Shown: piece after piece, positions 1 through 64,000 of the stretch
Layout: every line of letters starts with the position of its first letter
How positions within the stretch are numbered: position 1 is the stretch's first letter
Notes under the pieces: model-generated
The model's database searches: none
What the model was told of the DNA's origin: nothing
Seen by the model: only the letters and a program-made list of their open reading frames with translations
Translations under genes and position numbers: made by a program
Source of the DNA: Pseudomonadota bacterium
GTDB taxonomy: Bacteria; Pseudomonadota; Alphaproteobacteria; Caulobacterales; Hyphomonadaceae
Reading direction: 5' to 3'
Length of the DNA: 64,000 bases
Assembly: GCA_039029475.1 (NCBI GenBank)
Contig: JBCCGB010000011.1
Location: forward strand, 64,264-128,263

Positions 1-2
1 TT

Positions 3-194
3 GAAGACAGTGTCACCATGCCGATACAGGTCAATGGCAAGCGTCGGGCAGAGATTTCGGTCTCCAAGACTGCCAGCAAGGATGACATTGAAGCCACAGC
101 GCTGGCAGAACCAGCGCTGCAGAACTTCATCGCTGACAAAACCATCAAGAAAGTGATTGTGGTTCCCGGGCGGATCGTGAATATCGTCGTGTGA
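3..194 (+). CDS. leuS: Leucyl-tRNA synthetase, C-terminal fragment (gene starts before the window)
   Basis: Manual translation from base 3: [20 protein letters not shown]...[18 protein letters not shown], the LeuRS C-terminal domain signature (QVNGK...[11 protein letters not shown]). The TGA overlaps the ATG of lptE, and leuS-lptE-holA is conserved synteny. Confidence 0.93.
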
Positions 195-658
195 TGAAAC
201 AACTGGCAATCGCTCTTCTGGTCCTGACCCTGTCTGCATGTGGATTTACGCCGCTTTATGCAGGCGGCGCTGGCGCCGGGAATATCAATGTAGAGACGAT
301 TGAAGGTCGCTCCGGTCACGCCTTGCGCAAAGCGCTCTTGCAGGAGCTGGCGCCCGGATTGCCGGGGCTGGAAGGGTCGGCCAGCCTGAACATTGTGCTG
401 GATGAAACGATTGGCCGTCTGGCGCTGCGCCCCGATGAATCGGCGACTCGAACAGATATCATTGTCAGCGCGGATTATGTGCTGGCCTTTGACGGAAATG
501 CGATATCCGGCAGCTCTGCAGCAGAGACCAGCTTCCTCGTTCCCGATGCGCCATTCTCGGATATTGCGGCTCAAATCGATGCCAGTGACCGGGCCATGTT
601 GATTCTGGCGCGCCGGATCGCCGATGATTTGCGCATTCAAATGGCCAATGCCGAATGA
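194..658 (+). CDS. lptE: LPS-assembly lipoprotein LptE
   Basis: Lipobox LSAC followed by GFTPLY; lies between leuS and holA; ATG at 194 overlaps the leuS stop (track GTG start at 191). Confidence 0.85.
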   Translation: MKQLAIALLVLTLSACGFTPLYAGGAGAGNINVETIEGRSGHALRKALLQELAPGLPGLEGSASLNIVLDETIGRLALRPDESATRTDIIVSADYVLAFDGNAISGSSAAETSFLVPDAPFSDIAAQIDASDRAMLILARRIADDLRIQMANAE

Positions 659-1686
659 AGTTTCAGGGCAATAGCGCTGAACGATTTGCCAAGAAGCCTG
701 ATCCTGCGTGCTCGTTTGTGCTGATTTTTGGCGAAGATGAAGGCGTGGTTGCGGACCAGGCTGTTCTCCTGATCAAAGCCTGGGAAAAAGCCGCGCCGAG
801 CACCGTTCTGACGCTGGATGATGATGATTTAAAGCGCGAACCCGCGCGCCTATTTGATGCCCTGGAGGCGGTCTCGCTTCTGGGTGAAACAACCATAATT
901 CGCATTCGAACCAAGGGTGAAAAACTGTTTGCGATCATCAAGGATGTGCTGGCCTTACCGCCGGATCGGGTCGCTGCGAAACTGGTCATTCAAAGCGGCA
1001 GCTTGAACACGCGATCGAAGATGAGAACCGCGTTTGAAGCCGCGCCCAATGCCGCGGCCTTGCATCTGTTTTCTGACTCTGCCGCTGATTTGTCTGATCT
1101 GGTGCGCAGCTATCTGCAATCGCGCGCGGTCGACATTGATGGCGATGCGCTGTCGGTCTTTGTCGGCGGGTTGCCGGGACATCGCAGCCTGGCGAATGCC
1201 GAAATGGAGAAACTGGCAACCTATGCCCACAATCTCGGGCGCCCGGTGAGCCAACAGGATGTGCGTGATTTATGCGAAACCAATGCCGATGAAAGCGCCC
1301 GCAATGCGGTGTTGATGGCCTTAAGCGGTGACATTGAGCGCGCGCAGGCGGAACTTGATCGCGTGGTCGATACTGGCTTGTCTCCGATCAGTCTGGTTCG
1401 TCTGTTCGAGATGGAAGCCAGCCGCATGTTGGAGGCACAGGCGCTGCAAGGCGAAGGCGGCGCAAGCAATGTCGGCATGAAATTGAAGCCACCGGTCTGG
1501 AAATCCGACTGGCCGGCGTTTCAGGCCCGTTTGAAGAAATGGCCGACGCCGCGGCTCACGCGCCTGATCGAGCGCTTGCACGATCTTGAATTGATGGCGA
1601 AATCGCCAGGCGGGGCGGGGCTAGCAGAGCCCGCGACGCGCGAATTGTTCATTTCACTCTACAAGGCCGCAGCCGCTGTTCGTTAG
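655..1686 (+). CDS. holA: DNA polymerase III subunit delta
   Basis: 343 aa with LIFGEDEG near the N-terminus and EMEKLATY; follows lptE with an ATGA overlap. Confidence 0.9.
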   Translation: MKFQGNSAERFAKKPDPACSFVLIFGEDEGVVADQAVLLIKAWEKAAPSTVLTLDDDDLKREPARLFDALEAVSLLGETTIIRIRTKGEKLFAIIKDVLALPPDRVAAKLVIQSGSLNTRSKMRTAFEAAPNAAALHLFSDSAADLSDLVRSYLQSRAVDIDGDALSVFVGGLPGHRSLANAEMEKLATYAHNLGRPVSQQDVRDLCETNADESARNAVLMALSGDIERAQAELDRVVDTGLSPISLVRLFEMEASRMLEAQALQGEGGASNVGMKLKPPVWKSDWPAFQARLKKWPTPRLTRLIERLHDLELMAKSPGGAGLAEPATRELFISLYKAAAAVR

Positions 1687-1754
1687 TCAATCACGAAGGA
1701 ATGACTGGAAGTTTTTTTCCGGCTTTGTCATGGAGAATGAGGAGGCTGTGAGTC

Positions 1755-2513
1755 ATGCTATCGTCTAAACCGCTTTTTCTGGTCATCGTGTTGGCCCAGT
1801 TTCTTGTGCCGGCGCTGCCGCAATTCGGAATTGGCGCCAGCATTGGTGAGCGCGCCGTGGCGGATGGGATTCCGCCTGAATTGCCGATAGGTGTGTTCTT
1901 CTCGATCTGGGGCATCATATTTCTGGGCCTGGTGCTGACCGCGATTTTACATTGGCGTGATGAAACGCATGCCAGTGCGCGGATTGCCCCGCCGCTTATG
2001 CTGGCGGCACTGGGCAATCTTGTCTGGATGGTCTGCGCGCAATCTCTTGGCCTGGTGTGGCTCGATTTTCTGCTTCTGTTGCCGATCGCGTTTTTCACCT
2101 GGGAAGCGGCGTATCGACTCGACCGGACCGAGACGTATGACGGCACGCCGCGTAGCATTCTGCACGGCTTGACGGTCGGTCTGTTTGCCGGATGGCTGAC
2201 CGTTGCGGTGTCGATCAGTGTCCCGGATCTCGGGCGCTGGTTGTTGGCCCGCGGGGTCAGCGACATGGTCTGGCAGTCGTTATGGATGGCACTGGTGCCG
2301 GCGACCGTGCTCGCCTTTGTGTTCGCCAATTATGTCAGCCGCAATGGCTGGTATTTTGTCGCCCTTGCCTGGGGCTTGTTTGGCATCATGGTGAACAATT
2401 GGGCGCGGCTCGGCACGCATGCGTTGGCCATCGCAACCGCGATTATCGGATTATATATTCTGCTGAGACGTATGCGCTTTGGCGCCCGCGGCAGCTATCC
2501 GGACAAGTCCTGA
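1755..2513 (+). CDS. TspO/MBR-like tryptophan-rich multi-pass membrane protein
   Basis: PIGVFFSIWGIIF resembles the TspO 'P..FsiWg.iy' segment, followed by ALGNLVWM; about 7 hydrophobic Trp-rich helices; GGAGG RBS upstream. Confidence 0.6.
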   Translation: MLSSKPLFLVIVLAQFLVPALPQFGIGASIGERAVADGIPPELPIGVFFSIWGIIFLGLVLTAILHWRDETHASARIAPPLMLAALGNLVWMVCAQSLGLVWLDFLLLLPIAFFTWEAAYRLDRTETYDGTPRSILHGLTVGLFAGWLTVAVSISVPDLGRWLLARGVSDMVWQSLWMALVPATVLAFVFANYVSRNGWYFVALAWGLFGIMVNNWARLGTHALAIATAIIGLYILLRRMRFGARGSYPDKS

Positions 2514-5500
2514 GAGCGTTGATTCAAGGCGTCCACCAAGGGTGCCTCGATGGTGCCAGTTGTGGCCAGCCCATTATCCGCCTGAAATGCACGGATCGCG
2601 GTGCGGGTGCCGGCGCCCGCAAGACCATCAGCCGGACCCGCATCATAGCCGAGCCCATTCAGGACGGTCTGCACGGCTTGGACCTGTGCGCGGCTGGCAC
2701 GATCCCAGGCTTGCTGCCCGAATTCGCCATTCGCTGCCGCGTCGGGCGTCGAAATTGTCCAGCTTGATGCGCGTCGGAGCGCCTGCTGTGCTTGCTCTAG
2801 CGGCAGAGCTCCCCGCAACGTGGTGACATTGCCGGGCGCGCTCGCATCACCACTTGCGGCGGCGATTTCGTACCAATACAGCGCTTCAACCTGGCTCGGC
2901 GAAATGCCAAGGCCATTCTCATACAAAACGGCGAGATTGTACTGACTGTCGACGACGCCAAAATCTGCTGCCTTGCGCGACCATTCTGCTGCTGCCGCGT
3001 AAGACTGCGCGCCGCCTTCGCCATCCGCGAAGAAGACCGCCAGGTCATGCATCGCTTTGACATTGCCGCCGGTCGCGGCGCGTTCGGTCCATGCGCGGGC
3101 TTCTGTCATGTCGCGTGGCACGCCGAGCCCACGTTCATGCAGTTTCGCCAGGCGATATTGTGCCGCCGGAAGACCTTGCTGTGCTGCAGCACTGATCAGC
3201 TCAGATGCTGCGGCATAGTCTTGCGCTTCCAGGCGTTCGATGCCGAGTTTGAATTGGGCAATCGCATTGCCGCCAGCAGCCGCTTGTTGCAGCGTCACAG
3301 CATCCGGAATGATCGGCAGAGCGACCGCGGGCGCAGGCGCCTGAACGGTCGGGGCCGGATCAACCGGGTCCGGCTCAGCCATGCCCGCGACGCTGCCTTC
3401 TTCTTCGAACAGGGTTTCATCCAGCGCCGGCGAATCGGCTTCTGAGAACTCAATGCCAGTCAAACTTGGTTCGTCGCTGGCGGTCGGCGCTTCAATACCG
3501 GCAGCAGCGAGTGTGGTTTTGGTTTCGATGTTCGGCGCATTGGCGTCCGTGAAGGGGATTTTACCGCGCAATGCGACCCAGGCGCCAGCGCCGGCTGCAG
3601 AGAGAGCGAGCACGGAAGCGGCGGCCAGGATCGGGAATTTGCTGCTGCGAGATTTTGGCGTGGTCGAAGCCGCTGATCGGCGACCACGGCGGGATTTCGC
3701 ATCTGTCTTGGGGTCCGTTGCTGCGGCGATCGCGGCATTGCGGGCACGGCTCAGATAATCTGCAGTCTCTTCCTCAGCCTCCGGTTCGGCATCCATGTCC
3801 GCATTCGGATCGAATTCGCTGTCAGGGGCCGCGGCGGCATCGACCAAATCGTCGGTATTATGCGCGAGATCGACATCATCCAGGGTCGGCAAAAGATCCG
3901 GCATGTCGTCCGACACATCGTCGGCAACGTCCTCGAGGAGGTCGTCATCGGATGAGAAAATGTCGGAATCGCGTGCTTCCGTTTGCGAGTCGTCCCAGCT
4001 GCCGAGCTCAGCCAGCGGATCGGTTTCGGATGCGTCCGTATCGGTCTCTGCGTCGAGCAGGAAGTCATCAGTGCTGTTTTCTTCTTGCGTCGTCTCTTCG
4101 AAATAGTCTTGCGGGACGTCGGTGGTCTGCCACTCTTCGTCCATCGGATCCGCTTCAGCCTGGATCGGTGCAGGCGTGTCCGGCGCTTCATCAAAATCGG
4201 GCAGGGCGGAAATGAAATCCGCTTCCTCCGGCTCTAACGCGGCCGGTTCCGGGGTGTCCTCCACAGGCTCTGCAGCCTGTTCGACAGCTTCGAAAACTTC
4301 GGTTTCCAAGGCGACCGCAGCGTCTTCGGGTGCCGCAGCAATATCATCCTCAACCTCTTCCGGCGCGGTTTCAGAAAGCGCGGGCGCGGCGATTTCGATT
4401 GGCGTGGAATCGACTTCGAGCTCCGGCATATCCGGAAGCGAGTCGGCCGGCGCAGGATCGGCCATAGGCGGGGCCGTGAAATCTTCGAGGGCTTCCAAGC
4501 GAGAGGCCAGAGAGACAATGGCACGCTGCACAGGGGAGACGGCGGTCGCGGTCTGGGTCTGCATGTCCGACAGCCGCCCCGAAATGTTCGACAAGGCATC
4601 AGACAGGCGTGCTTCCTGCCGGGATTCAGAGCCAGCAACCGATTCTGCAAGCTCGCGTTGGCTTTGCTCCTGGCGGGCTTGAACATGTTTGATGGCGGTG
4701 GCGACTTGCTGACCGACTTGTTCGATCGCGCCAGCACTGCGCCGTTCGCTATCGGCAATGCGCTTGGCAAATGAGTCTGCGAGTCCGTCAACTTGTTGGC
4801 CGACCTGGTCGATGGCTACCGCATTGCGTTGTTCGCCTTCGGCGACGCGTTGATGCAGGGACTCTGACAGGCCAACAACCTGCTCACCGACTTTTTCGAT
4901 CGCTGCAGCGCTTCGCGTTTCGCTTTCCTCGACATGGCGCACCAGCGTTGAGGACAGATGATTGAGTTGCGAGTCGACACTGTCGAGCTGGGCTTGGGTT
5001 TCTGCCGCCTCGAGCGCGTTGACGCGGGTTTCAAGCGTCCCCATCAGCTCTGGATTATTGCCCGCGACGGCGCGCTCAATCTCATCCGCCAGATGCTGAC
5101 GTGATTGTTCGACACTGATGCGCAGATCATTAGCGAGAGAATCAAATCGCTGCTCGAGCTCCTGACGCAAAGCGTCTGTGCGTTCCGGGCTGGCCAGGTC
5201 TGAGATGTGATTGATGCGCTGATCAAGACTGGCAAACGTCGTTTCCAGCGCTTTCAGCGCCGTGTCCGTCGTCTGTTCCGCGCGATTCAGGCGTTCTTGT
5301 ATGCGTAGAACTGTGCCTTCAATCGAATTGATGGCACCAGACACGTCGCCTTCGACGGATGCCATCCGGCCATCGACTTCATCCACTTTGGCCAGCTTCG
5401 TGGCGACAGAGGATTCCATATTCGAAACGCGCTCGGACAGATGTCGCGACGTCCCTTCGGCGCGCAGTTCAGCCTGTTCAACCGCTTTTTCGACTCGCTG

Positions 5501-6160
5501 CGCAGCTTCCGCCAAAGTTGATTCAACTTTCAGCTCCATGCCTTCGACGCGGTCATTAATGTCCGTAAAGCCAGCTTCGACGCGACCCTTCATGGCCGAC
5601 GATTCGTCCTGGTTCAGACGCCCTTCTTCATAGACATGCGAGGCGAGCTTGCCGAGCGCATCTTCGAGCGACTTCATCGCCTCGAGGCTGCGGCGACCGC
5701 TTTCATCAGATTCCAGCGCACCCACTTTATCGTGCAGCATTTCATGGGTTTCGCGCAATTCATCAATCATGCGCTCAACTTCTGCGGTCATTGCGGAAGT
5801 TGAGTTCTCTGTGCTTTCAAGGCGCGTCAGCAATCCGAGTACCGACTGGTCAATGCCGGTAATCGCTAATGTTGAGCGAGCTTCGACGGCTTCGATACGC
5901 TGCGCCAGCCCATCAAGTGCTCTGGTTCGCATCGGGTCTGCATAGGCGGGATCTGCATAAGCGGGGTCGGAATAAACGTGTGGTTGTACAGCGTCAGGCC
6001 GTCGCGACATGTCTCGCGGGCCCGCTTCGCTATGACCCTCAAGCAGGAGGTTGTTGATATAATCACCGAGTGTAATGCCCTTCAGGCGGGCCTTTTCCTT
6101 AGCGATCGCGCGGGCACGATCGTCTACCCCTTTTACACTCCAGGACCCATACTGGCTCAT
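2495..6160 (-). CDS. podJ: Polar organelle development protein PodJ (coiled coil, acidic disordered region, TM, Sel1 repeats, peptidoglycan-binding domain)
   Basis: N-terminal WSVKGVDDRARAIAKEKARLKGITLGDYIN; long coiled coil; TM FPILAAASVLALSAAGAGAWVAL; Sel1 repeats (AQYRLAKLHERGLGV, AMHDLAVFFADG, SQYNLAVLYENGLG); C-terminal GYDAGPADGLAGAGTRTAIRAFQ. ATG at 6160 has a GGAG RBS. Confidence 0.9.
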   Translation of the reverse strand: MSQYGSWSVKGVDDRARAIAKEKARLKGITLGDYINNLLLEGHSEAGPRDMSRRPDAVQPHVYSDPAYADPAYADPMRTRALDGLAQRIEAVEARSTLAITGIDQSVLGLLTRLESTENSTSAMTAEVERMIDELRETHEMLHDKVGALESDESGRRSLEAMKSLEDALGKLASHVYEEGRLNQDESSAMKGRVEAGFTDINDRVEGMELKVESTLAEAAQRVEKAVEQAELRAEGTSRHLSERVSNMESSVATKLAKVDEVDGRMASVEGDVSGAINSIEGTVLRIQERLNRAEQTTDTALKALETTFASLDQRINHISDLASPERTDALRQELEQRFDSLANDLRISVEQSRQHLADEIERAVAGNNPELMGTLETRVNALEAAETQAQLDSVDSQLNHLSSTLVRHVEESETRSAAAIEKVGEQVVGLSESLHQRVAEGEQRNAVAIDQVGQQVDGLADSFAKRIADSERRSAGAIEQVGQQVATAIKHVQARQEQSQRELAESVAGSESRQEARLSDALSNISGRLSDMQTQTATAVSPVQRAIVSLASRLEALEDFTAPPMADPAPADSLPDMPELEVDSTPIEIAAPALSETAPEEVEDDIAAAPEDAAVALETEVFEAVEQAAEPVEDTPEPAALEPEEADFISALPDFDEAPDTPAPIQAEADPMDEEWQTTDVPQDYFEETTQEENSTDDFLLDAETDTDASETDPLAELGSWDDSQTEARDSDIFSSDDDLLEDVADDVSDDMPDLLPTLDDVDLAHNTDDLVDAAAAPDSEFDPNADMDAEPEAEEETADYLSRARNAAIAAATDPKTDAKSRRGRRSAASTTPKSRSSKFPILAAASVLALSAAGAGAWVALRGKIPFTDANAPNIETKTTLAAAGIEAPTASDEPSLTGIEFSEADSPALDETLFEEEGSVAGMAEPDPVDPAPTVQAPAPAVALPIIPDAVTLQQAAAGGNAIAQFKLGIERLEAQDYAAASELISAAAQQGLPAAQYRLAKLHERGLGVPRDMTEARAWTERAATGGNVKAMHDLAVFFADGEGGAQSYAAAAEWSRKAADFGVVDSQYNLAVLYENGLGISPSQVEALYWYEIAAASGDASAPGNVTTLRGALPLEQAQQALRRASSWTISTPDAAANGEFGQQAWDRASRAQVQAVQTVLNGLGYDAGPADGLAGAGTRTAIRAFQADNGLATTGTIEAPLVDALNQRSQDLSG

Positions 6161-6186
6161 GCCCGGCACTCCAAATGCGGGCGCAC

Positions 6187-6193
6187 TGATTCG
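6187..6193. promoter_or_regulatory. GANTC (CcrM) site in YGAKTCK context upstream of podJ, a possible GcrA site
   Basis: TGATTCG at 6187-6193, 27 bp upstream of the podJ ATG. Confidence 0.5.
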
Positions 6194-6244
6194 GAAAAGT
6201 GCGCCGATTTACCTATTTCTAGTCGTGAAATGAAGCGAATGGCC

Positions 6245-6259
6245 TTAATTCCGGGTTAA
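6245..6259. promoter_or_regulatory. CtrA box (TTAA-N7-TTAA) in the podJ promoter region
   Basis: TTAA-ttccggg-TTAA is an exact full-site match; Caulobacter podJ is a known CtrA target. Confidence 0.8.
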
Positions 6260-6325
6260 AAAGGTAAACAGATCACTCCGATTTCGAAAGCTTTGTTCAT
6301 ATCCTTGATGTGACGGGGCGAGAGG

Positions 6326-6360
6326 GTGACGTTGACGTTCGCGTAAAGACGAGGCATAGT
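6326..6360 (+). promoter_or_regulatory. liuR promoter with overlapping LiuR-type boxes
   Basis: TTGACGTTCGCGTAAA at 6332-6347 plus a copy offset by 6 bp, GTGACGTTGACGTTCG, at 6326-6341. TTGACG (-35), 17 nt and CATAGT (-10, 6355-6360) would place +1 near the ATG at 6368 (leaderless). Confidence 0.75.
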
Positions 6361-6367
6361 TGTGCAC

Positions 6368-6847
6368 ATGCCTGATACCGTAACTTCACTTTCTATCGCT
6401 GACTCTCGGACCTACTCCATCTCGGAGCTCGCTCGTGAGTTTGGAATCACCCCCCGCGCGCTGCGCTTTTACGAAGACAAGGATATGCTCCACCCGGCCC
6501 GGGATGGCATGACCCGTGTCTATTCGCATCGCGATCGCGGCCGCGTTAAGATCATCGTGCGTCTGAAGCGTCTCGGTTTGCCGCTCGCTGACATTCGAGA
6601 AATTCTCGATCTTTATGGTCTGGAGGATGGGCAGCGCGCCCAGATGCGCATGTCTCTGGTCAAGTTCCAGAACCAGATCAAGGAACTGGAAAGCCAACGC
6701 GAAGACATCGAAATGGCGCTGCAAGAACTGCACAATGGCATTGAATGGCTGGAAGGCCAGCTCGAAAAGATTGGCCCTGGTGCGGCAGAAGCAGAAAGTC
6801 TGAAAGCCTATGACGCTGTCGCTCGCCGCCAGCTGGATGACGCGTGA
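6368..6847 (+). CDS. liuR: MerR-family transcriptional regulator, LiuR type
   Basis: YSISELAREFGITPRALRFYEDKDMLHPARDGMTRVYS MerR HTH; heads an acyl-CoA catabolic cluster and carries its own palindromic box (track GTG start at 6362). Confidence 0.75.
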   Translation: MPDTVTSLSIADSRTYSISELAREFGITPRALRFYEDKDMLHPARDGMTRVYSHRDRGRVKIIVRLKRLGLPLADIREILDLYGLEDGQRAQMRMSLVKFQNQIKELESQREDIEMALQELHNGIEWLEGQLEKIGPGAAEAESLKAYDAVARRQLDDA

Positions 6848-6887
6848 TTAAACACAGTTCGACCCGTGAGAGTTGAATGACCTTTCC

Positions 6888-6919
6888 AAACCGTGACGCT
6901 AGAGCAAGCGTCACGGTTT
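6888..6919. terminator. Perfect 13-bp stem-loop between liuR and the first acyl-CoA dehydrogenase
   Basis: AAACCGTGACGCT-agagca-AGCGTCACGGTTT; the U-tract is short, so it may be a terminator or an RNA-processing/stability hairpin. Confidence 0.55.
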
Positions 6920-6945
6920 AATAAATATGACTGAGGGAAAACCAG

Positions 6946-8727
6946 ATGCCACGTTATGATGCACCTGTCCGTGATATGCAGTTCATCCTGCATGACGTTC
7001 TGTCGATTCAGAACTATTCCAACCTGCCTGGGTTTGAGGACGCAACGCCAGATCTGGTCGATGCGATTCTCGAAGAATCGGGAAAGTTTGCAAAAGAGAT
7101 TTTGTTTCCGCTCAACAAAGTGGGCGATCAACAAGGCTGTGTGCGCAACGCCGATGCCAGTGTGAAGACGCCAGACGGCTTTAAAGAAGCCTATGCTCAA
7201 ATGGTCGACAATGGCTGGCTACTGCTGGGAAAATCGCCAGAAATGGGCGGTCAGGGGCTGCCTTATGTCGTCAACATGGCAACCCAAGAGATGAACTCGT
7301 CCGCGAACATGGCCTTTGCCATGTATCCCGGCCTGACCTCTGGCGCTTTCGAAGCGTTGATGGCGGGTGGCTCGGAAGAGCAGAAAGCCAAATACGGTCC
7401 GAACATGGCCTCCGGCAAATGGGCCGGGACAATGAACTTGACCGAGCCACAATGCGGCACAGATCTCGGCCTGATCAAGACCAAAGCGGTGCCCCAGCCG
7501 GACGGTTCATACAAAATCACCGGTCAGAAGATCTGGATCTCCGGTGGCGAGCAGGATCTCACAGAGAACATCATCCACCTGGTATTGGCCCGCATTGAAG
7601 GCGGACCGGAGGGGATTAAGGGCATCTCGCTCTTTGTTGTTCCAAAATTCATCGTCAATGAAGATGGCACACCGGGTGAACGCAATGCCGCTTCGTGCGG
7701 TGGCCTGGAAGAGAAAATGGGCATTCACGGCAATGCCACGTGCGTGATGAATTATGACGGCGCCACGGGCTGGCTGGTCGGCGAGGAGCATAAAGGCATG
7801 CGCACCATGTTCGTGATGATGAACGAGGCGCGCCTCGGCGTCGGAATGCAGGGGCTGGCGCAAGCTGAGATCGCGTATCAGAACGCCGTCGATTTTGCCA
7901 ATGATCGCGTGCAGGGCCGCTCTCTGACCGGGGCAAAAGCGCCGGATCAACCCGCCGATCCGGTCATCGTCCACCCGGATGTTCGTCGCATGCTGATGGA
8001 CCAGAAAGCGTTCATCGAAGGCGCGCGCGCCTTCACATTCTGGACCGCGTTGCATGGTGACCTGCATCACAAATCGCAAGATGAGAAAGTGCGTGAAAAG
8101 TCCGGAGACTATATGGCGCTCCTGACACCGGTCATCAAAGCTTTCCTGACCGATCGCGGTTTCAAGATGGCGAACGAAGCGCTGCAAATTCATGGTGGCT
8201 CTGGCTTCACGCAGGAATGGGGTCTGGAACAATATGTGCGCGATTGCCGGATCACGCTGATCTATGAAGGCACGAATGGCATTCAGGCGCTCGACCTGGT
8301 GGGCCGCAAACTGGCCTCGAATGGCGGCCGCGCCGTGTTCAGTTTCTTCGCCGAAATTGACGATTTTGTTGGCACCCATGAAGGCAATGCGGATCTCGAG
8401 CCGTTCCTGGACGGGCTGAAATCAGCCAAGGCACAATTGCAGGATGGCACCACGTGGCTGATGCAGAACGGCATGACCGATTTCAACAATGCTGGCGCCG
8501 CATCGACGGATTATCTGCAATTGTTCGGCCTGACAGCGCTCGCTTATATGTGGGCGCAGATGGCGAAGGTGGCGCTTGAAAAGCAGGGCGACGATCCGTT
8601 CTACGATGACAAGCTCATCACCGGGAAATATTATATGTCACGCATTCTGCCGGAAACCACATCGCATCTGGCCAAGCTGAAGACCGGGGCCGAGCTGATG
8701 ATGGCTTTGCCAGCGGATCGCTTCTAG
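6946..8727 (+). CDS. Acyl-CoA dehydrogenase, ~590-aa class (DmdC/FadE5-like)
   Basis: MPRYDAPVRDMQFIL; GTMNLTEPQCGTDLG; KITGQKIWISGGE; QIHGGSGF; RITLIYEGTNGIQALDL. Confidence 0.92.
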   Translation: MPRYDAPVRDMQFILHDVLSIQNYSNLPGFEDATPDLVDAILEESGKFAKEILFPLNKVGDQQGCVRNADASVKTPDGFKEAYAQMVDNGWLLLGKSPEMGGQGLPYVVNMATQEMNSSANMAFAMYPGLTSGAFEALMAGGSEEQKAKYGPNMASGKWAGTMNLTEPQCGTDLGLIKTKAVPQPDGSYKITGQKIWISGGEQDLTENIIHLVLARIEGGPEGIKGISLFVVPKFIVNEDGTPGERNAASCGGLEEKMGIHGNATCVMNYDGATGWLVGEEHKGMRTMFVMMNEARLGVGMQGLAQAEIAYQNAVDFANDRVQGRSLTGAKAPDQPADPVIVHPDVRRMLMDQKAFIEGARAFTFWTALHGDLHHKSQDEKVREKSGDYMALLTPVIKAFLTDRGFKMANEALQIHGGSGFTQEWGLEQYVRDCRITLIYEGTNGIQALDLVGRKLASNGGRAVFSFFAEIDDFVGTHEGNADLEPFLDGLKSAKAQLQDGTTWLMQNGMTDFNNAGAASTDYLQLFGLTALAYMWAQMAKVALEKQGDDPFYDDKLITGKYYMSRILPETTSHLAKLKTGAELMMALPADRF

Positions 8728-8742
8728 CCTGCGCGCCAAACC

Positions 8743-8772
8743 ACCCGGCCAATCCGCATGGATTGGCCGGGT
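8743..8772 (+). terminator. 13-bp stem-loop after the first acyl-CoA dehydrogenase
   Basis: ACCCGGCCAATCC-gcat-GGATTGGCCGGGT, perfect inverted repeat 16 nt after the stop. Confidence 0.65.
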
Positions 8773-8828
8773 TCACTTGCAACCTCCCGTTACGTCACGA
8801 CTGGCCAAAACCCGTTTTTCGCCCTATG

Positions 8829-8850
8829 TTGACGTGAACGTAAACGTCAT
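8829..8850. promoter_or_regulatory. LiuR-type box pair upstream of the second acyl-CoA dehydrogenase
   Basis: TTGACGTGAACGTAAA (8829-8844) and a copy shifted by 6 bp, TGAACGTAAACGTCAT (8835-8850). Confidence 0.8.
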
Positions 8851-8873
8851 AATGCCACTCACGGAGTATACTC

Positions 8874-10037
8874 ATGTCTGAAGTCCTCGATGTGCCACCA
8901 TCTGCATGGCGACAGGATGAGGAGATCAAGATCTTCAATGACGCGGTCGAGCAATTCTTTGTCAGAGAGCTGAAACCGCATGTTGAAGACTGGCGCGAAG
9001 CTGGCGCCGTACCGCGCGAGGTCTGGTATCAGGCGGCGGAGCAAGGCTTGTTGCTGGTCTCGGCACCTGAGGAATATGGCGGCGCCGGCGGCGATTTTCG
9101 ACATGATGCTGTGATCATTGAGCAGCTTGAAAAACAAGGCATTGCTGGTTTCGGCATCGGTTTACACAATGCCATCGTCGCGCCTTACATCATTCATTAC
9201 GGTTCGGACGAACAGAAACAGCGTCTGCTGCCCAAGCTGGCGTCAGGCGAGCTGGTCTGTGCCATCGCGATGACCGAGCCGGGTACAGGGTCTGATCTCC
9301 AGAACATCAAGACCACCGCCAAGAAAGATGGCAATGGCTATGTCATCAATGGATCTAAGACCTTTATTACCAATGGTCAGACCGCCAATCTGGTTCTGGT
9401 CTGTGCCAAGACCGATCCAAGCAAAGGCGCCAAAGGCATTTCGATCATGATGGTCGAAACCGACGAGGTCGAAGGGTTTGAGCGCGGCCGCAATCTGAAA
9501 AAGATTGGTCAGCCCGCCGCAGACACATCAGAGCTTTTCTTCAATGACGTGAAAGTGCCAGCTTCGGCTTTGCTTGGCCCGGAAGAAGGCCAGGGCTTTA
9601 TTCAGCTGATGCAGCAGCTCCCGCAGGAGCGCCATATTATCGGCATTCAGGGCATTGGCATGATTGAACGGGCGATCAAGGAGACGGTGGCCTATGTCAA
9701 ACAGCGCAAAGCGTTTGGCGGCACGATCATGGATTTCCAGAACACACAATTCAAATTGGCGGAATGCAAGACCGAAGCGACAGTGGCGAAAGTCTTTGCC
9801 GACCATTGCACTGAACTTCTGCTGAAAGGCGAGCTGGATGCGTCGACTGCGTCCATGTCGAAATACTGGATCTCAGACCTGCAATGCAAGATCATTGATG
9901 AATGTCTGCAGCTGCATGGCGGCTGGGGCTATATGGATGAATATCCGATTGGCCAGATGTACCAGGATGCCCGCGTTCAGCGCATCTATGGCGGCGCCAA
10001 TGAAGTGATGAAAATGCTGATTGCGAGGACGCTTTAA
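8874..10037 (+). CDS. Acyl-CoA dehydrogenase (long-chain type, ~390 aa)
   Basis: AIAMTEPGTGSDLQ; INGSKTFITNG; QLHGGWGYMDEY; RVQRIYGGANEVMK. Confidence 0.93.
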   Translation: MSEVLDVPPSAWRQDEEIKIFNDAVEQFFVRELKPHVEDWREAGAVPREVWYQAAEQGLLLVSAPEEYGGAGGDFRHDAVIIEQLEKQGIAGFGIGLHNAIVAPYIIHYGSDEQKQRLLPKLASGELVCAIAMTEPGTGSDLQNIKTTAKKDGNGYVINGSKTFITNGQTANLVLVCAKTDPSKGAKGISIMMVETDEVEGFERGRNLKKIGQPAADTSELFFNDVKVPASALLGPEEGQGFIQLMQQLPQERHIIGIQGIGMIERAIKETVAYVKQRKAFGGTIMDFQNTQFKLAECKTEATVAKVFADHCTELLLKGELDASTASMSKYWISDLQCKIIDECLQLHGGWGYMDEYPIGQMYQDARVQRIYGGANEVMKMLIARTL

Positions 10038-10038
10038 T

Positions 10039-10467
10039 TTGCCAGACAGCCATCTCCTCACCGAAACCTTCCCGCAGCCTGCCGAGAGTTCGCTCTCGCT
10101 TGGGTTCAAGCTGGTTTCTCTGGACATGAGCAAAATGGAAACCCGCGTCGCCTTTGACGGCAAACAGGAATTCACCAATCCGGCGGGCTATATTCAGGGC
10201 GGATATCTGTCGGCGATGCTGGACGATACGATTGGCATGCTGGCGACGGTAAAATCCGGCAACCGCGCCTTTCCATCGACGATTGACCTGCACACAACCT
10301 TTTTACGACCTGTGAGAGTCGGCGCGATTGAAGTGTTCGCACGGCTTCGCAACATTGGTCGACAAGTAATTTTTGCGGAAGCTGATCTTTATGACTCGCG
10401 CGGCAAGGAAGCTGCGCGTGCCAGAGCTTCGCTCGCCATCAACCCGATGAAGGCGCCCGCAAAATGA
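10039..10467 (+). CDS. PaaI-family (hotdog) thioesterase
   Basis: FTNPAGYIQGGYLSAMLDD hotdog motif and DLHTTFLRPV. The start is uncertain: TTG at 10039 just after the upstream stop is preferred over the track start at 10021. Confidence 0.85.
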   Translation: MPDSHLLTETFPQPAESSLSLGFKLVSLDMSKMETRVAFDGKQEFTNPAGYIQGGYLSAMLDDTIGMLATVKSGNRAFPSTIDLHTTFLRPVRVGAIEVFARLRNIGRQVIFAEADLYDSRGKEAARARASLAINPMKAPAK

Positions 10468-10501
10468 TGAGATTAACGCGTTTAAACAGGAGAAACCTCC
10501 C

Positions 10502-11707
10502 ATGACTGAAGCCTATATTTATGACGCTGTGCGGACCCCGCGCGGCAAAGGCAAAAAATCTGGCAGCTTGCACGAAATCACGGCGCTGGAATTGTCGACC
10601 CAGACACTGGAAGCCATTCGCGATCGCAATGATCTCGACACCAAATATGTTGATGATGTCGTCCTTGGTTGTGTCTCGCCCGTCGGCGAGCAGGGCGGCG
10701 ATATTGCCCGCATCGCAGTGCTTAACGCGGATTATGCCGAGACCACAGCCGGGGTCCAGGTTGACCGGTTTTGCGCCTCGGGCCTGGAAGCTTGCAACAT
10801 GGCCGCCGCGAAAGTGATGACCGGCGAAGCCGATATGGCGATTGGTGGCGGCATTGAAAGCATGAGCCGCGTGCCAATGGGTGCCGCGGGCGGCGCTTGG
10901 TCGTCGGATCCTCAAATCGCGCTGAAATCCTACTTCTCGCCGCAAGGCGTGGGCGCCGATACGATTGCCACCAAGTGGGGCTTCTCGCGCGATGATGTGG
11001 ATGCCTATGCGGTTGAATCACAACAGCGCGCAGCCCGTGCCTGGAAAGAAAGCCGCTTCTCCAAATCCATCATCGCGGTCAAAGACCAGATGGGCGGCAC
11101 GCAGCTCGATCATGATGAACATATGCGTCCCGATGCCGACATGCAGAGCCTGGCAGCGCTCAATCCGAGTTTTGCTGGCATGGGCGCCATGGGTTTTGAT
11201 GAAGTCATCAAGCAACGGTATCCAGAGCTGGAAGCGATCAATCATGTCCACCATGCCGGAAATTCTTCCGGCATTGTTGACGGTGCATCTGCGGTTCTGT
11301 TCGGCTCTAAAGAAATGGGCGAAAAGCTCGGCCTCAAGCCGCGTGCTCGCGTCAAGCAAATGGCGTCAATCGGTTCTGAGCCAGGCATCATGCTCACCGG
11401 CCCGACGGACGTCACGCTGAAAGCGTTGAAGAAAGCCGGAATGGATGTCGGCGATATTGATCTATACGAGCTGAATGAAGCCTTTGCCTCTGTACCGATG
11501 CTGATGATGCACCTGCTCGGTATTGATCATGACAAGATGAACGTGAATGGCGGCGCGATTGCGATGGGTCACCCGCTCGGGGCGACCGGTGGCATGCTGC
11601 TCGGCACCATGGTCGATGAGCTTGAGCGCGCCGACAAGGAAACCGCTCTGGTCACGCTCTGCGTTGGTGCCGGGATGGGCACCGCAACAATTATCGAGCG
11701 CGTCTAA
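10502..11707 (+). CDS. fadA: Acetyl-CoA C-acyltransferase (thiolase, FadA-like)
   Basis: DAVRTPRGK; RFCASGLEA (catalytic Cys); NEAFA; GHPLGATG; LCVGAGMG. Confidence 0.93.
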
Positions 11708-11710
11708 ATC

Positions 11711-11899
11711 GTGAAAAAGGGGTCAGTGCTTCCCATCGGCATCGGTGCCGGCGTCGCGATTGGCGCGGGCATTGGAGCTGCAACTGGCGATCTCGCCATT
11801 TGGTTGCCGCTTGGCATTTCGATCGGCGCGGCGCTTGGCGTCGTGTTCGCTTCAGCTGGCTCTGACTCAAACCCGGATAACTCTGACGAGGGTGAATAG
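11711..11899 (+). CDS. Small glycine-zipper membrane protein (62 aa)
   Basis: GTG start 3 nt after the thiolase stop; GIGAGVAIGAGIGAATG...GISIGAALGVVF (two GxxxG-rich helices) and an acidic tail; fills the gap before fadJ. Confidence 0.65.
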   Translation: MKKGSVLPIGIGAGVAIGAGIGAATGDLAIWLPLGISIGAALGVVFASAGSDSNPDNSDEGE

Positions 11900-11919
11900 C
11901 CCCGCAAGGAAATAGTAAA

Positions 11920-14157
11920 ATGAACCTCGAAACATTCTCTTTCGATATTGATGGTGACGGTATCGCACACGCTGTGTTCGATGTGCCAGGCCGCAGCATG
12001 AACACGCTGACCGGCAAAGCCATTGCAGACATTATCGCGATCACCAAGGAAGTCGCGACCAATGACAAGATTACCGGCCTGGTGATTTCTTCTGGCAAAC
12101 CCTCCGGCTTTTGTGCGGGTGCGGACCTTGGCGAGATGAATGAGAGCGCCGGCAGTGGCGGCAAGCCGGAAGCGGAAATGTCCGAAGCCGAGCTCAAAGC
12201 CAAACAGTTCGAGCGCGGTTTCTCGCTCAACAAAACACTACGCGAACTGGAAACGTGCGGAAAACCGATTGCGGTTGCGCTGGACGGATTGGCGCTGGGC
12301 GGCGGTCTCGAAGTGGCGCTTGCGGGGCACTACCGCGTGGCCGCGAATGACAATCCAAAAATTCAGTTCGGACTGCCGGAAGCCAAGATTGGTTTGCTGC
12401 CCGGGGCTGGCGGCACACAGCGCCTGCCGCGTCTGATTGGCGTTCAGGAAGCCCTGCCGCTGATTCTGCAAGGCAAGAGCTTTAACGCTGAGAAAGCCCA
12501 TAAAATGGGCGTCGTGAACGAACTCGCACCAAAAAGCGACACGGTTGCGAAGTGTAAGGCATGGATCAAAGCCAACCCGGACGCGAAAGCGCCTTGGGAT
12601 GAAAAAGGCTTCAAGATGCCCGGCGGTGTCGTCCACCGCGCGCCAGGGGCGGGCCAGGTTGCGACCATGTCAAACGCCATGCTGGCGGCCAACACATATG
12701 GCAATTATCCGGCCCAGAAGAACATCTTGTCTTGCGTCTACGAAGGCACACAGGTGCCGATCGATGCCGGCTTGCGGATTGAAACGCGCTATTTCATCAA
12801 CACTCAGCAGCGGCCGGAAGCGAAAGCCATGATCCGCTCGCTCTTCCTGTCGATGCAGGAATTGTCCAAGGGTGGCAATCGCCCGGCGGGATATGCGAAG
12901 ACCGAGTTCAAAAAGATCGCCGTCATTGGCGCAGGTCTGATGGGCGCAGGGATCGCTTATGTTCAGGCCAAGGCCGGTATCCCTACGGTGCTCGTCGATG
13001 TTTCCAAGGAGAATGCCGAAAAGGGTAAGGACTATTCGCGTCGCTTGGTCGAGAAAGATCTGTCTCGCGGCAAGACGACCCAGGAAAAGGGCGAGAAGCT
13101 GCTCGACCTGATCACCACCACGGATTCGTATGACGACGTCAAAGGCGCTGACCTGGTGGTCGAAGCGGTGTTTGAAAACCCCGAGCTGAAAGCCAAGATC
13201 ACCAAAATGGCGGAAGATGTGTTGAGCGCGGATGCCGTGTTCGGATCGAACACGTCGACACTGCCGATTACCGGGCTCGCAGAAGCATCACAGCGCCCAG
13301 AAAACTTTATCGGCATCCACTTCTTCTCACCGGTTGAGCGAATGGGTCTTGTTGAGATCATCACGGGTGAAAAGACCAGTGAGGAAACACTCGCCAAGTC
13401 GATCGATTATGTTCTGGCGATCCGTAAGACGCCAATTGTGGTCAATGATAGCCGCGGCTTCTACACGTCACGCTGCTTCGGCACCTATACCCAGGAAGGT
13501 ATGGCGATGCTGGCGGAAGGCATCAAGCCTGCGATTATCGAGAATGTCGGCCGTCAATCCGGTATGCCGATGGGGGCTTTGGAAGTCTCTGATTCTGTCG
13601 GTCTCGACACAGCGTTGAAAGTTGGACGTCAGATGGCCCAGGCTGCCGGCGTTGATTATGACAGCAATGAGCTCGGTCAGATGATGGCCTGGCTGGTCGA
13701 GGATCAGGGCCGGGTTGGCCGTAAAGCGGGCAAAGGCTTTTACGATTACAATGAGAAGGGCAAACCATCTCGTCTGTGGCCGGACCTGAACACCCGTATC
13801 GATGTCACCGTCGATGAATGTCCGCCAGAATTGAAAAAGCATCTGACCAATCGCTTCCTGGTCCGCCAGGCGGTCGAAGTTGCGCGCTGCTTTGAAGAAG
13901 GCGTGATTACCGATGCCCGTGACGCCGATATTGGCTCAATCCTCGCCTGGGGTTTTGCGCCTTATACGGGCGGATGCGCATCCTATATGGATTTGATCTG
14001 GGGCATCCCGGAATTCGTTGCCGAAGCCGATGCGTTGGCCGAGAAATATGGCGACCGGTTCAAGGTGCCACAATTGTTGCGCGACATGGCGGCGAATGGC
14101 GAGACGTTCTATTCGCGCTTCCCGCCCGGCGGCGTCAAAGAAAAAGCGGCTGCATAG
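11920..14157 (+). CDS. fadJ: Fatty-acid oxidation complex subunit alpha (enoyl-CoA hydratase / 3-hydroxyacyl-CoA dehydrogenase)
   Basis: FCAGADL, ALGGGLEVAL and FGLPEAKIGLLPGAGGTQRLPRLIG (hydratase); VIGAGLMGAGIA, SNTSTLPI and GIHFFSP (dehydrogenase). Confidence 0.92.
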   Translation: MNLETFSFDIDGDGIAHAVFDVPGRSMNTLTGKAIADIIAITKEVATNDKITGLVISSGKPSGFCAGADLGEMNESAGSGGKPEAEMSEAELKAKQFERGFSLNKTLRELETCGKPIAVALDGLALGGGLEVALAGHYRVAANDNPKIQFGLPEAKIGLLPGAGGTQRLPRLIGVQEALPLILQGKSFNAEKAHKMGVVNELAPKSDTVAKCKAWIKANPDAKAPWDEKGFKMPGGVVHRAPGAGQVATMSNAMLAANTYGNYPAQKNILSCVYEGTQVPIDAGLRIETRYFINTQQRPEAKAMIRSLFLSMQELSKGGNRPAGYAKTEFKKIAVIGAGLMGAGIAYVQAKAGIPTVLVDVSKENAEKGKDYSRRLVEKDLSRGKTTQEKGEKLLDLITTTDSYDDVKGADLVVEAVFENPELKAKITKMAEDVLSADAVFGSNTSTLPITGLAEASQRPENFIGIHFFSPVERMGLVEIITGEKTSEETLAKSIDYVLAIRKTPIVVNDSRGFYTSRCFGTYTQEGMAMLAEGIKPAIIENVGRQSGMPMGALEVSDSVGLDTALKVGRQMAQAAGVDYDSNELGQMMAWLVEDQGRVGRKAGKGFYDYNEKGKPSRLWPDLNTRIDVTVDECPPELKKHLTNRFLVRQAVEVARCFEEGVITDARDADIGSILAWGFAPYTGGCASYMDLIWGIPEFVAEADALAEKYGDRFKVPQLLRDMAANGETFYSRFPPGGVKEKAAA

Positions 14158-14186
14158 GCGCAACCGCTCTTTCATTTCAAAAAACA

Positions 14187-14213
14187 AAGGCCGGAGCATT
14201 CAGCTCCGGCCTT
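14187..14213. terminator. Bidirectional rho-independent terminator between fadJ and the OmpA gene
   Basis: AAGGCCGGAGC-attca-GCTCCGGCCTT flanked by an A-run upstream and CTTTTT downstream. Confidence 0.85.
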
Positions 14214-14221
14214 CTTTTTGG

Positions 14222-14857
14222 TCAGGCGCCGTCTTCAACAATAGGCGTGAGAAGGATCTCAACGCGACGATTGGCGACACGGCCGGCCTGCGTGGAATTG
14301 TCGGCAATGGGCTGGGTTTCGCCCATGCCGATAGCGCGCAAGCGGACAGATTGCACACCACTATTGACCAGATATGACTGCACCGAGGTCGCGCGCCGCT
14401 CAGACAGATCCTGGTTATAGACATCCGATCCATCGGAACTCGCGTGTCCCACGACGTCGACCGCCGTGCTTGGATACTCGATCAAAGTCGTGCCGACTTC
14501 GTCCAGTGGACCATAAAAGTCGCCTTTGATCGCAGCGCTATTGACGTCAAAAGTAATGCCAGATGGCATGGTCAAAGCGATTTGATCCCCGACACGCTGC
14601 ACTTCAATGCCCGTGCCTTCGGTTTGGCGACGCAACTCTTCTTCCTGTTTGTCCATATAGACGCCAACAGCCGCGCCGGCGATGCCGCCGACGACCGCAC
14701 CAATGGCGGCGTTCCGCTTGTCATCGCCGCCAGCCATCATACCAACGCCAGCGCCGATGATGGCGCCGCCGGCAGTGGAGCCTAGCGTGCGATTTGAAAC
14801 GTTTTGACAGCCAGCAAGAAGCGCTGCTGCCGCAAGAACAGTGAGGGTGGATTTCAT
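14222..14857 (-). CDS. OmpA-family outer-membrane lipoprotein with glycine zipper (YiaD-like)
   Basis: Lipobox LAGC; GAIIGAGVG...GAVVGGIAGAAVG; OmpA C-terminal motifs ITFDVNSA, VVGHASSDG, NQDLSERRA, GMGETQP, NRRVEI. Confidence 0.92.
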   Translation of the reverse strand: MKSTLTVLAAAALLAGCQNVSNRTLGSTAGGAIIGAGVGMMAGGDDKRNAAIGAVVGGIAGAAVGVYMDKQEEELRRQTEGTGIEVQRVGDQIALTMPSGITFDVNSAAIKGDFYGPLDEVGTTLIEYPSTAVDVVGHASSDGSDVYNQDLSERRATSVQSYLVNSGVQSVRLRAIGMGETQPIADNSTQAGRVANRRVEILLTPIVEDGA

Positions 14858-14970
14858 TTAGAAGCTCCCCAGTTGCGTGGCTAGAACGCCACTAGATGAT
14901 GATTTCGCCAAGTGAATTAATCGCAATCCGCTTGGCTATTCGCCCTATGAAAGAGCAGGACGACGGATTT

Positions 14971-14986
14971 TTGACTTACGCGTCAG
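14971..14986. promoter_or_regulatory. LiuR-like box in the divergent ompA/lolA intergenic region
   Basis: TTGACTTACGCGTCAG, 13/16 identical to the box upstream of etfB (TTGACGTTAGCGTCAG). Confidence 0.55.
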
Positions 14987-15167
14987 GGTTTTATCCTTTT
15001 CAAAATTAGTGTGAAAAATTTTCCACAATATCGGTACCCTAGCCAGGCCATTCTGAACCGAGGGCAACTGAACCAGAAGCAACGAAAACAGGCGCAAATG
15101 CCTTGATTCAGCCCTGTTTTTGTTGCGCCAAAGCGCTTATGTGAAAGCCTGAAAGAGGAGCACTCTT

Positions 15168-16073
15168 ATGGTTATGGGACTGGTATCAACAATCGCAATC
15201 GCGCTGGCCTTCGGGCCGCAATTGCACGTCACTCTGCAAGCCGTGGTTGATGAAGCTGTTGAACAACCGGCGACAATTGAGGCGCCGGTGTCGGATGCAA
15301 TCGAGACACCGGTCGAGACACAGGACGTCGCGGGCGAGCCACAAAGTCCGGCCAAAGAAAATCAAGCTGATGCCTTGCCAGTGATGGAAGAGACCGTGAT
15401 CACACCTGTGTCGGATCCTGACCGGATTGTCGACATGCCGGTCGAGGAAGACGCGGAGCCAGCGGCTGACACCGCTTTGGGTGAGACTGATCCCGCCCCG
15501 ATACCGGTGCCGAGCGGCGCGGTACCAGAGGCAGAATGGCCGGCAATTCTCGCGGATGCGAGCGATGCGCTGGCAGCCGCCCGAACGGCACGTGGCGCGT
15601 TTATCCAAAGCAATGCCGATGGCAGTGTTGTGACCGGCAGTTTTGCCCTGAACCGCCCCGGTCGCATGCGGTTTGACTATGATGATCCAACGCCGATCCT
15701 GATCGTTTCTGACGGCACCACTGTGGCCATCGAGGATCGCGAACTGGACACCGTTGATCGGGTTCCGATCGGGACCACGCCGCTTGGATTATTGTTGTCG
15801 ACCCGTCTGAATGTCGAAGCCGATGTCGATGTGCTCGGTATTATGCAACGCGGCGACGATATCGGCATTCGTGTGCGCGATGCCAGCGGCGAGCTGGATG
15901 GCACCCTGACCATGGTCTTTGACAAAGCCACTTATGCGCTGAAAGGTTGGCTGACGATTGATGGCAATGAACAGACCACGGTTGTCGATCTCATGGATGT
16001 CGAAACCAATATCCGGATCGATCCGCGCCAGTTTCGTCTGAATGAAGACGATGAGGATGAAGACGAGCGCTAG
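15168..16073 (+). CDS. lolA: Outer-membrane lipoprotein carrier LolA with a long acidic N-terminal extension
   Basis: GAFIQ...GSFALNRPGRMRFDYDDPTPILIVSDGTTV LolA motifs; signal peptide followed by ~90 aa of E/D/P/A-rich sequence; GAGGAG RBS. Confidence 0.85.
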   Translation: MVMGLVSTIAIALAFGPQLHVTLQAVVDEAVEQPATIEAPVSDAIETPVETQDVAGEPQSPAKENQADALPVMEETVITPVSDPDRIVDMPVEEDAEPAADTALGETDPAPIPVPSGAVPEAEWPAILADASDALAAARTARGAFIQSNADGSVVTGSFALNRPGRMRFDYDDPTPILIVSDGTTVAIEDRELDTVDRVPIGTTPLGLLLSTRLNVEADVDVLGIMQRGDDIGIRVRDASGELDGTLTMVFDKATYALKGWLTIDGNEQTTVVDLMDVETNIRIDPRQFRLNEDDEDEDER

Positions 16074-16090
16074 TCGAACACGATTAAGAA

Positions 16091-16121
16091 AAAGCCGGAT
16101 CGTATAAAACGATCCGGCTTT
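16091..16121. terminator. Stem-loop terminator after lolA
   Basis: AAAGCCGGATCGT-ataaa-ACGATCCGGCTTT, perfect 13-bp stem. Confidence 0.8.
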
Positions 16122-16217
16122 GGCTTGGTCCGCGCACGTCCCCACGACTCACGTGAACTCTTTTTTGAAACCATTAAGCAACTGCGATTGCTAAATATTT
16201 TGGCTTCGTTAGGTTTT

Positions 16218-16234
16218 ACATACCAGTGGTATGT
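16218..16234. promoter_or_regulatory. Candidate TetR operator
   Basis: Perfect palindrome ACATACCA-G-TGGTATGT, 30 bp upstream of the TetR ATG. Confidence 0.7.
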
Positions 16235-16263
16235 GGTGGGTCAACTAGAAATCTTACGTTGCG

Positions 16264-16854
16264 ATGGCGAAACGTTCAAGAATTGATGCAAAAAAGACAC
16301 GCGAAGACTTGGTCCGCGCCGCGACAAGACGGTTTACGGACAAAGGTTATGGCGACACATCCATCAAGGATATTTGCCAAGACCTTGGCATCACAAAAGG
16401 GGCATTGTTCCACCATTTCCGGACCAAGCAGGACTTATTTCTCGAAGCCTGGACACGATTGCAAATGGCCATGGATGCGGAAGCGCGGACAGCGGCAATC
16501 GCGGCGCGAAGCCTGACTGATCCGTACAGCGCGTTCCTGGCCGGGTGTCAGGTCTATTTAAAATACGCCACCCGGAAGGATTACCAGAAAATCGTGCTGA
16601 TCGATGGTCCGGCCATTCTCGGTCTGCAAGGATGGTATGAAAGTGATCACGATCTCGGCACCCAGAATGTCGAGGCGGGAGTGCGCTATCTGGCCAAGAA
16701 AGGCATTGTCGCCGAGCACCGCGTCAGCGCGCTCGCTGTGATGATCCAAAGCGCCTTGAATGGCGCCGGGTTCGCGTTGGCCCGCAAAAATTCCGGCATC
16801 ACCGCAAAGGGCGTCTATGACGCATTCGAGGTCATGGTCAAAAGCCTGCGCTAG
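16264..16854 (+). CDS. TetR/AcrR-family transcriptional regulator
   Basis: [39 protein letters not shown]. Confidence 0.9.
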
Positions 16855-18023
16855 GCTGACATCAGGTTCATGAAGCGCTGAAACAGATAGAAACTGTCTT
16901 GTGGGCCGGGGCTGGCTTCAGGGTGGTGCTGCACGGAAATGATCGGCTTGCCAGCCACTTTCAATCCTGAATTGGTGCCGTCAAACAAAGAGCGATGGCT
17001 CTCCTCGACGCCCGCCGGCAAGCTTTCAGGGTCGACTGTGAAGCCGTGATTCATCGATACAATTTCGACTTTTCCAGTTTCGAGATCTTTCACCGGATGG
17101 TTTGCGCCATGGTGACCCTGGGCCATTTTCATGGTTTTCGCGCCCAATGTCAGAGCCAGCAATTGGTGCCCCAGGCAGATGCCGAGCAGTGGTAACCCGC
17201 TGGCGACCAATGCCTGCAACACGGGCCCGGCGCGCTCATAAGTTGCAGCGGGATCGCCAGGGCCATTCGACAATACCACACCATCTGGATGGAGCGCTTG
17301 TATGGTTTCGAAACTTGTATCGCCATTCACCACGGTCGCGCGCGCGCCGACATCCGCGAGATTTCGCAGAATGTTCTTTTTGACCCCGAAATCGACCACA
17401 ACAACGTGTTTTTGCGGCGTGGTTTGGTCTGTAAAACCGGTGCCGAGCGCCCATAGCCGCTCTGAATGGTCGAACTTTGCGTCGGCATCGACATTTGCCG
17501 CCAGATCCGCCGCTTCCAGACCTTGCCAGGCTTGTGCCGCTTTGATCAAGGCGTCGGTGTCAATTTGCCCGTCCGGGGCATATTGGATGGCACATTTTTG
17601 CATACCTTGTTCGCGTATCAAGCGAGTGAGCGCGCGCGTATCGACGCCAGAAAGGCCAACAATGCCCTTTTTTACGAGCCAGGCGTCGAAATGATCCTCT
17701 GCGCGCCAATTCGAAGGCGGGGTGATGGCGTCCCGAAATACCGTTCCAACGGCGGCTTTTGCAGCATTAACGCTAGATTCTTCGTGATCGTCGGGGTTTG
17801 CGCCGACATTTCCGATATGAGGAAATGTGAACAATACAACTTGTGAGGCATATGACGGATCTGTCAGAATTTCCTGATACCCGGTCATGGCCGTGTTGAA
17901 ACATAGTTCGCCGACAGCAATTCCGACGCTGCCGGTGCCGATTCCGAGGAAAACTGTACCATCTGCAAGGGCCAGGGCACCACTCGCCTGTCTGGTGAAA
18001 TCGGATTGATTTTTGTTGTTCAT
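16851..18023 (-). CDS. carA: Carbamoyl-phosphate synthase small subunit
   Basis: [21 protein letters not shown]; LSNGPGDP; LGICLGHQ; [14 protein letters not shown]. Confidence 0.97.
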
Positions 18024-18166
18024 GCCCTTACCTCCGTTGTTTCGCTGGACTCACGTCCACGCGGTTGCCTTAACGGTTTCGCAGGCAAACGGGTGGCAAA
18101 TAGGGTGCTGCGGCCGGAACCGTCAAGCGGTTTTGGAGGAGAAAAGCGGCTTTTCGAGGCGTTCAT

Positions 18167-18655
18167 ATGGGTCAATTGGATCAAACCGTCCAAGTCACAC
18201 TAAGAAATCGCATTAATACTGCGCTCGACACAGCTGAGTCGGACGATGCGAATGGTGTGGTTGCGCAGACTTTGCGCCTGGTGAAATGCGCGATGGATGA
18301 TCGCGATGTGATCGCACGCAGCCGCGGTGAGTGTGGTGGCTGTGATGACGAAGTGATTGCCGAGCTGCTGGAAACCATGGTGAGTTTGCGCGAGCAGTCG
18401 ATCAAACAATATGATGATGCCGGCCGCATCGTAGATGCCGAGAGAGAACGCGAAGAACTCGACGTCATCGCGAATTTTCTTCCGAAGCCACTGGCCGGTG
18501 AAGACCTGAATGTCGCGGCAGAGACCGTAGTGCGCGAACTGCACGCGCAAAAGCTGAAAGACATTGGTCGCTGTATGTCGGCGCTGCGCCAGAAATATCC
18601 CGGCCGGATCGAATGTGGGCCGGCCAGCAAGGCTGTTCGCGCAGCGATAGGCTAG
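18167..18655 (+). CDS. GatB/YqeY domain protein
   Basis: TLRLVKCAM; REQSIKQYDDAGR..AERE.EELDVIANFLPKPL; KDIGRCMSAL; divergent from carA as in the conserved alphaproteobacterial carA/yqeY/dnaG/rpoD block. Confidence 0.85.
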   Translation: MGQLDQTVQVTLRNRINTALDTAESDDANGVVAQTLRLVKCAMDDRDVIARSRGECGGCDDEVIAELLETMVSLREQSIKQYDDAGRIVDAEREREELDVIANFLPKPLAGEDLNVAAETVVRELHAQKLKDIGRCMSALRQKYPGRIECGPASKAVRAAIG

Positions 18656-18710
18656 ACCTTTGCCCCACAATTAAAGCATGTTGCGGCGAACCAGTCGCAG
18701 AGGTTTGGCT

Positions 18711-19976
18711 ATGAAATCTGTTATTATCGCATTGGCGGCATTGATTGCCGGCGCCTTCATTGGCGGTTTCACCTATTACAGCTTCGTCCCGCCACCGACC
18801 GATGTGATGGCGCGGGCGGCGGCTTTTGAAGGGGATCGCGACTATTTCTTCCAGAATGCCAGCGAACTTTATCCGACTCGCTCGGTCGCCGCGTCCGGGG
18901 ACAGTGATCCATTGCCAAGCTCTGCGGACGCGCTGGACGGTTTTACCTACACATACGAAGGCGAAACGCGAACCTTGGCGGGCCTCTACACAGACATGGA
19001 GACGTCCGGCCTGATCATCCTTCATGATGGCAATGTCGTGCATGAATCCTATGGTCGCGGGGCCGATGCGGGTACGCTGTTCACGACCTGGTCATTGGTC
19101 AAGTCAATCACATCGACGCTGGTCGGCGTCGCCGTGGCGGACGGGTTGATCGAAAGCGTCGATGATCCATTGGTCAATTATCTGCCAGAAATTGCAGGCA
19201 CAGCGTATGATGGCGTGACCATCAAACAGGCCCTGCAAATGTCATCCGGCATTCGCTACGATCCGGACCTCTGGGACGGAAAAATGGATGACACCGTCGC
19301 GTTCATGACCAAAAGTGTCGTGACGGGCCAAGCCCCGGCATTTGACCTCGCCATCGCGTTCAAGCGTGAACACGCGCCCGGGACAAAATTCAACTACAAT
19401 ACCGCTGAAAGCCAGGTCCTGCTGGAATTGGTGCGTCGGGTGTCCGGTATGGACGCCGCGGATTATCTTGAACAAAAACTGTGGCGGCCCTTGGGAATGC
19501 AGCATTCCGGAGCCTGGATCATTGACCGCGCCGGCGCGGATGGGGCGGAAGTTGGCGGTGCCATGTTCAATGCGGCTCTGCGAGATTGGGCGCGATTTGG
19601 GCTGTTTATCGAGCAAGGCGGGGCCTGGAATGGCGTCCAGATCCTGCCCGCAGACTGGGTGGACCGCGCAACTGTCTCGGATGATGCCCATCTCAAGCCC
19701 GGGATCGTGCATCCGAACCCGAACCGTGGGTATGCCTGGCATTGGTGGACTTATGCCGATGGCACGTTCACAGCATCCGGTGCAAATGGACAGACACTCT
19801 ATGTCGATCGGGATCATGATATCGTCGTCGCGCGCTCCAGTGCCTGGCCCGCAGGATATGTCCGCGCGCATGATGATCAGAGTTTTGCGATGTATAAAGC
19901 GCTGGCGGACTGGTTCGCACAAGCCGATATACCGGGTGGTGGCGACGCCGATGAAGTGGTCGCAGAAACGCCTTAG
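18711..19976 (+). CDS. Serine hydrolase, class C beta-lactamase / NylB-like family
   Basis: WSLVKS (SxxK), FNYNT (Y-x-N), ASGANGQ; N-terminal signal or anchor; GAGG RBS before the ATG at 18711. Confidence 0.88.
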   Translation: MKSVIIALAALIAGAFIGGFTYYSFVPPPTDVMARAAAFEGDRDYFFQNASELYPTRSVAASGDSDPLPSSADALDGFTYTYEGETRTLAGLYTDMETSGLIILHDGNVVHESYGRGADAGTLFTTWSLVKSITSTLVGVAVADGLIESVDDPLVNYLPEIAGTAYDGVTIKQALQMSSGIRYDPDLWDGKMDDTVAFMTKSVVTGQAPAFDLAIAFKREHAPGTKFNYNTAESQVLLELVRRVSGMDAADYLEQKLWRPLGMQHSGAWIIDRAGADGAEVGGAMFNAALRDWARFGLFIEQGGAWNGVQILPADWVDRATVSDDAHLKPGIVHPNPNRGYAWHWWTYADGTFTASGANGQTLYVDRDHDIVVARSSAWPAGYVRAHDDQSFAMYKALADWFAQADIPGGGDADEVVAETP

Positions 19977-20743
19977 GCGGCGACCTGGAATCGGTTCCGG
20001 CCGCGATCCTTGGCTTCATACAGGGCGTTGTCGGCACGCGACAGAACTGAACTGACGGAATCGCGCGGATGGGCGATTCCGACCCCAAGACTGGCTGAGA
20101 CATGGATGTCCTTGCCCTGATAGGCGCAAGGGGTAGCGGCGACACGAGCGCGGATCGCTTCAGCATTGGCATGCAGTTCAGCAATCGTCTCATACGGCAT
20201 CAGAACGGCAAATTCTTCGCCACCCAAGCGGGCCACGAGACAGTCTTCAGGACATGCTGCGGCGATTTGTTGTGAGGCATGAATGAGCACTTCATCGCCC
20301 GCATCATGGCCATGCACATCGTTCACTTGCTTGAAGTGATCGAGGTCGATGATCATCATGGCTAGGCCGGAATATTCGAAATCTGTGTGATCGAACCGCA
20401 CGGTTGCGGCATGCATGAAGGCGCGGCGATTGGCGAGACCGGTCATCTCATCGGTCCGTGCCAGTTTGGAGACTGCCAGCATGCGGCGATGATTGCGCAC
20501 GGATTGGTAGCCGACAATGCCGGTGCACAATGGCACAATGATCAGCGGCAGAATGATGGCTGTCCGCATCGCCTGATTGTGGATTTGCCCATCATAACCG
20601 CGGGTGGTGTACCAGGTCACAGTCGCTGCAATCGCAACGGCAATGACCAGTATGACAATACTGGTCATCAGCATGCTCGCCGTAAAGTCGCGCTCCGACG
20701 GCACCTCGTAGATTTCCGGTTTTCGGTTCACAGATTTTTCCAC
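19973..20743 (-). CDS. Membrane-anchored GGDEF diguanylate cyclase
   Basis: Two TM helices; TDEMTGLANRRAF; IDLDHFKQVNDVHGHDAGD; ARLGGEEF; RADNALYEAKDRGRN. Confidence 0.92.
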   Translation of the reverse strand: MEKSVNRKPEIYEVPSERDFTASMLMTSIVILVIAVAIAATVTWYTTRGYDGQIHNQAMRTAIILPLIIVPLCTGIVGYQSVRNHRRMLAVSKLARTDEMTGLANRRAFMHAATVRFDHTDFEYSGLAMMIIDLDHFKQVNDVHGHDAGDEVLIHASQQIAAACPEDCLVARLGGEEFAVLMPYETIAELHANAEAIRARVAATPCAYQGKDIHVSASLGVGIAHPRDSVSSVLSRADNALYEAKDRGRNRFQVAA

Positions 20744-20875
20744 CTGCGCCCAATTTACGCCATCAGAGCTAGCGTAGCATTGAGCAGATCGATGAAATTT
20801 GCTCGAATTCGTCGATTTTCCGGCGATGCCAGCCTGGTCCTTCGCGCCGCGCCATCAACGCGCTATATACGAATC

Positions 20876-22699
20876 ATGAGCGCCCCAATTCGCATCCCGG
20901 ACGGTTTCGTCGATGAGCTGAAAGCCCGCATCCGTCCATCGGAAGTGATTGGCCGAAAAGTGAAGCTCAAAAAGCAAGGCAAGGAATGGGTCGGCCTGTC
21001 GCCATTCACCAATGAAAAAACGCCAAGCTTCTACGTCAATGACCAGAAGAAAATCTTCAAATGCTTCTCCTCCGGGATTGGCGGCGATGTGATTTCCTTT
21101 GTCATGGAAACAGAACGACTGTCCTTCATGGAAGCGGTCGAGAAACTGGCCGACGAAGCGGGCATGACCTTGCCCAAGGCGACACCTGAAAGTCAGGAAC
21201 AATATGATCGTCGACAAAGGCTGTATGCGGCCTGCGAAGCTGCAGCCGCCTATTATGAAACGTGCCTGCGCGCGCCTGAAGGCGCCGAGGCGCGGCGATA
21301 CCTGGAGAATCGCGGTCTGCGTCCGGATCGCTGGGCGCCATACCGGCTTGGCTTCTCGCCGGATGATTGGCGCAAGACGATTGAGCATCTCAAAGCCAAG
21401 GGCTTTTCCATCAGTGAAATCGTTGAAGCGGGTCTTGCTGTCGAAAAAGATGGCGGCGGCGAACCGTATGACCGGTTTCGCGGACGATTGATGTTCCCGA
21501 TTGAAGATCCGCGCGGGCAGGTCATTGCTTTTGGTGGGCGCGGGCTGCAACCAGATGCCAAGCCGAAATACCTGAATTCGTCGGACACGCCGCTCTTCCA
21601 CAAGTCCCGGGTTCTGTATCGCTATAAAGCTGCACGAGAAGCATTTGGTGGCACCGAAGAAGGCGGGCTGATCGTCTGCGAAGGCTATATGGATGTCATC
21701 GCTCTGAGCGAAGCAGGCTTTGCGCATGCTGTGGCGCCGCTCGGTACGGCCCTGACGGAAGACCAACTCGGTTTGCTCTGGCGGGCGGGTCCCGAGCCGG
21801 TCCTGTGTTTTGATGGCGACCGGGCTGGGCTAGGTGCTGCCTATCGTTCGATTGAGCGCGCCTTGCCGGGGCTGCAGCCCGGGCGCAGCGTTTTCTTTTG
21901 CCTGCTCTCGGACAGCATGGACCCGGATGATCTGATCCGCGAACACGGCCCTGGCGCGTTGGGCAAAGCTCTGGATGGCGCCTTGCCGCTGGTTGAGGTG
22001 CTTTGGCGCCGCGAACGCGATCTCGAACCGGTCGACACGCCAGAGCGCCAGGCCGGGCTGGAACAGCGCTTGATGCAGGCGGCCAGCTCAATCCAAAATG
22101 GCGCCGTGAAAACCGCCTATGAGCGCGAGTTAAAGGCCCGGATGCGGGATTATTTATGGCAGATGCGCGCCGCCAATCGTGGTGGTGCCAAAGGCCCGGC
22201 GCGCGGCGGCCAGGTGGTGGCGCCCGCATTGCGCGGCGGTCCACCTGCGAAAACCAGAGGGCTCGGTTTGGTTGTGCGGGCGGTCGACCATCACCACCTT
22301 GCCGAGATTGGCTTTGAGGCCTTGGCGGTGGCAGAATTCCCTGATCCGGACGTTTCGGCCATACGTGACGCCCTTATCAGCCAAAATACTGCTGAATCAG
22401 GTGTTGACCGGACGGCTCTCAGCAACCATTTAGAGAGCCTTGGAAAATTGCGCGCTGCAGAACTGCTAACACACTATCCCGACATCCCAGAAATTCCCCA
22501 AGGTGGGTCAGAGGAGCGGGAATGGCTAATCGCCCTGGAGCAGTATGCACGCCTAGATGGCACGGATCGGTCCGGCCGTAATTCAGGAGAGGCTTTTGCC
22601 ACGCCTGAAGATGCGCGTCACCGGCATCGAATCGTGTCGGAGCGAAGGGCACGGACAGCGCGTCTCAATGAGGCGGCAGAAAAGGCTGATCAGAGCTGA
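20876..22699 (+). CDS. dnaG: DNA primase
   Basis: Start MSAPIRIPDGFVDELKARI at 20876 (the track extends it upstream to 20387); Zn-finger region LSPFTNEKTPSF...FKCFSSGIGGD; PKYLNSSDT; TOPRIM EGYMDVI and CFDGDRAG. Confidence 0.96.
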   Translation: MSAPIRIPDGFVDELKARIRPSEVIGRKVKLKKQGKEWVGLSPFTNEKTPSFYVNDQKKIFKCFSSGIGGDVISFVMETERLSFMEAVEKLADEAGMTLPKATPESQEQYDRRQRLYAACEAAAAYYETCLRAPEGAEARRYLENRGLRPDRWAPYRLGFSPDDWRKTIEHLKAKGFSISEIVEAGLAVEKDGGGEPYDRFRGRLMFPIEDPRGQVIAFGGRGLQPDAKPKYLNSSDTPLFHKSRVLYRYKAAREAFGGTEEGGLIVCEGYMDVIALSEAGFAHAVAPLGTALTEDQLGLLWRAGPEPVLCFDGDRAGLGAAYRSIERALPGLQPGRSVFFCLLSDSMDPDDLIREHGPGALGKALDGALPLVEVLWRRERDLEPVDTPERQAGLEQRLMQAASSIQNGAVKTAYERELKARMRDYLWQMRAANRGGAKGPARGGQVVAPALRGGPPAKTRGLGLVVRAVDHHHLAEIGFEALAVAEFPDPDVSAIRDALISQNTAESGVDRTALSNHLESLGKLRAAELLTHYPDIPEIPQGGSEEREWLIALEQYARLDGTDRSGRNSGEAFATPEDARHRHRIVSERRARTARLNEAAEKADQS

Positions 22700-22762
22700 T
22701 CATGCTTTTACGGAATTGAAATTGTATGTTGCGACATGGCGCGCAGCGGACAGGAGCGATAC

Positions 22763-24697
22763 ATGGCGAAAGCCAAAGCGGAAGTACTTGAAGACAACGA
22801 GGACCGTCCGGTCCTCGATCTCAGTGACACCAAAGTTAAGAAGTTTCTCAAAGACGCCAAAGCCAAGGGCTATGTGACGGTTGAGCAGCTAAACAAAGTC
22901 TTGCCGGAAGACGAGCTATCTTCTGATCGGATTGAAGACACGATGGCGATGCTGTCTGAGCAAGGCATCACGGTTGTCGACAATGAAGAAGAAGGCGAAG
23001 CGGCAGCCAAATCGACAGCCGTTGCGACGACTGGGACAGCCGGCGCTGTCACCAAGAAAGGCAATGCTCGCGGCTCTGACCGCACAGATGATCCGGTGCG
23101 GATGTATCTGCGCGAAATGGGCGCGGTTGAGCTGCTGTCTCGCGAAGGTGAAATTGCCATCGCCAAACGCATTGAGGCGGGTCGCGATGCGATGATCCGC
23201 GGCTTGTGTGAATCGCCCCTGACGTTTGAAGCGATGATGGTCTGGCGCGACGAGCTTGTGAATGAGCGTATCCTGCTGCGCGACTTGATCGATCTTGAAG
23301 CGACCTATGGCGCTGAAAACCCGGCACCGGAAGAAGACGAGCTCGACGAAGAAGAAGCTGAAGCGCGTGAGAATGAGACGGTAGAAGAGCGCCATGCCCG
23401 CGAAGAGCGCGAGGACGAGGAAGAAGGCGCCGCCATGTCCATGTCTGGCATGGAAGCAGAACTCCGCGAAGGCGTGCTCGATAAGCTGGACGAGATTGCT
23501 GGCGGGTTTGCCAAATTCCGCAAGCTGCAGGAAAAACTGGTCACACGCCGCATGGCGGGCAAAGGCCTGACGCCCAAAGACCAGGAAAACTATGATGGGA
23601 TCTCCCAGAACATTGTTGATGAGCTCAAGACGATGCACATCAACAATGCACGGATCGAAGCTCTGGTTGAACAGCTCTATGCGATCAACAAGAAGCTGAT
23701 GGGTCTGGAAGGCCAGCTGATGCGCCTCGCTGACGCGCATGGCGTGCCGCGCTCGGAGTTTCTGAAGAATTACTTTGGTCGTGAGCTCGACCCGAACTGG
23801 GTCGAAGACGTCGCCGCGATGTCCAAGAAATGGGAACGTTTCACGGATCGCGAAGCCGACAAGATCGAAGACATTCGCAACGAGATCCAAATGGTTGCGC
23901 AAGAGATCGGTATCCCGATCGATGACTATCGGAAGATCGTTCAACGCGTCCAGAAAGGTGAGCGCGAAGCGCGCATCGCCAAGAAGGAAATGGTCGAGGC
24001 CAATCTGCGTTTGGTGATCTCGATTGCCAAGAAATACACCAATCGCGGTCTGCAATTCCTGGATCTCATCCAGGAAGGCAATATCGGTCTGATGAAGGCG
24101 GTGGACAAGTTTGAGTATCGCCGCGGGTACAAATTCTCGACCTATGCGACCTGGTGGATTCGCCAGGCGATCACACGGTCGATTGCCGATCAGGCCCGGA
24201 CCATCCGGATTCCGGTGCATATGATTGAGACGATCAACAAGATTGTCCGCTCTCAGCGCCAGATGCTGCACGAGATTGGCCGCGAGCCGACACCGGAAGA
24301 ATTGGCCGAGAAGCTTGGCTTGCCTCTGGAAAAGATCCGCAAGGTTCTGAAAATTGCCAAGGAGCCGATCTCTCTCGAAACGCCGATTGGCGATGATGAG
24401 GATTCCAACCTTGGTGACTTTATCGAGGACAAAGCCGCCTTACTGCCGGTCGATGCCGCGATTCAGTCAAACCTACGCGAGACGACGACGCGGGTTCTGG
24501 CCTCGCTGACACCGCGTGAGGAACGTGTGCTACGGATGCGCTTTGGCATTGGCATGAACACCGATCACACACTGGAAGAAGTCGGTCAGCAATTCTCGGT
24601 GACGCGTGAACGGATCCGTCAGATTGAAGCCAAGGCGCTGCGCAAGCTGAAGCATCCAAGTCGCAGCCGGAAATTGCGCAGCTTCCTGGATACGTAA
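22763..24697 (+). CDS. rpoD: RNA polymerase primary sigma factor
   Basis: [12 protein letters not shown]; [38 protein letters not shown]; [31 protein letters not shown]; region 4 [16 protein letters not shown]; CAGGAG RBS before 22763. Confidence 0.98.
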
Positions 24698-24710
24698 ATC
24701 CAATTTGCCA

Positions 24711-25460
24711 TCAGACATCTGGGCCCGCAGTGATTTGACTCGCTGCGGGCTTTTTGTTGGCCTGCTTCGCGAGATAGGACATCAGGTAGGAATTCGGCCA
24801 ATTGAGGATCATGAGGGCGCCCGCAAATGGCCCCATCGGCGTGAACAGGGCCGCGATGATGACCAAAATGGCGATAGCCACCTCGCCGCGAAACACCCAG
24901 ACCGCCTGGTGAGTCAGCAAGTGCTCCTTGTCCGACAGTCCGATCAATGCGGCTTTGCGGGCGGCATGCCCATACATGAAGCTGAATAACGCGTAGATGA
25001 CGGCATAGCCGGCGCCAAAAATCGCCATGCTGCGCGCCGAGTTGCGCAAATCCATCTCTGTTTCCAGAAGTTGTGAATAGTCGCCTGTCACCGAGGCAAT
25101 CACGTACCAGAAGAAACTATCGAAGATGAACCGCAATGGATAGGCCGTGAACAATACCATTAAGAGCAGCGCGGAATTGATCAGCAAGATGGTATTGTCA
25201 GCGAGCGCATAGCGCCGAAAGAACACGAAATGTGCATTCCACATCACCAACAGGATGACGAAGCTTGCCGTCACCGGGACAATCGAGATGAGAAAATGAG
25301 TGAGTTCCGAAAAGGTCTGCGGCGGCGGGCCGCCAAACAGCATCATACCGAGCGCCAGGGCAAAGACGATGTCAGACAAGTTCTCGATCCGCGTCACGCT
25401 CTGGCCGCGCCATTCGAAATGCGGATCATGGTCGAGATGTTTGGCGATTTCGTTTCGCAT
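24711..25460 (-). CDS. TMEM175-family (DUF1211) membrane protein
   Basis: RIENLSDIVFALAL resembles the RxxxFSD signature; WNAH..FF; INSALL..VLF; about 6 TMs. The ATG at 25460 has a GGGGGA RBS and avoids overlap with blaI. Confidence 0.8.
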   Translation of the reverse strand: MRNEIAKHLDHDPHFEWRGQSVTRIENLSDIVFALALGMMLFGGPPPQTFSELTHFLISIVPVTASFVILLVMWNAHFVFFRRYALADNTILLINSALLLMVLFTAYPLRFIFDSFFWYVIASVTGDYSQLLETEMDLRNSARSMAIFGAGYAVIYALFSFMYGHAARKAALIGLSDKEHLLTHQAVWVFRGEVAIAILVIIAALFTPMGPFAGALMILNWPNSYLMSYLAKQANKKPAASQITAGPDV

Positions 25461-25565
25461 AGTATTCCCCCTCGCCGAAGAGATTAGTTCGATTTGCGCA
25501 AAGAGGAAGTTGTGCTTGTCGCGCTCTGCCGTCTGCGGTCTGTCCGGATTGTAAGAAAACAGGTC

Positions 25566-25594
25566 TTGACGTGTGGTGACAAATGTCACCATGT
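25566..25594 (+). promoter_or_regulatory. blaI-like promoter with palindromic operator
   Basis: TTGACG at 25566-25571; perfect inverted repeat TGGTGACA-AA-TGTCACCA at 25574-25591, resembling BlaI/MecI/CopY TACA-N2-TGTA boxes; no SD before the ATG at 25601. Confidence 0.75.
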
Positions 25595-25600
25595 GGCGAC

Positions 25601-25987
25601 ATGAGTCCAAATTCGACTGAACTTCGCATCCTGAAATTGCTTTGGCGCGATGGCGCCCGAAGCGCAGGGGAAATCCATGCCGCGATTGGCGAAGCGCTCA
25701 ATTGGAGTCGTTCATCGACCCGAAAAACGATTGAGCGCATGGTCGCGAAAGACATGGTATCGATCCACACCGTGCATGGCTTGCAGATTTACAAGGCACG
25801 GCTTGCCAAAGTGCCGACACTGGCTGGATTGATCCAGAATTTTGCCCGCACAGTGCTCAGCCTGGAGGGGCCTCTGCCGGTCTCGAACCTGGTCAAAAGC
25901 GAGATCCTGAGCGCCGATGAACTGGCTGAGTTGGAAGCCTTCCTGGCGGCTGAAAACGCCGAGTCCGATGAGGAAGATGCATCATGA
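25601..25987 (+). CDS. BlaI/MecI/CopY-family repressor
   Basis: TELRILKLLWRDGARSAGEIH...WSRSSTRKTIERMVAKDMV winged helix; C-terminal LSADELAELEAFL; ATGA-coupled to an M56 gene. Confidence 0.9.
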   Translation: MSPNSTELRILKLLWRDGARSAGEIHAAIGEALNWSRSSTRKTIERMVAKDMVSIHTVHGLQIYKARLAKVPTLAGLIQNFARTVLSLEGPLPVSNLVKSEILSADELAELEAFLAAENAESDEEDAS

Positions 25988-27402
25988 TCTGGGTTGGCTT
26001 GGCCGTGGCGACCAGTCTTGGCATCGGCGCCTTGCACGTGCTGGCAGCATCCACGCTGACCCGGCTCAATCCGGACAATGCGGCTTGGTCAGGTCTCTGG
26101 AGTCTCGGATTATGGGTGTCGGCGATCAGTCCGCTTCTCGGATTTTGCCTCTACACCGTCGCGCCGCCGACCTTGGTCGAATGGCCAGAAACGATGGTCT
26201 TTGAGACCGGATTGCCAGGTCTATTGAGCTTGGGCGAATTGCCGCCAGTCCGCGTTGAGGCCGGCGCCCAATGGGATCCGAGCCATGTCATTTGGATTGG
26301 TGCGGGTCTCTATGCCTTGGGTGTGATGCGGGCCCTGGCGCGCCTTTGGCTCGGTCGTCGCCATGTCCGTAAAATCGCGCGCATGGCGGTCTATCAGGGC
26401 GATGTGAATGGCGCAGCCATTTATGTCGCGAACGACGCTGAGATGCCTTTTGTTTGGTCGCCTTTCGGGCGTCCGCATCACGCCCGGATTGTTCTACCGC
26501 GGCACTTCCTCACGGCATTTTCAGAGGCCGAAATCGCGCACATTGTTCGGCATGAACACGCCCACATTCAACGCCGCGATGATGAGCAGGGTTTGGTGTT
26601 GCGCGTGTTGCTGGCCTGGCTGTGGATGTCGCCATTTGCGCATCATGCTTTCGGGCGTTGGGCCCAAGCCTGTGAGCTACAATGCGATGCCAATATTTTG
26701 AAGGGTCTGCCGCACCCCGCACGTGCGCAATATGCGAAAGTGCTTGTGGAAGCCCTTCAAATAACGGCGAACCGGGTACGGCAATACCCGGCCGCCTCCT
26801 TCTCAAACGATCGCTTAAGGAACGAAAAAATGAGAATTAGTCATATCATGTCGGGATCGGAGCCATTGATCAAGACACGGACCATGCAAGCTTTCCTGGT
26901 CAGCGCGGCGGCGGCGATCTGCGTCGCCAGCGGGGTCGGTCTGGCCAGTGTCGCCCATGCGGACCCGGCAGGCAAAACGGTGAGTGACAAATCCACCGTC
27001 ACGCTTGAAAGCATGGTCACCGGGCGTCTGACCGCGCCGTTCGGCAAGACCTTTGATCCGTTCCGGGATGGCACTTACAGGGTCCATAAAGGCGTCGACA
27101 TTGCCGCGCCCATCGGCACTGAAATCACCGCGCCAGCCGACGGCCAGATTGTTGAAGCAACCGACCTCTATGAGGGGCAATCGGCCTATGGCAAAGTTGT
27201 GGTGCTACAGACCGCCAACGAAACGCTGACCTTGTTTTCGCATCTCGACACTTATCGCGTCTCGGCGGGGCAACGGGTGAAGCGCGGTGATTTGATTGCG
27301 ACCGTCGGCAATACTGGAAAGAGCACGGGGCCGCATGTGCATATCGAAACGCTGGTGGCCGGGGAGCAGGTTGATCCGTTCACCGTCTGGAATGTGCGCT
27401 AG
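25984..27402 (+). CDS. M56 (BlaR1-like) metalloprotease fused to a C-terminal M23/LytM domain
   Basis: TM region, then HEHAHIQRRD (HExxH) and ACELQCD; a further TM; M23 motifs HKGVD, LFSHL and STGPHVHIE. Confidence 0.9.
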   Translation: MIWVGLAVATSLGIGALHVLAASTLTRLNPDNAAWSGLWSLGLWVSAISPLLGFCLYTVAPPTLVEWPETMVFETGLPGLLSLGELPPVRVEAGAQWDPSHVIWIGAGLYALGVMRALARLWLGRRHVRKIARMAVYQGDVNGAAIYVANDAEMPFVWSPFGRPHHARIVLPRHFLTAFSEAEIAHIVRHEHAHIQRRDDEQGLVLRVLLAWLWMSPFAHHAFGRWAQACELQCDANILKGLPHPARAQYAKVLVEALQITANRVRQYPAASFSNDRLRNEKMRISHIMSGSEPLIKTRTMQAFLVSAAAAICVASGVGLASVAHADPAGKTVSDKSTVTLESMVTGRLTAPFGKTFDPFRDGTYRVHKGVDIAAPIGTEITAPADGQIVEATDLYEGQSAYGKVVVLQTANETLTLFSHLDTYRVSAGQRVKRGDLIATVGNTGKSTGPHVHIETLVAGEQVDPFTVWNVR

Positions 27403-27429
27403 GCGTCTGGAGCGCTCAGCCCCACATAA

Positions 27430-27459
27430 AAAAGCCCGCACAATCTGGTGCGGGCTTTT
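27430..27459. terminator. Bidirectional terminator between the M56/M23 gene and etfA
   Basis: AAAAGCCCGCAC-aatctg-GTGCGGGCTTTT. Confidence 0.85.
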
Positions 27460-27480
27460 CGATCTTGTGCTGCCGGCGTC

Positions 27481-28410
27481 TTACAGCGCGTCGGTCAGTT
27501 CTGGTACGGCATTGAACAGATCTGCGACCAGGCCATAATCGGCGACTTGGAAGATCGGGGCTTCCTCATCCTTGTTGATGGCAACGATGATCTTGGAGTC
27601 TTTCATGCCCGCAAGGTGCTGAATCGCACCGGAAATGCCGACCGCGATGTAGAGTTCAGGCGCAACGATCTTGCCGGTCTGACCGACTTGATAATCGTTG
27701 GGCGCATAGCCTGCATCGACAGCGGCACGCGAGGCGCCAACCGCTGCACCGAGCTTGTCGGCCAATGGGTTCATCAAACGCTCAAACTCTTCCGCAGAAC
27801 CCAGCGCCCTGCCGCCAGACACAATCCGCTTTGCAGCGGTCAGTTCTGGACGATCACTGGCAACAATCTCTTCAGAGACGAAGGTTGACTTGAATGGGCC
27901 GCCTGGCGTGTCGACGGTCTCGACAGCAGCGGAGCCGCCTGAACCGGCCGCCTCGAACGCGGTGCCGCGCACGGTGACGACTTTCTTGGCGTCGGCAGAT
28001 TTTACTGTCATGATCGCGTTACCGGCATAGATGGGACGCACGAATGTGTCCTGACCTTCAATGCCGATAATATCAGACAGCTGCATCACATCGAGCTTGG
28101 CCGCGATGCGTGGCGTGACATTCTTGCCCATGGTGGTGGCGGGCGCGAACAGGGCGTCATAGCCATCCATGAGCGGAACAATCAGAGCTTCCATGGCTTC
28201 GGCGAGCTGCTTTTCATAAGCATCGCCATCAGCGTGGAGAACTTTACGAACGCCGTCGAGGCCAGCAGCGGCTGCCGCAACATCGCCGGCGCCCTTGCCG
28301 GCAACCAGAACATCAACGTCACCGCCAAAGGTCTTGGCTGCGGTAACCGTTTTTGCGGTCGCATCCGACAGCGCCGCATTATCGTGATCAGCAATTACAA
28401 GAACAGCCAT
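27481..28410 (-). CDS. etfA: Electron transfer flavoprotein subunit alpha
   Basis: RPIYAGNA; VSGGRALGS; GASRAAVDAGY; QVGQTGKIVAPELYIAVGISGAIQHLAGM. Confidence 0.97.
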   Translation of the reverse strand: MAVLVIADHDNAALSDATAKTVTAAKTFGGDVDVLVAGKGAGDVAAAAAGLDGVRKVLHADGDAYEKQLAEAMEALIVPLMDGYDALFAPATTMGKNVTPRIAAKLDVMQLSDIIGIEGQDTFVRPIYAGNAIMTVKSADAKKVVTVRGTAFEAAGSGGSAAVETVDTPGGPFKSTFVSEEIVASDRPELTAAKRIVSGGRALGSAEEFERLMNPLADKLGAAVGASRAAVDAGYAPNDYQVGQTGKIVAPELYIAVGISGAIQHLAGMKDSKIIVAINKDEEAPIFQVADYGLVADLFNAVPELTDAL

Positions 28411-29156
28411 TATACAGCTCCCGCAGTTTTGAGTTTTTCGACCAGAGTGGCGACGTCTTCGACTTTTTCACCGGCTTCGCGCACAGGTGGCTCAGTGACT
28501 TTGACCACGGTCAAGCGTGGTGAAATGTCGACGCCATAATCGCCTGGCTCTTTCATATCGATCGGCTTTTTCTTGGCCTTCATGATGTTTGGCAGAGACG
28601 CATAACGCGGCTCGTTCAAACGCAGGTCGGTGGTGACGATCGCAGGGCCGTCCAGCGCGACGGTTTGTAGGCCGCCATCGACTTCGCGAGTGACATTGAC
28701 CTTGCCGTCTTCGGCTTTGACTTCAGAGGCAAATGTGCCTTGCGGCCAGCCGAGCAGGGCGCCCAGCATCTGACCGGTCTGGTTGCTGTCATCATCGATG
28801 GCTTGCTTGCCGAGAATGACCAGATCCGGGCTCTCTTCCTCGACAACTTTAGCCAGCAGCTTGGCCACACCGAGGGGCTCAACATCATCATCAGACTTGA
28901 TCAGGATGCCGCGATCCGCGCCCATGGCGAGGGCGGTACGAATGGTCTCTTGTGCTTGCTGTGGCCCAATAGAAACGGCGATGACTTCCGTCGCCGTGCC
29001 AGCTTCTTTCATGCGGACAGCTTCTTCGACGGAAATCTCGTCGAATGGGTTCATGGACATTTTGACATTGGCCAGATCGACACCGGTCTGGTCCGATTTT
29101 ACGCGGACCTTTACGTTATAGTCGATGACCCGTTTGACAGGCACGAGGACCTTCAT
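28410..29156 (-). CDS. etfB: Electron transfer flavoprotein subunit beta
   Basis: [20 protein letters not shown]; [12 protein letters not shown]; [16 protein letters not shown]; [18 protein letters not shown]. Confidence 0.97.
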
Positions 29157-29230
29157 CGGCGACTCCCAGAGTTAGCTAAATTTCTGTTGCCGTGCAGGTA
29201 GCAGGACGGTCAGGAAACACAAGGCTTACC

Positions 29231-29246
29231 TTGACGTTAGCGTCAG
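29231..29246. promoter_or_regulatory. LiuR-type box upstream of etfBA
   Basis: TTGACGTTAGCGTCAG, 75 bp upstream of the etfB ATG; same motif as at liuR and the acyl-CoA dehydrogenase; etfBA is a known LiuR regulon member. Confidence 0.8.
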
Positions 29247-29281
29247 ATTGGCGCGGAAATTTGAAACGGGTTTCTAGGCCG

Positions 29282-30334
29282 CTAAAACCCGGTTGCGAGC
29301 TGAAGATCGGAATGCGCGAGGCTCATGACCTGAAAGCGACCTCCCATTTCGGCCGGATCCACCAGTGTTTTGACCCCTGCATAAAGCGTGTCGGCTTGGG
29401 AGGGATGTTGCTTGGCCAGTTGGTTCAGCCGCGCTTCTGCGCCGAGCGTCAGCAGAAACTGGCTCTGTGAGATCGGACCGTTGACCTGAAGTCCTTGGCG
29501 GACCGCCAGGCGTCGCAGCCGGGCAAAGTCGACATCGCAGGTTAAATCGCTCTCGCCCGGGGCTGCAAGCGGGTGGATTTGGTTGCCATTCTTGTATGCG
29601 CGCAAAGTATCCGATGGCGAATGGTCTGATGGGCCGTAATCGATAAGCAGCGCGCGTCCTTTGGTTTGATCAAACAAGCCCTTCAGCGTTTCAGACAGGG
29701 TTTTCAAACCCGGTTGAACCTCAATCGCCTCGCGATCGTCACCTGCGTCCAGGTCGGCCGGAAGGGCATCCGCCTTGAGTCCGAAGGTCAACTCATTCGA
29801 CTCATTGAGGCCGATAACGCGTTCATGCCAGGCCGCGCCGACACGGACATATTGCTGCATTGGCAGGCAATCCAGCCACTCATTTGCAATCAGCACAAAC
29901 GGGCGATCGGTGCTGATGGTATCCAATTCGGACAGAAAGACAGGGTCGACAGCGACGAAACGGGTGTTCAGATTTGTGCGCAGAACTGGGCTTGGCTCGA
30001 CAAAACACAATTGCAGCGCCGCGTGAAAGCCTGGAACCGACTGCGTCGCCCGCAAGGCATCCGCCATCAACGTGCCGCGGCCGGGGCCGATCTCGACCAG
30101 GTTGAACGCGTTTGGGGCCCCCATTTGCTGCCACTCATGCGCTGCCCACACTCCGATCAGCTCGCCAAAGATCTGGCTGGTTTCTGGCGCCGTAGTGAAG
30201 TCGCTGCCCAATCCTGGACGCGTCGCGTAATAGCCATGGCGCCGGTCATGCAGGCAGAGATCCATATAGGTCGCGACCGAGACCGGGCCGCTGGTCTCAA
30301 TCATGGCTTTGAGACGGGTCTTAAGGTCCGTCAC
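29282..30334 (-). CDS. NDUFAF7/MidA-family SAM-dependent methyltransferase
   Basis: GYYATRPGLGSDFTTAPETSQIFGELIG; VEIGPGRGTLMAD; IANEWLDCLP; DLTCDVDF; MGGRFQV. GTG start at 30334 overlaps the lgt TGA. Confidence 0.9.
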   Translation of the reverse strand: MTDLKTRLKAMIETSGPVSVATYMDLCLHDRRHGYYATRPGLGSDFTTAPETSQIFGELIGVWAAHEWQQMGAPNAFNLVEIGPGRGTLMADALRATQSVPGFHAALQLCFVEPSPVLRTNLNTRFVAVDPVFLSELDTISTDRPFVLIANEWLDCLPMQQYVRVGAAWHERVIGLNESNELTFGLKADALPADLDAGDDREAIEVQPGLKTLSETLKGLFDQTKGRALLIDYGPSDHSPSDTLRAYKNGNQIHPLAAPGESDLTCDVDFARLRRLAVRQGLQVNGPISQSQFLLTLGAEARLNQLAKQHPSQADTLYAGVKTLVDPAEMGGRFQVMSLAHSDLQLATGF

Positions 30335-31284
30335 GCGTTCCCAGTGACGCTTGGTTTCTTGAGCGCGTTCCAGACCAGGAACGCCCCGCCAATCCACATT
30401 GGCAGCGACAGGATCTGGCCCATGGTGATCCATTCCGGCAGGCCCTGGACAAAGGCATCCGGCTCTCGGAACTGCTCGGAAACGGTGCGTCCAAAGGCAT
30501 AGAAAAGCAGGAATAGACCGGCCACCAATCCCGGGCGTTGCAAGGCTTTGAAGCGCCAGACCAGGATGGACAGAATGATCGCCGGGATCAGGCCTTCCAG
30601 CACGGCTTCATAGATTTGGCTTGGATAGCGCGCGACTTCGTTGCCGCGATAGACCCAGTCCCCGCTCGACCAATTATAGGCGCTCGGGGTTGAGCCGCGG
30701 ACATAGCCTTCCGGGAAGATCATGCCCCATGAACTGCCTTCTGGTACGGGCCGACCATACAGTTCGGCATTGATGAAATTCGCCATCCGCCCAAGGAAAA
30801 GGCCGATCGGTGTGACGACGCCGGCAATGTCGCCAATCGACAGAAGCGGTACGTTTCTTTGTCTGGCCACGAGCCAGATCGCGACTGCGACGCCGATCAG
30901 CCCGCCATGAAAGCTCATGCCGCCTTCCCAGATGCGCAGCAGGCTGACCGGGTCAGACATGGTCTGATCCCATTGATAAGGCAGCTGATAGAACAGGATG
31001 TAGCCGATCCGACCGCCGAGGATCACGCCGAGCGTGGCATAGAAAAGCAGATCATCAATATCATCGCGCGTCGCCGGGCTGGCACCGCCCCAAAGCGCGG
31101 GCCGTTTGGCCAAAGCCAGAGCATAGCGCCAACCGATCAGCAAGCCGCCAATATAGGCCAGTGCGTACCAACGGATCGGAAACTTGCCGAGGCCAAGAAA
31201 CCCAAGATCAATCTGGAATAAAGCCGGCGACATTTCCGGGAAACTCATAGCGCCCTGTTGGACGGTGATTGCGAGCAGACTCAT
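30331..31284 (-). CDS. lgt: Prolipoprotein diacylglyceryl transferase
   Basis: IRWYALAY; LGGRIGYILFY; GGMSFHGG; GRMANFINAELYGR; PSQIYEA. Start at 31248 or 31284. Confidence 0.96.
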   Translation of the reverse strand: MSLLAITVQQGAMSFPEMSPALFQIDLGFLGLGKFPIRWYALAYIGGLLIGWRYALALAKRPALWGGASPATRDDIDDLLFYATLGVILGGRIGYILFYQLPYQWDQTMSDPVSLLRIWEGGMSFHGGLIGVAVAIWLVARQRNVPLLSIGDIAGVVTPIGLFLGRMANFINAELYGRPVPEGSSWGMIFPEGYVRGSTPSAYNWSSGDWVYRGNEVARYPSQIYEAVLEGLIPAIILSILVWRFKALQRPGLVAGLFLLFYAFGRTVSEQFREPDAFVQGLPEWITMGQILSLPMWIGGAFLVWNALKKPSVTGNA

Positions 31285-31370
31285 GCGGCGGTCTTTCCTG
31301 TCGGCATTTTCATCCCCATCTGCTAGGCACAAATGCTAACAGGTTCAAGACGCACAAAGGAGTCCGTCAC

Positions 31371-31607
31371 ATGTCAACCAAAAGCCCGATGATGGATGAT
31401 ATCGCTGGACTGATGACCGGCGCCATGGGTGCAGCGCGCGCCGCCGGCGAAGAAATGAAGACGGCCGGACAATCGCGCATCCGCGCCATGATCGCCGATA
31501 TGGATTTGGCCAGCCGCGAAGAAATCGAAGCGCTGAAGGCGATTGCGGTCCAGGCGCTGGAGCGCGTCGAGGCCCTGGAACAACGCCTGGACAAGCTTGA
31601 GAAATAG
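31371..31607 (+). CDS. ubiK: Accessory factor UbiK / BMFP family small protein
   Basis: MSTKSPMMDDIAGLMTGAMG...MDLASREEIEALK...LEQRLDKLEK (dlVtREEf-type motif plus coiled coil); AAGGAG RBS before the ATG at 31371. Confidence 0.85.
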   Translation: MSTKSPMMDDIAGLMTGAMGAARAAGEEMKTAGQSRIRAMIADMDLASREEIEALKAIAVQALERVEALEQRLDKLEK

Positions 31608-31709
31608 GCCTGTCCACTGCTTTTTAACCAAGACTCTTGCGCGATGAGTCGGGCATGAGTAGCTTCACCCCAAGGCAAGAAGGCCTTACTGATTCGGAAG
31701 GGGGAACCT

Positions 31710-32216
31710 ATGAGCCTGTCCGTAGAACGTTCGCAGACATTCGATATTGACGCGATGGAGCTGGTTGAAAGCTGCCTGACAGAAGCCGGTTGGGATTTTC
31801 AGCGCGACGAAGATGACGCCACGATTCAGTGCATTGCCGGATCGAAATGGGGAGACATGGGCGGCATGTTCGCAAACCGTGCGGAACCTCCGGCCTTGCA
31901 CTTTTCGATCACGCTCGATGTCAAACCGACCGAAACGCGACGCCAGGCCATTTCTGAGTTGGTGATGATGGCGAATGAGCGGCTTTGGCTAGGCCATTTT
32001 GATTACTGGGCGGATGAGGGCGTGATTATTTTTCGTCACGCGCTGCCCATGTTGGATCGAGTTGAACCCGACGCTGGCGAAGTCCGGGCCGTGATGGCAG
32101 CCGGGCTGGACGCTGTGAACATGTTCGTCCCAGCTTTCAATTTCGCGATCTGGGCTGGCAAGTCTCCGCGCGAGGCGCTCGAGGCTGCTCTGTTCGAAAC
32201 CGCTGGCGAAGCTTAA
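31710..32216 (+). CDS. YbjN domain protein (type III chaperone-like fold)
   Basis: ELVMMANERLWLGHFDYWADEGVIIFRHAL; FVPAFNFAIWAGKSPREALEAALFETAGEA, typical of alphaproteobacterial YbjN proteins. Confidence 0.8.
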   Translation: MSLSVERSQTFDIDAMELVESCLTEAGWDFQRDEDDATIQCIAGSKWGDMGGMFANRAEPPALHFSITLDVKPTETRRQAISELVMMANERLWLGHFDYWADEGVIIFRHALPMLDRVEPDAGEVRAVMAAGLDAVNMFVPAFNFAIWAGKSPREALEAALFETAGEA

Positions 32217-32261
32217 GCGGCTCGATTAAGGACCAAGTCTGAAGGTTCAGACGTGAGGTCG

Positions 32262-33068
32262 ATGATGACATCGCATATTACGCTAATTGGTGCTGGTCGA
32301 ATGGGGTCTGCGCTCGCAGGCGGTTGGTTGAAAGCGGGATCGGCGGCGCAAATCGACATTGTTGATCCGGCGCCTGCGCCCTTGGTTCAAGGCTGGATCG
32401 CCGAGGGTCGTGTCCGCCACAATCCAGCGCCCGCTCCTGCCGACATTCTGGTTGTCGCTGTGAAACCGCAAGTGTTCGGGCAGCTGGCATCCGAGATTGC
32501 CACGCGGGTTGGTGCGGACACGCGGGTGTTGTCGATCATGGCAGGCGTTTCGATGGCGACACTGGCGGCCAGGCTCGGCACCGAGAATGTCACGCGTGCG
32601 ATGCCGAACACACCCGGTTTGGTTGGCAAGGGCGTGACCATTCTATGCACCCGCCCGAAGGCTGATGTCGCCCTTATTCGCGATATGACGGCACTGTTGG
32701 CGCCTCTGGGCGCAGTCGAAGGCCCCGTTAGCGAGGCAGACCTTCCGGCAGCGACAGCGATATCAGGGTGCGGGCCGGCTTATGGCTTTCTGCTCGCTGA
32801 AGTCATGGCCGCTGCCGGCGCGAAACATGGTCTTGATCCCGATCTGGCCATGCGTCTCGCGCGGAAGACAGTTGAAGGCGCCGGCGCGCTGATGGAAGAC
32901 GCGACTGAAGATGCCGCGACTTTGCGCCAGAATGTCACCTCCCCGAACGGCGTGACGCAGGCGGCGCTGGAGGTCTTGATGTCGCCAGATGCGATGCCAT
33001 CTCTGTTTGAGGACGCCGTTGCGGCCGCGATTGCCCGCGACATTGCGCTGTCTGAGGAGACCGAATGA
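32262..33068 (+). CDS. proC: Pyrroline-5-carboxylate reductase
   Basis: IGAGRMGSAL; AVKPQ; SIMAGV; RAMPNTP; TAISGCGPAY; VTSPNGVT. Confidence 0.95.
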   Translation: MMTSHITLIGAGRMGSALAGGWLKAGSAAQIDIVDPAPAPLVQGWIAEGRVRHNPAPAPADILVVAVKPQVFGQLASEIATRVGADTRVLSIMAGVSMATLAARLGTENVTRAMPNTPGLVGKGVTILCTRPKADVALIRDMTALLAPLGAVEGPVSEADLPAATAISGCGPAYGFLLAEVMAAAGAKHGLDPDLAMRLARKTVEGAGALMEDATEDAATLRQNVTSPNGVTQAALEVLMSPDAMPSLFEDAVAAAIARDIALSEETE

Positions 33069-33664
33069 CAAGTGATCAGATCATTGAAAAAGGCGTTCAG
33101 GCGGCGCTAAAGCTGGCCGAGACTGAAAAATGGAGCGCCATAACTCTGGCTGAGATTGCTGAAGAAGCCGGCTTTAGTCTTGGCGACTTTCACACCCATG
33201 CCGACAAGGACACATTGTCAGCCGCCGTCGAGAAGACATTTGATGCCGGTATGAGTGAAGGCTCATTTGACGCCGAAGAAACCGCCCGCACACGTTTATT
33301 CGATGTCCTGATGATGCGGTTCGAAGCCATGGAGGCCGTGCGCGATGGTGCAATGTCTTTCTTGCGCTGGCGCGACCGTTCATTTGACGGTTTGGCTCTG
33401 CGGGTGCGAAACCGCACGGCGACCGCCAAATGGGCGTTGACCTGTTCGGGGCTTGATGGAGCCAGCGCGATTCCACGCGGGGTTCAGGTGACCGCATTGG
33501 CCTGGGCGATTGCGCAAGCCGAACGCGCCTGGCGCCAGGAAACCAGCGCCGATCTCAGTCGCACCATGGCGGCGCTTGATGCTGAGCTGATCAAACTGGA
33601 AGACCGGGCCGAGTGGCTGAAAGGGCGCGGCAAACGGCGCGCCGAGCCTGCCTCTGATCAATAA
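33065..33664 (+). CDS. Degenerate TetR-fold protein (possibly COQ9-like)
   Basis: AALKLAETEKWSAITLAEIAEEAGFS gives an HTH start, but the usual LY.hF.sK recognition segment is absent; RTRLFDVLMMRFEAM; DLSRTMAALD; ATGA-coupled to proC. Confidence 0.65.
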   Translation: MTSDQIIEKGVQAALKLAETEKWSAITLAEIAEEAGFSLGDFHTHADKDTLSAAVEKTFDAGMSEGSFDAEETARTRLFDVLMMRFEAMEAVRDGAMSFLRWRDRSFDGLALRVRNRTATAKWALTCSGLDGASAIPRGVQVTALAWAIAQAERAWRQETSADLSRTMAALDAELIKLEDRAEWLKGRGKRRAEPASDQ

Positions 33665-34956
33665 GGCAGACGCAAGCGCACGCGCAATCCGCCCAAGGGG
33701 CTATCTTCGAGACGAATATCACCGCCATGCGCCCGCGCGAAATCGCGCGCCAGGGTCAGACCGAGACCGGTGCCTGCGACATTCTGCGAGCGACCATCAT
33801 CGAGGCGGTGGAATGGCCGGAACGCATCTTCGCGCTTGTCCTCCGGAATGCCGGGACCATCATCATCGAACAGGATTTCGGCCATGCGTGGCCCTTTGAT
33901 CAAACTGACATCGCAGCGATTGCCATATCCAACCCCGTTTGAAATCAGATTGGTCAGTGTGCGCGTCAGCGCCATCGGGCGCACCATCAGAGAGATTTCC
34001 GAGGCGGCCTTGATGTGAGCGCCATCTATCCGCTCTGCGACGGTCCGGGTGATATGATCAAGACGGACATCTTCCGGTTTTTCACCTTCTTCGCCGCTGG
34101 CAAACGCAAGATATTCGTCGAGCATTTTCGACATATCATCGAGATCATTGCGTGCGCCGTCTATCTCTTCAGACGGTTCCATCATCGCGAGTTGCAGCTT
34201 CAACCGGGTGAGCGGCGTGCGCAGGTCATGGCTGACCCCCGCCAGCATCGCGGTGCGCTGTTCGGTAAAGGCCGTGAGACGCGCGCGCATGTCAGTCACG
34301 GCGCGGGCAGCGTCGCGAATCTCGGTGGCGCCGCTGGGTCGGAAGCCGGGCATGTCGCGGCCGCGACCAAACGCTTTGGCAGCTTCGGTCAGACGGAGGA
34401 TGGACCGGACCTGATTGCGCAAAAATGCAAAGGCCAATGCCAGCATCAGGATCGCGCCCAGCAACACCCAGACGATCGTGAAATGTGTATTTGCCGCGAG
34501 CGCGCGTTTCCGATCGATCAGAACCCGGACCGTACCGGTTTCGATCGGGCTTCGAAAATCCAACACCCGTCCGGATTCGACCGTGCGGACTTCAACCGGA
34601 TGTGACGTCACTGAAGCGAGTTGACCGCGCAGCACATTGCCATAGCTAAACCGCGTGCGCGCCTGCGTTGGCCAGGTCATGCCGTCCGGATGGGTGCAAT
34701 CGAGGCGCAGACCAAGCTGAGCCTCGATATCCGTTTCCATGGTCAGATCATGAGCCGGATCGGCGCAAATGTCGACGATCAGACCGACCTCGCGTGCGAT
34801 GGATTGCGACAGTTTTTCGTTCACGTCGCTAATGTGTTCCTGATAATAGTACAGCGAGAAGATCGCGAAAATCGCAATCACCGGCACTGCGACCAGCGCG
34901 GCCAGACGGGCATAGAGACCGCGGGGAGTGTAATCTCGCAGGCGAAAGCTGCTCAT
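33658..34956 (-). CDS. EnvZ-like sensor histidine kinase (HAMP-HisKA-HATPase)
   Basis: Two TMs; HAMP; H-box AGVSHDLRTPLTRL; NLISN; DDDGPGI; GTGLGL. Confidence 0.93.
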   Translation of the reverse strand: MSSFRLRDYTPRGLYARLAALVAVPVIAIFAIFSLYYYQEHISDVNEKLSQSIAREVGLIVDICADPAHDLTMETDIEAQLGLRLDCTHPDGMTWPTQARTRFSYGNVLRGQLASVTSHPVEVRTVESGRVLDFRSPIETGTVRVLIDRKRALAANTHFTIVWVLLGAILMLALAFAFLRNQVRSILRLTEAAKAFGRGRDMPGFRPSGATEIRDAARAVTDMRARLTAFTEQRTAMLAGVSHDLRTPLTRLKLQLAMMEPSEEIDGARNDLDDMSKMLDEYLAFASGEEGEKPEDVRLDHITRTVAERIDGAHIKAASEISLMVRPMALTRTLTNLISNGVGYGNRCDVSLIKGPRMAEILFDDDGPGIPEDKREDAFRPFHRLDDGRSQNVAGTGLGLTLARDFARAHGGDIRLEDSPLGGLRVRLRLPY

Positions 34957-34958
34957 AT

Positions 34959-35783
34959 TTATCGATCCAGAATCAGCATCATATTGGTGCGATCCTTATG
35001 CACGATTTTATAATCATGTTCGAGCAGGAGCGCTTCGCAATCGCGTTCCCACCGGCCGGCATGGCAGGCTTCCATGACAATGGCCTTGGGGAAGAGGGTT
35101 GGATTGGCGGCGGCGAAGAACGGAAACAGAATGCCATCTTCAAAACCTTCCACGTCAATTTTCAACACATCCAGATTCGCCACATCGCATTGATTCAGCA
35201 GGTCGATCATTGGGATCACCGGCACGTCAATTGTCGGAATGCCTTCGGCAAGACGCGCTGAAGCCTGTCCGGCGCTTGCCGGGGTTGAAAGGGTCAGCGA
35301 TCCTGGTTCATCGCCGCCAATCGCAGTTTGCAATAAATGTAACTTGAGCCGCGACGTGATGGCGGGGTTCAGGGCGAAATTCGTCTTCAGCCGCTCAAAC
35401 ATGGCAGGTTGTGGCTCAGCACTGATCAGAGTGCCGCTCTGCATGAGCGAGGCAATGTACAAACTGAACACGCCGGCATTGCCGCCAATGTCCAGGAACA
35501 CGCCCCCTTGGGATGGCATATGCTGTCGGCAAAAAGCGTATTCTTCGCGGGCATAGCGTTTTGGGCTCAGTAAGGCTTTGACTTCGGAGTTGTTTCCCGA
35601 GTGATGCAATCGCGCGTGCCCACCATAAAGCGAGACATCGAGCGGTCCGTCCGGGTTCAGCGCGCGAACACCCTTTGCCATCAGTTTACGCATCGCACCG
35701 CGCCCCATTGGTGTATGTCGCGATAATGCCACCAAAGCTTGCGACAATGGTCCCGGCCGGAAGGCCTGTGCAGAATGATCCAT
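34959..35783 (-). CDS. FkbM-family methyltransferase
   Basis: VFLDIGGNAGVFSL; SAEPQP; LKIDVEGFEDGIL. Confidence 0.88.
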   Translation of the reverse strand: MDHSAQAFRPGPLSQALVALSRHTPMGRGAMRKLMAKGVRALNPDGPLDVSLYGGHARLHHSGNNSEVKALLSPKRYAREEYAFCRQHMPSQGGVFLDIGGNAGVFSLYIASLMQSGTLISAEPQPAMFERLKTNFALNPAITSRLKLHLLQTAIGGDEPGSLTLSTPASAGQASARLAEGIPTIDVPVIPMIDLLNQCDVANLDVLKIDVEGFEDGILFPFFAAANPTLFPKAIVMEACHAGRWERDCEALLLEHDYKIVHKDRTNMMLILDR

Positions 35784-35851
35784 TTCGTCCTCGGGTCTTT
35801 GACGCGGACCTTCTTCATACGCGCTCCGAAAAAAATTTGGTAGATCAGGTC

Positions 35852-36766
35852 TCAGTCCAGATCATTTGTCAGTATTGTCGTGGCATCTTCCTTCAGGATA
35901 TGCGCCATTTCGTGAAAGCTTTTGGCCATCGGCGAGGTCGGTCGCCAGACCAGTGCGACCCGCCGCATGGCGCGCGGATGATCCAGCGAGCGCAGGACAA
36001 GATCTGCATCGCGGCTGGCTTCTGACAAAGCGTAGATGGCGGGCAGGATCGCGACGCCAGCGCCAGTCGCCGCCATGTGTCGTATGGCATCAAGGCTCGT
36101 GCCTGTGAACACGCCGCTCATATTGGCGTGTGCAGCATCTGCAAGTTCGCGGACAATGCGGCTGAGGCGGTGATTCTGCCCGACGCTTAACAGGTCCCGG
36201 CCCTTGAGATCCTTCAATCGCACTGGGCCAGTGCCGGCCAGCGGATCATCCGGAGCCGCACAAATCCATAAATGCTCTTCGAACAATAAGGTGTTCGACA
36301 TATTGGGATGGTCTTCCGGGGTCGAGATAACGCAGTCCAGCGCACCATCAATCAGACGCGCCTGCAATTGCTCGGTCCAGTGCTCTTCGACCACAAGTCG
36401 CAATTGCGGATAGGTCCGGTGCAGATCCTTGACCACGGGCGGCAAGAGATAGGGTCCGACAGATGGCAGCACGCCCAGCCGGATACGGCCTGACAAGGCG
36501 CCATCCTGGATTCGCATCGCGGCCTTCAGGTCTTCGACATCGCGCAGGATCAGGCGCGCTCGCCGGACGAACTCTTCGCCCTGTGCGGTCATCAAGGCGC
36601 CGCTCCGCCCGCGCTCGATCAATTGCAGACCGAGCTGATCTTCGACGGATGAGATTTGCGCCGAGAGGCTCGGTTGACTGACATGCAATCGCTTCGCGGC
36701 CTCGTGAAAGCGACCGGTTTCGGCGACCGCGACAATGTATTGAAGTTGCCGAAGTGTCGGGCGCAT
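35852..36766 (-). CDS. LysR-family regulator, OxyR-like but lacking the redox cysteines
   Basis: LRQLQYIVAVAETGRFHEAAKRLHVSQPSLSAQI HTH; GVLPSVGPYLLP and GTSLDAIRHMAATGAGVAILP are OxyR-like; HRL replaces HCL. Confidence 0.85.
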   Translation of the reverse strand: MRPTLRQLQYIVAVAETGRFHEAAKRLHVSQPSLSAQISSVEDQLGLQLIERGRSGALMTAQGEEFVRRARLILRDVEDLKAAMRIQDGALSGRIRLGVLPSVGPYLLPPVVKDLHRTYPQLRLVVEEHWTEQLQARLIDGALDCVISTPEDHPNMSNTLLFEEHLWICAAPDDPLAGTGPVRLKDLKGRDLLSVGQNHRLSRIVRELADAAHANMSGVFTGTSLDAIRHMAATGAGVAILPAIYALSEASRDADLVLRSLDHPRAMRRVALVWRPTSPMAKSFHEMAHILKEDATTILTNDLD

Positions 36767-36771
36767 ACGTG

Positions 36772-36808
36772 GTAGCCTGTATCTATCAAAATCTTAGTTT
36801 CTTTAGAT
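36772..36808. promoter_or_regulatory. OxyR-type four-tetramer binding site
   Basis: GTAG-N7-CTAT-N7-TTAG-N7-AGAT versus the OxyR consensus ATAG-N7-CTAT-N7-ATAG-N7-CTAT (12/16); begins 6 bp upstream of the LysR ATG and abuts a TTGAAT hexamer (36809-36814) on the + strand. Confidence 0.65.
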
Positions 36809-36870
36809 TTGAATTATCTCCGACGTCAACCAGATTCTGGTTAGATTGAAACCATAGGAGTCCCAAAACA

Positions 36871-37050
36871 ATGGACCGTATCACAGCAAACCCCTCCCAG
36901 ATTTACCCGCAAGTTTCGGCCGCGTTTCTGCACGCTGGTGGTGACGTCAATGCGCTTGATGTTGATGAATTCGTGACGCCGGAGCTGACGCCGAAAAAAG
37001 AGTCACGCCGCGGCTGGCGCCGTCGCCGAATTCGTCGCGGCAAGAGCTAG
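36871..37050 (+). CDS. Unannotated 59-aa small protein with an Arg-rich C-terminus
   Basis: Manual translation MDRITANPSQIYPQVSAAFLHAGGDVNALDVDEFVTPELTPKKESRRGWRRRRIRRGKS*; AGGAG SD at 36856-36860; fills the otherwise empty gap between the LysR and the GST; absent from the ORF track, which lists nothing under 60 aa. Confidence 0.7.
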   Translation: MDRITANPSQIYPQVSAAFLHAGGDVNALDVDEFVTPELTPKKESRRGWRRRRIRRGKS

Positions 37051-37076
37051 AGGACGCGTACGTACGAGTTGACGAC

Positions 37077-37691
37077 TTAACCGCCGGTCTTTTCGAAGGC
37101 TCGTTGAAAGGCCGGCCGGGTCACGTTGCGGGCCAGATAGGCAGCAAGGTTCGGGTAGGGGTCGAGCTCACCCAGCCGTTCGGCCATTTGGGCAATATAC
37201 GTCATGCCAATATCCGGAGCCTGGAAGGTGTTGCCCATGACATAGTCGCGATCTGCCAGGCGCGCCTCGACATAGCCAAGCTGCAATGCGACTTCGCCGG
37301 TGGCGAACATGTCGAGTAATGGCGGTTTGTCCTCGAGACGGCTGAGCAGCAATTTCATCAGCATCGGCGCGAAGGCCGAAGCCTCTGTATACATCAGCCA
37401 TTGCATCCATTCGGCTTTGGCTTTGGGGTCGTCAGATTGCGGCCCGAGCTTGTTCTCAGTGTCGAATTTTTCCAGCAGGTAGAGCGCGATGGCACCAGAT
37501 TCAGCGAGCGTGAACCCATCATCTTCGATCACCGGCGACTTGCCGAGCGGATGGGCATTTCTAAGCTCTGGCGGGGCGCGCCCCATTTCGTTGCGATCAT
37601 AGAATTCGAACTCATATGTCGCGCCGAGTTCTTCCAGCAACCAGACAGTGAAAATCGAACGCCCGACGCGTAGGTGATGGATTTTTAGCAT
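37077..37691 (-). CDS. Glutathione S-transferase
   Basis: RSIFTVWLLEELG; HPLGKSPVIED; LAESGAIALYL; C-terminal YPNLAAYLAR...RPAFQRA. Confidence 0.92.
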   Translation of the reverse strand: MLKIHHLRVGRSIFTVWLLEELGATYEFEFYDRNEMGRAPPELRNAHPLGKSPVIEDDGFTLAESGAIALYLLEKFDTENKLGPQSDDPKAKAEWMQWLMYTEASAFAPMLMKLLLSRLEDKPPLLDMFATGEVALQLGYVEARLADRDYVMGNTFQAPDIGMTYIAQMAERLGELDPYPNLAAYLARNVTRPAFQRAFEKTGG

Positions 37692-37705
37692 TTTGAAGTC
37701 CCTTT

Positions 37706-38383
37706 TCAGTCTGGCATCAGACGATATCCGATACCGCGAACGGTCTGGATGTGAATAGGGTTCCTCGGGTCAGGTTCGATTTTCTTGCGCAGCCGAGTGA
37801 CCTGAACGTCAATGCTGCGTTCGGTGCCATTCGATGTCTTGTCGGCAAGCGCTTCGCGCGAAATCGGCTCGCCCGGGTGTCGCGATAAAAATGTCAGAAG
37901 TTGCAACTCGCTATCGGTCAGGCGGATATTGCCGCTCGGTCCGCTCAACAGCCCCTTGGTCGGTTCGAAGACCAGGCCGGACATTTCAATTTCATCCGGT
38001 GGGGTCGGCACATGGGTGCGGCGAATGATGGCGGCCGTTCGCAGCGCCAACTCTTCAGGTTCGAACGGCTTGGGCAGATAATCATCGGCGCCGAGGCGCA
38101 AGCCCTCGATGCGATCCTCGGATTGGCCCCGCGCGGTGAGCAGCAGAACCGGCGTGTCATTGCCATCATCGCGGAGCGCCTTGAGCAGGCTCAAGCCATC
38201 TTCGCCCGGCATCATGATGTCGAAGATTGCCAGATCAAAGCTGAACGTCTGGAACAGCTTGCGCGCGGCTGCGGCCCCGGAAACGGCGGTGACGGAATGA
38301 CCCTCACGCGTCAGATATTGTTTTAACAGGTCACGGATGCGGTCATCATCATCAACGATCAGAAGATGTGTTTCTTCGCTCAC
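37706..38383 (-). CDS. OmpR-family response regulator (PetR-like)
   Basis: LLIVDDDD; FDIMMPGEDG (phosphoacceptor Asp); LLLTARG; DYLPKPF; RSIDVQVTRLRKKIE; TVRGIGY. Confidence 0.93.
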   Translation of the reverse strand: MSEETHLLIVDDDDRIRDLLKQYLTREGHSVTAVSGAAAARKLFQTFSFDLAIFDIMMPGEDGLSLLKALRDDGNDTPVLLLTARGQSEDRIEGLRLGADDYLPKPFEPEELALRTAAIIRRTHVPTPPDEIEMSGLVFEPTKGLLSGPSGNIRLTDSELQLLTFLSRHPGEPISREALADKTSNGTERSIDVQVTRLRKKIEPDPRNPIHIQTVRGIGYRLMPD

Positions 38384-38853
38384 AGCAAAGCCTCCAATAC
38401 ACTCCGTACGCCGCCCACGGCGCCGGCACCAGCGCTGCGATAAGCCCGTCGCAACTTGTCGCGCATCGCAAGGGTGGCCGGATCGGTCAGCCGCTTGCCT
38501 TCATGAGTCAGGTATAATTGCCTGACGCGCCGATCGCCGCTTTTGCTTTGCCGCCGCTCGATCAGGTCGCGTTTTTCCAAATCGGCAATGATCCGCGCAA
38601 ATGTCGGCGTGGTCGAATCCAATTGTTGGCAGAGATGATTGATCGCGTGGCCAGGCTGGAACCGGACAGTCAGCAGCGTATGGGCCGCCAGGATCGGCAT
38701 TTCGAATTCGCTGGCAATTTCCCGCGTGGCTTTCATCAGGGCGCGTTCGCTGGCCAGAAGCAATGCAATTCCATAATCCAGTTCCTCATCTCTGAGGAAT
38801 AATCTTGGATCGAATCCAGGCGCGTTTGCGCGTATTTGGTTGACATTCACCAT
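38380..38853 (-). CDS. MarR-family regulator (PetP-like)
   Basis: FARIIADLEKRDLIERRQSKSGDRRVRQLYLTHEG winged helix; GTGA overlap with the response regulator; ATG at 38853 preferred over 38892. Confidence 0.88.
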   Translation of the reverse strand: MVNVNQIRANAPGFDPRLFLRDEELDYGIALLLASERALMKATREIASEFEMPILAAHTLLTVRFQPGHAINHLCQQLDSTTPTFARIIADLEKRDLIERRQSKSGDRRVRQLYLTHEGKRLTDPATLAMRDKLRRAYRSAGAGAVGGVRSVLEALL

Positions 38854-38906
38854 GGTGATCTGAGAATGCCCGTGAAACGTGTAAAAGTGCAAGACAGGAA
38901 AAGAGA

Positions 38907-39791
38907 ATGGCAGACCAGGCCTATGATGATCGTGACGGCTATATCTGGATGGACGGTCAGTTCGTCCCGTGGCGTGACACGAAAGTTCATGTGCTGACGC
39001 ATGCCATGCATTATGCGTCCTGTGTGTTTGAAGGCGAGCGCGCTTACGGCGGTGTCATCTATGCCTCGCGCCGACATTCAGAACGCCTGGCCAATTCAGC
39101 CAAGATTATGGGATTTGACCTGCCGGTTTCCGTCGATGAGCTCGAGCAGATCAAGGCAGAAACGCTGGCCAAATCGGGGCTTGAGAATGCTTATGTCCGC
39201 GCTTTTGCCTGGCGCGGCAGTGAAATGATGGGCGTTTCTGCGCAAAACAACACGATTCATCTGGCCGTCGCCGTCTGGGCCTGGGGCGACTATTTCGCCG
39301 ACAAGATGAAAGGCATCCGGATGACGCATGCGATGTATCGCCGTCCGGATCCTTTGACAGCGCCTTGCCATGCCAAGGCGGCTGGGCTGTACATGATTTG
39401 TACCTTGTCCAAGCACGCTGCGGAAAATGACGGTTATGCAGATGCCTTGATGTTGGATTATCGCGGTCAGGTCGCAGAAGCGACCGGTGCGAACATATTT
39501 TTCATGCGCGATGGCGCGCTCCATACGCCGACACCGGATTGTTTTCTCAACGGAATTACGCGGCAAACCGCGATCAAGCTGGCCAAAGCGCGCCAGATCG
39601 AGGTGATCGAGCGCGTGATCATGCCGGACGAGCTGAGTACCTTTGATGAGTGTTTCATCACGGGCTCAGCGGCCGAAATCACGCCCGTCGCAGAGATTGG
39701 CGAACACACCTATAAGCCTGGATATACGTCGGAAGCGCTGGTCAATGATTATGCGGATCTGGTCTATCGACGCATCGCCATGTCGGCCTGA
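38907..39791 (+). CDS. ilvE: Branched-chain amino acid aminotransferase
   Basis: LTHAMHYASCVFEGERAY; AKAAGLY (PLP Lys); EATGANIFF; LNGITR; TGSAAEITPV. Confidence 0.95.
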   Translation: MADQAYDDRDGYIWMDGQFVPWRDTKVHVLTHAMHYASCVFEGERAYGGVIYASRRHSERLANSAKIMGFDLPVSVDELEQIKAETLAKSGLENAYVRAFAWRGSEMMGVSAQNNTIHLAVAVWAWGDYFADKMKGIRMTHAMYRRPDPLTAPCHAKAAGLYMICTLSKHAAENDGYADALMLDYRGQVAEATGANIFFMRDGALHTPTPDCFLNGITRQTAIKLAKARQIEVIERVIMPDELSTFDECFITGSAAEITPVAEIGEHTYKPGYTSEALVNDYADLVYRRIAMSA

Positions 39792-39959
39792 TACGCGTTT
39801 TCACCGCCTGCTCGAATACGATGCACCTCTGCCTAGAGGTGTGTCACGTTTGCCACGCATAAACTTGTTTACAGTCTGAATTCCAGAATTGTTTGGACTA
39901 CGCGCCGCTTCCGATCCAATCAGTGTATTAGCGTTAATGTACTAGGGAGAGGCTTACCC

Positions 39960-42900
39960 ATGCGGAGAGAAAAGAAGGGCGTATCTTTAAAGAAGATACT
40001 CATTTCAAGCGCAGCTATGGCATCCATGGCAACGGCATTGTCGATGACAGCCACCGCGCAAGACGAAGGCGAAGAAGAAGAAGCAGCGGTTCAGGATACG
40101 ATCGTGATCACCGGATCGCGTATTCCAACAGATCCAAACCTCGCATCTTCAACGCCAGTTCAATCCATCAATGAAGAGCAGATCCGGCTTTCCGGTGAAC
40201 TCAACCTGGCGGATGTCGTGAATGACATTCCAGCTCTGGTGTCTTCATTCACGGGGGCCAACACCCTGACCGACGGCTTTGCCGATATTGACCCAGGTGC
40301 GAACATTCTCAACCTGCGCGGTCTCGGTGGCGACCGGACACTGACTCTGGTCAATGGACGCCGCCATGTGGCCGGTTTCCGCGGCAGCCAGGCGGTTGAT
40401 GTCGGGACGATCCCGCGCGCCCTGGTTCAGAATGTTGAAGTGACAACCGGTGGCGCCTCGGCGATCTACGGTGCCGACGCTGTGACCGGCGTTGTGAACT
40501 TCATCCTCAAGGATGATTTTGAAGGCATGCAGCTGGATGCGCGTGCTGGCATCTCGGGTGAAATGGACGCGGAGAATTTCGCCGTCGATTTGCTCTGGGG
40601 TAAGAATTTCCACGATGATCGCGGTAACGTTGTCGTCGCCTTCACGGTCGAACAGGATTCCGGCATCACCATGGGTGATCGCGACTGGTCGCGTGACAAT
40701 GGCATTGACGAAACTCAGGTCAATCCAGACAGCCTGACCAACCCGAATGCGCCGCCACGTGCCGTGATCCAGGATCCACGCTTCTGGCTGACCTCGCAAG
40801 AAGGATCAATCGCGCCAGGATTTGGCGGACGTTCTGTAACCTATGTCGACATTAACGGAAACGGCATTGCCGACTGTCAGGAATCTGAAGGTGGCCGCGT
40901 TGGCTTCCTCGCAGGCTGCTGGCTGACCAATCCGGACGGAACCGTTCGGGTGAACCAGGATGGCATCGTCCTGAACGGTCTCTGGGGCATTGGGGGTGAC
41001 GGCGGTCGTCTGAACTTCAACCGTGACTCGCTCTATCCGGACACAGATCGCTTCGTGCTCAACGTGAACTCGAATTACGATCTGTCCGACAATATGAGCG
41101 TGTTCTTCGAAGGGAAGTATGTCCACTCGGAATCAACCACGTTCGGCGAGCAGGATTCGTTCTACGATACGCTCGAAATTCGTGCTGATAACGCCTTCAT
41201 TCCGTCGCAACTTCAATCGGTTGCTGATACGGTTGGCTATTTGCTGCTAACGCAGGATCCACTGGATTGGAGCGACAATAACGATTTCACCTATACGCGT
41301 GAGACGTTCCGCTTTGTTGGTGGTCTGGAATGGGAATATGCGCCTGGTCACTTTGCTGAATTTTCTGCCAATTATGGCAAATTCACCAACACTTCGAAGG
41401 AAACCGGCCTGTATCTCGACCGGGTGTTCGCGGCGATCGATTCGGTTGAAGCGCCAGATGGCAGCATCGTCTGTCGCTCTGACCTCGATCCGACGGCAAC
41501 TTACCCGATTGATTATTTCACCGCGGGTAACGGATTCGCAGATGGTGGCTTCTCATCCGATCGCTACTATTCCTTCACACCAGGTGATGGCCAGTGTCAG
41601 CCGCTCAACCCTTTCGGCACCTATTCTGCCAGCGCTGCGGCTCAGAACTTTGTGACATCGCAACTGGAAGACAAGCTTGAGCTTGAGCAGACTGTGATCT
41701 CAGCGATCGCGTTTGGTGAGTTTGATGTGCTTGATTCCCTGCTCGATGGCCCGATTGGTTATGCTGGCGGCGTCGAGTATCGCGATGAGACGAGCTTGAA
41801 CCAGCTTGATCCTCTGACCCTCGGCATCTTGCCGGCGGGCACCTCGTTCACACCGGGTGTTCAGGTCAGCACGGTCGACCCGTTCCTGTTCTCGTTCACC
41901 GACATTGACAACTCGCAGCAATTCAACACGGAAGGTGGCTATGATGTGACCGATGTGTTTGCTGAGGTCAGATTGCCAGTCTTCAAAGACCGTCCGTTCG
42001 CCAAGGAACTCAGCCTCGACGCTGCGATCCGCCTGGCCGATTACTCGACCCTCGGCGATGCGACGACCTGGAAAGTTGGTGGTACCTGGGCACCGATCGA
42101 CGATCTGAGCTTCCGGGCGACCTATTCCGAAGCGGTGCGTGCACCGAACATTTCAGAATTGTTCGACCCGAAATTGCCAATCACGGTTGCTGCGACTGCA
42201 GACCCGTGTGACCCGAGCAATGTCGGAAACGGCTCCGCAGCGCGTCAAGCCAACTGTGTTGCTGGCCTTCAAGCGGCAGGCGTCCCAACCGCAAGCATTC
42301 TAGATGCCGGCGGCAACTATATCTGGACCAACCCGCTGACCGCGCGTTTCTCAGGTGTGTCAGGCGGTAACCCGGATCTCGACGTAGAAACCGCTGAAAC
42401 ACTCACCGTCGGTGCTGTGTATCAGCCGAGCTTCGTGGATGGCCTGTCTATCACGCTCGATTATTGGGACATTGAGATCGAAGATGCGATCGCGGCTGTG
42501 GCCTCTGGCGACATTCTCGATGGCTGTCACGACTCGAGCAACTTCCCGAACCTCGAATTCTGCGGCCTGTTCACACGGCGTGCAGATGGCGGTTTGAACT
42601 TCCTGGAATCAGGACAGATCAACTTCGCGCGTTTGGAAGCGTCTGGTATCGACGTCGCCGTCAACTATAGCTGGGATGTTGGACCAAACACCTTCACAGC
42701 AAGCGTTGTCGGGTCTCAGCAAGAGAAACTGGATCGCTTCTTCAACCCAACCGATCCAACCGATATTGACCCAGAGCTTGAAGAGCTGCGTCTGCCAGAA
42801 TATTCCGGCAACGTCTCTCTCGGATGGGAGCGCGGGCCTTGGCAGGTTGGCGTGCAGACCACGTATCAGAGCCGCCAGAGTGTCGACGAGATCGAAGACG

Positions 42901-43121
42901 TTCTCGGCCTGAACGGAAACTCTGCGCTGTATGGCTCAAATGGCTTCTTCGACGAGACTTACATCTTCGACGTGAATGCCAGCTACGAGCATAGCGACAC
43001 CCTGAGCTTCTATGGTGGCGTCAACAATCTCGGCGACGAGAAGCCGTTCTCGACGGAACTCGCATGGCCAGTTGATCCACGCGGTCGCTTCTTCTTCCTC
43101 GGTGTTACGTTCAAACAGTAA
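39960..43121 (+). CDS. TonB-dependent receptor
   Basis: Signal peptide; TonB box DTIVITGSRI; plug NLRGLGGDRTLTLVNGRR and GGASAIYGADAVTGVVNFILK; C-terminal GRFFFLGVTFKQ. Confidence 0.95.
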   Translation: MRREKKGVSLKKILISSAAMASMATALSMTATAQDEGEEEEAAVQDTIVITGSRIPTDPNLASSTPVQSINEEQIRLSGELNLADVVNDIPALVSSFTGANTLTDGFADIDPGANILNLRGLGGDRTLTLVNGRRHVAGFRGSQAVDVGTIPRALVQNVEVTTGGASAIYGADAVTGVVNFILKDDFEGMQLDARAGISGEMDAENFAVDLLWGKNFHDDRGNVVVAFTVEQDSGITMGDRDWSRDNGIDETQVNPDSLTNPNAPPRAVIQDPRFWLTSQEGSIAPGFGGRSVTYVDINGNGIADCQESEGGRVGFLAGCWLTNPDGTVRVNQDGIVLNGLWGIGGDGGRLNFNRDSLYPDTDRFVLNVNSNYDLSDNMSVFFEGKYVHSESTTFGEQDSFYDTLEIRADNAFIPSQLQSVADTVGYLLLTQDPLDWSDNNDFTYTRETFRFVGGLEWEYAPGHFAEFSANYGKFTNTSKETGLYLDRVFAAIDSVEAPDGSIVCRSDLDPTATYPIDYFTAGNGFADGGFSSDRYYSFTPGDGQCQPLNPFGTYSASAAAQNFVTSQLEDKLELEQTVISAIAFGEFDVLDSLLDGPIGYAGGVEYRDETSLNQLDPLTLGILPAGTSFTPGVQVSTVDPFLFSFTDIDNSQQFNTEGGYDVTDVFAEVRLPVFKDRPFAKELSLDAAIRLADYSTLGDATTWKVGGTWAPIDDLSFRATYSEAVRAPNISELFDPKLPITVAATADPCDPSNVGNGSAARQANCVAGLQAAGVPTASILDAGGNYIWTNPLTARFSGVSGGNPDLDVETAETLTVGAVYQPSFVDGLSITLDYWDIEIEDAIAAVASGDILDGCHDSSNFPNLEFCGLFTRRADGGLNFLESGQINFARLEASGIDVAVNYSWDVGPNTFTASVVGSQQEKLDRFFNPTDPTDIDPELEELRLPEYSGNVSLGWERGPWQVGVQTTYQSRQSVDEIEDVLGLNGNSALYGSNGFFDETYIFDVNASYEHSDTLSFYGGVNNLGDEKPFSTELAWPVDPRGRFFFLGVTFKQ

Positions 43122-43143
43122 GACCAGAGAAGATCTGAACTGG

Positions 43144-43169
43144 AATGCGGAGGCGAAAGCCTCCGCATT
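43144..43169 (+). terminator. Terminator-like hairpin between the receptor and the sulfotransferase
   Basis: AATGCGGAGGC-GAAA-GCCTCCGCATT followed by TCTTGTT. Confidence 0.75.
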
Positions 43170-43187
43170 TCTTGTTATGGGGATAAG

Positions 43188-45002
43188 ATGAGCAGTCACA
43201 GCCAGCACGAAACCATCTTGCAGGAGGTCGAGCGTCTCGTCGCAGATCGGAATTTTGCGGCGGCGGTTGCCCGACTTAAAGGCACGTTGAAAGCCGATCC
43301 GCAATTTTTTCAGGGCTGGCTTCGGTTGAGCAAGATCCTGTTCGAGACGGAGAATTATCGAGAGGCGGTGCAGGTCGGACAGGCCGCGGAGCGGTTTGAT
43401 CCACTGCAAGCCGAATTTCGCACCATTCAGTCGCATATGCAGTCACGGGCCTTTGGTCCTGCCGAGCAAGTTGCCAAGCAAATGCTGGCGAAACAGCCCG
43501 GCCACCCGCGCGCCGTGTTCACGATTGCGGAAATATCTGGGATGAAAAACTATCCCGAAGGGCGGGTCGAAGCGTTGCGGCACGGCCTGGATTATGGCCC
43601 GGCAAACCTGGTGCTCCGCAACATGTTGATCAGCGCACTCGAACAAGCGGGCGACTTTCAGGGCGCGATCGATGAGGCCCGGATCCTTGTCCAGACGGAA
43701 GACTCCTTCAACGCGCTTTGGTCGCTGGTCAGCGTCTTGTTGCGACATGGCCGGAATGACGAATTGCTGGCGGTTTGTGATCGCGCCGAACAACAGAGCG
43801 GGGCGGACAAGACCAAGCTGAGTCAGATCGACCTGGTTCGCGGCCAGATTCTACGCGTCCTGGGACGCCGGGACGAGAGCGTGGCGGCGTATCGGAAATG
43901 TCTCGAAAACAATCCGAGCAATGCCGGCGCCTGGTGGGCTCTGGCGGACATGAAGACGTTTGCGTTTTCGAGCGCCGACAGTGCGGCCATCCGATCGCTT
44001 CTGGACACGCCAACCTTGCCGCAACCAGAGCGATGCGTCGCGACATTTGCGCTGGCAAAAGCAAGTGAATCCGAAGGCGATTGGGATCAGACGTTCGCGC
44101 TGTATCACGCGGCAAATGCACTGCACCCCAATGCGGCTTACAATCCGGCGATTTTTGACGAAGAAGTGGCGTCTCGTATTGCCGGCTTTGATCAGGCTGC
44201 GCTGGCGACCCAGGCCATTCCTCGGCCAGAAGGACCGACCCCGATTTTCATTCTCGGCCTGCCGCGGTCCGGGTCGACCTTGATCGAACAGATCCTGGCC
44301 AGTCATTCTGAGATTGAGGGCACAATTGAACAACCAGTCATGCCGAGCATTGCGCGTAAGGCACACGTCAAATGTACGCTCGAACATCAAGGTGGCTTAT
44401 TGCAGAAAGTCGGCGCCTTAACGCCGCAAGACCTCGCGGGACTTGGGCAGGCCTATCTCGATGATGGCGGATTGTTTCGCACCGGAGAGACAGAGTTTTT
44501 CACCGATAAGCTGCCCTTCAATTTCCGCCATATCGGCTTGATCCACAAAGTCCTGCCAAATGCGATCATTATAGATGCGCGGCGCAATCCGATGGATTGT
44601 GGGCTCAGCCTGTACAAGCAGCATTTCCCGACCGGCGTGGAGTTCAGCTATGGGCTTCAGCACATCGCTGACTTCTATGTCGGCTATCTGAAACTGATGG
44701 ACTATTGGCACGCGGCGCTGCCAGGCCGGGTCCTGACGCTGCAATACGAACATCTGATCCGCGATCCCGAAGCTAAGATTCGCGAATTGCTGTCACATAT
44801 TGGCGTCGCGTTTGAACCCGCCTGCCTTAATTTTCACAAGACCGAACGCGCCGTTCGCACAGCCAGCAGTGAGCAGGTGCGGCAACCGATCAATACGCGC
44901 GGCATCGGCGCCTGGCGCCAGGTCGAAGAGCATCTGGCCCCGCTCAAGGCTGGCCTCGGCGCTGACGTGTATGCGCGGTTTGAGGGCCTTTACGACGCCT
45001 AG
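43188..45002 (+). CDS. TPR-repeat-containing sulfotransferase
   Basis: N-terminal TPR-like helices; PAPS 5'-phosphosulfate loop GLPRSGSTLIEQIL; DKLPFNF; RRNPMD; VRTASSEQVRQPI. Confidence 0.92.
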   Translation: MSSHSQHETILQEVERLVADRNFAAAVARLKGTLKADPQFFQGWLRLSKILFETENYREAVQVGQAAERFDPLQAEFRTIQSHMQSRAFGPAEQVAKQMLAKQPGHPRAVFTIAEISGMKNYPEGRVEALRHGLDYGPANLVLRNMLISALEQAGDFQGAIDEARILVQTEDSFNALWSLVSVLLRHGRNDELLAVCDRAEQQSGADKTKLSQIDLVRGQILRVLGRRDESVAAYRKCLENNPSNAGAWWALADMKTFAFSSADSAAIRSLLDTPTLPQPERCVATFALAKASESEGDWDQTFALYHAANALHPNAAYNPAIFDEEVASRIAGFDQAALATQAIPRPEGPTPIFILGLPRSGSTLIEQILASHSEIEGTIEQPVMPSIARKAHVKCTLEHQGGLLQKVGALTPQDLAGLGQAYLDDGGLFRTGETEFFTDKLPFNFRHIGLIHKVLPNAIIIDARRNPMDCGLSLYKQHFPTGVEFSYGLQHIADFYVGYLKLMDYWHAALPGRVLTLQYEHLIRDPEAKIRELLSHIGVAFEPACLNFHKTERAVRTASSEQVRQPINTRGIGAWRQVEEHLAPLKAGLGADVYARFEGLYDA

Positions 45003-46288
45003 TTGCTGATCTCATCGAGATGGATGACGCCGTCTTTCATCACAAAATCGACGTCTTCGAGCTCGCTGATATCATCGAGCGGATCGCCTTCGACAGCGAT
45101 CAGGTCAGCAGCTTTGCCAACCGTGATCGAACCAATTTCGTCTTCAATACCAAACAGCGTGGCATTGCTGAGCGTGGCGGTCTGAATGGCCTGCATGGGC
45201 GACATGCCCCATTCGACCATTTTCGAGAATTGGCGGGCATTGGTGCCATGCGGATAGACGCCGGCATCACTGCCAAAAGCCATATTCACGCCGGCTCTGT
45301 GTGCCGCCTGGAAGCGCTCGCGCTGAACCCGGCCCACCATTCGTTCCTTGGCCAGGGACTCTTCGAGAATGCCTGCCGCTTCGCCTTCCGACAGGATATA
45401 GTCAGAGACATAGATATCCATGGACAGATAGGTGCCTTGTTCGACCGCCTGAGCGATGCTGTCATCCGTGATCATGCTGGCATGTTCAACCGAATCCACG
45501 CCGGCTTCGATTGCTGATTGAATGCCGCGCGGGCCATGCGCGTGCACCGCGACTTTCAGATCAAGCAGACGCGCTTCATCAACAATCGCTTTCATTTCTT
45601 CCAGCGAATATTGCTGAGCATTGATCGAGGTGTTCGGGGACAGGACCCCGCCGGTGCCGCAGAATTTGATCACCCGCGCACCGTATTTCTTGTTCTCGCG
45701 AACTCTCTGCCGGACTTCCCAGGGCCCATCCGCACGTCCGCCCGTGCGCACTTGTGCTTCATAAGGCAGCAGCGTGGCGTCGCCGCAATGGCCGCCGGTA
45801 ATCCCAATCGATTGACCCGCGCCGATAATGCGCGGCCCGATAATCTCGCCTTCGGCAATGGCTTTCATCAAATCAATATCTGTAAAGCCCGGTGCACCAA
45901 GATTTCGCACCGTCGTGAAACCGGCAAGCAACGTCGTTTCGGCATTGACGACGCCACTAATCGCGGCACGCGAGGTTGACCGTGTGAGCCGGCGGAAGCC
46001 ATGCACATTGGCGCCAGACGTCAGATGCACGTGGCTGTCTGACAGGCCCGGCATCAGCGTCGCGCCGGACAGGTCAATTTCCGTCCATTGGCCATCTGGT
46101 AAACGGCGTTCGGAGCCAATATAGGCAATCTTGTCGCCTTCGATGGCGACGACCTGGCCGCGGATCACTTTGCCATTTTCGACATCGACAATATCGGCGC
46201 CTTTGAGCACCGTGCCCGGCGTGGCACTGGCAACCCCAATGGCGGCGAAGGCCGCACTCATAGCGGTTAGAATAGGTTTCAAATTCAT
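44999..46288 (-). CDS. Exported metal-dependent amidohydrolase (Xaa-Pro dipeptidase / M38-like)
   Basis: Signal peptide; PGLSDSHVHL; IKFCGTGGV; AVHAHG; VEHAS; FGSDAGVYPHG. Confidence 0.88.
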   Translation of the reverse strand: MNLKPILTAMSAAFAAIGVASATPGTVLKGADIVDVENGKVIRGQVVAIEGDKIAYIGSERRLPDGQWTEIDLSGATLMPGLSDSHVHLTSGANVHGFRRLTRSTSRAAISGVVNAETTLLAGFTTVRNLGAPGFTDIDLMKAIAEGEIIGPRIIGAGQSIGITGGHCGDATLLPYEAQVRTGGRADGPWEVRQRVRENKKYGARVIKFCGTGGVLSPNTSINAQQYSLEEMKAIVDEARLLDLKVAVHAHGPRGIQSAIEAGVDSVEHASMITDDSIAQAVEQGTYLSMDIYVSDYILSEGEAAGILEESLAKERMVGRVQRERFQAAHRAGVNMAFGSDAGVYPHGTNARQFSKMVEWGMSPMQAIQTATLSNATLFGIEDEIGSITVGKAADLIAVEGDPLDDISELEDVDFVMKDGVIHLDEISN

Positions 46289-46344
46289 GGTCGGTCCCAA
46301 CTCCCAATTTGGCACTTCCAGACCGTAAGGCATAAAGCGCAGCG

Positions 46345-47436
46345 CTAGTTTGGCAATCTTTCCAGGGGGATATAATCGAGATCAAATCCGAAATGTCGTG
46401 GACTGACGGCTTTCAGGGCGTCGGGGCTGCGATAGAAATCCGGGCAACCGATCGCAAAGATGGCGACCCGCTGTCCATAGCGCAGGCGTTCCGCATTAAT
46501 CGGTTCTGACGTTTCATAATCGACGATAATGATCAGGTCCGGCACCGAGGCGAGCACCTGATCGCCGCGCCGGGCCAGCAAATATTCATTCTTGATATCG
46601 ATTTCGACCGCAGGGGATCCGGCCTCAAACCCTTCGACAATGGTGTTGCCGACATCGAAACCACCCACAATTCGGGTCGACTTGTCGACCACTTTCCCAG
46701 TGTGAATGAGACGGCATTCGCCATAGATCGAATCCTCGATCAAAGCTTTGAGCGGATCAAAGAGCGCGGTCGCCTGGCCGCGATTCTCGCGCAGAAATGT
46801 GCCGAGTTTGAGTGCGAAACTGACGGTTCCAGGGATGAGCGCGTTTTTCAAGACGGCGCCGGTCATGCCATGTTCGACGGTGGTGATCATGCCACCCGAG
46901 CTCATCGCCAGGGCGCGAATATGGCGTTCATAGACCTCTGTCCCCTTGGTCGTGAACAGCGTGACATTGCTGGCATAGTCGCAGGCCATTGCGGGTGTCG
47001 AGGGAATGCCGCGAATGGCATAGGTCATCATCTGTGCTTCTGGCAGTGCGCGCCCCATGCCATCGCCGTCGACCACAGGGATGCCGCGGCTGGCCGCTGC
47101 CATGATCGGGATCAGCGAATTGCCGCCGCCAATCTCGAATGACACGACGGCATCGAGCTTGCGTCCCATCTGCGTTTCAAACGCTTCCAGGGCAATCAGG
47201 GCTTCATCATCCGAGGGCAATAGCTCGAGACTGACCGTTGGCGCGCCGACATTGCCGATCGCCGCTACAAAGGCATCGTCAGGAATGTCTTCAGGTTGTA
47301 GCAAATCGACCGGGCCTGTTCGCTTTAGCACTTCGCGTGTCAGCAGCTTTGGTACGTGAGGATCGCCGCCACCGCCGGTGGCCAGGAAGACTGATCCCAA
47401 AGCGAGGTCGTCGAGATGTTGTGCACCGAGTTTCAT
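46345..47436 (-). CDS. DUF917-family protein
   Basis: GSVFLATGGGGDP; EIGGGNS; DGDGMGRALPE; KNEYLLA; SVPDLII; LRYGQRV; ATGA-coupled to the hydantoinase. Confidence 0.9.
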   Translation of the reverse strand: MKLGAQHLDDLALGSVFLATGGGGDPHVPKLLTREVLKRTGPVDLLQPEDIPDDAFVAAIGNVGAPTVSLELLPSDDEALIALEAFETQMGRKLDAVVSFEIGGGNSLIPIMAAASRGIPVVDGDGMGRALPEAQMMTYAIRGIPSTPAMACDYASNVTLFTTKGTEVYERHIRALAMSSGGMITTVEHGMTGAVLKNALIPGTVSFALKLGTFLRENRGQATALFDPLKALIEDSIYGECRLIHTGKVVDKSTRIVGGFDVGNTIVEGFEAGSPAVEIDIKNEYLLARRGDQVLASVPDLIIIVDYETSEPINAERLRYGQRVAIFAIGCPDFYRSPDALKAVSPRHFGFDLDYIPLERLPN

Positions 47437-48992
47437 GCTTTGCCTCCCGTCGATGGCATGGCCAGGTCGCCAATGACTTTGACGCGAACCCGCATCGTAT
47501 CCTGGCCCATATAGGGCACTTCGGTTTCTTCTATGTCGACAATGCGCAAGCTCTCCTGCGTCGCGCCGGCGCCGAGCGCGCGGGCTTCAGCTTCCTGGCT
47601 GAGCTCGGCAATGGCAGTCTCGCGCGGCAGCGATTGATAAGACACAATCTTCTCGCTCTCGCCGCCGACTTGCGCGATGGCTGCACCAATCGCATTTGCG
47701 ACGCCGGCATGTTCCGGGCGGTGAACCTTGCTCGCTGCTTGCAAGTCACCGGTGACCAGGATGGCGCCGCCGCCGACCAGAATGACCGGCATCTGTACCG
47801 CGCCGGGCTTCATCATGTCGATGCCGCGATCAAGAATCGTCAACATGTTCTGACGCGCCGTTTCAACCATCTCTGGCGCCAGCCCTGCAACTGCTGCGGT
47901 GTCGCCAATATCTTGATGGCCGCTGGCCACAACAATGTCTGTTGCCGTCAGGGTGGTGCCGCCAAAGACCAGGCCGTGTGTGGTCAGGCGATGCCCGACT
48001 GATTGCGGGCCAAGTGTGCTGCCATCGGCGCTGACCAGACTGCCGCCGCCCAGCCCAATGGCCTGAATGTCCGGCATACGAAAATTGGTCCGCACGCCGC
48101 CAACTTCGATCACCGAGTTTGATTCACGCGGGAACCCACCCTGCAGGACACCAATGTCTGACGTGGTGCCGCCAATATCGACGACGATGGCATCTTCCAA
48201 GCCGGTCAACAGCATCGCGCCGCGCAGGGAATTGGTTGGTCCGGAGGCGAAAGTCAGGGCCGGAAAGGCGCGCACGAAGTCAGCGCTCATCAACGTCCCG
48301 TCATTCTGACTGATGAAGACCGGGCAAGACAGATTTCGAACGCGCATTGCATCGAGGAAGGCCGAGACAACGGAATCAGCAAATTGCAATAGCGTAGCGT
48401 TCAGCACAGACGCGTTTTCACGTTCCATCAGACCAAGACGACCAAAGCTCTGCGAACAGGTAATGTGCGCATCCGGAATGGCTTGCTTGATCCGTTTGGC
48501 GAGGATCTGTTCCGGCTCTGCATTCATCGGTGAAAAGGCCGAGGCCACAGCGAAATTTTTCAGACCTTTGGATTTTGCGTCGGCAATGGCTTTGTCAATT
48601 TCAGCGTCGTCCATCGCCGCGACCGGCCAGCCATCGTAAAGATAGCCGCCGTGCAAAGCATAGGCATGGCGGCCGACCGCGTCAGCAATGTCATCCGGCC
48701 AGTCGACCATTGGCGGCAGGCCGCGCCCGGCCGGAAGGCAAAGACGAAACACGCCGGTTTCGGCGAGCTGTCGACGCTCGACAATCGCATTGGTGAACTG
48801 GGTCGTGCCGATCATCACGGACTGGATGTCATCGCTTGGCAGTCCGCTATCGTTCAGCACGGTGTCGAGCGCATTGGCGACGCCTTCCATCACGTCCGCG
48901 CTGGTCAGCACTTTGGTCGATGTGATGACGGTGTTGCCGTCCATGATCACAGCGTCCGTGTGCGTGCCGCCAACATCAATTCCGATCCGCAT
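47433..48992 (-). CDS. Hydantoinase/oxoprolinase A-subunit-like ATP-dependent enzyme (HyuA)
   Basis: IGIDVGGTHTD; RENASVLNA; SQNDGTL; ASGPTNSLRGA; DIGGTTSDIG; GLGGGS; ANAIGAA. Confidence 0.9.
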   Translation of the reverse strand: MRIGIDVGGTHTDAVIMDGNTVITSTKVLTSADVMEGVANALDTVLNDSGLPSDDIQSVMIGTTQFTNAIVERRQLAETGVFRLCLPAGRGLPPMVDWPDDIADAVGRHAYALHGGYLYDGWPVAAMDDAEIDKAIADAKSKGLKNFAVASAFSPMNAEPEQILAKRIKQAIPDAHITCSQSFGRLGLMERENASVLNATLLQFADSVVSAFLDAMRVRNLSCPVFISQNDGTLMSADFVRAFPALTFASGPTNSLRGAMLLTGLEDAIVVDIGGTTSDIGVLQGGFPRESNSVIEVGGVRTNFRMPDIQAIGLGGGSLVSADGSTLGPQSVGHRLTTHGLVFGGTTLTATDIVVASGHQDIGDTAAVAGLAPEMVETARQNMLTILDRGIDMMKPGAVQMPVILVGGGAILVTGDLQAASKVHRPEHAGVANAIGAAIAQVGGESEKIVSYQSLPRETAIAELSQEAEARALGAGATQESLRIVDIEETEVPYMGQDTMRVRVKVIGDLAMPSTGGKA

Positions 48993-48995
48993 GGT

Positions 48996-50288
48996 TTAAC
49001 TCTCTTCTGGGGTGGTCCGGGACAGCCGCGCCGCGATCCAGCTTAGCGCGAGATAGCTGATCGCGGTGAGAACGATCGCGTCAATCGCTTCGATCTTGCT
49101 CGGGGATTGCAGGAGCCCCCAATACATCAGCAAGGAAACGGCCGCGCCGATGAACCAGGCGCAAAACGCAATCGGTGCAAACTTGCGGTTACCTTCCAAT
49201 TGCTCAATCCGATATGCGTCCCGGCGGACAAACAGATAGTCGGTGATCACAATGCCAGCGACCGGAATGAAGATGATCGACAAATAGATCAGGAATACGA
49301 CAAATATATCGAGCAAGTTCAGCATCGCGGCGCCAGCGCCAAAAATGCCGAGGCCGATAATGAGCAGGCTGCGATTGAGGGTTGGAAATGTCGCCTTGAT
49401 CGACAACACCGTCGAATAAAGATTCAGCGCATTGAGCACCCAGCTGCCAGCAATGACGATAATAAAGGCGCCGAGGCCGAGTCCGAATTGCAGCATGATG
49501 TCGATAATATCGTGCGACCCGGTGGCGGCGCCGGCCAGACTGGCAGACGCCATGACGAGGAATTGGACAATCATATAAGAGACAAAGGTCACACCCATTG
49601 CTCCACGCCAGCCTCTGACAAAACGCGTAATGTCCGGCAGAATAATGGCGCCAATAATGATCGCGCCGACAATTGCTGAAATGCCGCCGCCTAAGGTTAG
49701 CGTCACCTCTTTCTCCGCTGCCATCATCTCTGGCAAAGGCTGCATGTTGAGCGCGCTATAAGCGAGGATCACGGTGACGATGGCGAGCACAGGTACCATT
49801 AATGTGGCGAGCACATTGATGGCGCGGAAGCCGGCAAATGTAACCCCGGTCATGCACGCCGCCGCGATCAGAGACAGACTCAAATCAGATGGCGCCGCAC
49901 CGAACAATGTCTGGCTTAATCCCGACACCGCGTCGGCAAACAGATTGATATTGATTCCGAACCAACCGAGCAGCGAGATCGCAAAGGCAAGATTGACCAG
50001 ACCGGCGCCATGATCGCCGAACGCAATACGGGTCAGCAAATACGAACTCATGCGGGTTTCAGAGCCGATCCCGCCCATCGCCGTGCCAATGCCGAATATC
50101 AAAACGCATCCGATCAGCAAGGCCCAGACGGTCTGCCACGGCGTCAGCCCTTGATAGACTTCAAGCCCAGTAATGAAGGTTGGCAGCGAGAACGCCACCA
50201 TTGATCCGACCGCGGCGACGCGCCACCACGGTGTCAGCTGATCATCGCGGATCGCGACAGCTTCGAATTCACTGTTTAAGTCGCTCAT
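48996..50288 (-). CDS. Cytosine/purine permease (NCS1/CodB-like)
   Basis: About 12 TMs; IGSETRMSSYLLTRIAFGDHG; LLGWFGINI; PDITRF; NALNLYS; PVAGIVITDY. Confidence 0.88.
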   Translation of the reverse strand: MSDLNSEFEAVAIRDDQLTPWWRVAAVGSMVAFSLPTFITGLEVYQGLTPWQTVWALLIGCVLIFGIGTAMGGIGSETRMSSYLLTRIAFGDHGAGLVNLAFAISLLGWFGININLFADAVSGLSQTLFGAAPSDLSLSLIAAACMTGVTFAGFRAINVLATLMVPVLAIVTVILAYSALNMQPLPEMMAAEKEVTLTLGGGISAIVGAIIIGAIILPDITRFVRGWRGAMGVTFVSYMIVQFLVMASASLAGAATGSHDIIDIMLQFGLGLGAFIIVIAGSWVLNALNLYSTVLSIKATFPTLNRSLLIIGLGIFGAGAAMLNLLDIFVVFLIYLSIIFIPVAGIVITDYLFVRRDAYRIEQLEGNRKFAPIAFCAWFIGAAVSLLMYWGLLQSPSKIEAIDAIVLTAISYLALSWIAARLSRTTPEES

Positions 50289-50363
50289 CTTTACCCCGAG
50301 TCCGGTCTAGGCGATCAAAATGGCCTTGACCAGAGAGCGACCGCGATCCGACCGCAGGATGGA

Positions 50364-52472
50364 TTACCAGATCCGCACACGATCTTCCGGTGCGATATAC
50401 ATTTCGTCGCCGGGCTGAACATCAAACGCTTCATACCATTCATCAATATTGCGGATCATGCCATTGACGCGCAGCTTCATCGGGCTGTGCGGCGCCGAAA
50501 GCAGACGTTGGCGCAACGATTCTTCTGTGCGGGTATAGCGCCGGGCCTGGGCCCGTCCGAGAAATACGCGCTGCTCGCCGGTAAAGCCATCCAGGACCGG
50601 TGACGGCGCGCCATTCAGCGACAATTTGTAAGCGTGATAGGTGACAATGATCCCCGCCAGATCACCAATATTCTCGCCCAGGGTCTGACGCCCATTCACG
50701 TTCAATCCGGGCAAAGGCTCATATTCGCTGAATTGATCGGCAAGCCGGTCGCCGAGGGCATCGAAGGCGGCGCGATCTTCTTCTGTCCACCAGCTCTGCA
50801 GGAAGCCATTGGCGTCAAATTTCGATCCTTGATCATCAAAGCCATGTCCGATCTCGTGACCGACAATCGACCCGATGGCCCCATAATTGATCGCCGGATC
50901 GGCATTCGGATCAAATAGCGGCGACTGGATATAGCCCGCGGGAATGAATGCCTCATTGCGATTGGGGCTGTAAAAGGCATTGACCGTTTGGGGGGCAGAA
51001 AACCATTCGCGTTTGTCGACTTTGGTGCCGAGGCGGGCGGCCTGGCGCGCGCTCGACCAGACGCGATGCCGCCGAATATTGCCGAACAGATCGCCCGGGA
51101 CGATGTCGAGATCGCTGTAATCGGTCCAAACTTCCGGATAAGCAATCTTGGCCGTCATGGCGGCAAGTTTTTCCTGGGCGCGGATTTTCGTCTCATCCGT
51201 CATCCAGTCGAGATTGTCGATCCGGATCGACAAAGCGGTTCGAATGTTTTCGAACATCTCGGTCATCTGGACTTTGCTTTCTTCCGGAAAATATCGATCG
51301 ATATATTCCCGGCCGACGGCCTGATCGAGGCGGCCATTGACGAGATTGATGCCGCGTTTTTCCCGTGCACGCGGGGCCTGTTGGCCGCGCAGCTTCTGGC
51401 CGTAGAATTCGAAATTGGCCATATAGACATCATCGGACAACCAGGCGGCATTGCTCGAGACGAGGCGGGTCAGCAAATAATCCTGCCAGACATTTACCGG
51501 CGTCTCCGCAAACAGCTCGGCCAGGGCCGGAAAAGCGTCCTTTTCGCGGAGCACGATATCGCCCTCCGTCGGCAAGCCATTGGCTTCAAAAGCGGCGGAC
51601 CAGGTCATGCCCGGGGCAAAATCCTGCAACTCGGAAAGACTCATGCGATTGTAAGTGCGATCCGCATTGCGTCGATCAGCGCGTGTCCAGTGCAGCTCGG
51701 CCATCGCCGTCTCGAGCGCAAACACCGCGTCGGCGCGGGCGGCACTGTCCGCTTCGTTCAAAGTCTCCAGCATCCGGGCAAGATGGGTCTTGTAAGCGTC
51801 CCGGGTTTCCACCAGGCGTTCGGATTCGCGCAAATAATAAGACCGATCTGGCATGCCGAGCCCGGCATGGGTCGCGCCCATGACATAGGAATCCGGTTGC
51901 TTGGAATCGATGGTCACATAAATCGCGACCGGCCCGCCAAGGCCAAGTGCCGGGTTGGCCATCAGACGCAGAATATCCTCATGCGTCTCGGCCGCCTGAA
52001 CTTCGGCAATATCCGCCATGATCGGCGTTAGGCCTTGTTCATTGATCCGCTCCAGATCCATGAAATCATTATAGAGATCGCGAATTTTCTGGCTGTTTGA
52101 TCCAGGTTCAACCTCGGCTGTGGAGAGATCTGCAATGATGTCAGCGATCCGCGCTTCATTGCGTTCCTGCATGATGATGGAAAAGCCGGTCCCGGACCGG
52201 TCTGACGGGATTTCCGTTGCCGCCAGCCAGCCGCCATTGGCATATTGGAAAAAATCGTCGCCGGGCTTTGTCGTCGGATCAAACGCATCCATCGGATAGC
52301 CCCAGGGCGCGATCATCGGCGTCTCGATGATCGCGGTCTCAGCTGCGGGTTCGGCGTCTTGCGGTCCGGTTGCAGTGGAGGGCGGGCTGCAGGCCGCCAT
52401 CGCCAGGACGGCCAGGCTGGGAATAACAGAGCGAAGGCGCAGGGCGCGTAAGCGAATCATGGAAAGCCTCAT
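50364..52472 (-). CDS. M13-family (neprilysin/PepO-like) metalloendopeptidase, lipoprotein
   Basis: Lipobox MAAC; PGDDFFQYANGGW; VNAFYSP; VGHEIGHGFDDQG (HExxH); GENIGDLAG; PHSP. Start at 52460 or 52472. Confidence 0.95.
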   Translation of the reverse strand: MRLSMIRLRALRLRSVIPSLAVLAMAACSPPSTATGPQDAEPAAETAIIETPMIAPWGYPMDAFDPTTKPGDDFFQYANGGWLAATEIPSDRSGTGFSIIMQERNEARIADIIADLSTAEVEPGSNSQKIRDLYNDFMDLERINEQGLTPIMADIAEVQAAETHEDILRLMANPALGLGGPVAIYVTIDSKQPDSYVMGATHAGLGMPDRSYYLRESERLVETRDAYKTHLARMLETLNEADSAARADAVFALETAMAELHWTRADRRNADRTYNRMSLSELQDFAPGMTWSAAFEANGLPTEGDIVLREKDAFPALAELFAETPVNVWQDYLLTRLVSSNAAWLSDDVYMANFEFYGQKLRGQQAPRAREKRGINLVNGRLDQAVGREYIDRYFPEESKVQMTEMFENIRTALSIRIDNLDWMTDETKIRAQEKLAAMTAKIAYPEVWTDYSDLDIVPGDLFGNIRRHRVWSSARQAARLGTKVDKREWFSAPQTVNAFYSPNRNEAFIPAGYIQSPLFDPNADPAINYGAIGSIVGHEIGHGFDDQGSKFDANGFLQSWWTEEDRAAFDALGDRLADQFSEYEPLPGLNVNGRQTLGENIGDLAGIIVTYHAYKLSLNGAPSPVLDGFTGEQRVFLGRAQARRYTRTEESLRQRLLSAPHSPMKLRVNGMIRNIDEWYEAFDVQPGDEMYIAPEDRVRIW

Positions 52473-52594
52473 ATCGTTTTACGATACAAAACCTGACAGC
52501 TGGGCGATGGTCAAGCCAGGACGGTGGCAATCTTGTGCGCCGACGGGACGAGACCGGGCGGCCCGGGGCGTGGCGCTGTCTGTATCAGGAAAAG

Positions 52595-52671
52595 TGGCGC
52601 TTCGGGGAGGATTCGAACCCCCGACCCCTTGGTTCGTAGCCAAGTACTCTATCCAACTGAGCTACCGAAGC
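52595..52671 (-). tRNA. tRNA-Arg(ACG)
   Basis: Reverse complement folds as a 77-nt cloverleaf: GCTTCGG acceptor, D-arm GCTC-AGTTGGATA-GAGT, anticodon arm CTTGG-CTACGAA-CCAAG, T-arm GGGGG-TTCGAAT-CCTCC, encoded CCA. Confidence 0.97.
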
Positions 52672-52729
52672 GCGGAAGCGGGACACATACTCTCGGCAAT
52701 CGGCGAAAGCAACACCTGATATCAGGAAA

Positions 52730-53710
52730 TTACTGTGCCTCATGCACGCCGCGCGCAATCGCCCTTGCCAGCGTGTTGGCGGATAATTCTCCCAGCCTGG
52801 CGAGGGCGAGCGGGCCTGGATCAGGCAACGGACGCTGCGCTGTCGACAGAACGAAGACGACATCGCCATCAAATGGCGCAAAGACCGGCCGAATTGCCCG
52901 GGCCATCCCGGCCAGCGCCATCTGCGCCACGCGTTTGGCCTGTCCGGGGGTCAGTTCGACATCTGTGGCGATGCAGGCAATGGTCGTATTTTCGCCGACA
53001 TGCGGGTTCTGCTTGGCGGCGCCCCAGTCTTCAGCATCAGCTGAATAGGTGGCGGGCGGGCGCTGGCCGCCAAATTCGCCATCAATTTCATAGGGCCAGG
53101 CCCAGAAGGCGTCTGTGCCAGGCATGTAGACCGACCCGAAACTGTTCACCGCCACCAGCGCGCCGACGCTCAATCCGTCAGAGCTGACGATCGACGCCGA
53201 CCCCAGGCCGCCGGCATGTTGCCCTGCACGGGCGCCAAAGCCCGCGCCCGCGGCGCCGAGGTCAATTCGGCCATCATTCGCAGCGGCCAAGGCCGTCCGT
53301 CCGAGTTCATGATAGGGCGGCGTATCGCCCCAATTCTTGTCGCCGCCATTGGCCAGATCATACAGGATCGCGGCCGGCACGATGGGAGTCTTCGGGACAT
53401 CGGGGCGCTCGGTCATCGCAAACCCCCGTCCTCGTGCGCCAAGCCGGGCGGCGACGCCATCGGCGGCGGCCAGGCCATAAGCGCTGCCGCCGGATAGAAC
53501 CACCGCATCGACATGTTCGACCAGCTTGTCAGAGTCCAGCAAATCGCTCTCGCGTGTGCCGGGACCACCGCCGGCAACCGCAACCGCGCCAATGCAGGGC
53601 GCCGCGCCCAGAATGACCGTGGTGCCGGTTTTCGCAACGGCATCCTGCGCGTTTCCGACCTGAATCCCTGCAATATCGGTGATCAGGTTGTTTTTACCGG
53701 GTTCGGACAT
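52730..53710 (-). CDS. P1-family peptidase (DmpA/S58-like, self-processing)
   Basis: NLITDIAGIQVG; GGGPGTRESD; VLSGGSAYGLAAA; VPAAILYDL; GENTTIACIATD; RAIRPVFAPFDGD. ATG at 53710. Confidence 0.9.
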   Translation of the reverse strand: MSEPGKNNLITDIAGIQVGNAQDAVAKTGTTVILGAAPCIGAVAVAGGGPGTRESDLLDSDKLVEHVDAVVLSGGSAYGLAAADGVAARLGARGRGFAMTERPDVPKTPIVPAAILYDLANGGDKNWGDTPPYHELGRTALAAANDGRIDLGAAGAGFGARAGQHAGGLGSASIVSSDGLSVGALVAVNSFGSVYMPGTDAFWAWPYEIDGEFGGQRPPATYSADAEDWGAAKQNPHVGENTTIACIATDVELTPGQAKRVAQMALAGMARAIRPVFAPFDGDVVFVLSTAQRPLPDPGPLALARLGELSANTLARAIARGVHEAQ

Positions 53711-53783
53711 TGAAAGGCCTTTCCTGCCACTGGCATCCGCTCTACGGTGCGAAGATGAATTCGCCAAGTCGGAGCGCTATTGA

Positions 53784-55553
53784 ATGTCAGTCAAATCTAT
53801 CTTGATCACGGGGGCATCTGCTTTGATGCTGGTGGCTTGTCAGGCCCAGGATGATCCCACCTCGATCGAAGTGCCGGAACCGCCGATCGAAGAATCACAA
53901 GCGGATTGGAGCAAAGGCGCGATGGTCGCCGCAGCAGACCCACGGGCCGTCGCGGCCGGCTTGGCGGTCTTGCGCAATGGCGGACATGCGGTTGATGCAG
54001 CGATTGCCGTGCACACCGTTCTCGGTCTCGTCGAACCGCAATCATCGGGCATTGGCGGAGGCGCCTTCATGGTCGTCTATGATCGTGCCAGTGGCGACAC
54101 GACGGTGTTTGACGGACGTGAAACAGCCCCCTCTGCTGCAGACGAAAATCTGTTCATCGAAGATGGCGAAGTGCTGGGCTTTATTGATGCCTGGCAGTCA
54201 GGCAAGTCGGCCGGCGTTCCCGGTGCGATCGCGCTCTATAAAGCCGCGCACGATACGTATGGCCGCAACGAATGGGCGAGCAATTTCGAGGCCGCGATTG
54301 ATCTTGCAGAAACCGGCTTTGTGGTCAGCCCGCGTCTCGCTCAGGTTTTGGCCAATGATCGCCTTCGGCAATTTGTCAGGCTCGATGATCATCCCGTCAG
54401 TGCCGCCTATTTCTATCCGGAGGGGGAACCGCTGGCCGACGGCGCAGTGCGGGACAATCCGGATTATGCTGAGACCTTGCGCCGGGTTGCGACCGAAGGA
54501 ACAGACGCCTTCTACAAAGGCGAAATTCCCGCTGCGATCGCCGCCACGATCGCGGAAGCGCCGCGCCCGGGGGCGCTGAGCGTTGAGGATATTGAATCCT
54601 ATGAAGTCAAAGTTCGCCCGCCGCTGTGTGGGGCCTGGCGAGATTATCGTATTTGTTCCGCGCCGCCGCCAAGTTCGGGCGGTATCACACAAAACTCCAT
54701 TGCCGGTCTTTATGACCGCCTGGTGCCAGACGGAGCAACCGAGCCGGACGTGTTGATGCGCGCTTTCGTCGATGCCCAGAGATTGGCTTATGCCGACCGC
54801 GATCACTATGTTGCAGATGCTGATTTTGTGCAGGTGCCGAGCCTGGATTTGATCAATCCCAAATATCTTGATGTGCGCGCCACGGAAGTGTTTGAGCCGG
54901 GTGCGACGCCAATGCCGGGCGACCCAGGCGTGGTCTTGGGGGGCAATCCCATGGTCGGCATGTGGGGCCAGGATCCGACGGAAGACGCCCCGGGCACCAC
55001 GCATCTCTCAATCATTGATGCCGACGGCAATGCGGTGGCGATGACAGCGACCATCGAAGCCGCATTTGGTAATTCCCGGATGGTGCACGGCTTTTTGTTG
55101 AACAATGAGTTGACCGATTTTGCCCGCCAACCGCGCAAATCCAATTTGCCGGTGGCCAACGCGCCGGGCCCGAAGAAGCGTCCGCGCAGTTCGATGTCAC
55201 CGACCATCATTTTCGATGCCGACGGTGACGTGAAAATGGTCACGGGATCGCCTGGCGGCAATTCAATCGTCGCTTATACCGCGAAGTCGATTATCGGCGT
55301 GCTGGACTGGGAAAAGACCCCACAAGAAGCGGTCGCTTTGCCAAACATTATCGCCCGCGGTGAGATGGTTGGGGTCGAGGTGGACCGAGACGGTGGTCAA
55401 GAGGTTGCGGATAAGCTGAAAGCGCTCGGCTATAACGTTGAGGAGCGACGCGGCGAGAATAGCGGTCTGCACGTCATCCTGGTCACAGAAGATGGCTTGC
55501 TCGGCGGCGCCGATCCGCGTCGCGAAGGCGTTGCGACGGCATTGGCTGAATAA
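53784..55553 (+). CDS. ggt: Gamma-glutamyltransferase family lipoprotein
   Basis: Lipobox LVAC; GGHAVDAAIA; EPQSSGIGGG; DGRETAP; GTTHLSIID (nucleophilic Thr); RPRSSMSP; GSPGG; ADPRREG. Confidence 0.93.
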   Translation: MSVKSILITGASALMLVACQAQDDPTSIEVPEPPIEESQADWSKGAMVAAADPRAVAAGLAVLRNGGHAVDAAIAVHTVLGLVEPQSSGIGGGAFMVVYDRASGDTTVFDGRETAPSAADENLFIEDGEVLGFIDAWQSGKSAGVPGAIALYKAAHDTYGRNEWASNFEAAIDLAETGFVVSPRLAQVLANDRLRQFVRLDDHPVSAAYFYPEGEPLADGAVRDNPDYAETLRRVATEGTDAFYKGEIPAAIAATIAEAPRPGALSVEDIESYEVKVRPPLCGAWRDYRICSAPPPSSGGITQNSIAGLYDRLVPDGATEPDVLMRAFVDAQRLAYADRDHYVADADFVQVPSLDLINPKYLDVRATEVFEPGATPMPGDPGVVLGGNPMVGMWGQDPTEDAPGTTHLSIIDADGNAVAMTATIEAAFGNSRMVHGFLLNNELTDFARQPRKSNLPVANAPGPKKRPRSSMSPTIIFDADGDVKMVTGSPGGNSIVAYTAKSIIGVLDWEKTPQEAVALPNIIARGEMVGVEVDRDGGQEVADKLKALGYNVEERRGENSGLHVILVTEDGLLGGADPRREGVATALAE

Positions 55554-55651
55554 TCCGCGGCCGGGTGATGGTGCACTTGGCAAAAGACAAATTTGATGGA
55601 TGACCGACAGGCCGAATGCCTGCCGTGATGGGGAGAGTGAAATTGACTTTC

Positions 55652-58279
55652 ATGAAGCTGATGGCCAGCGCAATTCTGGCGGCGTGTCTGATCTGGACTG
55701 CACACGCGCAAGACTATCCGACGACGGACTATGATCCGGACGTGCCGAAATTGCTGGACGTGGTCGGGCATGAGCATGGCGCCATGGTGTCCTCTGCTGC
55801 CGAGATTACCGCCTTCATGCGCGCCCTGGCGGCCCACGACCCGTCGCGGATGCGGGTCGAATCCTATGGTGAGACATGGCAGGGGCGGGAGCTCACTTTC
55901 GCGGTCATTTCGTCACCGGAAAACATGGCGCGGCTGGAGGCCATTCAAGCCGATCTTGCTGAGCTCGGACGTGGTCAAGCGCTCGCGCAACAGACCCTGG
56001 ACGTCACTCCGGCCGTCGTCTGGTTGTCTTATGGCGTGCATGGCGATGAGATCACGCCGCCGGACAGCGCTTTGTTCATGGCCTATCATTTGATCGCGGC
56101 CCGCAATGACGCCCTTGTCGAGACCATCCTCGCCAACACCATTATCATTATCGATCCGAGTCAAAACCCAGATGGCCGCGATCGGTTCGTGCACAGTTTC
56201 GCATCAGCGCTGGGCCTCAAACCGCAATCTGATCGCTACAGCGTTGAACATGATCAGCCATGGCCGCGCGGACGGTTCAATCATTATCTGTTCGACCTGA
56301 ATCGTGACTGGTTCGCGATGACGCAGCCGGAAACACAAGGCAAAGTCGCTGCCGTCTTGCAATGGAATCCGGTCATCTATGTCGACAGTCACGAAATGGG
56401 CGGCGACAATTCATATTATTTCCCGCCCGCTGCGCGGCCCTATAATCCGAACCTGACTGATGAACAGAAAAGCCGTCAGGTGCAGCTGGGTCGCAATATG
56501 GCGAGCTGGTTTGATCGGTTCGGCGAACCCTATTTCACGCGCGAAGTGTTTGACGCCTTCTATCCTGGCTATGGCGATATGTGGCCGGCACTGAATGGCG
56601 CGATTGCAATGACGTTTGAACAAGCTTCGCCGCGCGGCCTCGTCTTCGCCCGCCGCGATGGCGGCATGCTGACTTACGCGCATGGCGTGCGGAACAATGT
56701 CCTGACGTCACTGGCGACCCTGGAAACGGTGGCGCGGAACAAGAATTCATTCCTGTCCGATTATGCCGCCTACCGACGTTCAGCCATAGATCAGTCGAGC
56801 CGGGCCTCGGATCGATATGTCGTCATCGATCTGGCCGAGCGGCGCTATGAAGGCGAAGCGCTGGCCAGGCGCCTGGCGCGTCAAGGCATCACCGTCCAAC
56901 GTGTGCCGGCCGGCAGCCAGCAGTGCCGGCAATCCTATGCCTCGGGGGCGATTATTGTCGACCTGGCGCAGCCGCAAGGGCGCTTGATCCGGACCCTGCT
57001 CAGCCCATCCACGCCGCTCGCGGAAGATTTCGTGGCCGAACAGGAAAGCCGGCGCGATCGTGGTCTCAATCATGAGCTTTATGATGTCACCGCCTGGGCG
57101 CTGCCGCTGATGGACGGCGTGTCTGCCGAACACTGCAATCGCGTCAATCTGGACCAGGCCGCCGCCATTTCCGCGACCGATCCGATCCCGTCTGTTGCGC
57201 GCGGGCAAGGGCAGTTTGGGTATGTCGTGCCGTGGACCGATGGCGGTCAGGCAAGGCTGGTTATTGCGGCCCTTCAAGCGGGTTTGGCCGGTAAGACAAC
57301 AGACGAACCATTTGTGCAGAATGGCCGCACCTTCCCATCTGGTAGCGTCGTCTTCGCGGCTGCCGACAATCCAGACGATCTTGGTGCGGCGCTGGGCGAG
57401 CTTGCCGACAGTGTCGGTGCAGAACTTGTCCCGATGGCAAATAGCTGGGTCGAGGATGGCCCTAATTTTGGCAGCTCGGCCTTCGCCGCCTTGAAGTCGC
57501 CGCGCATTGCGCTCGCCTGGGGCAATGGCACAAGCCCGACATCGGCGGGGAATACGAGATTTGTGTTAGAGCAACAATTGGGCTTGCCGGTCTCGCCAAT
57601 CCGGGTCTCGACACTCGGACGCGCAGACCTGTCCCTGTATGATGTCCTGATCATCCCTGACACCTATGGCAGCATGGTGCGTCAAATGGGGAGCGCAGAG
57701 CCGCTAAAGGAATTTGTCCGCGAAGGGGGTGTTCTGGTCGCCATCGCGACGGGTGTCTCGGAGCTGGCCAGCGAAGAGGTCGGCTTGCTGTCGACGAAGC
57801 TGGAACTGGCCTCATCCGACGGAGAGAGCGGCGATGATGGTGAAGCCGCGCGGGTGCCTGGGATCAATTTCGCGTCCTTGCAAGAATATGAAGAACACAT
57901 TCACGATCACCGTGCCCGGCCGGAAGATATTCCTGGCGTTCTGGTGCGGACTGTCGCCAACACGGATCACTGGCTGGCTTCGGGCTATGAGACCGCGACC
58001 GCGCTGGTCACGGGCCGTGAGATTTACCGCCCATTGAGTGAAGCGGATGGCAACAATGTGTTTCGATTTGAAGGCGCGGATGACTTGCTCGCCAGTGGTT
58101 ATCTTTGGCAAGAGAACCGTTTGCAGCTGGCTTACAAACCCTTCGTGATGGCGGAACGCCAAGGCGATGGCGTGGTGATTGGATTTACCCAGAGTCCGAC
58201 AACCCGCGCCTATCTGAATGGACTAAATCTTTTGCTGGCCAATGCCGTCCTGCTGGGGCCAGCCCGAATGGCGCACTGA
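55652..58279 (+). CDS. Exported M14-family zinc carboxypeptidase with C-terminal class-I GATase-like domain
   Basis: Signal peptide ending TAHA-Q; VHGDE (HxxE); NPDGRDR; RFNHYLFDLNRDW; DSHEMG; YDVLIIPD...FVREGGVLVAI. Confidence 0.9.
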   Translation: MKLMASAILAACLIWTAHAQDYPTTDYDPDVPKLLDVVGHEHGAMVSSAAEITAFMRALAAHDPSRMRVESYGETWQGRELTFAVISSPENMARLEAIQADLAELGRGQALAQQTLDVTPAVVWLSYGVHGDEITPPDSALFMAYHLIAARNDALVETILANTIIIIDPSQNPDGRDRFVHSFASALGLKPQSDRYSVEHDQPWPRGRFNHYLFDLNRDWFAMTQPETQGKVAAVLQWNPVIYVDSHEMGGDNSYYFPPAARPYNPNLTDEQKSRQVQLGRNMASWFDRFGEPYFTREVFDAFYPGYGDMWPALNGAIAMTFEQASPRGLVFARRDGGMLTYAHGVRNNVLTSLATLETVARNKNSFLSDYAAYRRSAIDQSSRASDRYVVIDLAERRYEGEALARRLARQGITVQRVPAGSQQCRQSYASGAIIVDLAQPQGRLIRTLLSPSTPLAEDFVAEQESRRDRGLNHELYDVTAWALPLMDGVSAEHCNRVNLDQAAAISATDPIPSVARGQGQFGYVVPWTDGGQARLVIAALQAGLAGKTTDEPFVQNGRTFPSGSVVFAAADNPDDLGAALGELADSVGAELVPMANSWVEDGPNFGSSAFAALKSPRIALAWGNGTSPTSAGNTRFVLEQQLGLPVSPIRVSTLGRADLSLYDVLIIPDTYGSMVRQMGSAEPLKEFVREGGVLVAIATGVSELASEEVGLLSTKLELASSDGESGDDGEAARVPGINFASLQEYEEHIHDHRARPEDIPGVLVRTVANTDHWLASGYETATALVTGREIYRPLSEADGNNVFRFEGADDLLASGYLWQENRLQLAYKPFVMAERQGDGVVIGFTQSPTTRAYLNGLNLLLANAVLLGPARMAH

Positions 58280-58311
58280 TGCGCTTGGAAAAAACCGATA
58301 GGAGAAGCGCT

Positions 58312-60330
58312 ATGCTGCGTTCAACGATTTCGATGATGACCCTGACGCTCGCATTGGGCGCGTGTACCACGGGGGTGGTCGCGGAGACCAAACCCCAGCC
58401 GGAGCCCATTGACCCTGTCGTCGTGATGGAAGCGGAAGAAACGATTGGTGGACCCGATTACGCGCTTGCTGCAACCTCACCTGAACCGGGCGCTGTACAA
58501 GTCGGTCTTGCCGGCAGCGACCCCGCCAACATTGCGCGCTATCTGCTTGCGCGCGGGGCGGGACCGGCGCGACTGTCACCTGGCGGCGACCATGTCGCTT
58601 TTCGCTACAGCGTGACGGGTGAGCCGCAGCTTTGGGTGGTGCGCGCAACCGGCGGCGCGCCGCAGCAATTGACCTATGGCAATGGCGTCACCTTCTTCCG
58701 CTGGATGCCGGACGGGTCTGGTCTGATCTATGGCGCCGACAATGACGGCAATGAACAAGAGTCGTATTATTTCGTCTCCGCCGATGGCGTCACCGAGCGG
58801 CTATTGCTGCCGGCTGTCGATGGCGGCTTCCGGTCATTTGGCGACATCTCAGCAAATGGCACCGAAGCGGTGTTTGCGTCGACCGAACGCAATGGGCTTG
58901 ATTTCGATATTTACAAAGCCAACCTCGAGACCGGCGCGACAGAGATGTTGTTCGAAGGCAAATTCGGCTTTTTCGCTGGCGCGATTTCTCCGGATGGAAA
59001 ATACGTCACTGTGACCGAAACAGTGGGTGAAGACTCAGACAATCTATATCTGCTTGATCTGACCAGCGGCGATATGGTGACGGTGTCGAAGCCCGAGCCG
59101 CGGGCCAATCATGGTGATGGTGGGGTGGTCTGGCGTCCGGACAGTTCCGGCTTCTATTTCGCCAGCAATCTCGATCGCGAATTCTCTGCCATTCATGCCT
59201 ATGATGTCGCCGCCGGCGATCTCAGCGTAGTGTTCGAGACCGCGCGGGATGCGAGCGGACTAGAGCTCTGCGGTGAGAGCGGAGACCATCTCGCCTTCAC
59301 TGAAAATGTTGATGGTTTCCACACGTTGCACGTCCGCAATCTGGCCACGGGTGAGACGTTGGAGACGCCGCGGCTTGCCGAAGGCGTTTATGATCTGAGT
59401 TGTGCGCCCGGAACCAATCGGATGTCGATCCGGGTCAATGGCTGGCGCACGCCAGGCGACATTACCGTATGGGACATGGCCGCCAATACGATCAGTCGGA
59501 CCTTCAAATCCAACCTGGCCGGGCTTGATCCTGCCCGTTTCGTCCGCCCGGAAAGCGTTCGCATCACCGCGCGCGATGGGGTTGAGCTGCAAGGGCTGCT
59601 TTACTTGCCGGATGACACCTCGCGCAAAAGCGATGGCTTGCCGCCGGTTCTGTTTGATGTGCATGGCGGTCCGACCGGACAATCGGTCGCCAGCTTTAAT
59701 GCCGTGGTGCAATATCACCTCGATCGCGGCGTCGCTGTGTTCGATCCGAATGTCCGCGGTTCGACCGGGTTTGGGCGGACTTATGTCACGCTCGATGACC
59801 GCGAAAAACGCCGCGACAGTGTTCGCGATCTGATCGATATGGCCGACTATCTGCGCCAGGACGGTCGGGTCGATATGGATCGTGCTGCGGTGAAAGGCGG
59901 CTCTTATGGCGGCTATATGGTGAATGCCGTGCTGGCCCTTTATCCGGACACGTTCTCCGCCGGGGTCAGCCTGTTTGGCGTCGCCGACTGGGTGACCGCC
60001 CTGCAGATCGCCTCGCCGGCTTTACAAGCCTCTGACCGGATTGAGTATGGCGATATTCGCGAACAGGAATGGATAGATTTCTACACGGAAAACTCACCTA
60101 TTCGGCTGGCCGACCAGATCAAGGTGCCGGTCCTGTTCTCGCATGGCGTGATGGACCCGCGGATTGATATTTACGAGACCGAGATCATGGTCAAAACGCT
60201 ACGCGCGAATGGCATTGATACGCCTTATATCCGCATCGAGGATGAAGGTCATGGCTGGCGCAAGCTTGCCAATCGCCTGTTCTATTTCCGGGCGGAAGCG
60301 GACTTCCTGGAAGCACAATTCGAGGACTAG
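58312..60330 (+). CDS. S9-family serine peptidase (beta-propeller plus hydrolase), lipoprotein
   Basis: Lipobox LGAC; DVHGGP; PNVRGSTGFG; GGSYGG (Ser); DPRI (Asp); DEGHG (His); AGGAG RBS before 58312. Confidence 0.93.
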   Translation: MLRSTISMMTLTLALGACTTGVVAETKPQPEPIDPVVVMEAEETIGGPDYALAATSPEPGAVQVGLAGSDPANIARYLLARGAGPARLSPGGDHVAFRYSVTGEPQLWVVRATGGAPQQLTYGNGVTFFRWMPDGSGLIYGADNDGNEQESYYFVSADGVTERLLLPAVDGGFRSFGDISANGTEAVFASTERNGLDFDIYKANLETGATEMLFEGKFGFFAGAISPDGKYVTVTETVGEDSDNLYLLDLTSGDMVTVSKPEPRANHGDGGVVWRPDSSGFYFASNLDREFSAIHAYDVAAGDLSVVFETARDASGLELCGESGDHLAFTENVDGFHTLHVRNLATGETLETPRLAEGVYDLSCAPGTNRMSIRVNGWRTPGDITVWDMAANTISRTFKSNLAGLDPARFVRPESVRITARDGVELQGLLYLPDDTSRKSDGLPPVLFDVHGGPTGQSVASFNAVVQYHLDRGVAVFDPNVRGSTGFGRTYVTLDDREKRRDSVRDLIDMADYLRQDGRVDMDRAAVKGGSYGGYMVNAVLALYPDTFSAGVSLFGVADWVTALQIASPALQASDRIEYGDIREQEWIDFYTENSPIRLADQIKVPVLFSHGVMDPRIDIYETEIMVKTLRANGIDTPYIRIEDEGHGWRKLANRLFYFRAEADFLEAQFED

Positions 60331-60358
60331 GATCGGACCAGGCCTGGGAGGCGGATGG

Positions 60359-61120
60359 ATGACTGAAACAGTCCAGGTGGAGCGTTGCGGGGCAGCGAAC
60401 GTCATCACCATTGACCGGCCGCAAGCGCGCAATGCCGTCGACCCTGAGACGGCTGCAGCGCTGAAGGCCGCCTTCCTGGCGGGTGAGATGGATGCCGAGG
60501 TCGCGGCGCATATCCTGACCGGCGCGAATGGGACATTTTGTGCCGGCGCGGATTTGAAAGCGGTCTCCACCGGCGCGCGCTATGAGCGGACAGGACCGAT
60601 GGGGCCGAGCTGGCTGGCCTTGACCAAGCCATCCATTGCTGCGGTCGAAGGTCATGCGGTCGCGGGCGGACTGGAACTGGCGATCATGTGCGATTTACGG
60701 GTCGCCAGTGAGGCGGCGGTGTTCGGTGTGTTCTGTCGGCGCTGGGGCGTGCCGCTGATTGATGGCGGTACGGTTCGCTTGCCGCGCCTGATCGGGCAGT
60801 CTCGCGCCATGGATATGATCCTGACGGGGCGACCAGTTGGCGCTGAGGAGGCCTTGTCGTTCGGGCTTGCCAACCGCGTAGTCCCGGTCGGTGAGACTCT
60901 CGATGCGGCCCTTGCACTGGCTGAGCAGCTGGCCGGATTTCCTCAGGCCTGTCTGCGCAATGATCGCCTCAGCGCGATTGCGCAATGGGGCATGCCGATG
61001 GCAACAGCGCTCGAATATGAGGCCGAGATTGGCCGCGATTCTCTACGTGCCGGGGCCGCTGCGGGTGCAGGTCGGTTTGCCGATGGCAAAGGCCGCGGCG
61101 GTGATTTCGGCGATATCTGA
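60359..61120 (+). CDS. Crotonase / enoyl-CoA hydratase family protein
   Basis: IDRPQARNAVD; FCAGADL; AVAGGLELAIMCDLRVA; GGTVRLPRLIG; GGAGG RBS before 60359. Confidence 0.9.
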   Translation: MTETVQVERCGAANVITIDRPQARNAVDPETAAALKAAFLAGEMDAEVAAHILTGANGTFCAGADLKAVSTGARYERTGPMGPSWLALTKPSIAAVEGHAVAGGLELAIMCDLRVASEAAVFGVFCRRWGVPLIDGGTVRLPRLIGQSRAMDMILTGRPVGAEEALSFGLANRVVPVGETLDAALALAEQLAGFPQACLRNDRLSAIAQWGMPMATALEYEAEIGRDSLRAGAAAGAGRFADGKGRGGDFGDI

Positions 61121-61126
61121 GTCGGC

Positions 61127-62068
61127 TTACTGCGCCGGCTCCATCAGGCCCTGTGATCCCATCCAGCGGACAAATTGGTCAAACCAGCCATCCGCAGGCA
61201 CGCCGCGTTTGTAAGAGCCGAAGCCATGGCCGCCGGATTGGTAATAGTGGAATTCAACCGCCGCACCGGTGGCTTGCCAGTCTTCGACCAGACCAAAGCC
61301 CTGACCGCGAAACAGCTGATCATCCGCCGCCAGGGCGTTGAACATGGGTGGCAAGGACCTGTCGGCCGGCACATCAATGCCTGCCATCGGGCCGTAAATA
61401 TAACCGATATAGGCAGGTTTCGGCGCCGCATCGTCGTCTGCCAGTGTCACGCCGAGCGTGGTCATGGCACCGGCAGAAAAGCCCAGCATGCCAATCTTGT
61501 CGGCATCATAGCCCCATTCGTCGGCACGGGCTTGGACGATGCCGAGCGCCGCCTGCGCGTCCGCGACGGCGAACGGAATGCCTTGTGTCATATCAATTTG
61601 TGGATCGCCCGGCTGGGGCGACCAGAGCGCGTTCATATGCGCGACATAGCCTTCCTGCGTGGCCGGCGTTTCCATCGTCCGATATTTCAGAACAAAGGCC
61701 GCGACGCCCCGGTCGGCCAACCAGTCGGCAATTGGATAGCCTTCATTGTCCATGGACACGAATTGAAAGCCGCCGCCGGGCACGACGATGACCGCGGCGC
61801 GGGTCGCTGCGGGATCTTCAGGCAGGACCGGCAGCAGCGTTGGCCGCGTGACATTATTGGCCCAGCGTTCGGTGCCGGCATTGCGCCAGACTTCTTCCAG
61901 GCTTGTGCCTTCCGAGCCGGGCGCTTCGCCCTCATAAAGCGGAAGGGCGCCGGCATCTTCCGGGGTTTCAACACGTTCAAATGGCAATGGCGCGGCGACC
62001 TCTTCGGCGCTGGCCACCGGCAAAAGCCAGGCTATGGCGGTGGCGGCGGCGAGTGTTCTGAAACCCAT
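61127..62068 (-). CDS. Exported alpha/beta hydrolase (esterase-like)
   Basis: Signal peptide; VPGGGF oxyanion loop; GFSAG nucleophile elbow; ADD; GGHGFG. Confidence 0.88.
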   Translation of the reverse strand: MGFRTLAAATAIAWLLPVASAEEVAAPLPFERVETPEDAGALPLYEGEAPGSEGTSLEEVWRNAGTERWANNVTRPTLLPVLPEDPAATRAAVIVVPGGGFQFVSMDNEGYPIADWLADRGVAAFVLKYRTMETPATQEGYVAHMNALWSPQPGDPQIDMTQGIPFAVADAQAALGIVQARADEWGYDADKIGMLGFSAGAMTTLGVTLADDDAAPKPAYIGYIYGPMAGIDVPADRSLPPMFNALAADDQLFRGQGFGLVEDWQATGAAVEFHYYQSGGHGFGSYKRGVPADGWFDQFVRWMGSQGLMEPAQ

Positions 62069-62098
62069 AATGCATCCCTCATTCGGCTTGAAAGAGAG

Positions 62099-63454
62099 CT
62101 ATAGCGCATCACCATACAAATCATAAGCGTCTGCATCGGAAATCTTGGCCGGGACCACGTCACCGGCCGACAAGGCGCGCTCTGATTTCAGATAAACCAC
62201 CCCGTCAATCTCCGGCGCGTCGGCGCGCGACCGCGCCAGATATTCACCCGCTGCATCGCTTGGCCCATCAATAATCACATCCTGGGTCGTGCCGATCTGT
62301 GCTGCGGCGCGAGCGGTGGAAATCTCGGCCTGCACTTCCATGAAGCGATGCCAGCGTTCTTCCTTGACCGCTTCCGGCAGATGCCCGGGCAAGTCGCGGC
62401 TGTCAGCATGGGCGACATTCTCATATTTGAAACAGCCGGCGCGATCGATTTTCGCTTCGCGGATAAAGTCGAGCAGGATGTTGAAATCCTCCTCTGTTTC
62501 GCCGGGAAAGCCGACAATGAAGGTTGAGCGGATGGCGAGATCCGGGACATCTCGGCGCCATTGCTGAATGCGCTCGAGCACGCGGTCCTGCTTGGCCGGG
62601 CGTTTCATGGCTTTGAGCACTTTGCCGCTGGCATGCTGGAACGGGATGTCGAGATAGGGTGTGATCGCCCCGTCCGCCATGAGCGGAATGACTTTGTCGA
62701 CATGCGGGTAGGGATAGACATAATGCATCCGCGTCCACACGCCGAGCGAGGACAGGCCTTTCGCCAGGTCGAGGAAGCGCGTCTCATAGGCCTCGCCTTT
62801 CCACGCGTGCGGGGCGTATTTCACGTCGAGGCCATAGGCACTGGTATCCTGGCTGATGACCAGGAGTTCCTTGACCCCAGCGCGCACCAATTGCTCGGCT
62901 TCTGCGAGGACATGATGGATCGGACGGGAGACCAGGTCGCCGCGCAATTTCGGAATGATGCAAAAGCTGCAGCGATTGTTACAGCCTTCGGAAATCTTCA
63001 AATAGGCATAATGGCGGGGCGTCAGGCGCAGGCCGCTTTCAGGCACCAGGTCGGTGTGCGGATTGTGCGGCGGGGTCAGGTGCTGATGCACCGCGCCCAT
63101 GACTTGCTCATATTGATGTGGGCCGGTGACCGCCAGCACTTTCGGGTGGGCCTGTTCGATCACCTCTGGCTCGGCGCCAAGACAGCCTGTGACAATCACT
63201 TTGCCATTTGCTTCAATCGCTTCGCCAATGGCATCGAGACTTTCTTCCCGGGCGCTGTCGAGGAAACCACACGTGTTGACCAGAACCAGATCGGCGCCAG
63301 CATAATCGGGGCTGATCTGATAGCCTTCAGCGCGCAAGCGGGTGACGATGCGTTCTGAATCGACCAGGGCTTTCGGACAGCCAAGCGAGACAATCCCGAC
63401 TTTCGGAATGGCATTCGGCTTGATCGGGGCAGGGCGGTCGAGGGTGGTGGTCAT
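62099..63454 (-). CDS. rimO: Ribosomal protein S12 methylthiotransferase
   Basis: [12 protein letters not shown]; NTCGFL; radical SAM motif CNNRCSFC; [12 protein letters not shown]; TRAM domain [11 protein letters not shown]. Confidence 0.97.
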
Positions 63455-63502
63455 GGCCGCGCTGTTATACGGTTGAGGCCGGTTTGAAAAGGAGCCTGCC
63501 TC

Positions 63503-63898
63503 ATGCCCGACAATGTCCCGGATCGCGGACGGCTGTGGACGCTGGCGCTGATCGCGGCGGTGATTGGCGGCGCAACGGGCCTCTCCTTCTGGAACCAGAT
63601 CGAAGCGGGCGGCGGCATGGGCTGGGTCGGTTGGCTGATCATCGTCATGCTGGCGCTGATTTCCTATTCAATCGCCTTCTATTTCGGGCATCGCTTCTTT
63701 GAAGGGTCTCTGGATCAATATATCGTCTCGGACACGTTCAAGAAAAAGCATGACTGGATTGATCTCGAAACCGAGACACGCGACAGCGGCGATGCCGGGA
63801 TTGATCGCTGGGTCGCGCATTACAAATTCATCCGGACCCTGTTTGCGATGGGTCTGTTGCCGCTATTGGCCTGTGTGTATCTGTTTTTCTTTGCCTGA
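63503..63898 (+). CDS. Hypothetical 3-TM membrane protein
   Basis: 131-aa ORF divergent from rimO with AGGAG RBS; three hydrophobic segments around a charged loop; family not recognised. Confidence 0.7.
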
Positions 63899-64000
63899 CC
63901 GGGGGCCAGAAAGAGCGCTCACGGCGATCCACAACTGGGCACCGCTTGCCGTGCCAGATGATGCAGCCAGTATAACATGTTTTGCCGTTCCGGATCGCGC

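Follow-up and report, generated by a model that had tools for sequence, protein, structure and literature searches.

A 59-codon open reading frame (ORF) in a member of the Hyphomonadaceae is, judging from how it has evolved among its relatives, a genuine and previously uncharacterized small-protein gene, and in the Hyphomonas/Henriciella-like marine bacteria compared here it always lies head-to-head with one clade of LysR-type regulators. The regulator, as aligned with its family, is a second, cysteine-less paralog of OxyR and not OxyR in mechanism. Our preferred reading, to which we assign a probability of about one half, is that the regulator's output is this 59-aa protein, which would be switched by LysR and whose basic helix would bind a polyanionic partner in trans.

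The features on which the argument depends are listed here by their positions in the window, i.e. the whole stretch of 64,000 nucleotides that was analyzed.

33658..34956: EnvZ-like kinase gene, which follows the FkbM gene
35852..36766, minus strand: gene for the LysR-type regulator, 304 aa, divergent from the small ORF; assigned from Pfam, NCBIfam, PDB and a clade alignment
36772..36818: putative OxyR-type operator, GTAG-N7-CTATC (36772-36787) followed by AGTTTCTTTAGATTTGAATTATC (36796-36818), conserved in 20 core regions
36825..36842: conserved GTCAACCAaTTTCT block, whose reverse complement holds TTGAC, a candidate lysR -35 element
36856..36860, plus strand: Shine-Dalgarno sequence AGGAG, with the ATG 10 nt further on
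36871..37050, plus strand: small-protein gene, ATG start, TAG stop, 59 aa, MDRITANPSQIYPQVSAAFLHAGGDVNALDVDEFVTPELTPKKESRRGWRRRRIRRGKS
36964..37047, plus strand: conserved C-terminal half of the small protein, residues 32-59, D.FVT.E.TPK.ESRRGWRRRRIRRGKS; NG86 dN/dS 0.08
37006..37038, plus strand: predicted Trp-containing, arginine-rich helix R46-R56, RRGWRRRRIRR, the core motif of the family, from AlphaFold2 and hhalign
37051..37076: spacer of 26 bp to the GST stop; site of a 70-aa DUF465 gene in relatives, deleted here
37077..37691, minus strand: GST gene, convergent with the small ORF

A sequence-only reading of this DNA had quoted the translation of a 59-aa ORF with an AGGAG Shine-Dalgarno sequence and had remarked on its arginine-rich tail. 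The ORF on the plus strand at the position given above encodes a sequence identical to the one quoted, and a count of its last 18 residues gives 11 Lys or Arg. Arginine accounts for 9 of the 59 residues (15%) of this Hyphomonadaceae protein of fewer than 80 aa, and the net charge is divided along the chain, with about -4 on residues 1-44 and about +9 on residues 45-59. The GST gene had been described as converging 27 bp after the small-ORF stop; it does converge, and the distance is 26 bp.

Evidence for a small-protein gene under purifying selection

How can so short a frame be recognized as a gene? When 60 relatives were searched in six frames, the ORF turned up, open and stop-free, in 21 of the 37 genomes of the same genus, and other families gave no credible match. 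At the 20 loci examined, a start codon is present in every case (ATG in 19, GTG in one), a Shine-Dalgarno sequence of the form aGGAg/AAGGA stands 6-10 nt before each start, and the product measures 54-60 aa, with 59 or 60 aa in 18 of the 20. When these loci are aligned, the C-terminal half of the protein, D.FVTAEPTPK.ESRRGWRRRRIRRGKS, is nearly invariant, and the N-terminal half is very variable except for an initial M-[FVLY]-R and an invariant Asn27. The same division is seen in the Nei-Gojobori dN/dS, which is 0.08 for alignment residues 33-60, 0.60 for residues 2-32 and 0.26 overall at a dS of about 1.5, a value close enough to saturation that the ratios are approximate, with the contrast between the halves being robust. 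Additionally, three or four synonymous codons are in use among species at the invariant Arg, Ser, Thr, Pro and Gly positions, the third codon positions of the 3' half are saturated, and the stop codon varies among TAG, TAA and TGA. This codon pattern, together with dN/dS, means that selection acts on the protein and not on the DNA or RNA. Thus, of the checks that the sequence-only reading had proposed, the search for stops in close relatives found none in the 21 congeners, and the dN/dS ratio came out below 1 both overall and in the C-terminal half.

Conservation of the 3' half as DNA or RNA, for example as a GST terminator or an sRNA, was considered and set aside as being at odds with the saturated third codon positions. 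The one hairpin that resembles a terminator, on the minus strand (37020-37005), is no more than chance would give (0.7 expected), and its T-run is not conserved. An Rfam scan of 35000-39000 gave nothing relevant.

The reading in which the ORF is nonfunctional, being either there by chance or left over from a longer gene, can draw on the shortness of the frame and on an N-terminal half that evolves almost freely, as its dN/dS of 0.60 attests. Yet frame, length, start and Shine-Dalgarno sequence have been kept in more than 20 species at a dS of about 1.5, and when 1.84 billion representative proteins were searched by profile, just ten clusters, of 55-76 aa, proved to carry the small-protein sequence, and no longer protein contained it. 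Because that search gave short proteins exclusively, the ORF is not a gene remnant, contrary to what the earlier reading had suggested it might be, and on sequence evidence we regard a nonfunctional ORF as vanishingly improbable.

The small protein has no Pfam or NCBIfam match; relaxing Pfam to E<=10 brings none for it or for four divergent relatives, a PDB profile search and PHROGs likewise return nothing for it, and the source genome holds no second copy of the ORF that we could find. Some homologs in NCBI MAG records carry the label 'hypothetical protein'.

A paralog of OxyR without the redox cysteines

The divergently encoded regulator is a LysR-family protein by Pfam (HTH_1, 71 bits; LysR_substrate, 152 bits), and its affinity lies with OxyR. 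It scores 208.5 bits against the NCBIfam OxyR equivalog NF008361, under the cut-off of 329, with CynR as its second-best NCBIfam match (138 bits, cut-off 277), and its top PDB matches are all OxyR (4x6g, 6g4r, 7l4s and 1i69). The two residues that define the OxyR redox switch are, however, replaced: Arg200 aligns to OxyR Cys199 and Ala209 to Cys208, and among 45 members of the clade the Cys199 position is Arg in 36 and Lys in 7, and the Cys208 position is Ala in all 45. On a tree, which like the others used here is a quick single-gene tree, a long and fully supported branch separates this clade from canonical OxyR, and a canonical OxyR with GHCLRDHALSVC is encoded on another contig of the source genome (C3:242085-242957). 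Lacking both redox cysteines, the regulator cannot sense peroxide via the classical Cys199-Cys208 disulfide switch. In other words, the description of the regulator as OxyR-like survives as a statement about family and fold, which the PDB and NCBIfam matches bear out, and fails as a statement about peroxide sensing, with both cysteines absent clade-wide.

Pairing of the small ORF with one LysR clade

The gene order (FkbM)-LysR(-), small ORF(+), GST(-)-RR(-) is common to all 20 core loci, which is the conservation next to the LysR clade that the earlier reading had proposed to look for. Within the genus, 16 genomes have no core-type ORF. Nine of these also have no member of the LysR clade, just a 35%-identical paralog with the OxyR motif GHCLRDHALSVC, and the other seven have a LysR ortholog that is 52-62% identical. 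At least four of those seven orthologs lie divergent from a small ORF that is preceded by a Shine-Dalgarno sequence and carries VRRAWRRRRTRR, LRRQWRNRRLKR, LRRLWRERRVRR or an N-terminal TLRRWRRIRTEKARL.

An order-wide search places the LysR clade in five genera and two families. All loci were fetched with 1.5 kb flanks, and the comparison of gene context in non-core genomes covers those flanks; within them, the non-core LysR orthologs (51-62% identity; genera g1, g14 and g9) occupy different gene contexts and yet stand beside ORFs of 45-76 aa that are preceded by a Shine-Dalgarno sequence and contain an RR.WR.RR.RR motif or an Arg run. Considering the 26 non-core loci as a set, 14 have an ORF of 45-76 aa with an Arg run near the C-terminus, 3 have an ORF that is Arg-rich at its N-terminus, and 9 have no small ORF. 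When the core profile is compared with the Trp-containing non-core ORFs by hhalign, ESRRGWRRRRIRR aligns against FLRRQWR.RR.RR with a probability of 92% and an E-value of 5e-7, a figure that the low complexity of the Arg helix overstates and that we use only alongside the conserved position by orthologous regulators. Several of the non-core small ORFs start with MFR or MYR, as in the core family.

Loss of the two genes also appears to be linked. In the congener G005, the MarR, RR, GST and kinase genes are contiguous, and both LysR and the small ORF are absent; on the single-gene GST tree this genome is nested inside the core clade (SH-aLRT 95), from which it follows, as far as one gene tree goes, that the two disappeared jointly. 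Within the core clade the small ORF has never been lost alone.

A conserved operator in the intergenic region

LysR and the small ORF are separated by an intergenic region of 104 bp. In 20 of 20 core intergenic regions the elements follow in one order, gGTAG-N7-CTATCaa, AGTTTCTTTAGATTTGAATTATC and GTCAACCAaTTTCT, the last of which occupies 36825-36838 in the window. In the source genome the GTCAACCAaTTTCT block belongs to a perfect 15-bp palindrome, AACCAGATTCTGGTT, whose left part is conserved in the core regions and whose right arm is not. TTGAC on the minus strand is a mere candidate for the -35 element of lysR. A sigma-70 promoter scan found no site, and we therefore place the small-ORF promoter and its presumed dependence on LysR by position only.

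Beyond the core clade, an arrangement of the form (G)ATAG-N7-CTAT(C)-N12-14-TTTC.ATT[TG]GA[AG][CT]TAT(C) can be made out visually at roughly half of the non-core loci, some of them linked to carbonic anhydrase, NhaA or an SbtA-like gene; a strict regular expression caught just part of this half. In the source genome, the 23-bp operator block has one exact site, at the LysR/small-ORF intergenic region. The only other candidate within 4 mismatches, at C6:207937, was rejected as a second copy, since it carries 4 mismatches and lies inside a coding region. A single genomic site is in keeping with a regulator that has, in this genome, the small ORF as its one direct divergent target, within the limit that the degeneracy of the motif sets on such a search.

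A second gene lost downstream

Is the small ORF the sole divergent target by design? The sequence-only reading had taken it to be so, and in the source genome it is right that nothing else follows on that strand; as a description of the original state, the claim does not hold. Half of the core loci (10 of 20) have a 70-aa gene (MPELDRWENEGG...ELQRLKREKLYLKDQ) that begins 8-10 nt past the small-ORF stop, often with its Shine-Dalgarno sequence overlapping that stop, and ends at the GST stop. It is a DUF465/YdcH gene (PF04325), with scores of 36-48 bits for this second ORF in three relatives against a cut-off of 25. The presence of the gene is scattered over the LysR tree, such that at least 4-5 losses are needed, and one locus (L004) retains a decayed remnant of 107 nt. 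The DUF465 gene is absent from the window, and elsewhere in the source genome we found just a distant DUF465 paralog. From this pattern, the small ORF and the DUF465 gene were ancestrally co-transcribed, with an arrangement indicative of translational coupling in half of the close relatives, and the sole-target state is, on the same comparison, secondary and derived by loss of the DUF465 gene.

Unrelated small proteins that share RWE[NDS][ED]GG and have no Pfam match take this place behind the small ORF in other genera (L065-L067, L070). A search of the source genome for an RWE.EGG partner gene found none.

A predicted disordered chain with a basic helix

AlphaFold2, run with the 20-sequence alignment, gives a mean pLDDT of 65.6 for the small protein, which divides into residues 1-40 at about 50-63, i.e. 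disordered, and residues 41-59 at about 89-93, with a helix at 46-55. The prediction is thus of a disordered chain with a basic helix, modeled with confidence, at its end.

The combination of a Trp and an Arg run first suggested DUF1127, and that idea failed in both HMM and hhalign tests. The DUF1127 HMM (PF06568), for which membership requires at least 23.3 bits, has no match at E<=10 in the whole source genome, and the same HMM matches 30 of 81 other alphaproteobacterial genomes. By hhalign, the small-protein alignment and a bona fide DUF1127 alignment share 7 columns (RGWRRRR against ..W..Rr) at a probability of 0.6%, and the second half of DUF1127 (L..L.DR.L.DIG..R.D) is absent, as the small protein ends 6 residues past its Arg run. 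On these alignments, homology of the small ORF to DUF1127 is excluded.

Neighbors of the sister regulators and a candidate signal

What might a regulator without the redox cysteines respond to? Sister regulators of the clade are divergent from a beta-carbonic anhydrase at 5 loci, with 2 more in which the carbonic anhydrase lies behind a small ORF (L068, L078), from NhaA at 2 loci and from a luciferase-like oxidoreductase at 2 loci, and at 1 locus (L021) a permease of the Sbt_1 bicarbonate-transporter family (SbtA-like) lies behind the small ORF. At L025, L026, L062, L069, L071, L074 and L077 the regulator sits beside carbonic anhydrase or NhaA with no intact small ORF. The recurrence of carbonic anhydrase, NhaA and SbtA-like genes beside the sisters makes an inorganic-carbon, pH or Na+ cue a candidate signal, a suggestion that comes from the sister regulators and not from the source locus.

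Proposed mechanism and alternative explanations

The preferred reading, in which regulation by LysR, action in trans, the binding partner and the signal are all inferred, would proceed as follows. The cysteine-less OxyR paralog would respond to a signal other than peroxide acting via Cys199-Cys208, would bind the conserved OxyR-type operator in the intergenic region and would most likely switch the small ORF. The functional part of the product would be its C-terminal 28 residues, an acidic/prolyl D.FVT.EPTPK.E segment followed by the Trp-containing, arginine-rich helix SRRGWRRRRIRRGKS. This basic helix would bind in trans, most likely to RNA and otherwise to an acidic protein surface, such as that of a sensor kinase or of LysR itself. 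A narrower version, in which the protein is an arginine-rich-motif (ARM) RNA-binding peptide that serves as the post-transcriptional output of an OxyR paralog sensing bicarbonate/CO2/pH/Na+ via the Arg or Lys at Cys199, is one that we hold to be rather doubtful.

An unlikely alternative is that the small ORF acts in cis as a leader, its translation setting the expression of a downstream gene through coupling or through pausing on the Arg run, with a peptide that has no function in trans. The close spacing of the DUF465 gene and its overlapping Shine-Dalgarno sequence in half of the core loci are what such a leader would look like, and elsewhere the small ORF precedes the SbtA-like permease, carbonic anhydrase or the RWE.EGG proteins at the loci named above. 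However, nothing follows on the strand in the other 10 of the 20 core genomes, including the source, where the convergent gene is 26 bp away; the DUF465 gene has been lost repeatedly and the small ORF never alone; no terminator or antiterminator follows the small ORF; and the C-terminal 28 residues, among them the non-Arg F34, T40, P41 and S45, are held at dN/dS 0.08 regardless. It is this strong amino-acid conservation in ten genomes with nothing downstream that weakens a leader role. The related idea of an amino-acid attenuation leader peptide was rejected for having no downstream gene, no plus-strand terminator and conserved residues other than Arg. Alternatively, the basic tail could, by analogy, modulate the flanking EnvZ/OmpR-like two-component system by binding the sensor kinase encoded 2 kb away, an idea that gains from the core-clade cassette being flanked by the RR-GST genes on one side and, on the other, the EnvZ-like kinase gene of one system, and from the direct contact that DUF1127 proteins make with PhoR (PMC12501420). 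We give it little credence: the small protein has no sequence relation to DUF1127, and the non-core pairs lie elsewhere, with no GST, RR or FkbM match within the flanks fetched, such that the core location may be an accident of insertion.

Another alternative is a closed two-gene circuit, in which the peptide would bind LysR or the operator DNA as a co-activator or anti-activator. Strict co-inheritance and joint loss of LysR and the small ORF fit such feedback, and a circuit that has no further operator copy in the source genome may lack any other direct output; still, relatives of this regulator operate next to carbonic anhydrase or NhaA where no intact small ORF is present, which means that the LysR regulator does not need the peptide, and a feedback partner seems to us distinctly improbable. 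The split in charge, about -4 against about +9, and the Trp in an Arg-rich tail could also be those of a cationic membrane-active or antimicrobial peptide whose acidic N-terminal pro-region masks the W/R-rich tail. That is very hard to credit of a cassette with no signal peptide, transporter, protease or immunity gene, of a putative pro-region that is barely conserved and of a helix that is uniformly basic and not amphipathic.

Several things make this locus worth pursuing. Functional small proteins are mostly missed or left as 'hypothetical', and the evolutionary proof of function is unusually clean for this one. The cysteine-less OxyR clade is itself uncharacterized, and the genes that recur beside it (carbonic anhydrase, NhaA, SbtA-like) lead to a hypothesis about its signal that can be tested. 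The experimental handle is clear, with a single regulator, a single operator and a single product of 59 aa, and with natural variants that do or do not have DUF465. If the narrower RNA-binding version were true, the pair would constitute a new two-gene module that leads from a transcription factor to an RNA-binding micro-protein in the inorganic-carbon/pH homeostasis of marine Hyphomonadaceae, and that evolved independently of the LsrB/VtlR-DUF1127 pairing.

Comparison with known systems

The regulator resembles OxyR in family, fold, a divergent arrangement with autoregulatory geometry and an operator of the ATAG-N7-CTAT type; it differs in the replacement of Cys199 by Arg or Lys and of Cys208 by Ala across the clade, and in a score below the equivalog cut-off. 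The targets differ as well, in that those of OxyR are catalase, ahpC and dps, whereas the putative target beside the regulator here is the small protein. Regulators of the CynR/CmpR/NhaR type offer a second comparison, since sisters in the LysR clade are likewise divergent from beta-carbonic anhydrase, NhaA or an Sbt_1 permease; no such gene is present in the source cassette, however, and the link is one of neighborhood among paralogs and orthologs.

Arginine-rich-motif RNA-binding peptides are known in the phage lambda N type and the lentiviral Rev/Tat type. Like them, the small protein is predicted to be disordered apart from one short, uniformly basic helix of ~11-15 residues, which contains just one aromatic residue. 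The likeness is one of composition and predicted helicity, and unlike in those peptides the motif here is C-terminal, chromosomal and encoded beside a transcription factor.

The closest parallel in design is with DUF1127. Published papers tie the LysR-type regulators LsrB/VtlR to arginine-rich DUF1127 proteins in Rhizobiales. The DUF1127 protein CcaF1 binds RNA, and short DUF1127 proteins of Agrobacterium regulate the kinase PhoR by direct contact (PMC12501420). Proteins of this family, for example Agrobacterium SDP1-3, the Brucella BAB1_0914 group, Rhodobacter CcaF1 and E. coli YjiS, share with our small protein a length of about 47-70 aa, richness in arginine, an alphaproteobacterial setting, a predicted helix in which an Arg run comes after a Trp and a link to an OxyR-related LysR-type regulator, and by analogy the expected action, binding to RNA or to a sensor kinase, would be shared as well; what they do not share is sequence homology. 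The regulators also differ in gene context. LsrB is in an operon with trxB and has the cysteine pair C144/C273 in A. tumefaciens (PMC11975290). Our regulator has no trxB neighbor, lying instead between a downstream FkbM methyltransferase and the upstream small ORF. It has Cys145 (in the core clade only), Cys169 (in 41 of 45 members) and no Cys in its C-terminal third, in a comparison that takes the LsrB pair from the description in PMC11975290, and it scores 151 bits to OxyR versus 66 bits to 9hh1, an unnamed LysR entry that is possibly LsrB.

The proposal of an undescribed stress module, with which the sequence-only reading had begun, is therefore half right: the protein family is undescribed, having no Pfam, NCBIfam, PHROG or PDB match, and the concept has its precedent in LsrB/VtlR-DUF1127. 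By that analogy, the small-protein family is new and the regulator/small-protein design is not. It would be the second independent case, after LsrB/VtlR-DUF1127, in which an OxyR-related LysR-type regulator has an arginine-rich micro-protein as its output, and a second case would suggest a recurrent solution in the Alphaproteobacteria.

Genomic position of the cassette

The small arginine-tailed ORF and its divergent LysR gene belong to a cassette, LysR/small-ORF(/FkbM), that lies within a MarR-OmpR-like response regulator-GST-kinase gene group (window 33658-38892) and is flanked by the GST gene on one side and an EnvZ-like kinase gene on the other. At the kinase side the FkbM stop (34959) and the kinase start (34956) abut, and within the group the MarR and response regulator genes overlap by 4 nt (38380-38383). 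In a congener genome (G005, locus L109) the MarR-response regulator-GST-kinase group is contiguous and lacks the LysR/small-ORF cassette.

A DUF465/YdcH gene downstream of the small ORF

In 10 of the 20 core loci of close relatives, the small ORF is followed by a translationally coupled gene for a 70-aa DUF465/YdcH-family protein with the N-terminal motif DRWENEGG. Two examples are given here, and the gene is present in eight more loci:

L010:1685-1894, + strand, DUF465/YdcH gene
L002:1689-1898, + strand, DUF465/YdcH gene

The 26-bp spacer of the window (37051-37076) is the empty site of this gene, a decayed 107-nt remnant, its ATG now AAG, persists at relative locus L004, and we count at least four to five independent losses. 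At four loci from other genera (L065, L066, L067 and L070) the small ORF is followed by an ORF for a protein of 69-158 aa; these proteins look unrelated, have no Pfam match and share with the N-terminus of the DUF465 protein only RWE[DS][DE]GG, which is possibly a short motif or family, so far unrecognised, that travels with the Arg-rich ORF.

Intergenic and terminator-like elements

Two further elements were found, the second by a terminator scan:

36828-36842, perfect palindrome AACCAGATTCTGGTT
37005-37020, - strand, terminator-like hairpin with T-run

The palindrome is specific to the window's genome, only its left part, GTCAACCAaTTTCT, being conserved; the reverse complement of this region contains TTGAC, a possible -35 element of lysR. 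The hairpin lies inside the tail-coding part of the small ORF, at the place expected for a GST terminator; the scan would be expected to give a hairpin of this kind by chance, and its T-run, corresponding to the Lys-Lys codons AAAAAA, lacks conservation among relatives.

The LysR clade and comparison with known proteins

The OxyR-like LysR clade (window 35852-36766 and L021, L025, L026, L062, L068, L069, L071, L074, L077 and L078) lacks the redox cysteines, with Arg/Lys at C199 and Ala at C208, and conserves Cys169. Because its members recurrently diverge from genes for a beta-carbonic anhydrase, NhaA or an Sbt_1-family permease, there are hints of a CO2/bicarbonate/pH/Na+ regulator family. 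A separate canonical OxyR that keeps both redox cysteines (GHCLRDHALSVC) is encoded in the same genome (C3:242085-242957) and is 36% identical to the window's LysR.

Among 81 other alphaproteobacterial genomes, 30 encode DUF1127 proteins, often in multiple copies; none was found in the window's whole genome or in the single genome of the same order that was sampled. We speculate that the Arg-rich ORF might fill a niche similar to that of DUF1127 proteins.

Follow-up and report, generated by a model that had tools for sequence, protein, structure and literature searches.

A conserved NCS1 permease, HyuA and DUF917 gene unit in marine bacteria: a possible uptake and processing operon for a cyclic amide

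Introduction

The closest known systems to the locus described here are the two-subunit, ATP-dependent HyuA/HyuB enzymes, lactam hydrolases and carboxylases that include the caprolactamase CapAB (PDB 6yra), N-methylhydantoinase (7hk5/9h03), 5-oxoprolinase, and the acetone and acetophenone carboxylases. The phosphate motifs P1 (DxGGTxTD) and P2 (DxGGT) of the ATPase have been defined (PMC8453981). Parts of the locus also resemble two other groups: the classical hyu clusters for hydantoin utilization, which have the NCS1 permease Mhp1, and the DUF917 proteins, among which are the families NF058529 and NF058532 and the protein of known structure CV_3147 (2o3i). DUF917 genes are enriched in cyclodipeptide-oxidase clusters (bioRxiv 10.1101/2023.09.25.559410), and the enzymes that hydrolyze diketopiperazines have been reported as unknown (PMC3852281). 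A literature search turned up neither biochemical work on a HyuA-coupled DUF917 nor any report of a substrate for the gene unit described below. Here we analyze a 64,000-nucleotide stretch of DNA (the window) from a marine bacterium, in which a HyuA-type ATPase gene is linked to a DUF917 gene.

Results

The earlier note on this DNA had described four minus-strand genes, separated by 3 bp, a 4-bp overlap, and 56 bp, as one operon. The open reading frames of all four were confirmed and assigned Pfam domains (Table 1). The spacing is also as described, with a 3 bp gap between the permease and HyuA genes, a DUF917 start that overlaps the HyuA stop by 4 bp, and 56 bp between DUF917 and the amidohydrolase if the latter begins at Met16 (46288); the longest amidohydrolase reading frame (44999-46333) comes within 11 bp of DUF917. 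HyuA and DUF917 are each present as a single copy in the source genome. HyuB (PF02538) has no match in the window, as had been noted, and the genome search for hyuB that the note named as a check found none in the whole 3.48-Mb, 98.95%-complete genome. The four-gene operon itself did not hold up: the conserved unit consists of three genes, for the permease, HyuA, and DUF917, and the amidohydrolase is exported and patchily distributed even within the Henriciella clade.

Table 1 Genes of the locus and their positions in the window.
Feature	Position	Strand	Domains and remarks
TonB-dependent receptor (TBDR), 1053 aa	39960..43121	+	Plug and TonB_dep_Rec_b-barrel domains
Cytoplasmic TPR-sulfotransferase	43188..45002	+	PF13469 and TPR repeats
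Exported amidohydrolase-superfamily peptidase (Cc2672 / 'Xaa-Pro dipeptidase' type)	44999..46288	-	PF01979; lineage-specific neighbor
DUF917 / S-Me-THD family protein, 363 aa	46345..47436	-	PF06032 and PF20906; proposed catalytic partner in HyuB position
Short HyuA-type ASKHA ATPase, 519 aa	47433..48992	-	PF05378 and partial PF01968; proposed ATP-using activating subunit
NCS1-family permease, 430 aa	48996..50288	-	PF02133; first gene of conserved three-gene unit

The limits of the unit follow from a comparison of 80 related loci (58-95% identity) in marine Alpha- and Gammaproteobacteria and Acidimicrobiia, 63 of which lie outside the Henriciella clade. All three genes occur together in about 75 of the 80 loci, and the permease is present in 74. 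HyuA adjoins DUF917 in 79 of the 80, so the arrangement is not due to chance. A stricter gene-cluster count over the 63 non-Henriciella loci found the permease in 48 and a divergent AsnC regulator in 26. The operon has no other dedicated enzyme as a conserved neighbor. The recurrent fusion of DUF917 with HyuA, which the earlier note had mentioned, was confirmed as well: about 100 single-chain HyuA-DUF917 proteins, with the domains in gene order, were found in fungi, algae, marine invertebrates, and some prokaryotes, and permease-HyuA and DppF-HyuA fusions also exist. The choice of partner is exclusive. Among 41 related genomes, 12 have a strong DUF917 match, and in each of them a HyuA of ~520 aa lies next to it and HyuB is lacking. 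Another 12 have HyuB; their HyuA is long or fused, and none of them has DUF917 (Fisher p = 0.008). In the 41 genomes, the short HyuA always adjoins DUF917 and never occurs with HyuB, and the long HyuA always comes with HyuB and never with DUF917.

In the 519-aa HyuA, the P1 motif DVGGTHTD at residue 6 and the P2 motif DIGGTTSD at residue 272 are present, as the earlier note had observed, and are invariant across 77 orthologues. The GxxPGP adenosine motif is absent, with an invariant VGGGA at residues 406-410 in the same 77 orthologues instead. PF01968 is matched only over positions 1-174 of 291, and a Pfam search gave no match to Hydant_A_C. Sequence matches in the PDB are to N-methylhydantoinase (7hk5), caprolactamase (6yra), and the ATP subunits of acetone and acetophenone carboxylases. 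An AlphaFold2 (AF2) model of a natural HyuA-DUF917 fusion has a pTM of 0.84 despite a disordered linker, and in Foldseek searches its HyuA half matches the ATP subunits of N-methylhydantoinase, acetone carboxylase, and caprolactamase, while its DUF917 half matches 2o3i only. The interface predicted between HyuA and DUF917 is indirect.

The window DUF917 scores 173.9 bits against PF06032 and 179.8 bits against PF20906 (gathering cut-off 27), and its AF2 model (pLDDT 93.6) has a single fold match, CV_3147 (2o3i; TM 0.82, Foldseek E 8e-26). The same search of PDB structures returned no HyuB-like or B-subunit fold, and the DUF917 alignment contains neither an invariant histidine nor the Asp-His-Asp-His metal site of HyuB. 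The suggestion that DUF917 replaces the B subunit thus stands in part: DUF917 occupies the partner position of HyuB and excludes it in the 41 genomes, but it resembles HyuB in neither motif nor fold, and any replacement would be non-homologous and is argued from position. The link of some DUF917 proteins to thiohydantoin desulfuration, which the earlier note had mentioned, was supported, as NF058529 and NF058532 bear thiohydantoin and S-methyl-thiohydantoin desulfurase names. The window protein is not itself assigned to either equivalog, scoring 90.6 against a cut-off of 440 and 105.5 against 450, below the curated NCBIfam thresholds. It falls in a marine clade with 100/100 support that sits on a long separate stem, its next relatives having 44% identity.

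The permease (PF02133, 70.9 bits) has CodB (7qoa) as its best PDB match. Identification as the cytosine permease CodB was rejected: the NF008241 score of 142.7 is below the cut-off of 326, and while CodB Trp108 is kept, 71 of 71 orthologues have Leu in place of Gln105 and either Ile or Val in place of Phe204, leaving a pocket that lacks both the glutamine and the second aromatic residue. An importer of NCS1, Dpp/Opp-type ABC, or TBDR type accompanies every HyuA-coupled pair examined. Two Acidimicrobiales members nested in the orthologous clade have a Dpp-type ABC system in place of the permease, and among 401 Pseudomonadota genomes sampled at species level, 7 of 10 HyuA-coupled loci contain ABC-importer genes (five with a full Dpp set and two with a DppD-like ATPase only).

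Read from Met16, the amidohydrolase begins with a typical Sec signal peptide, MNLKPILTAMSAAFAAIGVASA. It scores 557.3 bits against NF051886 (cut-off 500), it alone belongs to the Cc2672/Sgx9260 group, and its nearest PDB entries are the Zn-dependent L-Arg carboxypeptidases 3be7 (E 7e-124) and 3mtw (E 1e-113). The signal peptide and these relatives indicate an exported peptidase acting on linear peptides. Of about 16 Henriciella-clade loci, 4-5 lack the gene (L009, L012, L020, and L023 among them), as do all 63 loci outside the clade. A GGGAG precedes its ATG, and no terminator-like site was found in the 56-bp gap. The amidohydrolase is a later, exported addition in one lineage, possibly co-transcribed with the unit but outside its conserved core.

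On the other side of the amidohydrolase, the TBDR and sulfotransferase genes (39960-45002) form a recurrent kind of pair, a TBDR with a cytoplasmic TPR-sulfotransferase, and here, as in several other orders, such a pair lies directly beside the permease-HyuA-DUF917 unit. The sulfotransferase, which lacks a signal peptide, contains a GLPRSGST loop, and the source genome has only two paralogues. Most Henriciella loci, and 13 of the 63 outside that clade, have a sulfotransferase of this kind next to the unit; orthologues of the window sulfotransferase also occur in congeners without the three genes, so the link is not obligate. In other lineages (loci L096, L100, and L101), a TBDR gene lies on the same strand directly beside the permease, HyuA, and DUF917 genes. 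The sulfotransferase may belong functionally with the unit, and the TBDR is a candidate for the outer-membrane uptake of the same substrate.

The earlier note had taken neighboring M13, prolidase-like, and GGT genes as a sign of peptide-derived rings. No related locus contains M13, and conservation of GGT and S58 is confined to the genus, so these neighbors are weak evidence on their own. Independent clues from other lineages nevertheless lead the same way: Dpp/Opp-type importers, the DppF-HyuA fusion, and M19, M20, and M24 peptidases beside HyuA-DUF917 pairs point to a peptide-like substrate. The changed permease pocket and the enrichment of DUF917 in cyclodipeptide-oxidase clusters count on the same side. 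The cargo of family-5 binding proteins also includes opines, nickel, and sugars, and arginase-family neighbors in two loci point elsewhere, which makes the substrate clues circumstantial.

Discussion

On balance we favor the reading that the three genes form an uptake and processing operon in which a two-part ATP-dependent enzyme opens the ring of a cyclic amide, possibly a diketopiperazine, that has been taken up by the cell. The NCS1 permease would import a small, probably non-aromatic heterocycle, which the cytoplasmic HyuA and DUF917 subunits would then process. The short HyuA may work as the A subunits of 5-oxoprolinase, N-methylhydantoinase, and caprolactamase do, using ATP to activate the substrate, most likely through phosphorylation of a lactam or ureide oxygen, and DUF917 would follow with a substitution or with the opening of the ring. 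Since the operon has no other enzyme as a conserved neighbor, the reaction probably yields an ordinary metabolite, for example a dipeptide or amino acid. As substrate, a peptide-derived cyclic amide would be most likely, whether a 2,5-diketopiperazine, a pyroglutamyl peptide, or a ring of the hydantoin kind, and the recurrent TBDR-sulfotransferase neighbors may provide its passage across the outer membrane.

The division of labor between HyuA and DUF917 could be different. The chemistry of DUF917 needs no ATP in principle, since its named members are desulfurases and standalone DUF917 enzymes exist, with 15 loci in the phylum sample lacking any HyuA. The short HyuA might then be no substrate kinase but an ATP-driven activase or chaperone of the GlmL/MutL or HgdC/BcrAD type that maintains the activity of DUF917, with DUF917 doing all of the chemistry; weak Pfam and NCBIfam matches of HyuA to BcrAD_BadFG, MutL/GlmL, and an acyl-CoA dehydratase activase, and activators of 2-hydroxyacyl-CoA dehydratases among the remote Foldseek matches of the HyuA half, agree with such a role. 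We regard it as unlikely, because the substrate-activating A subunits of N-methylhydantoinase, caprolactamase, and the acetone and acetophenone carboxylases match better, in sequence and fold, by many orders of magnitude, and the strict 1:1 fusion seen in eukaryotes is more easily explained by a stoichiometric catalytic subunit than by an activator that works catalytically. Somewhat less probable again is that the imported ring undergoes an ATP-dependent reaction other than hydrolysis, whether carboxylation, amination or ligation through a phospho-imidate, or isomerization. The ATPase superfamily of HyuA does include carboxylases, and known DUF917 chemistry, judged from the NCBIfam names, is substitution at an sp2 ring carbon (C=S or C-SMe to C=O) rather than ring opening. 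However, none of the loci examined has a biosynthetic context and every one has an importer, and the minimal operon suggests a product that goes straight into central metabolism.

It is improbable that the amidohydrolase completes a four-gene pathway by acting on the ring itself or on what HyuA and DUF917 make by opening it. The gap without a terminator-like site, the GGGAG before its ATG, the peptidase-rich window, and the presence of non-homologous dipeptidases (M19, M20, M24) near HyuA-DUF917 pairs elsewhere would all fit such a pathway, but the amidohydrolase is periplasmic, judged from its signal peptide, and HyuA and DUF917 are cytoplasmic, its nearest characterized relatives cut linear Xaa-Arg/Lys or Xaa-Pro peptides, and it is absent from part of the Henriciella clade and from all 63 loci beyond it. 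Least probable, and by our estimate very much so, is that DUF917 acts like a thiohydantoin or S-methyl-thiohydantoin desulfurase in the breakdown of thiohistidines (ergothioneine or ovothiol), or that the operon serves to salvage a nucleobase or a precursor of a vitamin. The family name and the CodB/CytX type of the NCS1 permease suggest these roles; the equivalog scores far below cut-off, the separate stem of the DUF917 clade, the loss of the cytosine-binding residues, and the lack of a hydantoinase or carbamoylase nearby all argue against them.

The ring-opening operon that we favor can be set against each of the known systems. It resembles the classical hyu clusters in combining the gene of an NCS1 importer with those of enzymes for a small cyclic amide. 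A classical hyu operon was nevertheless rejected, as the locus has no ATP-independent cyclic amidohydrolase (against the D-hydantoinase family TIGR02033, which has a cut-off of 393, the amidohydrolase reaches 28.7) and neither a racemase nor a carbamoylase is found among the annotated genes from 33.6 to 63.5 kb. With the desulfurases and CV_3147, the window DUF917 has in common both Pfam domains, the fold, a GGGG loop, Glu101, and a DxDxxGR motif; unlike the 15 standalone DUF917 loci of the phylum sample, its separate clade is always found with a HyuA partner. The HyuA/HyuB systems differ in that their ATPase is ~690 rather than 519 aa long and retains the C-terminal part of PF01968, Hydant_A_C, and GxxPGP, and in that their partner subunit has another fold, with an Asp-His-Asp-His site. 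In both cases, a homologous ATPase with intact P1 and P2 motifs is encoded with a fixed partner, to which it is sometimes fused, and by analogy the expected logic would also be the same, the activation by ATP of a stable cyclic amide.

Gene organization and conservation

Open reading frame calls place four minus-strand genes within 44999-50288, as the earlier note had described, with a 3-bp gap between the NCS1 permease and HyuA genes, a 4-bp overlap between the HyuA and DUF917 genes, and the motifs DVGGTHTD and DIGGTTSD in HyuA. The 56-bp gap that it gave between the DUF917 and amidohydrolase genes is correct when Met16 (46288), where a typical signal peptide begins, is taken as the amidohydrolase start.

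Features of the window and of the compared loci (L-numbers), with positions in each.
Feature	Location	Strand	Details
NCS1 permease	window 48996-50288	-	430 aa; PF02133
HyuA-type protein	window 47433-48992	-	519 aa; PF05378, PF01968 (positions 1-174 of 291)
DUF917 / S-Me-THD	window 46345-47436	-	363 aa; PF06032, PF20906
Amidohydrolase	window 44999-46333	-	444 aa as longest ORF; PF01979
TonB-dependent receptor, then leaderless TPR-sulfotransferase	window 39960-45002
Strong hairpin between receptor and sulfotransferase genes	window 43142-43171
Overlap of sulfotransferase and amidohydrolase stops	window 44999-45002		4 bp, convergent
Run of peptide-processing genes	window 50364-60330		M13, S58, GGT, M14, S9
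M14 carboxypeptidase	window 55616-58279		887 aa, signal peptide
S9 peptidase, prolyl-oligopeptidase family	window 58105-60330
Standalone DUF917 of a congener	L090 7916-9271		G002:C2:92164-92649
DppF-HyuA fusion	L091/L092 9001-11442		P0189
CBASS-like pair, M78 peptidase and HTH genes	L092 15001-17986		SAVED/Saf_2TM effector, DncV-like nucleotidyltransferase
Arginase-family gene beside HyuA-DUF917	L093 2286-6125
Arginase-family gene beside HyuA-DUF917	L096 11497-13538
Dpp-type ABC importer, one short HyuA, four DUF917 paralogues	L095 4585-13677

A scan of species-representative genomes yielded 80 loci with DUF917 proteins 58-95% identical to that of the window, spanning Hyphomonadaceae, Kordiimonas, Parvularculaceae, Maricaulis, Erythrobacter, Alteromonadaceae, Pseudohongiella, Woeseiaceae, Lysobacterales, Halieaceae, and Acidimicrobiales. 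HyuA is encoded immediately 5' of DUF917 in 79 of these loci, and 74 contain the permease gene. By a stricter gene-cluster count over the 63 loci outside the Henriciella clade, the permease occurs in 48 and a divergent AsnC/Lrp regulator in 26, the only other frequent neighbors being a TonB-dependent receptor (17/63) and a TPR-sulfotransferase (13/63). The AsnC regulator matches generic Lrp models only, and no orthologue of it was found in the window genome, where the best match scores 54 bits versus 192-375 in the loci. The amidohydrolase is confined to part of the Henriciella clade, being missing in L009, L012, L020, and L023, and the M13 gene is found in none of the 80 loci. Therefore, the conserved unit consists of three genes rather than four, with the amidohydrolase and M13 genes as add-ons. 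Between the S58 and permease genes, congeners have either nothing or a gene for an unrelated 663-aa lipoprotein on the opposite strand.

The amidohydrolase passes the NCBIfam model for Caulobacter-type 'Xaa-Pro dipeptidase' (score 557, cut-off 500), the solved structures nearest to it are those of the Zn-dependent L-arginine carboxypeptidases 3be7 and 3mtw (Cc2672), and it is predicted to be an exported peptidase for linear peptides. Because its signal peptide would direct it to the exported compartment, it is ill-suited to a step following a cytoplasmic enzyme. Exported enzymes of peptide degradation are unusually abundant across the window as a whole (the M13 lipoprotein, GGT, M14, and S9); GGT is predicted to be a lipoprotein and S58 a cytoplasmic DmpA-type aminopeptidase. 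Of the genes in this run, only those for GGT and S58 retain synteny among congeners.

In a maximum-likelihood tree the window DUF917 falls inside a clade with 100/100 support on a long stem. A library clustered at 50% identity contains one full-length representative of this clade (62% identity), followed by a full-length relative at 44%. The DUF917 proteins concerned form a tight marine clade of orthologues, and this clade offers a good experimental entry, with a minimal operon, highly conserved proteins, and cultured carriers that include Paraglaciecola marina, Kordiimonas aquimaris, Alteromonas aestuariivivens, and Parahaliea.

A short HyuA partnered by DUF917

The absence of HyuB was assessed by Pfam searches of whole genomes, both that of the window and those of its relatives, rather than by the census of locus neighborhoods. 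The source organism, which by its closest relatives appears to be a Henriciella-like member of the Hyphomonadaceae, has a 3.48-Mb genome in 29 contigs that is 98.95% complete and encodes one HyuA, one DUF917, and no HyuB (PF02538). A hyuB partner elsewhere in the genome, which the earlier note had named as evidence that would speak against its proposal, was thus not found. Among 41 related genomes, 12 encode a strong DUF917 match, every one with an adjacent ~520-aa HyuA and none with HyuB. HyuB is found in 12 genomes, none of them with DUF917, and their HyuA is either a long protein of 688 aa or part of a single ~1250-aa chain with HyuB. In three genomes a distant DUF917 stands alone, with HyuA missing. 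The exclusivity of HyuB and DUF917 across these relatives (Fisher p = 0.008) is confounded by phylogeny and is not significant inside the genus (P ~0.07 by hand calculation); it speaks only for partner exclusivity, not for functional equivalence with 5-oxoprolinase.

A search with the window HyuA and DUF917 sequences joined end to end recovered ~100 natural single-chain fusions of 900-1060 aa with PF05378, PF01968, PF06032, and PF20906, in which the domain order is the gene order of the window. They occur in ascomycetes, basidiomycetes, trebouxiophyte algae, amphioxus, molluscs, a brittle star, a nemertean, a priapulid, amoebae, and some prokaryotic contigs. A far bigger protein, P0363, has 2715 aa with a DUF917 segment at residues 613-958. 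In a species-level sample of 401 Pseudomonadota genomes, DUF917 is present in 30, and of the 26 loci fetched, 10, the high scorers, have an adjacent HyuA, 15 are standalone, and one is a fragment. Neighborhoods of these loci were surveyed over all six-frame ORFs, GC-rich loci included. The 15 standalone proteins form separate long-branch clades in the tree. Some congeners (G002, G015, G016, G395) likewise have a standalone DUF917 of ~450 aa with an N-terminal extension, which scores 42 bits against the S-Me-THD model in a genome that lacks HyuA; the neighborhood of the G002 gene (L090) gave no clue to function. At the other extreme, two DUF917 genes each are found in L104, L091, and L097, and four paralogues accompany one ATPase in L095. 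Several DUF917 genes per ATPase may reflect hetero-oligomers or substrate range.

The phosphate motifs P1 and P2, in the definition given for caprolactamase and related enzymes (PMC8453981), do not vary among 77 HyuA orthologues, which lack the GxxPGP adenosine motif and have an invariant VGGGA in its place. Judged from these motifs, short HyuA very probably binds nucleotide as an active enzyme and represents a distinct short subtype. An AlphaFold2 model of the prokaryotic fusion P0126, which is 43% identical to the joined query over 99% of its length, has a pLDDT of 86.7 and, although the linker (513-530) is disordered, a pTM of 0.84, which is indirect evidence of a defined packing of the HyuA and DUF917 modules. 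By fold, its HyuA half is matched by the ATP subunits of N-methylhydantoinase, acetone carboxylase, acetophenone carboxylase, and caprolactamase, and its DUF917 half only by the structural-genomics protein CV_3147 (2o3i), which is also the sole match of the window DUF917 modeled alone (pLDDT 93.6). No HyuB-type subunit is among the DUF917 fold matches, although such structures are in the searched library. No histidine is invariant in the DUF917 alignment; the polar positions that never vary are E71, E101, N106, D125, R129, D153, E170, R174, K248, N283, and E284, alongside a GGGG loop. Therefore, DUF917 stands in the position of HyuB and yet is no relative of HyuB. The proposal that DUF917 replaces the B subunit survives as a statement about partnership, given the lack of HyuB in the genome, the exclusivity, and the fusions, but not as one about kinship.

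Uptake and candidate substrates

Cytosine is bound in the permease CodB by Gln105, Trp108, and Phe204, and the second aromatic of this pocket is conserved across the NCS1 family (PMC9379551). In 71/71 orthologues of the window permease Trp108 is kept, Gln105 is replaced by Leu, and Phe204 by Ile or Val. With two of the three side chains replaced, the permease is most probably no cytosine carrier. Because the permease has lost an aromatic conserved across its family, its sequence hints at a non-planar, non-aromatic ring as substrate.

In two Acidimicrobiales members (L071, L080), whose DUF917 and HyuA are ~62% identical to those of the window, a Dpp/Opp-type ABC importer (SBP_bac_5, BPD_transp_1, and ABC_tran with oligo_HPY) is found instead of the NCS1 permease, and AsnC is kept. 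Both nest in a gammaproteobacterial sub-clade, which implies an inter-phylum transfer in which the permease was swapped for a Dpp-type importer. L071 also has an AMP-binding (acyl-CoA-ligase-like) gene just 5' of HyuA. In the phylum sample, 7 of the 10 HyuA-coupled loci have ABC-importer genes (a full Dpp set in five, a DppD-like ATPase gene alone in two). In L091/L092 a DppF-type ATPase (ABC_tran and oligo_HPY) is joined to short HyuA, in an operon that encodes SBP_bac_5, DppB, DppC, DppD, DppF-HyuA, and two DUF917 proteins. Further importer-enzyme fusions are P0178 and P0129, and a 962-aa NCS1 permease-HyuA fusion exists; an importer and an enzyme in a single chain is unusual. Just 3' of the operon in L092, on one metagenomic contig, lie CBASS-like genes unrelated to this finding.

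At the outer membrane, the receptor is likely to provide the uptake step for the unit. Receptor adjacency alone is close to chance in receptor-rich marine genomes and was set aside as a signal; the meaningful evidence is limited to in-operon cases, with the receptor on the same strand and immediately beside the genes of the unit in L096, L100, and L101, and to the enrichment of the sulfotransferase. The window genome has only two TPR-sulfotransferases of this kind, and such a gene directly adjoins the unit in Parvularculaceae, Paraglaciecola, Glaciecola, Lysobacterales, Woeseiaceae, and Halieaceae, where a rough hand estimate (~18 genes per locus, two paralogues per ~3,300 genes) puts chance adjacency at ~1%. 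The flanking sulfotransferases are ~25-35% identical across lineages, versus 60-67% for DUF917, and orthologues also occur in congeners without the unit. The link between this pair and the unit is recurrent, not obligate.

Circumstantial evidence points to a small peptide-derived cyclic amide as substrate, with diketopiperazines placed ahead of pyroglutamyl peptides or hydantoin-like rings. The earlier note had drawn peptide-derived rings from the peptidase genes of the window, which fail as evidence because M13 is absent from the related loci and GGT and S58 lie beside the unit only within the genus; the idea is carried instead by the Dpp/Opp importers, the DppF-HyuA fusion, and M19, M20, and M24 peptidases near HyuA-DUF917 in L093, L100, L091, and L097. 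DUF917 is also enriched in cyclodipeptide-oxidase clusters without a cyclodipeptide synthase (bioRxiv 10.1101/2023.09.25.559410). A cyclic guanidino-lactam (creatinine- or glycocyamidine-like) is a minor possibility, as the arginase-family, OCD, and Creatinase_N/M24 neighbors behind it occur in only two to three loci. The two arginase-family loci are unrelated; ornithine cyclodeaminase is additionally encoded in one of them, and an M19 dipeptidase with a class-III aminotransferase in the other. These neighbors, together with the L-Arg carboxypeptidase-like amidohydrolase, may be a sign that the substrate contains arginine or a guanidino group.

Possible chemistry and relation to known hydrolases

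In the mechanism proposed for caprolactamase, CapA makes a phospho- or carboxy-lactim that CapB hydrolyses (PMC8453981). By analogy with such A/B enzymes, the short HyuA would phosphorylate a lactim or isourea oxygen, leaving phosphate displacement and ring opening to DUF917. As the unit has no other dedicated enzyme for a conserved companion, the product should be an ordinary metabolite. Less likely rival readings give the ATPase an activase role or the pair a non-hydrolytic chemistry; the HyuA fold matches include both hydrolase and carboxylase subunits. A desulfurase-like function, also unlikely, would follow the named DUF917 enzymes, which, judged from their NCBIfam names, put oxygen on a thiohydantoin carbon in place of a thiol or methylthiol leaving group. 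Those desulfurase-type enzymes occur without an ATPase, which fits a requirement for ATP only where the substrate has no good leaving group. The four-gene pathway of the earlier note is not upheld: its amidohydrolase is exported, of a linear-peptide type, and restricted to part of one clade.

The boldest reading, which we consider improbable though worth stating, is that short HyuA-DUF917 is the long-sought ATP-dependent 2,5-diketopiperazine (cyclic-dipeptide) hydrolase, fed in marine bacteria by a TonB receptor and then an NCS1 permease or Dpp-type ABC importer, with the same enzyme fused in fungi, green algae, and marine invertebrates. Diketopiperazines are abundant, very stable, and cleaved by neither peptidases nor D-hydantoinases, and the enzymes degrading them have been described as unknown (PMC3852281), a gap that such an activity would fill. 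We found no biochemical characterization or substrate of a HyuA-coupled DUF917 in the literature, where DUF917/PF06032 appears only in passing mentions. Identifying the substrate would allow functional assignment across much of the family (DUF917, ~3,600 clusters at 50% identity).

The analysis adds partner exclusivity at the genome level, a negative fold test for HyuB, an altered permease pocket, an in-clade transporter swap, a DppF-HyuA fusion, and a recurrent receptor-sulfotransferase pair. Conservation of the HyuA-DUF917 pair extends from marine bacteria as far as fungi, algae, and amphioxus. Hydrolases that open lactams and hydantoins at the expense of ATP are viewed as combinations of an A and a B part. 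In contrast to these classical systems, the A-type ATPase described here is paired with a different, unrelated partner.
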